Source: a virus
Lineage: Duplodnaviria > Caudoviricetes
DNA: 27,049 nt
Virus record (IMG/VR): IMGVR_UViG_3300047274_000323
Location: 1-27,049 of that record
Reading direction: 5' to 3' (one strand)
The position numbers were made by a program, and so were the translations under genes. The notes under the pieces were generated by a model, which did not search any database, was not told the origin of the DNA, and was given only the letters and a program-made list of their open reading frames with translations. Every line of letters begins with the position of its first letter. The first letter of the stretch is position 1. This document shows, in pieces, positions 1 to 27,049 of the stretch.

Positions 1-2700
1 CCTGGCGTTATTGGTTTTGGCAATCCAGACAACGCTGCTGTTATTTCTGAAAATGCAAACTTTGAATGGTTGTATGGATTGAATGGTAGCATTAAAGGTG
101 CAGTGCCACGCTATCTTGGATTTGAGGATTCGTATGATTCTCAGTTTCTTTATTATCTGTATGATACTTCATATCCTTGGAATGGACCCCTCTTTGGCAT
201 TCAATACAAACTGAATGATATTCCGTGTTGCCCAAATGCAACATGTCCAGATCCAAGTGGGCAGGGAACTGTGCCATGTTGTATTCCCAACTATGCTCAC
301 TATTCACACTTCTATCAGATTCGCCAAGATTCTTGGGAGACAACTCGCACCAGAATTACGATTAGCGATGTATCAACTCAGGGTGTGAATGAAGCCTTTG
401 TGACTATTGACACCGATAGTCCTCGTATTTTGTTTAGGTATATCACCCGCAACGGCGACTTCAATAAAGGAGATACCATCAACGGTTGGGATATTGCTAA
501 GGTCCTTTACTATGGAGATGAATTAAAGTGCGGCACAATGGACCTTACAGGCACTGGTGGAGAGTTTACCTATCTGCAGCAGTTTACTTCTACGGATGGT
601 GGCACTATTGAAGTACTCGCAGGATACGGTATTGGTAATAAAGCAGCATTTGCTGGTGTATATGAATTTCCCAAAAAGATTTCATACTATAAAGTTGAGA
701 TTAATCCACAGCATTTAATTCCATCTCGCACATTAGATACCGCAAAGGCGGAAGCAGTTGTGAATAGTAATGGCGCAATTGTGCATGTGAATGTGATTAA
801 CGGCGGACGTGGATATAAAAAACCAAAAGTTACTGCAATTTCTCCTCGTGTTGTAGATAGTTGGTCTGCAACTGACCTTGCAAAAACACAAGAAGGTGCA
901 TTAGGTGGTGCAAAGAATGCATTGGATGCACTTCCAACACCAGAAGTTGATGGTGCTATGGAGCATCCCATTCGTGATGCTGTAAAGGTACAGGGCATTC
1001 ATGATAAGAGAATCAAGTTTCCCAAGGATAAAGACGGAGACCAGTTTGAAATTCGCCCAGCAAAACTAGAAGTTGCTGAATTAAATGATGAGGGTGTGAT
1101 TATGTCAATTCGTGTTGTTGATGGTGGGGCAGGATATCGTCAAGACGAAATGCCAACTGTATTCATTACCGACCCAGATACATTTGATTATAAGGGAGAA
1201 GACCCTGGCGATATGGCTCCACAATCATCCAATCTTCAGAGTATGTTTAGAAACATTGAAGGCAAATCTGCTGATAGTATGAAGAATATTGTGCAGCAAG
1301 CATTTGATGTTATTCAAGGCAATATTGGTGGTCAAGTCTCTGTGCCAGACAGTTATATTCGTATGGCAGACATTGGTGATGACAAAACTAGATTCTGTCA
1401 GAATCTTCCATCCACATGCATTAACATTGATGGATATACGGGAGGTGTAATTTCATCTTTACCAGATGAAGAAAACTTCAAGTATCTATTTGCAAATAGT
1501 GGATTTGCAGAGTTTGATAGAAAAGTCATGAGTGGGATATATGATGGAGTAATTAAGCATGACGAATATACTGCAACTTCAACTAAAGGATTATATGGAC
1601 CTTGGGGTGGTGATAAATGCTTTGATATGGCACAACCCAAATTATATAATGTGCAACGTTGGTTTGATGTGCCATGTGCATATCTTGATATTGGCTCAGA
1701 TGGTAAGCAAAAAGCATTTGGATTCATGCCCTTCAAGTATTGTGCCTCAAAGGAAATTGAAGCATCGTTTACAGTTTCTTTAGAATTTGAGGGTAGCACG
1801 ACTGGCACTCAAGGTGCTGCATTTATGAATTATCTTGACACCTTTACAAAACCCAAATTAACTGAAAAACGCAAAGTTAGTGGAGGTTATAGAACATGGA
1901 GTTGCAGGCAAGGTAGTGTTCCTGGTAGATGTTATAGAGACCCATCAAATTCTAGTGATATTATTTTTGTGCCTGTTGGTTTAGATGAGAATACTTATGA
2001 TTACAATAGAAATGGATTTACAGAATACGAGCAATTCAAGTTGTGGTTGGGAAATAATCTGACTGGAGGTGGTTTAACTGCAGCATCTGTTAGTTGGCAA
2101 ACTGGGTCTACAACAACTACTGACCCACAAACAGGACAGACTACCACTACTACAACATCAGATTCCGAAACATATACTGCATTTACTGTAGATTGCACCC
2201 CAAATCCAGGAAGTACAAATGTGCCTAATCATAATTGCTGGGATAAATTTGTAAGAGGATCTGGCAATCCAGGTGGTTGCCTTGATGTTTATTGCGGATG
2301 GGATAATCAAGGGAATCCTCTTCCAGGATTAAGATTCTGGGAAATTACAGGTCCAGGTCCAACTGGTACAGTAAATCCATTTTGCTCGCAATGTGCGGGC
2401 GGAAGTCTATTTACTTTCCTCACACCAGCAGTAACTCCTCCAAATGTAGGACTAGATAATGTAAATGATGCATCTATTGCAGTTGATCCACAGAGAGTGT
2501 ATACAGATTCTAAATGGGCAAGCAGAAAAGTGATGATGATGGGACCATATGAAGGAAATATGACTGTAAGAAACTTCTTGTCTGGAAGTATTACGCAATT
2601 ATCCAGAATGTTGCGTAATTTTGGCAACCCATATTTTGATGAATGCAGTGATACGGACAATCCATTCATCCAAGGAAACGAAATTGGAGATTTAGCGTAA
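1..2700 (+). CDS. Large Cys-rich virion structural protein (baseplate/hub-associated), 5'-truncated by the window edge
   Basis: The frame is open from base 1 (PGVIGFGNPDNAAVISENANFEWLYG...), so the TTG at 70 is probably not the real start. It has two 'G.I..V.V.NGG.GY...P.V' beta-repeats also found in the giant gp7. Its stop overlaps the PAAR start (TAATG). Confidence 0.75.
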   Translation, partial: PGVIGFGNPDNAAVISENANFEWLYGLNGSIKGAVPRYLGFEDSYDSQFLYYLYDTSYPWNGPLFGIQYKLNDIPCCPNATCPDPSGQGTVPCCIPNYAHYSHFYQIRQDSWETTRTRITISDVSTQGVNEAFVTIDTDSPRILFRYITRNGDFNKGDTINGWDIAKVLYYGDELKCGTMDLTGTGGEFTYLQQFTSTDGGTIEVLAGYGIGNKAAFAGVYEFPKKISYYKVEINPQHLIPSRTLDTAKAEAVVNSNGAIVHVNVINGGRGYKKPKVTAISPRVVDSWSATDLAKTQEGALGGAKNALDALPTPEVDGAMEHPIRDAVKVQGIHDKRIKFPKDKDGDQFEIRPAKLEVAELNDEGVIMSIRVVDGGAGYRQDEMPTVFITDPDTFDYKGEDPGDMAPQSSNLQSMFRNIEGKSADSMKNIVQQAFDVIQGNIGGQVSVPDSYIRMADIGDDKTRFCQNLPSTCINIDGYTGGVISSLPDEENFKYLFANSGFAEFDRKVMSGIYDGVIKHDEYTATSTKGLYGPWGGDKCFDMAQPKLYNVQRWFDVPCAYLDIGSDGKQKAFGFMPFKYCASKEIEASFTVSLEFEGSTTGTQGAAFMNYLDTFTKPKLTEKRKVSGGYRTWSCRQGSVPGRCYRDPSNSSDIIFVPVGLDENTYDYNRNGFTEYEQFKLWLGNNLTGGGLTAASVSWQTGSTTTTDPQTGQTTTTTTSDSETYTAFTVDCTPNPGSTNVPNHNCWDKFVRGSGNPGGCLDVYCGWDNQGNPLPGLRFWEITGPGPTGTVNPFCSQCAGGSLFTFLTPAVTPPNVGLDNVNDASIAVDPQRVYTDSKWASRKVMMMGPYEGNMTVRNFLSGSITQLSRMLRNFGNPYFDECSDTDNPFIQGNEIGDLA

Positions 2701-3233
2701 TGGCATATGGTCTTTTAAAACCTGTTGCGTCTTTAAATGGTCTCCCATGCTCAGGTCATGGTCTTTGTTTGCCGTCTGCCATCCATTCAGTGCAGGCTTG
2801 TGGCACTCCTCCAGTGCCTTACACCATTTGGATTAAGAATTTTACATGTTGGTGGCCACCTTTTCCACTAATTCCAATTTTTCCAGTAACTCCAGAGCGT
2901 GCAACAGTGCTGGTAAACTTCATTCCCATCATGCTTTTGGGAGATTCGTTCATTTATCACATATCAACTTGCACAAATATCGTAATTTATCTCTGTCCGT
3001 GTGGAAAAGGTATCTGTGCTATCCCAACGCCCATCCCCTGTAGTGTCTTAACTGCCGAAGACAATGGTGGAATTGGACATATTAGGGTAGTTATGACAAC
3101 AACTTTGACAGTTTTCGCTCTCAAGAGACCGATTGCTCGCATTTTAGACCCACTAGGGGTCGGTTTTCCTGGATTTTCTTATCCTTGCTCATCAGTTGTT
3201 GCGTGGGGACACCCAACAGTGCTTGCGTCATGA
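2700..3233 (+). CDS. PAAR / T4 gp5.4-like baseplate spike-tip protein with Cys/Pro-rich insertions
   Basis: PAAR-type threefold pattern: CSGH, TVLVN..PI...GD....H, GH...TVF...RPIARILD...C...VA.G..TV. It has three His plus one Cys as candidate metal ligands, as in gp5.4, and lies upstream of gp25. Confidence 0.8.
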   Translation: MAYGLLKPVASLNGLPCSGHGLCLPSAIHSVQACGTPPVPYTIWIKNFTCWWPPFPLIPIFPVTPERATVLVNFIPIMLLGDSFIYHISTCTNIVIYLCPCGKGICAIPTPIPCSVLTAEDNGGIGHIRVVMTTTLTVFALKRPIARILDPLGVGFPGFSYPCSSVVAWGHPTVLAS

Positions 3234-3250
3234 CCTAGATATGCTATACT
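3223..3250 (+). promoter_or_regulatory. Sigma70-like (early-type) promoter with extended -10
   Basis: TTGCGT (3223-3228), 16-nt spacer, TATACT (3245-3250) preceded by TGn. A GAGGA RBS and ATG 3273 follow. Confidence 0.55.
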
Positions 3251-3272
3251 ACATGAGGTTTCTGAGGAAATT

Positions 3273-3419
3273 ATGGCAGTAAAAGCAAAAGTTGGTCTTG
3301 TTAAGTCTGGTTATACCCCAGGCAAACCCAAAAAGACGCGCCAAGGTCGCTCACAAAACACCCATCTTGGTGCAAGTTCCCGCAATGGACGCAAAAAGAG
3401 GTATCGTGGTCAAGGTTGA
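3273..3419 (+). CDS. Small, highly basic 48-aa protein ending KKRYRGQG
   Basis: Manual translation: MAVKAKVGLVKSGYTPGKPKKTRQGRSQNTHLGASSRNGRKKRYRGQG*. It has a good RBS (GAGGAAATT-ATG) and falls below the ORF track cutoff. It resembles a small phage family ending YRGQG (from recall). Confidence 0.8.
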   Translation: MAVKAKVGLVKSGYTPGKPKKTRQGRSQNTHLGASSRNGRKKRYRGQG

Positions 3420-3603
3420 GACGACGCCAGAACTTGTAGATGAGGCAACTTGGGCACTTTTTCGTGCCACAATGAATTTGCCTCATGCTGCATATCACTG
3501 TGGAATGACAAAACGTGAAATGAAGATGACATTTAGAGAATTTTTGAAGTCTCATCCTCCTGATTATGACTTAGGAGTAAACCAGTTGACCATGAATCTC
3601 TAA
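3406..3603 (+). CDS. Hypothetical 65-aa protein with a helix-turn-helix-like segment
   Basis: Re-called start at GTG 3406 (GAGG upstream, overlapping the end of the previous gene) instead of 3292. The segment MNLPHAAYHCGMTKREMKMTFREFL fits an HTH pattern. Confidence 0.65.
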   Translation: MVKVETTPELVDEATWALFRATMNLPHAAYHCGMTKREMKMTFREFLKSHPPDYDLGVNQLTMNL

Positions 3604-3606
3604 ATA
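3600..3606 (+). promoter_or_regulatory. T4-like late promoter (CTAAATA)
   Basis: One mismatch class from the T4 TATAAATA consensus. It overlaps a stop codon at the start of an intergenic gap upstream of the small gene-gp25-gp6 run. Confidence 0.65.
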
Positions 3607-3660
3607 ATATAGAGATAGCAACCTCTCAAAAAGTTCTGTTGACCCTATATGGAGAGACAG

Positions 3661-3846
3661 ATGGCAAATTCACCCGTAGATCAAGGTTATGAGTTTGTGC
3701 AGTCGGGAATGACCCTTATTACCGACCCTAGAAGTGATAAATATCTCAAAATGGCGCGAAAGCGTCGTAGCGATCCACCCGTCGATCGCTCTTCTAAATG
3801 GTGTGGTGGTAAAAATGGGTTTGACGACTATGTAGAGTGGATGTAA
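3661..3846 (+). CDS. Hypothetical 61-aa protein (MANSPVD...GMTLITD)
   Basis: ATG 3661 has a GGAGA RBS, so it is preferred over 3649. Its stop directly abuts the gp25 ATG. Confidence 0.65.
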   Translation: MANSPVDQGYEFVQSGMTLITDPRSDKYLKMARKRRSDPPVDRSSKWCGGKNGFDDYVEWM

Positions 3847-4260
3847 ATGGCATCTTACAGATTCAGATCTGAAAAATACGTCAGTAGAGGATTCAAGGAT
3901 TTAGCGATTTCGTTTAATCCCAATCCCTCTACTGGCGATTTTGGCGTAGTTAAGAATGAAAATGCTATAAAGCAGTCTGTAAGAAATCTTGTCCTCACTA
4001 TGTTTGGGGAAAGACCCTTTCAAGAGAATGTTGGATCCAAAGTAAAATGGCTTTTGTTTGAGCAGTGGGACGTTTTTACTAAAGACTCTCTTGAAAGTGA
4101 AATTAGAAATACTATATCACGATTAGAACCACGAATCAATGTCGATTCTGTGGATGTGCAAGACGATTCTGACATAAACGGTATCCAAGTTTCCATAGAT
4201 TATACAATCGTCGGTCAAACACTTGTCCAAACAGTCGCATTCTTGCTAGAGAAGACCTAA
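3847..4260 (+). CDS. gp25: Baseplate wedge subunit gp25 (GPW/gp25 family)
   Basis: Motifs FKDL..SF, AIKQSVRNLVLT..GERPF....GS, LFE and I...EPRI; 137 aa; directly upstream of gp6. Confidence 0.95.
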   Translation: MASYRFRSEKYVSRGFKDLAISFNPNPSTGDFGVVKNENAIKQSVRNLVLTMFGERPFQENVGSKVKWLLFEQWDVFTKDSLESEIRNTISRLEPRINVDSVDVQDDSDINGIQVSIDYTIVGQTLVQTVAFLLEKT

Positions 4261-4261
4261 A

Positions 4262-6346
4262 ATGTCAGCAATTCCTTCACAATTAACATCTCTAGACTTC
4301 TTTGAGATTAAAGAGTCTATCAGATCATACCTCAGAACTCGTAAAGAATTCACAGATTACGATTTTGATGGTAGTAGTGCTTCGTATCTGCTTGATATCC
4401 TAGCATATAACACCTATTACACGGCGTTTAACGCAAACATGGCGTTAAATGAGTCATTTTTGGAAACTGCTACGATTAGAGACAACATCGTAAAGGTAGC
4501 AAAACAGTTAAACTATACTCCAAGGTCAATTAAGGCAGCAGTTGCCTGCGTTTCACTGACAGCTCAGACTACAATTGGTCTTGATAATGTTTCATACCCA
4601 GAATATGCAACTCTTAAGAAGGGCGATGTCTTTATTGCAGAGAATGCAAACGATAATTATACATTCTGCCTGACCAGAGACGTGCAAGTGCCTGTTGATA
4701 AGTCAACTGGTGTGGCAACTTTTGACAAAATCTTGATTTACCAAGGAAATCTTCTCAATTACAACTATACGGTCGATTACACCCAGAAACAAGACTTTCT
4801 CATTCCCCAGGAAAATGTCGATACTCAATTAATCTATGTTGATATCTCGCCAAATGCACAATCAACCGAAGTTGACACATACAGCCTCAACAAAAACGTA
4901 ACCGAATTGGATTCTACGTCCAGAGTTTACTTTTTAGAGGAAACTGATGACCTGAGATATAGACTGATTTTTGGAGATGGTATCATTGGTCGTAAATTGA
5001 TTGATGGTGAGTATATCAACATCAGTTATGTTACGACATATGGTGCTGAAGCAAATGGTTCTTCCAACTTTGCATATATCGGCAATATTGTTGATAGCGA
5101 TGGACGTGTGGTGCCCCCTGCTGGTATTACTTTAATGACAATCGACCCTGCTCAGCAAGGTGAAGATAGAGAAACTGGATTGTCAATCAAGTTTAGAGCA
5201 CCAAGAGCATACGCAACTCAGAATAGAGCAGTTACGGAAGCAGATTACGAGCACATCGTTAGTGAAATCTATCCACAAGCGGCGTCTGTGACCGCTTATG
5301 GGGGCGAGAAACTGGTGCCACCAGTATACGGCAAGGTCTACATCGCAATTCGTCCCAAAACGGGCACAAAACTAAATGCCACCACAAAGGTCAAAATCAA
5401 AAATGACTTGAAGCGTTATACCGTAGCATCTATTGAGCCTGTAATTATTGACCCAATGACATACTATGTCATTCCCAAGTCATATGTCTATTACAATGGC
5501 AACCAGACTGCTTTAAGTGGGTCCCAATTGGGCACTAAGTTACTTCAGAGTATTGATCAATATAATAAGACAAATTCTTCAGACAAATTTGGTGGAAGAA
5601 TTGATGGGTCTAAATTTGCTGCAATGTTAGACAATAGTGATACCTCAATTAGTGGTAGCGTTACTCAACTGACTCTTGGTCAAAATCTTGACCAATTTAC
5701 CTTTGGAAATGTATTCACTCAATGTTTAGATTTTGGTAACCCATTTTATAATCCATCAGATTTTGCTGGATCTGGCACTGGTAATGGAGACCCATGTGCT
5801 CCAAATTTTTCCGTTGTTAAGTCAGGCACATTTTATGCTACTGGATATTCCGAAGAAGTAGTAAATCTGCAACTACAAGACGGCACAACTGCTGGACAAA
5901 TTACTACTCAAGTATTTTCAACAAATCAATCCAATCAAGCCTTGGTGCCAGTAACTATTAGAGATGATGGCAGAGGAAATCTTTTGCTTGTGACAAAGAG
6001 AAACGAGAAGGAGTTAATTCTTAATCCTTCTGTCGGTAGTGTTGATTACAATACTGGTCAAGTCTGTGTTGGTCCTTTGGCAATTGAAGGCACCCCAGAC
6101 GACTCCGAAAGACTGCCAATTCAGGTTGTTCCATATGGTGGATCTATTAACATCCCACCTGGGGTTGACCCAACAATTTTCAATCCAAGTGTTAATCCGA
6201 TTGATTACACAATCAACGACATCCCAATCCCCACCTTCGATCCAAACAACTTTGGTGGATGGAATTTTGGTAACGTGTCGGGTATAAATATCATTGACTA
6301 CCCAACGGATACCTTCACATATCCCGTTTCAACGTCCTGTTTCTGA
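4262..6346 (+). CDS. gp6: Baseplate wedge subunit gp6
   Basis: Motifs LDF.EIK, F.DYDFDGS, LLDILAYNTYY.AFNANM..NESFL.TA..R, FGDGIIG, QNRAVT..DY and GKVYIAIRP; 694 aa, typical T4-like gp6 size. Confidence 0.95.
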   Translation: MSAIPSQLTSLDFFEIKESIRSYLRTRKEFTDYDFDGSSASYLLDILAYNTYYTAFNANMALNESFLETATIRDNIVKVAKQLNYTPRSIKAAVACVSLTAQTTIGLDNVSYPEYATLKKGDVFIAENANDNYTFCLTRDVQVPVDKSTGVATFDKILIYQGNLLNYNYTVDYTQKQDFLIPQENVDTQLIYVDISPNAQSTEVDTYSLNKNVTELDSTSRVYFLEETDDLRYRLIFGDGIIGRKLIDGEYINISYVTTYGAEANGSSNFAYIGNIVDSDGRVVPPAGITLMTIDPAQQGEDRETGLSIKFRAPRAYATQNRAVTEADYEHIVSEIYPQAASVTAYGGEKLVPPVYGKVYIAIRPKTGTKLNATTKVKIKNDLKRYTVASIEPVIIDPMTYYVIPKSYVYYNGNQTALSGSQLGTKLLQSIDQYNKTNSSDKFGGRIDGSKFAAMLDNSDTSISGSVTQLTLGQNLDQFTFGNVFTQCLDFGNPFYNPSDFAGSGTGNGDPCAPNFSVVKSGTFYATGYSEEVVNLQLQDGTTAGQITTQVFSTNQSNQALVPVTIRDDGRGNLLLVTKRNEKELILNPSVGSVDYNTGQVCVGPLAIEGTPDDSERLPIQVVPYGGSINIPPGVDPTIFNPSVNPIDYTINDIPIPTFDPNNFGGWNFGNVSGINIIDYPTDTFTYPVSTSCF
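6283..6290 (+). promoter_or_regulatory. T4 late promoter TATAAATA inside the gp6 3' end, serving gp7
   Basis: Perfect consensus match ending 73 nt upstream of the gp7 ATG at 6364. Confidence 0.7.
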
Positions 6347-6363
6347 TAATACAGATAAGATAG

Positions 6364-9300
6364 ATGCAAAAGAATATCGCAGTCTCGGACAGAGTTGAAT
6401 TTCAACTCCCAGAATTCATTCGTGAGGAAGACAGACAGTTTGTCAATTTTCTTTTTGAGTACTACAAGTCTCAAGAGAAAACTGGCAGACCTTATGATAT
6501 TCTAAACAATCTTCTGAATTATCTGGATCTTGACAACTATGATTCCAATAGTCTATCAAACGATACTAAACTGTTGACGAATATTGGTGTCTATGACACC
6601 AAAATTGAGATTGAAAGTATTGATGGATTCCAACCAACAGATGGTTCCATCATGATCGATAATGAAGTCATTTACTATGAGTCGGTTACTCGTGGTCCTG
6701 ACGCAATTATCACCCCTGGTGTATCTTTTTCGCAATTTAACAAGAAAAAGCAACTGTTGGAAAATCCGTTTCCACTGTTTAATGGCGTAAGAAATAAGTT
6801 TCCACTCTCCTTCCTGGGTACTCCAGTAGCACCACCTTCACCTGAGCATCTTATTGTTATCGTATATAACGAGATGAAGATTCCAGGTGTTGATTATTTC
6901 CTGGAAGGTGATGAGATTAGATTTACAACTCCTCCAAGAGCACGTACGGGCGCCGATGACTCAGAGTTTACTCAAATCACTTATCTGATTGGATATGCTG
7001 ACCAAGAAATCATTACAACTGATTCTATTCCTTGGCAAGAATGGCAGGGCACTAAGTCATATCCACTTAGATTAAATACTCAAAATTATACACCAACTTC
7101 AGAGATTGGTCTAATTATTAATAAGAATGGCAGACTTCAAATTCCATATGAAGACTATACCGTTTACAATCAGGAAGTAATCTTTAAATTCCCAATTGGG
7201 TCTGCTGATGATATTCATGTTCGCTCAGTAGAGTATATTGCACCTGCATATGGTAGTGGGGCAACTGCTATTGTTGCGGTAAGTCCAAATGGGCAAGTTA
7301 ATAAAGTTATTGCTAAAGATGGTGGAAGTAATTATCGTTTAGATTTTGCTCCAAAAATCACAATTCAAAGTAAAGAAGGTGGGAAAGGCGCTACTGCTAG
7401 ATCTTTAGTTGGTGGTGTTAAAAATATCAACCTGATTGACGGTGGGCAAGGATATACTACATACAACCCACCAATCCCAACAATTTTAGCACCAAGTAAT
7501 CCCAATGGCACTGCAGCTAAACTATCGCTGACAGTTAATGATACTACTGGTCAAGTTGAAACGATTACGATTGATAATTCTGGTAGTGGTTACGATTTCA
7601 TTCCAGCAATTACCTTCGTTAATCCAGGTGGTGCAAAAATTAGCAACCCAACTATTGATAGTGAGGGCAGAGTAAATACTGCATCAATTCAAGTCCTAGA
7701 CGGAGGCAATAACTATACAAATCCACCTCAAGTCTACATCGACCCTGCCCCTCTAGGTGGTATAAATGCCCAAGCAATCTCTAGAATTGACCAAGATGGT
7801 CAGGTATATGAAATTTCTATCGTAAATCGTGGTAGAGGATATGTCACTCCACCACGAGCACGCATTATTGACCCAATTGGTGCACAAGTCCTTGATGTGA
7901 CCGTTGCATCTGGATCTGTGACAAATATTGAAATGTTGACGGGTGGCCGTGGTTATACCGATGCGCCTTCAGTATACATCGTTGATGACAGGAAGGATGC
8001 ATATGGTGCTCCGATCGGTGGCACAGGTGCAACCGCAGTTGCTACCATTTTTAATGGAGAAATCACAGATATCAATATTACAAACTTCGGTGAGGGTTAT
8101 TCTGCAGAGTTTCCTCCAAAGATTTTTATTGCGGAACCAAAATCAGCAAGGGCATCGGTTGCTGTTGGATTTGGTGAAGTAACTGGTTTTGATATTTTTC
8201 AGAATGGTGAAGGGTATTCGCCTTCGGCATTCCTAAATTGCTCCAGAGGCGTATCTGGTGCTGTTGCATATGACCAATTACATAATGAAATTTATGCAGG
8301 TGAGAAAGCACTTCGTCAATCAAACCACGTTGCAGGTACTACTGTAATTAATCTGGATTCTCTGTTTATTAAAGAAGTATTTGACAAGTTTAGGAGACAG
8401 TATCTACCAACAATCCAAATTGATTATTCGGCAGTTAACCCAGTACAGATTGTAAAGAGCATTAAAGACTTTTACATCTCAAAGGGCACAAAACTTGCTA
8501 CACAATACCTCTTCAAAATTATGTTTGGGGAGGAAATTGATGTTTACTATCCTAAGGATGAAATTATTAGTCCGTCCGCTGCTAATTGGGTTGTAGATAC
8601 AATTCTTCGTGCCGAATTAATCTCTGGCAATCCAGATGACCTTATTGACTCTGAATTAATTCAATATGCAGATGATGTGGACCTTAATGTTAAGGGTGCA
8701 TCTGCTCTGATTGAAAATGTAATCAGCATCATCCAGGGAACAGATACAATTTACGAATTGGCAATTTCAGAAGAAACCCTTAATGGGTCTTTTGTTATTC
8801 CATATAAAACAACTCTTGTTGAACCATTAGATATAAAATCTCAGATTATCACTGTTGACTCAACAATTGGATGGCCAGAGAGAAATGGCACTATTTTAAT
8901 TAATGACGAAGAAGAAGTCCAGTATAAAGAGAAATCACTTAATCAATTCATCGAATGCACTAGAAGTAAGAATGGTGTTGTAGAAGATTGGGACCCTGGC
9001 ACTAGAATCTTTAGTGACATCTTTGTTTATACCAATAAAGGCACTGATACTGAATGTAAACTTAGAGTTTTGGGCATTGCTGAAGCAGGCACAACTATTC
9101 TGGATAATACTGGATCGTATTATCTTCCTGGAGATAAACTAAAAGTTGCAAATCTTGGTTCGACTGCCGAAGGTGAAGAGAGACTTTCCTCTTGGTTGTA
9201 TAACGTTAAGAAACTTATTAAAATTGATACTATTGAGCCTGGTGGTGTCAATAACCAGACTGCTACAGTATATTGCGAAAATCCTCACGGTCTTCTGGTA

Positions 9301-12300
9301 TCCGACCAAGTTACAATCTATGGTGCAAACCCCGTGGTATACAACGGCACCTTTATTGTAACCTCCCGTATTGACGACTACACATTCTCATATCAGCTGA
9401 ATGTACCTACTGATATTATTCCACAGGGTAATATTCTTTTGTCAGTTGACCTCAATAGAGGCAAATCTGATGTATTGTCTATTAATAAAGTAATCAGTGA
9501 GTTTACTAGCAATGTCCAGAACACATTTTTCAATGCTGATTATGTTTATGTTGCAGCATCTGGTCTCCCAAACTATAAGATTGGACCTTTCACTGGATCT
9601 GCTCTTATTCCTGGCAACCAGCGCAAATTACTCAGATTTCCAAGAAAAGTCCAAACTATCTCAGAAAGAAGGGACATTATTCCTGGCACTTCAATTGGTG
9701 CATGGGTAAATGGTGTTTCAATTTGGTCTTACAAGTCTCGTGAATTTGTAAGATTTGGTCCAGTAACATCTATTGATGTTATTAATGGTGGTATCAAATA
9801 TGATGCTGGAAACAAACCGTCTCTAGAAATCACAGGTGGCAATGGTAGTGGCGCATCTGCAGAAGTAGTTATTAATGGTCAACTGGTATCATTTGATGTT
9901 ACTAATGAGGGTAGTGGGTATATTGAGCAACCACTGGTCTCTATTGTTGGAGGAGGTGGCAGTGGTGCTACAGCACAAGCAATTATCACTGGTGGCAGAG
10001 TAACTAGAATCTTAGTTGAGCAACCTGGCAGTGGGTATACCTCACAACCTAGTGTTTCAATCACTGGTGGTGGTGGCACTGGTGCTACAGCAGTTGCTAA
10101 TGTTAGGGGACCTGTAGAATCAGTAGTAATCACAAATGCAGGTAATGGATATACTGAAATTCCATCAATTAAGTTGAATTCTGGTGAAGGAGCACTTGCA
10201 CAACCAATTGTAATCAATGGTCGTATCGTTTCTATTGCTATTATCAACTCTGGTGCTGGTTATACAACGGCACCAACTGTTGTAATTAATGGAGATGGTT
10301 TTGGTGCAATTGCAAAGGCAAATATTGGCACTGTTGGTGAAGATAAGGGTAGAGTGCTGAGTGTTGAAATTACTAATAGGGGTATTGGATACACTCAAGG
10401 TAATACTACAATTAGATTAGATTCTATTGGAGAAAACGCAGTATTCCAAGCAAATGTATTTGAGTGGAATAAAAACTTACAGGCAGATTTGTCTACTAAA
10501 TTTGATTATGCTAGAGGATATGTCTTCACTGGATATAACAACCAGTTTGGTGGTGAGTATGCCCACCTCTCCGACCCCAAAGAGTTGAGATATGTGGTTG
10601 GTGATAATGTTTTCCTCAATCCTGTCACTCAAAAATTTCAAGAATTAACATCCAACTATAAGCACTCTCCAATTTTGGGTTGGGCGTTTGATGGTAATCC
10701 AATTTACGGTCCATATGGTTATGATGACCCAACTGATCAGAATAGTGGTGTTAGAAGACTGCGTACATCTTTTAAATTAAAGACAAATATCGTATTTGAT
10801 GAAAATACCAACCCCAATCCAAGTCGTATTGATGGTCCTTCACTGACAGAGTATTCTGCAGGATCATTTATTGATGACTACTTCTATGATTTCCAGTCTG
10901 GTGATTTGGACAACTATAATGGTCGTTTCTGTAAGACTCCAGATTTCCCAAATGGCATTTATGCGTACTTTATCACAATTGATGCTTCTGATGCTGGTGT
11001 TGCAGAATTTCCATATATTGTTGGTCCACAATATAACTCACTACCAGATGGTTGGAATTTTACTCAAGGAGCAACCCAAGAAAATATCCCTGCAGATGTC
11101 GTAAGATTCAGGGATCCATATGTTGACGTTGATATTGACATCGATCGTCAACCGAACCAATCATCTAATATTTTGACTACTGAGATTGAAGGATATCCCA
11201 TCATCTTTGAGATTCAGGATTCCAATAATGATGGACTTATCGATGCTAACGAGCAACAGGAGTTTCTTGAATTATCTGAAGAGACGACCCTGCAAATCTT
11301 TGATTACTTCCCACAAGTCTCCGCTGAGTCTAGAGTTGATATTGAAGTTGAGAGCACAACGCAATTTGAAGATGCTAAGATTGATGGATTTGTTATTGAA
11401 AATCCAGGCGTATCCTATCAGGTTGGGGATACCGTATTCTTTGATAATGAGGGCACTGGTGGATTTGGCGCCTCAGCCCTTATTGAGTCTGTTAAGGGAC
11501 AAAAAATTCTTGGTTATACTAAAGAGATTATTGCAGATAAACCATATGGTGTAATTACCACAGAAATCGAGCATGAACTTCGTCAAAATGATGAAATCAT
11601 CGTCAATTCAAGTCCCATCCTCGATAATACCAACAAAACTTTTAAAGTAAAAGTTGTAGCAGGTATTGAGCGTATCAATATCATCCAGAGTGGTGTTGGT
11701 TATAATCAAGATATTCCACCAACTTTCGAACTAATTACATCAGCAGGTCAGGATGGTCAACTTGAGCTTGTTCTTGAAAATACTGGTCAAATTAATAAAG
11801 TAAATATTATCAATTCGGGTAATGGATATGACCCAGAGAATCCTCCAGAAATTCGCGTATCGCACCCTCAGCAATTCAAGAAAACTCGTTATTGGTTAAC
11901 TGAATACTATGAAGCAACTGGTATTGTAAGAGTCAATCATTCAATTACAACCTCAGATAGATATACCTATATTTGTGGCAGTATCACTGAGATCGATGGT
12001 GATATGTCTGGGTTTATTGCTAAGTTTGATGACCTTGGTGCACGAGTATGGCAGAGAAACCTGCTGCCACAAAATGCTGGTCAAAAGAGACTTGAATTCA
12101 TCAAAATGGTGATTGATGAAGAATTTGAAAATGATGTCATCTATGTGGTTGGTCAATCTTACAATCCAACTACCTCGCAATACAGCCCAGATGTATTCCT
12201 GGCACAGTATGAGTCTGGATTTAACAATGCAAACGCTCCAGATGGTATTCTGAAGTGGCAGAGATCTATTGCAGGCATTTCTGGTAGCACCAGAAGAGAT

Positions 12301-15300
12301 TATGTGACTTCTATTGCATTAGACCAGGAGAAGAAGATTTATATTGGTGGTTATACTGATACCAACTCACCAGACCCAGATGATATGTGGGTAATCCAGT
12401 GTGATTTGGATGGTGACATCAAAGAGAAGCGTAAAATTGCATCTGAAAATGCTTCCGAGAGACTTTACCAAATTCAGTTGATTTCTGATGATAATTTCTT
12501 CTTTGTTGGTGTAAACGAAGAAACAGATGACCTCATTTTTGGTCAATTCTTCTTCGATGGTGCAAATATTGAAATTGCGTGGATTCGTCAGATTGCTGTT
12601 ATTGGTGGGCAGGTTAAAAATCCCAAATTTGCAATTGATGATTATGGTGCATGTATTCTTGTTTGGGATGTATATAACGCAACTACAAGTAAGTTTGAAA
12701 AAATCCAAATTAATAAATTCCAAATTGCAACTGCCAATACACAGTGGGAATGGGCAAAGAGCATTACTTTGAATACAACTTTTGTATCAATTAATCATGC
12801 AAACATTAGTGTTGATGTATTTGGTAACTATACTATTGTTGCAGATATTGTCGAGTCGCAAAATCAAAGATATTCAATCATCAACTACTTGAAGTATGAT
12901 GGGACCATTATTAAAGAAACCAAAGTTGAAGACGTAAGCAATATTGGTTTTAGCGCAAAGAACCATACTGTGGATAACTCTGGCGACTGCATTATTGCAG
13001 CAAACCGTCAGCAATCTGATCAACTTGCATCCTTCAGATTTAATACTGTAGGCAATCTTGAATATGATTTCACAAAACAGAATTTAGCAACTTGGACATA
13101 TGTTGACCAAGCAAATGTGTCTTTGGATACAACAATTTATAAGTATGGCACTGGTTCTCTGAAGTATGCTGCAGGGGCAAAACCAGCAACTCTGACAGGA
13201 TTTGGTATTACACCAATCGAGTGGTCCACCAGAGCATGGTTCTCAATGAATACTACTGCCTGGTCAACTGCACATCAACCAACATTCTTTGAGGTTGTGC
13301 CAGAAACAGGAAATAGAATTCGTTTTGATATTGATGGCAATTCTGGCAGTGCCAACTACCAAAAAGTATTGATTTATGTAAATGGCACTCTGGCAGCATC
13401 GTCAACAACGACAACTTCTTGGTCTGCATTTGCATCTGGCGCATGGGTGCATGTTACCTTCCAAAAGCGTCAAGAGTCTCTGGGTCTTTACAAGTATGAA
13501 GTCTTTATTAATGGTAATTTACAACTAAGTTACCAGTCAACAGATGACATCCATCTTGATGATGTTGTAATTGGTGGTCCATCAGTATCTCCAACTACAA
13601 CAAATTGCTTTATCGGTAATATTGACGATTTAGTAATTGACGATATTGCGCCATATGAAAATGCATATACATCTCCAACATCAGAAATTAATATTACAAC
13701 TCAAGATTCCGATGTTGTATTAATAAAATTTGACCGTCTGCATACAAATAGAGATAGTTATACTCTCCAAGACTTAGCACGTTATAATGAATTTGCTTTC
13801 AGTGATGTTGAAAGTGCAACTACTTGGGTGGATATCAATATCCCAGCATTCTCTGCTTGGGAAGAGGGTCCTGGTGGTTTGCAAATCCTTGATATGTCGC
13901 AGGTTATCTCCACATTTAACCCAACAACATATACATTATCTACTACTAAGTATCAATATGCTTCTAAGACCTCTACGGTGCCATCACCAAGAGGTAAGAG
14001 ACTAATCATTGATTGTGATGTAATTAATAAATTTTATCTTAAGGATGCATCCTATCAAAAGATTGACAATGTATTCCAATTTACATTAAATCAAAATGCA
14101 TTCTTAACAAAATACAGTATTCTTCAGCAATTCAACTCTCAGGGCGTTACCACTGCATATGGCACCATTGTAGATATTCCAGATGGCACCCTCACAAATC
14201 CAGGATTAGGAAACACATACAAAATTGGTAAGATTTTTGGCACATTTAATACTACAGATCGTTTGAGAACATCTGAAGGTGATGTAAACCAAATTGAGGG
14301 TGAGTATTTTGATACGGAAGAAGTAGAGCAACCATGGGCGGCGGGAGCAACTTATGCTATCGGTGATAGAGTTTATTCAAATAGAAGAATCTACCAATCT
14401 CAGACTGCTGGCACATCTGGTAGTATTTCTCCACAACATACATCGGGCACTGCGTCCGATGGAAGTCTAGATTGGGCATTAGTTGATGATGCTGGTAAGT
14501 TCGATATTGACTTAACTGAAAAACCATACCCAAGACCCATTTATGCTGGTCTTGATATGCCAGAGTGGGATTCACACAAGTTATATGCCGTTGGTCAGAA
14601 AGTTTGGTGGAAACTGAATGTTTATCAGGTTGCAGTAGGAGGAGGTGGTGTCTCTAGCACTAATCCCCCAGTCCACACATCTGGCAGTCAATCTGATGGT
14701 GGCGTTACATGGCAATTTGTAGAAACTCTTGAAGCGATCTCTCCATATGCAAGATTTATGGAGTATGACCAGGGCAATAACTACAGTGTGCTTATTGAAG
14801 AAATTCACCCTGGGTCTAGCTATATTCCAGGTGACGTTGTAAGTCTGAGATCTAATAATATTGAGTTAGATCCTTCAAGAAAGCAGGTAAGAATCGTTGG
14901 ATTCCCATCTGTTAAGAAAATTCGCGTGACTGCACGCCTTGAAAAAGATATCATCCCAACCCAGTTTGATAGGACTGACCTTGTGTATTGCACATCAACA
15001 AGTCCCCACTTCTATAACATCTCCGATATCATCTACACTGAAGGTTTCCAAAGTACTCAATTTAATGGATCATTCTTTGTCCAAGATGTTATTGGTAGCA
15101 GAGAATTTACCTTTGCTATCCGCGATAACGCCGTTTCAGACCCAACATTCAATGCAGGAGCAATCGGTAATGTCAATATCTATGCTAAACACCCAACACT
15201 GAGATTTACTAAGAATCATCAATATAATTTTGATCTTAGTGACGCCTCAAACTTCGGTTACTATCTGTCATTCTCTCAGGATAACCAATATAAACTGGAG

Positions 15301-18300
15301 TATTCATTTAACAACATCGTCAGAGAGGGCACTCCTGGAATTCAGGCGGCTGGGGCTGCACCATTCGTGAAATTCCTTGTGATTGGGGATATTACAAATA
15401 TCTCATACTATTTCGATCCTTCACGCACGGGCAGTGACTCACCTGTTGGCGAAAATTCGTTCATTGACGTTTATGCAACTCCATATCAGGGAAGATTTAA
15501 GGTTGCAACAGTTGTTAATGACTTTACATTTAAATTCCCACTCGTAAGAGAGCCAGAAAAGAATTCTGCAGAAGTTGGTCTTGACGACCAGGATAATGAA
15601 TACTCCTACTATTCAACAACATCCACCAGAGCAGTTGGTCCAATCAACAGTATTAAACTGGTTTCTCCAGGTGGATTCTATAAGAAACTTCCTATTATTA
15701 AAGAGATTGCGTCATTCCGTCAGATTGAGAAAATAGTCATCAATGACGGCGGCACGGAATATGCTCCAGGTGTATATTATGATGTACAAATTGCTGGTGA
15801 TGGTGAAGGTGCAAGATGTATTGTAACTGTAGACTTTGATGATGAAGTTGGATCTGGAACAGTTACAAGAATTCAAGTAACAGACCCAGGTAAAGGTTAT
15901 ACATTTGCATCTCTTGATATTGATTCTATTCCTGGCATTCTTGGACCCACACTTGCTGGTTCTGGTGCCTCAGCAACTGTTGTTATTCCAGAAGAAGGTA
16001 GTGGTGCCTCAGTATTCCTTACAGGTAAAAATATCGGTAAGATTAAGAGACTTAAGAATAATGAGTTTGGTTTCGGTTATTCACATGACTACACTCTGAA
16101 GCCAGAAATTACATTCCCAGTCAACTTGCAACTCTTCAATACTTCGATTCTTTCGGAAATTAAGATTACAGACCCTGGTAGTGGTTACACTTCTGCCCCC
16201 TCAGTTGTGATTGAAGGTGGTGGTGGTAGTGGTGCTGAGGCAGTTGCTATTGTAAAAAATAATCGACTAAATGAGATTCAAATTAAGAATCCTGGATCGG
16301 GATATTCATCCGAGCCAGAGGTAACTCTGAAGTCTGAATTTAACTATGTCGTTAACCTTGACCTCAATTATCTGCAGTTTAATTTCCCACATGGCATTAC
16401 AACAGGTGCTGCCATCCAATTGCGTGCTGATACTATCGGTAGCACTGAGGGCGAGCTGCCTAAACCAAGCAGTGCTGGTCTGACAACTTTAGTTGAAGGT
16501 CAGATTTACTACGCAATTGCTGGAGAAATTAACTCCCTTGAGCCAGACCAAATCCGTTTTGCACTTACTCCACAGTCTGCTGCAGCAGGTGATTACATCA
16601 CATTCCTGACTCAGGGCAGTGGTCGTCAAGTGTTACTAACTGAAGTTTTTGGTGGTAAAGCGGTTGCAGTGGTGGAAACATCTAGATTCTTGGAAGGTGA
16701 AACTGTATTCCAAGGTAGCACCCTGGAGCAGGCATCTGCCATTGGCAAAGTATCCACAAACACAGGTTGGCAGATTGGTCCCAAAATTCTCAAGATTGTT
16801 GACTATGATGGTGACTGGAAGATTGGTGAAAAAGTCAACGGTGTCATCTCTAAAGCATCTGGTATCATTGATAACCTTAGTATTGCTCGTGGTGTGCTCA
16901 ACATTGGTTCACTCACTAAGACTCCTGGTAAGTTTATCGATGACGTTGGCAAACCATCTGAGATTGTCCAAAAGATTCAGGACTCCTTCTTCTACCAAAA
17001 CTTCTCTTATGTGATTAAGTCGGATATCCCCATCACTAAGTGGAAGAATCAGATTCTGCAAAACAACCACCCTGCAGGTTTTGTGATGTTTGGTCAGTTA
17101 CAACTGACTGGCGGTAAAGATATTTCTGGTCGCAAAATTGCAACTGAGTTTACTAAAGAAGTAAACATCAATAACTATGCAAACATTAATCAGATTACAT
17201 CATTTGCTGCAGCACAACCAATCTACACAGATTACAATAACACCGAAGTCCTCTTCCGTAAGAAGCGCCTGACATCTTCGGAAGAAATCTTGACATCTAT
17301 TGTTAAAAAACTTGATGATGTTTCAAACCGTTTTAATGGTATTGAAAAGTCATTCCCAATTACTGTTGAGGGTGAACAAGTTATTGTTAGCGATGACCAG
17401 TTACTGATTACTTTAAACGGCATTATCCAAGCACCTGGAGAATCATATCAAGTGGTTGGTGGAAATATTGTATTCTCTGAACCACCAAAACCAGCATCTA
17501 GAGTCAACTATAGAACTTTAGGAATTACACCAATTCCAATTTATAGAATTGCTCTGTATTCTGGCACTGTAGGCATCTCCAATTATGGTATTTTCCCGAC
17601 TCTGGGGCAGCAAGTTCAGGGTCAAAATACCAATACTTTTGCTACAGTAATCGATTCTGGCACAAACCATATTGATGTCATTAACATCACTGGTGGCACA
17701 TTCCAATTGAATGAAGAAATTACTAGAGGCACACTTTTCTCCGCTCTGGTGCAGTCGGTAACTCTACTCAATACTGAGACTATCTTTAGATTTGGCGAAT
17801 CTATTACAAATTTAGATGGCGATACTGCCATTATCGAAGAGGTTAATATTGATACAGAGGGAGATGTAACCGATAGAGTCGTTGTAAGTAAGACTTCAGG
17901 CACTGCTGAGTTTGAAACTGGTATCTTTGATATTAAACTGAATGAATTTATCTACTCTGCATCCAGTAAGATTGCTGGTAAGGTAACTTTCATTTCACCT
18001 TATATTGACCCAGCAACTGATGATCCCGTTGATGAGTTAATTCTTAATCCAGGATCTACTTTCTACGGGTTGCTGTTTGAGCGTCTGGTTAGCATCACCA
18101 ACCCCAACATCATCCTTGATGATATTTCAAAGTCATCAATTACTCCAACAGAATTGTATGACCAAGAAAATAGAATCAATGCCAACTTCTTGAGTTTTGA
18201 AGACGTTAGAAGCACAGAGGTTGTCTATACCGACCTTTCTAATGGCACTCTTACGGATGGGGAGTTTGTTTCCAATAAGAAAGTAACTTATACGAATCCC

Positions 18301-21300
18301 ATAACAGCATACCATGGTAGTGCTGGTAATAGATTCTATGATGCTGCAAATATGATTCGCGGCAACAAGCAAGAAATCATTGACTTTGCCGAGGCACAAA
18401 TTGCTGTTGAGCATCCCGATTTCTATTTCCCTGGCGATATTATCACCAATTCAACCAGTAGATATTCAGATTCATACAGAATGATTCAACTGAATAAGAA
18501 TCTGATTGTTGGCATGGCATATGATGACATGATTACCCAGTATCCTCTGGTATCTATCCCCGATATCAATAAGTGCAAGAGGGATCTTGGATATTTTGTA
18601 GATGCTCTTTCAATTGATATCTTCCGTGGTGGTAATGTATATACTCGTAAGTTTACATCTTACTATTTTGATGATACTGGCGCTCTTGTATATGTGAATG
18701 CCCAGGCAGCGGAAACACGTTATGCATATGAAAGAGCACTGGAGTGGATGAAGCAGGCAATTACCAACCAACTGTCTGGCACAATCTCTGCGGTTAACTC
18801 TGCAGATTCTTGGTCTGGTTATCAAGACCTAACCATCACTGCAGACCCATCACCAAATGATCCATACGGCACAAATGGTGCAAATACTGACAATACTGAC
18901 CCAGAGTCATGCTCAGACGTTCAAGACGCCTTGACGACGCTCTGGGAGGTCGTAGACACTGCTCTTGATTCTGGCACCCTAGATGAATTACCAGACGAAG
19001 AAGTTGGCACATATTCGCCAAACGAGACCAAGTGCCGTCGAGACATTGGTTACTTTGTTGATGCTATTGCAAATGATGTTTCTAGAGGTGGCAACTATAA
19101 CATTGTAACCTTTACTAAATTCTACTTCAATAATGCTGGCGCACCTATCAGTAATGGTTTAGTTGGAGAAACTGCACAATCAGTAACTGCATTTGAGAAA
19201 GCAAGAGATCTTTCATACAGAGCAATCAATAATCTCATGTATTATAAGGACCTCGAACTACTGAATGACCCAGCATCTTATGGGGGCAATGCTCCAGGTC
19301 ATACATATGATGCAGATTACAGCACTGGTAGTAACCAACTCATCACCAACTGTGCCGATGTCCAATCTTATATTGCAACACTCACGGATATTGCCGTTGA
19401 TGCAATTACTGCAGGCAACCTGAATAATGTAAATGCCCTCGCAACCATCAGCGATGGCACTTTCCTGAATAGTGAGAATATTAGGACCACAAAAATTGCA
19501 TATAAGAATAAGTCAACTGGATTATTTGCGTTTGAGGACCAAATTCGCGGTGTTACCAGCGGTGCAATCTTCAAGGCAATTGGTGCTAACGCTGGACTTA
19601 AGTGGATTTATGCAGGTCCAATCACAGGCAACTTCCAGACTGGCGAATATATCACAAACTCAACTCTGACAAATCAAGGTGGTGTTACCCAAAGTGTTAT
19701 TGTTAAGAAAGCAGAATTACTCGGCACCAAGTCTCTAAACTTCCCTGCTTCTGGATATCTTGTTGCTGCAGAATCTTATGATTTTGCATTTGGTGCTACC
19801 GATGACTTTACAATTGAAGCATGGATCAGACCATCTGGAATTAGTGGCACTCAGCATCTCTTTGATTTTAGAAGAACTGCAACTGCTGGTCTTAGAGTTG
19901 TTATGGATGGTCAACAACTAAGAGTATACAACGGCACTTCTGCGTTGATTATCAGTGGAAATGTATTCGCTGCTGCTAATACTTGGTATCATGTTTCAGT
20001 TGTAAGGACTGATAATGTGCTTCAAGCATATGTAAATGGATCTCAAGCAGGTTCTAATTATGCAGACACTAATGATTATGGATATGCTCCTTGCTATATT
20101 AGCGCAGACTTCAATACTGCAAACCAGTTTACTGGTTACATGGATAACCTTTATATTAAGAAGGGAGTTTCCGACCATATCGGGGCATTTACTCCACCAA
20201 CACAAGTTGATTATACCGATGACAATATTGTATTGGGACTTGATGGTGAAGGACCATTTATCTTATCAACCACAGAAACATACGCTACACTTACCAGCAT
20301 TAATGTATACAATGCAACTACTAAGGTTGTAAATTACGATGACCTCAGTTTTGTTATCAAGGATGTTGACCTAGGTAGAAAAGAATATAGAGATTGTGCT
20401 GAGATTATTAGTCTGAATGCCGCTTGGATTGCTGAGGAAGCAGTTGGTCGCATGAAGGCACAATTCCCAGACTTCATTATGCCTGGCGATGACCCAGCAA
20501 ATAACAGCTATGGTGGCACTAACTATTGTTTGCGCGATACTAAAGATTATATCATTGCAGCACTGGTTAAGGACTTAAGAGATGGTGGTAACTACCATTC
20601 ACTCTATACTGCACGCACATATTTGTCAGCATCTGGTAAACTAAAGCATGTTGGTAATGAAATTCTGCAGACATTATACACTTGGGATGAAGTGAGCAAC
20701 ATCATGATTGATGTCATCACATCTACAAGCAATGATTTGTCTGGTGAATACACAGAGAAACTGCGCATTCCAAACAACTTTGATTCACCTGCATCTCAGG
20801 CAGTCCAAGATGAAATTCGTCAGTTAACCACTGACATGCTTGAGGTTATTGCACCATCTCCAAATAGATTTAGAGATTCTGGCATCTTAATCTGGAAAAA
20901 CCGCGACTACATTGCCGATGAAGTTGTTGGTTATATTCAAGACAAGTATATTAAGACTCTTGCTGGAAACCCTGTAGATTTTCTTGATATTCCAGGTGGG
21001 GAGAATGTTTGTAAGCGTGACATCAAAACATATATTATCCCAGCAATTATTGCTGACCTTGCAACTGGGGGCACATATCAAACCCAGAATGTAATCGACT
21101 TCTATCTTGATTCTCAGAAGAATATTCTTTTTGTTGAGAATGAATTAAATCCAATGTTGGATGCATTCAATAAGACTAAAGAATTGTGTCAATTTGCAGT
21201 TAATAATCTCCTATTAGATGCTGGCACAACTGCTGCTGACTATGGATATTCGGCATGGGCACAAGATGATTACTATGAGCCACAGTGGACTTCAAGAAAT

Positions 21301-24300
21301 GCATATAGAGACACAACAATTACAATTGATGATGAAGGTTACCCACAAGCAACTCGTAGCAGAAACGACAGATATATCGATGCAACCAATTTAATCAAGG
21401 CAAACAAGGAATTGATTGCCAAGGAAGCAGTTGCAACGATGAATGACTTGTCCAAGTTTGGAGACTTCCAAATTCCTGGTGGGTCTGTAAATTGTGAAGA
21501 TGATGTTAAGGACGTTTTGGATGCTCTTGTCCACGACCTCCTGTTTGATTGCAACGACAAGATGTATGAAGCAGCATCGATGTATATCGAGCCAGAAAAT
21601 AACTCTCTCAGATACATTGAGACTGAGTGGGAAGCATCTGTGACTACGTTTAAGATTGTTAGAGATATTACAACTCTGACAATGAGAAACGCTTTTGGTA
21701 GAGACTATATTCCTGGCACGACTATTTCAGGTGTCCCTGTAGAGTCCTATGAGCAAAATCCTAAAGAGAATATTTTCAATGATTGCGGTAACGCTATCGA
21801 TGGAAACATTCGCTATATTGCTGAGCAAGCAGTATATGACGGTCAAGCACAGTATCCTGGTCTTGTAATTCCCAATGGTGCAATTAATTGTGTCCATGAC
21901 GTTGCAGACATCCTCAAAGCACTGGTATTTAACTTGAAGTATGGTGGTGATAACTGGATGCAATATGCTACTGAATTCTATGTAAATTACTCTGGCAACC
22001 TGCAGCATATCACATCTCAGACTACAGAAACTGTCTGGATTCTGAATAGAGCCAGAGATCTGGCAATTAAGGCAATCAAGGATGCTCCAATCACAAATAA
22101 CTCTGGATTTGCAGGGTCACAAAGATTTTATGATGCAACTCCAAACCCAACAAACCAACTCAGAAATTCAAACACAACTACTGGTATTATCTTAACAACA
22201 TTCAATAATAACGTAACAAGATCATTTACACCTGGCACTATTAATATTCAGAATGCTGACAACACCAGCACTGGTATGGACAACAGCGACGACTTCACTG
22301 CTCGCTGTATTACTATCCTTCCTTCAGGGACTCCAACAGATTCCGTACTGTTTGAGGGCGGTGGCACTGGATATGGCACTTGGATTGGTTTCCGCGATAG
22401 TGGCACTTATCTTAGATTGCGTGCTGGCACTGGCGCCACTGCATATTCTGGTGGTGCTTCATACACCTCCGACACTGGATTGGCGATGCTGGATATCCCA
22501 GTTTCAACACTTGTTGCTGCTGGATATATGGATGGCAATCAACATGAATTGGTTTGGGAAGTGAGAATTGGTGGTAATGTTGCTACTGGTCCAGGTAGAG
22601 TTAGACTCTTTATTGATGGCAATCTTGTTGGCAGTGCGACTACACCAGGATCTTTGAATACTGGATTGTCGGCTGGTGGTGGTGCATGGTCTGGTGGGGA
22701 TAATGGCGGGTTTGCAGCAACCGCTGGAGCAGTACCCGCTGGAGAGCCAACAACTGCATGGCCATATACAATCACTGGTAACATGGACTACTACCGTGCT
22801 CGCTTGGTAGATTCTTCATACACTGGCACCGAAGCAAATGCAGTAATCACTGAAATTAACACCTTGATGTCCAAGGTAACAGATGGAATTCAAAATCCAA
22901 CTAACGTTGCAACTCGCAATTATACTCTACCAACAATTTGGCCAGTTAAGTATACTCCAGAGATTGCTAAGCGTAATTTATCAATTTCATATGACACAAT
23001 CTCTGGTGGGTCTGGAGCAAGTGGCACTTGGTATAACACATGTGGAGAAGTGGCAGCATCCATTGACACTCTCATGGATATTCTCATCTATACGATTGAG
23101 GAAGCAGCAAATAATAACGTCAACTATCTCGCTACCAATGTAACAAGGACATTTAAACCAACTGATAATACTGAGTATCAACTTGGCACTTGCTATGACG
23201 TTGTATCTGCTATCGATACTCTGTTTAGTCTGATGACTGAAACATTAGGTGCTGGACCAGAAAATACAAAACTTATAGCAAATATGATTCTCTTCAATGA
23301 GAATGCAATCGCAACTAGAGCATTTAATGAAACTCGCGCATATTATGGCACTACAAATCTTACAATCGACTTTGCACTTGATGTGTTAAAGGCATGTAGA
23401 TATGACATGATTACCAGTGGTAATGCTGGAGCATTCAAACTTCTTCAGGATTGGTTTGATGGCGAAGGTAACTTCATTGCATTCCAAGGAGTAACTAGAT
23501 CTCATCTGCTATTCTGCCTCACTAAAGTCAGAGAGTATATTAAGAGTGTGATGTATCTCCTGGACACCGACCCAGATTGGACTCTCTATACTACATACAA
23601 TCCAGTCGAAAGACTTGAGTGGTTCCAAGAAGCAGCAGAATTTATTGTCGATTCTTCACTAAACCCAATTGAATATGCTCTGGAAGCATCTAAGTTTCCA
23701 ACAGAATCAAAGGTTACATTTATCGCATCTACACATGCTGTAAATCTGGTAAATACCTACAATATGGGTATTGATTATAATACTGACCCCGCTCTTGTTA
23801 CACTTTTACCACTAACCGAAGTTGGTTACGAACGTGCCGAATATAGAGTCAGAATTAATCGTCCAAATACTTTCCGTAGAGGTGATATCCTTCAGTATAT
23901 TCCAGCATCACAAACCTCTTTAGATGGAATGGAAGTAAGTGATTATTTCTATGTAATCAATGCCGAAGCAACTTGGTTTGAGATTGGAGTCCATTACATT
24001 CATGATGGAAGATTTAAAGAATTTGCGGTAGATACTGCAAATGCTGGTTCACAGATTCTGCAGGTTGTTAGAAGGTCTGGAATTGTTATTAAAGATATCA
24101 TTTATCCAACTGACCCATCACAAACACCTGTACTTGGAGGATTTAACTCTGCAGATGTTATCTATGGAGTTACTTCAGAAGCACATGCAGAAATCGGCGT
24201 TGTCCAAGAAAATAAAGCAAAGATTTACAAGTCATTTACTAGATACGACCTCAATAATGTATCCGAAGTCCTTGGAGATTATGATAACTTTATAAACGGT

Positions 24301-26529
24301 GAACAAGTTGTTGTTCAAGGTGCAACCAGCAATACTGGTTATATCTTACAAACAGCAACAACAAATGATGAAGGTGAAACATTTGTAAATCTTATTACAC
24401 AAACTGGCACTATTTCAATTGGTGATGATATCGAAGGAGTTGACTCTGGCACAATTGCTACAGTCGTAGGTATTTCTGACAGACTTCTGCTGAATATCAA
24501 GTCTGGTGATTTTGATAGCAACCAATGGTTGTTTGAGACTAATACTTCAACTGAGGCGTATATTACCGAATACACTAATAAGAGTGGTACTTTGACTGCC
24601 AATGGTGGTGGTCGTATTACAATTGATGTTGAAACTATCCAAAATTCTTGGAGTGCTGGAGATGTGATTTACGGTAGTTTGACCGATTATATCCTTGAGG
24701 TTAAGGGAATCAGCGGCACTCAAATTCAACTTAACCAGTATATTCATGGCACAAATGTATATCAACTGGAATTGGGTACAACAATCATTGATACTGGTAT
24801 TGCTGATACATTCAAAGTTGGCGATGTAGTATACCTATTACAAGGCACCACAATCAAGAATCCTGGTTTTGAGGCAACTGTTACTCAATACATCAATGAC
24901 CCAGATCAGGGAATTCACAGATTGTTTATTGCAAATCTCATTCCTGTGGGGGTCGGTGCCAACATTTCCGAGGTTATTATCAATACAAATAATATTGGTA
25001 AGATTGATATTGGATCTAACTTCCCAACAATCTATGCAAATGTCCTTTCATATACTGATACGGAATACACGTCTTACGGTAAGGTAGTTGCTATTGAGCA
25101 AACTGGCATTACTGCTAAAATTTGGATTGAAGGATCTGTTGGCGAATTTGTCAACAATATGAGTGTCAAATCAGATTTTGGTTGGGGTGGAGCAGTTTCC
25201 AAAGCAACAATCCTTGAGGGGAGGGTTGATAGATACTTCCGTGGTTTTGATGGCGTCCAAACAACATTTGACCTTACAATCAACAATGGTGAAGCATACT
25301 TCCCAGATCCAGCAGGTCACCTGCTTGTGTTTGTGAATGCTGTGCTACAACCCCCAGGTCCTACAAATTCATATATTGCATTCTCTGACAAGATTCAGTT
25401 TACTGAAGCACCTGAAGTTGGGTCTGAATTCATTGGTTATTACGTTGGTAAACTGCGTCAACTTGATGATATCAGTTTTGAGTTTGATTCACTTCGCTCA
25501 TCATTCAACCTCAAGCGTGATGGTCTCTTTTATTCACTGACACTAACCGAAGGGGTATCTTCTAACACAATTTTACCAGAAAACAATATTATTGTTTCTC
25601 TGAATGGAATCATTCAGGAGCCAGGTGTTGCTTATGAGTTGGTTGGTTCTAGAATTATCTTCTCAGAAGTCCCACGCTCAGGTAGCACTTTTGTTGGATT
25701 CTCTTATATTGGTAGTGACGCTGATGTGATTGCGGCAACAGTTGTGCCACCTATAGAATCTGGTGACCAACTCTTTATTGAGGGTGAAGAATTTAATCGT
25801 GAAGTTGCTGTTATCGAATCCTCCAACTCTCTCGTAACCTTTGAATATACTGGATCAGTTAAAGGAAGAAACGCAGATGCTCTTGCTGAGATTACAACTG
25901 GTCAAGTGGCAGGAGCAATTCTTACAAACCCTGGTGATGGATATACATCACGTCCAAACGTAGACGTTATCTCATCTACTGGTTTTGATGCAAGAATCAA
26001 GGCGCTTATGGGGATTACTAGAATTGATGTGAGAAGTGCTGGCATTGGTTATAAAAAACCAATCATTGCAATTGATAATGAAGTTCCAGATAATTTTGTA
26101 AGCCCAGTAGGCACTCCAGTAAACGGCGGTATCGATATCTATAATCCAGAAGAAAATGATGGCGGCGGGGGAGTTATAGTCATTCCAGGGACTATCGCAA
26201 TTACTTCTGACCCAGTTAATGTAACAGTTAACCAAGGTCAGAATGCAGTGTTTACTGTAAGTGCAACTACATCCAATAATGCAACTTTAAATTATCAGTG
26301 GCAGAAGAAGGAATATGGCACTACAGTTTGGACCAACATTATCGGTGCAAACCAAAGAACATACACTACAGGATTAGCAACACAAAATGATGATGGTGAT
26401 GAATTTAGAGTTGCAATTACTGCCATTGGTGCTACACCAGTTTATTCACTGTCAGCAATCATTACAGTTCAGACAGGTGCTACTGTAATTGCAAACTTTA
26501 CTCCAACACAAATCTTTGACGACATCTAA
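6364..26529 (+). CDS. gp7: Giant multidomain baseplate wedge initiator gp7-like protein (6721 aa)
   Basis: Follows gp6. gp7-type blocks: N-terminal QLPEFIRE...F..FL.EYY.SQE, IKDFY.SKGT...YLFK.MFGE (K707) and IQDS.FYQNFSYVIKS...HPAG..MFG (H3569). One uninterrupted 20.2-kb frame. Confidence 0.88.
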   Translation: MQKNIAVSDRVEFQLPEFIREEDRQFVNFLFEYYKSQEKTGRPYDILNNLLNYLDLDNYDSNSLSNDTKLLTNIGVYDTKIEIESIDGFQPTDGSIMIDNEVIYYESVTRGPDAIITPGVSFSQFNKKKQLLENPFPLFNGVRNKFPLSFLGTPVAPPSPEHLIVIVYNEMKIPGVDYFLEGDEIRFTTPPRARTGADDSEFTQITYLIGYADQEIITTDSIPWQEWQGTKSYPLRLNTQNYTPTSEIGLIINKNGRLQIPYEDYTVYNQEVIFKFPIGSADDIHVRSVEYIAPAYGSGATAIVAVSPNGQVNKVIAKDGGSNYRLDFAPKITIQSKEGGKGATARSLVGGVKNINLIDGGQGYTTYNPPIPTILAPSNPNGTAAKLSLTVNDTTGQVETITIDNSGSGYDFIPAITFVNPGGAKISNPTIDSEGRVNTASIQVLDGGNNYTNPPQVYIDPAPLGGINAQAISRIDQDGQVYEISIVNRGRGYVTPPRARIIDPIGAQVLDVTVASGSVTNIEMLTGGRGYTDAPSVYIVDDRKDAYGAPIGGTGATAVATIFNGEITDINITNFGEGYSAEFPPKIFIAEPKSARASVAVGFGEVTGFDIFQNGEGYSPSAFLNCSRGVSGAVAYDQLHNEIYAGEKALRQSNHVAGTTVINLDSLFIKEVFDKFRRQYLPTIQIDYSAVNPVQIVKSIKDFYISKGTKLATQYLFKIMFGEEIDVYYPKDEIISPSAANWVVDTILRAELISGNPDDLIDSELIQYADDVDLNVKGASALIENVISIIQGTDTIYELAISEETLNGSFVIPYKTTLVEPLDIKSQIITVDSTIGWPERNGTILINDEEEVQYKEKSLNQFIECTRSKNGVVEDWDPGTRIFSDIFVYTNKGTDTECKLRVLGIAEAGTTILDNTGSYYLPGDKLKVANLGSTAEGEERLSSWLYNVKKLIKIDTIEPGGVNNQTATVYCENPHGLLVSDQVTIYGANPVVYNGTFIVTSRIDDYTFSYQLNVPTDIIPQGNILLSVDLNRGKSDVLSINKVISEFTSNVQNTFFNADYVYVAASGLPNYKIGPFTGSALIPGNQRKLLRFPRKVQTISERRDIIPGTSIGAWVNGVSIWSYKSREFVRFGPVTSIDVINGGIKYDAGNKPSLEITGGNGSGASAEVVINGQLVSFDVTNEGSGYIEQPLVSIVGGGGSGATAQAIITGGRVTRILVEQPGSGYTSQPSVSITGGGGTGATAVANVRGPVESVVITNAGNGYTEIPSIKLNSGEGALAQPIVINGRIVSIAIINSGAGYTTAPTVVINGDGFGAIAKANIGTVGEDKGRVLSVEITNRGIGYTQGNTTIRLDSIGENAVFQANVFEWNKNLQADLSTKFDYARGYVFTGYNNQFGGEYAHLSDPKELRYVVGDNVFLNPVTQKFQELTSNYKHSPILGWAFDGNPIYGPYGYDDPTDQNSGVRRLRTSFKLKTNIVFDENTNPNPSRIDGPSLTEYSAGSFIDDYFYDFQSGDLDNYNGRFCKTPDFPNGIYAYFITIDASDAGVAEFPYIVGPQYNSLPDGWNFTQGATQENIPADVVRFRDPYVDVDIDIDRQPNQSSNILTTEIEGYPIIFEIQDSNNDGLIDANEQQEFLELSEETTLQIFDYFPQVSAESRVDIEVESTTQFEDAKIDGFVIENPGVSYQVGDTVFFDNEGTGGFGASALIESVKGQKILGYTKEIIADKPYGVITTEIEHELRQNDEIIVNSSPILDNTNKTFKVKVVAGIERINIIQSGVGYNQDIPPTFELITSAGQDGQLELVLENTGQINKVNIINSGNGYDPENPPEIRVSHPQQFKKTRYWLTEYYEATGIVRVNHSITTSDRYTYICGSITEIDGDMSGFIAKFDDLGARVWQRNLLPQNAGQKRLEFIKMVIDEEFENDVIYVVGQSYNPTTSQYSPDVFLAQYESGFNNANAPDGILKWQRSIAGISGSTRRDYVTSIALDQEKKIYIGGYTDTNSPDPDDMWVIQCDLDGDIKEKRKIASENASERLYQIQLISDDNFFFVGVNEETDDLIFGQFFFDGANIEIAWIRQIAVIGGQVKNPKFAIDDYGACILVWDVYNATTSKFEKIQINKFQIATANTQWEWAKSITLNTTFVSINHANISVDVFGNYTIVADIVESQNQRYSIINYLKYDGTIIKETKVEDVSNIGFSAKNHTVDNSGDCIIAANRQQSDQLASFRFNTVGNLEYDFTKQNLATWTYVDQANVSLDTTIYKYGTGSLKYAAGAKPATLTGFGITPIEWSTRAWFSMNTTAWSTAHQPTFFEVVPETGNRIRFDIDGNSGSANYQKVLIYVNGTLAASSTTTTSWSAFASGAWVHVTFQKRQESLGLYKYEVFINGNLQLSYQSTDDIHLDDVVIGGPSVSPTTTNCFIGNIDDLVIDDIAPYENAYTSPTSEINITTQDSDVVLIKFDRLHTNRDSYTLQDLARYNEFAFSDVESATTWVDINIPAFSAWEEGPGGLQILDMSQVISTFNPTTYTLSTTKYQYASKTSTVPSPRGKRLIIDCDVINKFYLKDASYQKIDNVFQFTLNQNAFLTKYSILQQFNSQGVTTAYGTIVDIPDGTLTNPGLGNTYKIGKIFGTFNTTDRLRTSEGDVNQIEGEYFDTEEVEQPWAAGATYAIGDRVYSNRRIYQSQTAGTSGSISPQHTSGTASDGSLDWALVDDAGKFDIDLTEKPYPRPIYAGLDMPEWDSHKLYAVGQKVWWKLNVYQVAVGGGGVSSTNPPVHTSGSQSDGGVTWQFVETLEAISPYARFMEYDQGNNYSVLIEEIHPGSSYIPGDVVSLRSNNIELDPSRKQVRIVGFPSVKKIRVTARLEKDIIPTQFDRTDLVYCTSTSPHFYNISDIIYTEGFQSTQFNGSFFVQDVIGSREFTFAIRDNAVSDPTFNAGAIGNVNIYAKHPTLRFTKNHQYNFDLSDASNFGYYLSFSQDNQYKLEYSFNNIVREGTPGIQAAGAAPFVKFLVIGDITNISYYFDPSRTGSDSPVGENSFIDVYATPYQGRFKVATVVNDFTFKFPLVREPEKNSAEVGLDDQDNEYSYYSTTSTRAVGPINSIKLVSPGGFYKKLPIIKEIASFRQIEKIVINDGGTEYAPGVYYDVQIAGDGEGARCIVTVDFDDEVGSGTVTRIQVTDPGKGYTFASLDIDSIPGILGPTLAGSGASATVVIPEEGSGASVFLTGKNIGKIKRLKNNEFGFGYSHDYTLKPEITFPVNLQLFNTSILSEIKITDPGSGYTSAPSVVIEGGGGSGAEAVAIVKNNRLNEIQIKNPGSGYSSEPEVTLKSEFNYVVNLDLNYLQFNFPHGITTGAAIQLRADTIGSTEGELPKPSSAGLTTLVEGQIYYAIAGEINSLEPDQIRFALTPQSAAAGDYITFLTQGSGRQVLLTEVFGGKAVAVVETSRFLEGETVFQGSTLEQASAIGKVSTNTGWQIGPKILKIVDYDGDWKIGEKVNGVISKASGIIDNLSIARGVLNIGSLTKTPGKFIDDVGKPSEIVQKIQDSFFYQNFSYVIKSDIPITKWKNQILQNNHPAGFVMFGQLQLTGGKDISGRKIATEFTKEVNINNYANINQITSFAAAQPIYTDYNNTEVLFRKKRLTSSEEILTSIVKKLDDVSNRFNGIEKSFPITVEGEQVIVSDDQLLITLNGIIQAPGESYQVVGGNIVFSEPPKPASRVNYRTLGITPIPIYRIALYSGTVGISNYGIFPTLGQQVQGQNTNTFATVIDSGTNHIDVINITGGTFQLNEEITRGTLFSALVQSVTLLNTETIFRFGESITNLDGDTAIIEEVNIDTEGDVTDRVVVSKTSGTAEFETGIFDIKLNEFIYSASSKIAGKVTFISPYIDPATDDPVDELILNPGSTFYGLLFERLVSITNPNIILDDISKSSITPTELYDQENRINANFLSFEDVRSTEVVYTDLSNGTLTDGEFVSNKKVTYTNPITAYHGSAGNRFYDAANMIRGNKQEIIDFAEAQIAVEHPDFYFPGDIITNSTSRYSDSYRMIQLNKNLIVGMAYDDMITQYPLVSIPDINKCKRDLGYFVDALSIDIFRGGNVYTRKFTSYYFDDTGALVYVNAQAAETRYAYERALEWMKQAITNQLSGTISAVNSADSWSGYQDLTITADPSPNDPYGTNGANTDNTDPESCSDVQDALTTLWEVVDTALDSGTLDELPDEEVGTYSPNETKCRRDIGYFVDAIANDVSRGGNYNIVTFTKFYFNNAGAPISNGLVGETAQSVTAFEKARDLSYRAINNLMYYKDLELLNDPASYGGNAPGHTYDADYSTGSNQLITNCADVQSYIATLTDIAVDAITAGNLNNVNALATISDGTFLNSENIRTTKIAYKNKSTGLFAFEDQIRGVTSGAIFKAIGANAGLKWIYAGPITGNFQTGEYITNSTLTNQGGVTQSVIVKKAELLGTKSLNFPASGYLVAAESYDFAFGATDDFTIEAWIRPSGISGTQHLFDFRRTATAGLRVVMDGQQLRVYNGTSALIISGNVFAAANTWYHVSVVRTDNVLQAYVNGSQAGSNYADTNDYGYAPCYISADFNTANQFTGYMDNLYIKKGVSDHIGAFTPPTQVDYTDDNIVLGLDGEGPFILSTTETYATLTSINVYNATTKVVNYDDLSFVIKDVDLGRKEYRDCAEIISLNAAWIAEEAVGRMKAQFPDFIMPGDDPANNSYGGTNYCLRDTKDYIIAALVKDLRDGGNYHSLYTARTYLSASGKLKHVGNEILQTLYTWDEVSNIMIDVITSTSNDLSGEYTEKLRIPNNFDSPASQAVQDEIRQLTTDMLEVIAPSPNRFRDSGILIWKNRDYIADEVVGYIQDKYIKTLAGNPVDFLDIPGGENVCKRDIKTYIIPAIIADLATGGTYQTQNVIDFYLDSQKNILFVENELNPMLDAFNKTKELCQFAVNNLLLDAGTTAADYGYSAWAQDDYYEPQWTSRNAYRDTTITIDDEGYPQATRSRNDRYIDATNLIKANKELIAKEAVATMNDLSKFGDFQIPGGSVNCEDDVKDVLDALVHDLLFDCNDKMYEAASMYIEPENNSLRYIETEWEASVTTFKIVRDITTLTMRNAFGRDYIPGTTISGVPVESYEQNPKENIFNDCGNAIDGNIRYIAEQAVYDGQAQYPGLVIPNGAINCVHDVADILKALVFNLKYGGDNWMQYATEFYVNYSGNLQHITSQTTETVWILNRARDLAIKAIKDAPITNNSGFAGSQRFYDATPNPTNQLRNSNTTTGIILTTFNNNVTRSFTPGTINIQNADNTSTGMDNSDDFTARCITILPSGTPTDSVLFEGGGTGYGTWIGFRDSGTYLRLRAGTGATAYSGGASYTSDTGLAMLDIPVSTLVAAGYMDGNQHELVWEVRIGGNVATGPGRVRLFIDGNLVGSATTPGSLNTGLSAGGGAWSGGDNGGFAATAGAVPAGEPTTAWPYTITGNMDYYRARLVDSSYTGTEANAVITEINTLMSKVTDGIQNPTNVATRNYTLPTIWPVKYTPEIAKRNLSISYDTISGGSGASGTWYNTCGEVAASIDTLMDILIYTIEEAANNNVNYLATNVTRTFKPTDNTEYQLGTCYDVVSAIDTLFSLMTETLGAGPENTKLIANMILFNENAIATRAFNETRAYYGTTNLTIDFALDVLKACRYDMITSGNAGAFKLLQDWFDGEGNFIAFQGVTRSHLLFCLTKVREYIKSVMYLLDTDPDWTLYTTYNPVERLEWFQEAAEFIVDSSLNPIEYALEASKFPTESKVTFIASTHAVNLVNTYNMGIDYNTDPALVTLLPLTEVGYERAEYRVRINRPNTFRRGDILQYIPASQTSLDGMEVSDYFYVINAEATWFEIGVHYIHDGRFKEFAVDTANAGSQILQVVRRSGIVIKDIIYPTDPSQTPVLGGFNSADVIYGVTSEAHAEIGVVQENKAKIYKSFTRYDLNNVSEVLGDYDNFINGEQVVVQGATSNTGYILQTATTNDEGETFVNLITQTGTISIGDDIEGVDSGTIATVVGISDRLLLNIKSGDFDSNQWLFETNTSTEAYITEYTNKSGTLTANGGGRITIDVETIQNSWSAGDVIYGSLTDYILEVKGISGTQIQLNQYIHGTNVYQLELGTTIIDTGIADTFKVGDVVYLLQGTTIKNPGFEATVTQYINDPDQGIHRLFIANLIPVGVGANISEVIINTNNIGKIDIGSNFPTIYANVLSYTDTEYTSYGKVVAIEQTGITAKIWIEGSVGEFVNNMSVKSDFGWGGAVSKATILEGRVDRYFRGFDGVQTTFDLTINNGEAYFPDPAGHLLVFVNAVLQPPGPTNSYIAFSDKIQFTEAPEVGSEFIGYYVGKLRQLDDISFEFDSLRSSFNLKRDGLFYSLTLTEGVSSNTILPENNIIVSLNGIIQEPGVAYELVGSRIIFSEVPRSGSTFVGFSYIGSDADVIAATVVPPIESGDQLFIEGEEFNREVAVIESSNSLVTFEYTGSVKGRNADALAEITTGQVAGAILTNPGDGYTSRPNVDVISSTGFDARIKALMGITRIDVRSAGIGYKKPIIAIDNEVPDNFVSPVGTPVNGGIDIYNPEENDGGGGVIVIPGTIAITSDPVNVTVNQGQNAVFTVSATTSNNATLNYQWQKKEYGTTVWTNIIGANQRTYTTGLATQNDDGDEFRVAITAIGATPVYSLSAIITVQTGATVIANFTPTQIFDDI
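7249..8225 (+). repeat. About 8 tandem protein-level beta-repeats of roughly 40 aa in gp7
   Basis: Consensus G.V..I.I.(N/D)GG.GY...P.I.I.....G..A.A, diverged at the DNA level. Confidence 0.8.
9541..11028 (+). other. YHYH-like domain in gp7, interrupted by repeats
   Basis: Motifs SGLPNY, IGAWVNGV, HSPILGWAFDGNPIYGPYG, GDLDNYNGRF..TPDFPNG.YAYF.T and FPYIVG. Confidence 0.75.
9757..10458 (+). repeat. 6 tandem GSGY-type beta-repeats
   Basis: Examples: GQLVSFDVTNEGSGYIEQPLVSIVGGGGSGATAQA and GRVTRILVEQPGSGYTSQPSVSITGGGGTGATAVA. Confidence 0.85.
11887..13010 (+). other. Beta-propeller-like region in gp7
   Basis: Blade-like repeats YICG...FIAKFDDLG..VWQR, IYVVG...FLAQY...LKWQR and IYIGG...WVIQCDLDG. 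Confidence 0.65.
13021..13700 (+). other. LamG/concanavalin A-like domain 1 in gp7
   Basis: KYGTGSL...W..RAWF...WVHVTF...VFING...FIGNIDDLVI. Confidence 0.75.
14335..14712 (+). repeat. Two CBM5/12-like aromatic modules
   Basis: W....Y.(I/V)G..V......Y......G......P.HTSG..SDG...W at 14335-14475 and 14566-14712. Confidence 0.65.
18328..23685 (+). repeat. About 7 alpha-helical phycobiliprotein/globin-like repeats with a C-x-(R/x)-D motif
   Basis: Recurrent R..DA...I..N...I...A.......P....PG.....CxRD...(F/I)..A...D...GGN, with closing helices C.(D/E)V...I.TL. The repeats are seen directly; the fold assignment is inferred. Confidence 0.7.
19711..20250 (+). other. LamG/concanavalin A-like domain 2 in gp7
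   Basis: GTKSLNF...DFTIEAWIRP...WYHVSVVR...AYVNG...FTGYMDNLYIKKG. Confidence 0.85.
26191..26472 (+). other. C-terminal immunoglobulin (I-set-like) domain in gp7
   Basis: ITSDPVNVTVNQGQNAVFTVSA...LNYQWQK...DDGDEFRV...S.SA.ITV. Confidence 0.85.
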
Positions 26530-26532
26530 ATA
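26526..26532 (+). promoter_or_regulatory. T4-like late promoter (CTAAATA)
   Basis: Overlaps the gp7 stop codon and ends 11 nt before ATG 26544. Same arrangement as the site at 3600. Confidence 0.65.
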
Positions 26533-26543
26533 GAAGTAAAAAC

Positions 26544-27049
26544 ATGACTGCAACTGCCAGTTACAACGACGCTACTAATGTGCTAACGATATCAGCAGAT
26601 GGTCTTCCATCTCCTGTATCTTATGGCACATTTCCGAATCAGTTTAATCCAAATTCGGTAACCGAGCAAGATTTTGACCACGATTTCTTGTATCGTGGTG
26701 GCACGTTTGGAATTACCAGGACATTTGATGATAACACTTGGTCTCAAGTCGGTTTCATTAGAAGCATTAATATATCGTTATCGGATAACGCACTGTTTGG
26801 CAACACTTCGTCAATCAGACCTGGTGACCATTTGATGTTTGTATTTAGTGACGGCATCAAGAGAAAATTCCTCTATAAGGGCACTACATTTACGTCTATT
26901 GCAGGTGAATGTTGGTTAGCAACAGATGATAGATTGGACTTGATTATGTCAAGTCAAGAAACATCTACTGGCACATACACATACTATGACCAAAGAAATG
27001 GAAGATTAGAAACTCCCCTCGGCGCTATTGGAATTGCTGCTAATGGTGT
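26544..27049 (+). CDS. YHYH-domain virion-associated protein, 3'-truncated by the window edge
   Basis: Manual translation is open to the end of the window: MTATASYNDATNVLTISADGLPSPVSYGTFPNQFNPNSVTEQ...TPLGAIGIAANG. The 'ISADGLP...GTFP...NPN' and 'GAIGIAANG' segments match the N-terminal half of YHYH domains. Confidence 0.75.
   Translation, partial: MTATASYNDATNVLTISADGLPSPVSYGTFPNQFNPNSVTEQDFDHDFLYRGGTFGITRTFDDNTWSQVGFIRSINISLSDNALFGNTSSIRPGDHLMFVFSDGIKRKFLYKGTTFTSIAGECWLATDDRLDLIMSSQETSTGTYTYYDQRNGRLETPLGAIGIAANG

Follow-up and report, generated by a model that had tools for sequence, protein, structure and literature searches.

Why does a phage baseplate protein carry repeats that resemble phycobiliproteins, and could these repeats hold a pigment? 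The question is raised by a 27,049-nucleotide stretch of viral DNA (Caudoviricetes; hereafter the window), whose contig is about 15% complete. Three of its genes are relevant here:

3847..4260, plus strand: gp25 baseplate wedge subunit (PF04965, E 5.8e-15)
4262..6346, plus strand: gp6 baseplate wedge subunit (PF21379, PHROG 219)
6364..26529, plus strand: giant baseplate/virion structural protein at the gp7 position, which hosts the domains (6721-aa ORF; PHROG 701)

In this T4-like cyanomyovirus, the giant ORF follows gp25 and gp6, an order shared by S-WAM1, and matches PHROG 701 (virion structural protein) with an E value of 0; its match to PF23786 (22.5 bits) lies below the cut-off of 27. A sequence-only reading had taken the protein for baseplate gp7, which its place after gp25 and gp6 and the PHROG match bear out. 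From the annotations of its relatives (baseplate wedge initiator, virion structural protein, short tail fibre), we infer that the repeat region is part of the exposed mature virion.

The same reading had proposed phycobiliprotein-like repeats with two kinds of cysteine. All ten motifs are found in the ORF at 6364-26529, at the residues it named, with codons at the following positions:

18574, 19033, 20527, 21010, 21493 and 21889: CxRD-type cysteines C4071, C4224, C4722, C4883, C5044 and C5176, respectively
18910, 19351, 23041 and 23191: closing-helix cysteines C4183, C4330, C5560 and C5610, respectively

The likeness to phycobiliproteins stands above chance by three measures. First, the Pfam profile PF00502 matches residues 4651-5300 (27.8 bits, E 2.9e-6; cut-off 22.2) and, just below that cut-off, residues 3901-4400 (22.0 bits, E 1.7e-4); it is also precomputed on many database relatives of the protein. 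Second, a PDB search with a profile of residues 4651-5300 gave 16 matches at E<=1, all of them phycobiliproteins, mostly alpha chains (best E 0.02); the single-sequence search was weak (E 0.29-0.8). Third, with repeat boundaries set post hoc, cysteine makes up 16/1287 residues within the repeats and 15/5434 elsewhere (p 5e-5).

The AlphaFold models agree with this assignment. The model of domain 2 aligned with the phycoerythrin chain 5aqd_M with a Z-score of 15.8 (rmsd 2.5 A over 146 residues) and with 7ap5_BBB at Z 16.8, and that of domain 3 aligned with 5aqd_M at Z 16.4 (rmsd 3.4 A); for comparison, non-phycobilisome globins reached at most Z 10.7, versus 15.8-16.8 for phycoerythrin beta chains. 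These phycobiliprotein matches cover domains 2 and 3; domains 1, 4 and 5 were covered as parts of larger models. The assignment is based on VIA-align Z-scores and Foldseek probabilities near 1; at E<=0.001, Foldseek returned no phycobiliprotein match, and the ESM Atlas returned viral clusters only, with low recognition. Overall, the domains are predicted to have the phycobiliprotein (globin) fold, as the earlier reading had anticipated. It had also named a non-globin fold or disulfide pairing of the cysteines as evidence against itself; a globin is predicted instead, and a disulfide role fits poorly because the cysteine stays fixed even in a domain lacking a second one.

Repeats were delimited by anchoring on the cysteines and on profiles; self-BLAST of the repeat region gave no match. 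The resulting map is as follows:

18322..18411, plus strand: N-terminal helix pair of domain 1, aa 3987-4016 (helices 3-32, model 1), with Asp3993 as the beta-Asp39 equivalent (Asp 50/50)
18451..18972, plus strand: domain 2, aa 4030-4203, complete, inside domain 1, with Asp4036, C4071-x-R-D and closing C4183 (predicted model; residue mapping to CpcB)
19018..19413, plus strand: domain 1 body, aa 4219-4350 (helices 235-366, model 1), with C4224-x-R-D and closing C4330 (Cys 55/55, 45/45)
19783..20157, plus strand: LamG/concanavalin-like domain separating the two clusters, aa 4474-4598 (PF13385, E 1.2e-18)
20374..20853, plus strand: domain 3, aa 4671-4830, complete, with C4722-L-R-D (predicted model; C, R and D each 43/43)
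20863..21201, plus strand: opening part of domain 4, aa 4834-4946, with Asp4838 and C4883-x-R-D (helices in model 2; conservation)
21364..21684, plus strand: opening part of domain 5, aa 5001-5107, with Asp5006 and C5044-E-D-D, lacking Arg (helices in model 2; conservation)
21769..22077, plus strand: opening part of domain 6, aa 5136-5238, with C5176-V-H-D, His replacing Arg (globin alignment)
22177..22833, plus strand: LamG/CBM40-like beta-sandwich in domain 6, aa 5272-5490 (laminin G and CBM40 matched at Z 11-12; Foldseek E 3e-4)
22837..23247, plus strand: three returning closing helices, namely aa 5492-5510 (without Cys), the C5560 helix and the C5610 helix (helices 828-846, 897-920 and 947-964, model 2)
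23260..23694, plus strand: domain 7, aa 5633-5777, a degenerate globin-like repeat without a CxRD site (RsbR globin Z 9.5, model residues 968-1113)

The giant protein has six phycobiliprotein-like domains and a degenerate seventh. The repeats described earlier are present, although they form a partly nested array, not a simple tandem one. The helix pair of domain 1 appears to belong with the body located after domain 2, and domains 4 and 5 probably close with the C5610 and C5560 helices, respectively. A single globin aligned across model residues 472-841 (107 residues, Z 10.8), indicating that domain 6, the innermost, closes with a helix beyond its inserted LamG, which would form the tip of a nested arm. 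In aligned relatives, Cys is found in 33/33 at 5560, 33/33 at 5610 and 11/34 at 5491. The score of domain 7 (Z 9.5) is middling, and its C5678 is kept as Cys in only 2/33 relatives.

Are the residues that hold the chromophore also present? Mapping onto actual CpcB gives domain 2 two separate chromophore sites (Asp39, Cys82-Arg84-Asp85 and Cys153), in agreement with the proposal that the CxRD cysteines correspond to Cys82/84 and the closing cysteines to beta-Cys153/155. The site formed by Cys82/84 and Asp85/87 is kept in all six domains, with the cysteine in 52/55 and 55/55 relatives for two domains and in 43/43 for each of four more. The arginine at 84/86 is present in domains 1-4 and replaced by Asp (42/43) in domain 5 and by His (42/43) in domain 6; at C5044 and C5176, 43/43 aligned relatives lack this Arg. 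The beta-type Cys153/Asp39 site occurs in four domains (mapped directly in domain 2, and via the inferred nesting in domains 1, 4 and 5) and is missing from domains 3, 6 and 7; domain 3 has a closing helix without Cys and a variable Asp39 position (Asp in 18/43). The closing cysteine is kept in 55/55, 45/45, 33/33 and 33/33 relatives. Where it is fixed, Asp39 is found in 50/50, 50/50, 42/43 and 33/43 (plus nine Glu), versus 18/43 and 25/43 where it is absent or variable, so Asp39 and Cys153, which together make up the second site, covary across domains. The PGGN loop is absent: in domain 2 its position falls in an alignment gap, and the sequence of the other domains shows none.

Judging from these sequences and models, we consider it reasonably probable that the six domains form external virion arms, likely binding bilin covalently at the conserved cysteines. 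Each domain would be inserted in a loop of the preceding one, so that the chain runs out and back as an arm with LamG at its tip. During infection, self-attachment or an S-type lyase of the host would load the Cys82-type site, and phage-encoded CpeT would load the Cys153-type site, with PEB or PCB made by host or phage as the pigment. The giant protein is a likely substrate of phage lyases.

The sequence-only reading had suggested looking for co-occurrence with bilin genes, and a link to the lyase was found. In a hand-picked panel of 26 T4-like genomes, five of them chosen for having the domains, all 12 CpeT-bearing genomes carry the domains and none of the 11 domain-free genomes has CpeT (Fisher p 5e-5). 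The joint domain/CpeT label changes only three times on a gp6 tree, so this co-occurrence rests on few independent events. Three genomes (B3, S-SKS1 and Sf-CH5) have domains without detected CpeT; B3 encodes five two-cysteine domains and no detected lyase, and in S-SKS1 a match to CpeT was discarded as noise (E 0.0018, two stops). In S-WAM1 and G001, which the gp6 tree places near the window, 40-60 kb separate cpeT from the giant gene. T-type lyases act on beta-Cys155, according to the available text of PMC2327270. Bilin reductase is present in 5/15 domain-bearing genomes and absent from 10/15; it also occurs without domains in P-SSM2, S-SSM7 and Pelagibacter phage Mosig. Phage CpeT reportedly bound PEB with no transfer to the host proteins tested (work by Gasper in 2017), which we do not count as evidence. 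Points against the bilin reading include the missing CxRD arginine of domains 5 and 6 and the carriers without lyase or reductase. The idea that phages with an S-type lyase carry the domains failed for S-CREM2 and S-B68, which have the lyase and in which no domains were detected.

The family is large, comprising 1113 clusters at 50% identity. Among 50,697 isolate records, carriers have cyanophage names only, apart from single-cell “Marine virus” records. A GTDB scan for cellular homologues gave six loci; a cellular origin was rejected for five, which are phage DNA within assemblies (gp7 flanks at 72-81% identity), and the sixth sits in a Synechococcus bin, on a contig of 194 kb.

A second subfamily, with one cysteine, has 16-32 repeats or motifs per protein in the ten proteins examined, and both Asp39 and the closing Cys are absent from its consensus. 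Its likely carriers are phages of ~350 kb that lack psbA and cpeT. Heme oxygenase and bilin reductase genes, adjacent to each other and far from the repeats, occur on 3/24 repeat-bearing jumbo contigs, including the sole one >90% complete; the nearest relative of this reductase on these uncultured, psbA-free contigs is that of a Pelagibacter phage. Since related repeats occur on jumbo contigs without psbA or cpeT, the range of the domain probably extends beyond cyanophages. The earlier reading had held that equal prevalence in phages of non-phototrophic hosts would weaken a light-related role: isolate carriers are cyanophages only, yet related repeats are common on uncultured jumbo contigs without psbA, which makes a role bound to cyanobacterial hosts less likely and, given the bilin reductase, strengthens the bilin link.

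Could the same data arise without a pigment? The captured fold may be an arm-building spacer, its Cys, Arg and Asp kept for folding, interdomain or interchain disulfides, or metal. The nested geometry supplies a structural reason for the fold, virion fibres often use folds as spacers, copy number varies (5 to 23 per protein, and 16 to 32 motifs in the one-cysteine subfamily), and some carriers miss the lyase or reductase. Yet an intradomain disulfide fails for domain 3 and the one-cysteine subfamily, which keep the Cys82-type residue and have no second Cys; indeed, Cys82 is kept in 32/32 distinct domains without a closing Cys, and the two cysteines of phycobiliproteins lie far apart on the domain. 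This scenario also leaves the joint retention or loss of Asp39 and Cys153, and the lyase co-occurrence, unexplained, and we regard it as rather unlikely.

Alternatively, the domains may target the host antenna as decoys, bilin sinks or, by mimicry, as a means of docking the baseplate on phycobilisomes or thylakoids. The cyanophage names of the isolate carriers would suit this, as would the known interference of cyanophages with phycobilisomes (NblA). However, the X/Y helices that pair alpha and beta fall outside the domain (alignments begin at about residue 26-33), carriers include psbA-free jumbo phages and phages of Prochlorococcus, a host without phycobilisomes, and few copies per virion would make a poor sink; this scenario is improbable. 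Equally improbable are receptor-binding or chemical-sensing modules for a ligand that is different or bound non-covalently (heme, biliverdin or a molecule on the host surface): the fold is common to heme and non-heme globin sensors (Z 8-10.7), LamG domains are interspersed with the repeats, and two S-PM2 giant proteins, equated with repeat-bearing ones by length alone, mutated in host coevolution (available text of PMC9910659), but the invariant columns show no conserved proximal His, bar one His in A3, and the invariant residues are those of the covalent phycobilin site.

If the arms do carry bilin, the purpose that we tentatively favour is a light-dependent change of the arm, promoting adsorption by day, when infection can be supported by the host; alternatively, the pigment could aid folding or stability as a cofactor, or shield against light. 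To our knowledge, isolated antenna phycobiliproteins are not photoswitches. P-HM2, which has the domains and cpeT, does not adsorb in the dark, whereas P-SSM2, which has neither, does so less well than in the light (PMC6628666), a comparison of two phages. That P-SSM2 adsorption is light-enhanced despite the lack of domains counts against a light role. More speculatively still, many aquatic T4-like and jumbo phages may bear bilin-loaded globin arms, with a light-absorbing free particle and gated adsorption, and their cpeT, pebS, pcyA/pcyX and heme oxygenase may serve largely their own tail, not host photosynthesis.

No description of phycobiliprotein domains in virion proteins was found in the openly accessible literature covered, and we know of no precedent for a pigment-bearing virion. 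The domains offer a phage-encoded candidate substrate for bilin lyases and bilin-synthesis enzymes, usually taken as aids to host light harvesting; for phages whose hosts are not cyanobacteria, PMC11480375 describes the purpose of bilin enzymes as an open question. Light-dependent cyanophage adsorption has been ascribed to host receptors or tail fibres that change in response to light, with no chromophore known (PMC6628666), and this long-standing question becomes testable. The family is also a source of new monomeric candidate bilin-binding domains.

How do the phage domains compare with known systems? Like T4 gp7 and the giant fibre proteins of cyanomyoviruses (PHROG 701, 4527, 5342 and 18802), the protein lies behind gp25 and gp6; it is about six times as long as T4 gp7, and the phycobiliprotein domain is named in none of the relatives' annotations seen. 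With CpeB and CpcB (PF00502), the domains share a globin-type fold in the predicted models (up to Z 16.8; best rows at rmsd 1.7-2.6 A), the Cys82-Arg84-Asp85 and Asp39-Cys153 sites and the loop ahead of the last helix. Unlike these chains, they are nested repeats within a 6721-aa virion protein, lack an alpha partner and X/Y helices of their own (alignments to cyanobacterial chains begin at residue 26-33), show only 12-20% identity and have Arg84 substituted in two domains, and domain 2 lacks the PGGN loop bearing methyl-Asn72. In some cryptophyte rows, a helix of domain 1 partly overlays the X/Y position. The Cys-helix sequence is nearer to alpha chains such as CpcA (hhalign probability 85% versus 48% for beta), whereas alpha chains have no second cysteine site and give a poorer fit to the model (1b8d_A Z 11.8 versus 1b8d_B Z 15.0); therefore, descent from a beta gene is not established. 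By description, the domains also resemble BBAG-1/3, CxRD globins outside phycobilisomes that, in the available text of PMC10151467, bind bilins without a lyase in non-phototrophs and accompany heme oxygenase and bilin reductase genes, a pattern that the one-cysteine jumbo-phage subfamily recalls; there, BBAGs are bacterial globins in gene clusters, those tested are photoinert, and no phage or virion form is mentioned. Finally, ApcE has one domain per chain, sits in the phycobilisome and lacks the second cysteine site and nesting, yet its bilin-binding domain (Z 13.7-15.2) is likewise of the phycobiliprotein type and built into a large structural protein, and its bilin attachment is autocatalytic (available text of PMC2327270).

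The 27-kb fragment is estimated to represent about 15% of a T4-like cyanomyovirus genome, and P-TIM40, S-SZBM1, and S-WAM1 are the isolates closest to it by gp6 phylogeny. A PAAR-like gene, gp25, and gp6 are followed by an ORF of 6,721 aa that occupies the gp7 position. The PAAR-like gene (PHROG 281), just upstream of the baseplate genes, is unusually rich in cysteine and proline. The features concerned are the following:

2700-3233, PAAR-like gene
6364-26529, + strand, giant ORF
10462-10986, + strand, YHYH domain of the giant protein (E = 1.5e-28)
13210-13638, + strand, further laminin G-like (LamG) domain
14335-14418, + strand, weak CBM5/12 match
20395-20397, + strand, C4678, cysteine after the Asp39 position
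21784-21786, + strand, C5141, cysteine after the Asp39 position
26200-26397, + strand, C-terminal Ig-like domain

The sequence-only reading had described phycobiliprotein-like repeats in this protein, with six cysteine helices (C4071, C4224, C4722, C4883, C5044, and C5176) and four closing helices (C4183, C4330, C5560, and C5610). All ten motifs lie at these positions, and the likeness itself was borne out by Pfam PF00502, which scores 27.8 bits on aa 4651-5300 (cut-off, 22.2) and 22.0, marginally below the cut-off, on aa 3901-4400. A profile of aa 3985-4360 (55 rows) returned 16 PDB matches at E ≤ 1, every one a phycobiliprotein. AlphaFold2 models were obtained for aa 3985-4360 (pLDDT 86.7, pTM 0.89) and aa 4665-5790 (pLDDT 84.2, pTM 0.73). 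In agreement with the phycobiliprotein or globin fold proposed earlier, domains 2 and 3 of these predicted models match phycobilisome chains with Z scores of 15.8 to 16.8; the single-domain searches cover these two domains. Residues 43-218 of the first model align with phycoerythrin chain 5aqd_M over 146 residues (Z 15.8, rmsd 2.5 Å); among 48,161 chains searched, phycobilisome proteins fill the best eight rows, and the top other globin has a Z of 10.7. A second comparison yielded phycoerythrin or phycocyanin beta chains, as judged from title, length, and numbering, in nearly all of the best 50 rows (best Z 16.8). The predicted model of domain 3 reached a Z of 16.4. Foldseek E-values by themselves were non-significant.

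The giant protein was parsed with three profiles, A for the opening helix pair, E for the cysteine helix, and H for the closing helix, which gave the order A A E H E H, A E H, A E A E A E, LamG, H H H, and a degenerate seventh domain. This order suggests a bracket-like arrangement in which domain 1 encloses domain 2, domain 4 encloses 5, and 5 encloses 6. One nesting is visible in a predicted model, where a single globin aligns over residues 472-841, spanning LamG; all other A/E/H pairings are deduced from segment order. Because relatives also carry runs of A segments (up to nine in succession) ahead of E-H units, nesting appears to be general.

On a CpcB alignment of domain 2, with a probability of only 48%, Asp4036 corresponds to Asp39, C4071-x-R-D to Cys82-Arg84-Asp85, and C4183 to Cys153; for the cysteine helix, alpha scores above beta (85% versus 48%). 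In alignments of relatives, the Cys82-type residue is conserved in 52/55 rows at C4071, 55/55 at C4224, and 43/43 in each of domains 3 to 6; four helices have an invariant closing cysteine, and domains 5 and 6 lack the Arg of CxRD. Across 121 long proteins, CxxD occurs in 841 of 842 E matches (CxRD in 708), Cys in 624 of 657 H matches, and Asp in 642 of 696 A matches, counts from profiles whose training set was cysteine-bearing helices and which overlook degenerate copies, domain 7 among them. Asp39 and Cys153 covary among 493 distinct paired domains (440, 18, 21, and 14 for the four combinations), a signal that stems from two or three domain positions and has some exceptions in which Ser or Asn occurs with Cys retained. 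Cys82 is kept in each of the 32 distinct domains that lack the closing cysteine, which counts against an intradomain disulfide. In 17 of these 32 domains, versus 4 of the 461 others, the Asp39 position is immediately followed by a cysteine, as at C4678 and C5141; this may be an attachment site that has moved or a small residue that is buried.

Among 50,697 phage records, the two repeat regions match 355 and 362, and the matching isolate records are named Synechococcus, Cyanophage, or Prochlorococcus, with one Marine virus as the single exception. gp6 matches 475 records, 458 with such cyanophage-type names and 12 from other hosts; at the search sensitivity used, the domains are missing from about 100 cyanophage records and from every T4-like isolate of a non-cyanobacterial host. 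Both gp7 and several fibre proteins contain the domains. Cyanophage gp7 regions also occur within public assemblies labelled Flavobacteriales, Euryarchaeota, Legionellales, and Nonlabens (loci L205-L210), likely through binning or culture contamination. The S-PM2 record (NC_006820.1; L052:19719-31058) lists 16 tRNA genes inside a 3,779-aa repeat-bearing ORF, probably an annotation coordinate error.

T-type lyases attach bilin at beta-Cys155 (PMC2327270). The comparison covered 26 T4-like genomes chosen by hand, made up of 23 cyanophage isolates, HTVC008M, and two complete metagenomic relatives; two profiles found the domains in the same 15, the panel including 5 genomes picked for having them. 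Pfam detected the T-type lyase CpeT in 10 genomes, and two more were recovered with a profile made from these 10 and one host CpcT. All 12 CpeT genomes have the domains, and CpeT is absent from all 11 genomes without them (p = 5e-5 for the panel and 4e-4 when restricted to the 23 isolates), although the joint label changes just three times on the gp6 tree. Also counting against the link, no lyase was found in phage B3, with five two-cysteine domains, or in S-SKS1 and Sf-CH5, each with one domain whose closing helix was not detected. cpeT lies 1-5 kb from the repeat-bearing gene in S-PM2, Syn1, S-CAM1, S-RIM32, and others, and 40-60 kb away in S-WAM1 and panel genome G001. In Sf-FP1 (PV340854.1, 19469-24241), cpeT, a pcyA-like gene, and a repeat-bearing fibre gene are consecutive within 3 kb; in P-SSM7 (NC_015290.1, 13407-14535), cpeT adjoins a bilin reductase. 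Bilin reductases, present in seven panel genomes (five domain bearing, two domain free), do not follow the domains. The profiles detected no domains in the S-type lyase phages S-CREM2 (W10:67041-67262) and S-B68 (W21:77006-77185); the substrate of these lyases may be too diverged for the profiles used.

A full profile search gave 1,113 clusters at 50% identity. Ten high-copy proteins among the top matches have 16-32 CxRD-like motifs each, spaced mostly 115-180 residues, and represent a second, large subfamily of the repeat with one cysteine; this subfamily and the related repeats on jumbo-phage contigs are covered by proteins P0194, P0195, P0197, and P0203, loci L240-L398, and handles G003-G026. 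An alignment of 119 units shows homology to domain 2 (probability 99%, E = 5e-18) and lacks both Asp39 and the closing cysteine; as the CxRD-like motif served to cut the units, its Cys is necessarily at 100%. One such protein and a motif pattern were used to find loci, from which we took the 24 longest contigs. All carry repeat ORFs, and the estimated full size of most contigs is near 350 kb. Neither psbA nor a CpeT-like gene was found in the 24, of which 23 are only 27-72% complete; one contig equals in length the contig of a two-site protein, and the set, in which one-site and two-site forms are pooled, may include two-site domains without a detected lyase. Heme oxygenase and bilin reductase genes are adjacent in three contigs, including the sole one more than 90% complete, and are preceded by hsp20 and clpS in two. 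The reductase is of a PcyX/PcyA-like kind, its PcyA score lying under the cut-off, and is nearest to that of Pelagibacter phage Mosig (50% identity versus 23-29% for cyanophage PcyA), in which no repeats were found. The hosts are probably not cyanobacteria. In a 330-kb phage contig (L442:2102-3342), curli-secretion-like genes (CsgG match) directly follow heme oxygenase and reductase.

The retained residues are those of covalent bilin sites, and covalent binding of bilin by the domains seems somewhat favored. Both halves of the second site are retained or lost together, and the lyase specific for it tracks the two-site form. As regards light, dark adsorption is reported to be lacking in P-HM1 and P-HM2 and present in P-SSM2, less than in light, an effect attributed to host receptors or tail fibres; for S-PM2, host photosynthesis is not required (PMC6628666). 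P-HM2, P-HM1, and S-PM2 have domains and cpeT; P-SSM2 has neither. Because this comparison involves a handful of phages and the bilin biosynthesis-associated globins tested were photoinert (PMC10151467), we regard light gating by the domains as plausible but less likely than not.

Phage lyases are seen as aids to host light harvesting in PMC10665884 and PMC10452541, PMC11480375 leaves open what hemO-pcyA/X serves in alphaproteobacterial phages, and PMC13198022 gave no statement on the subject. Our search of literature listings found no description of phycobiliprotein domains in virion proteins. The predicted models place the domains of the giant protein in the phycobiliprotein fold family; they would work in the manner of a phycobiliprotein, but the protein is not an antenna subunit.
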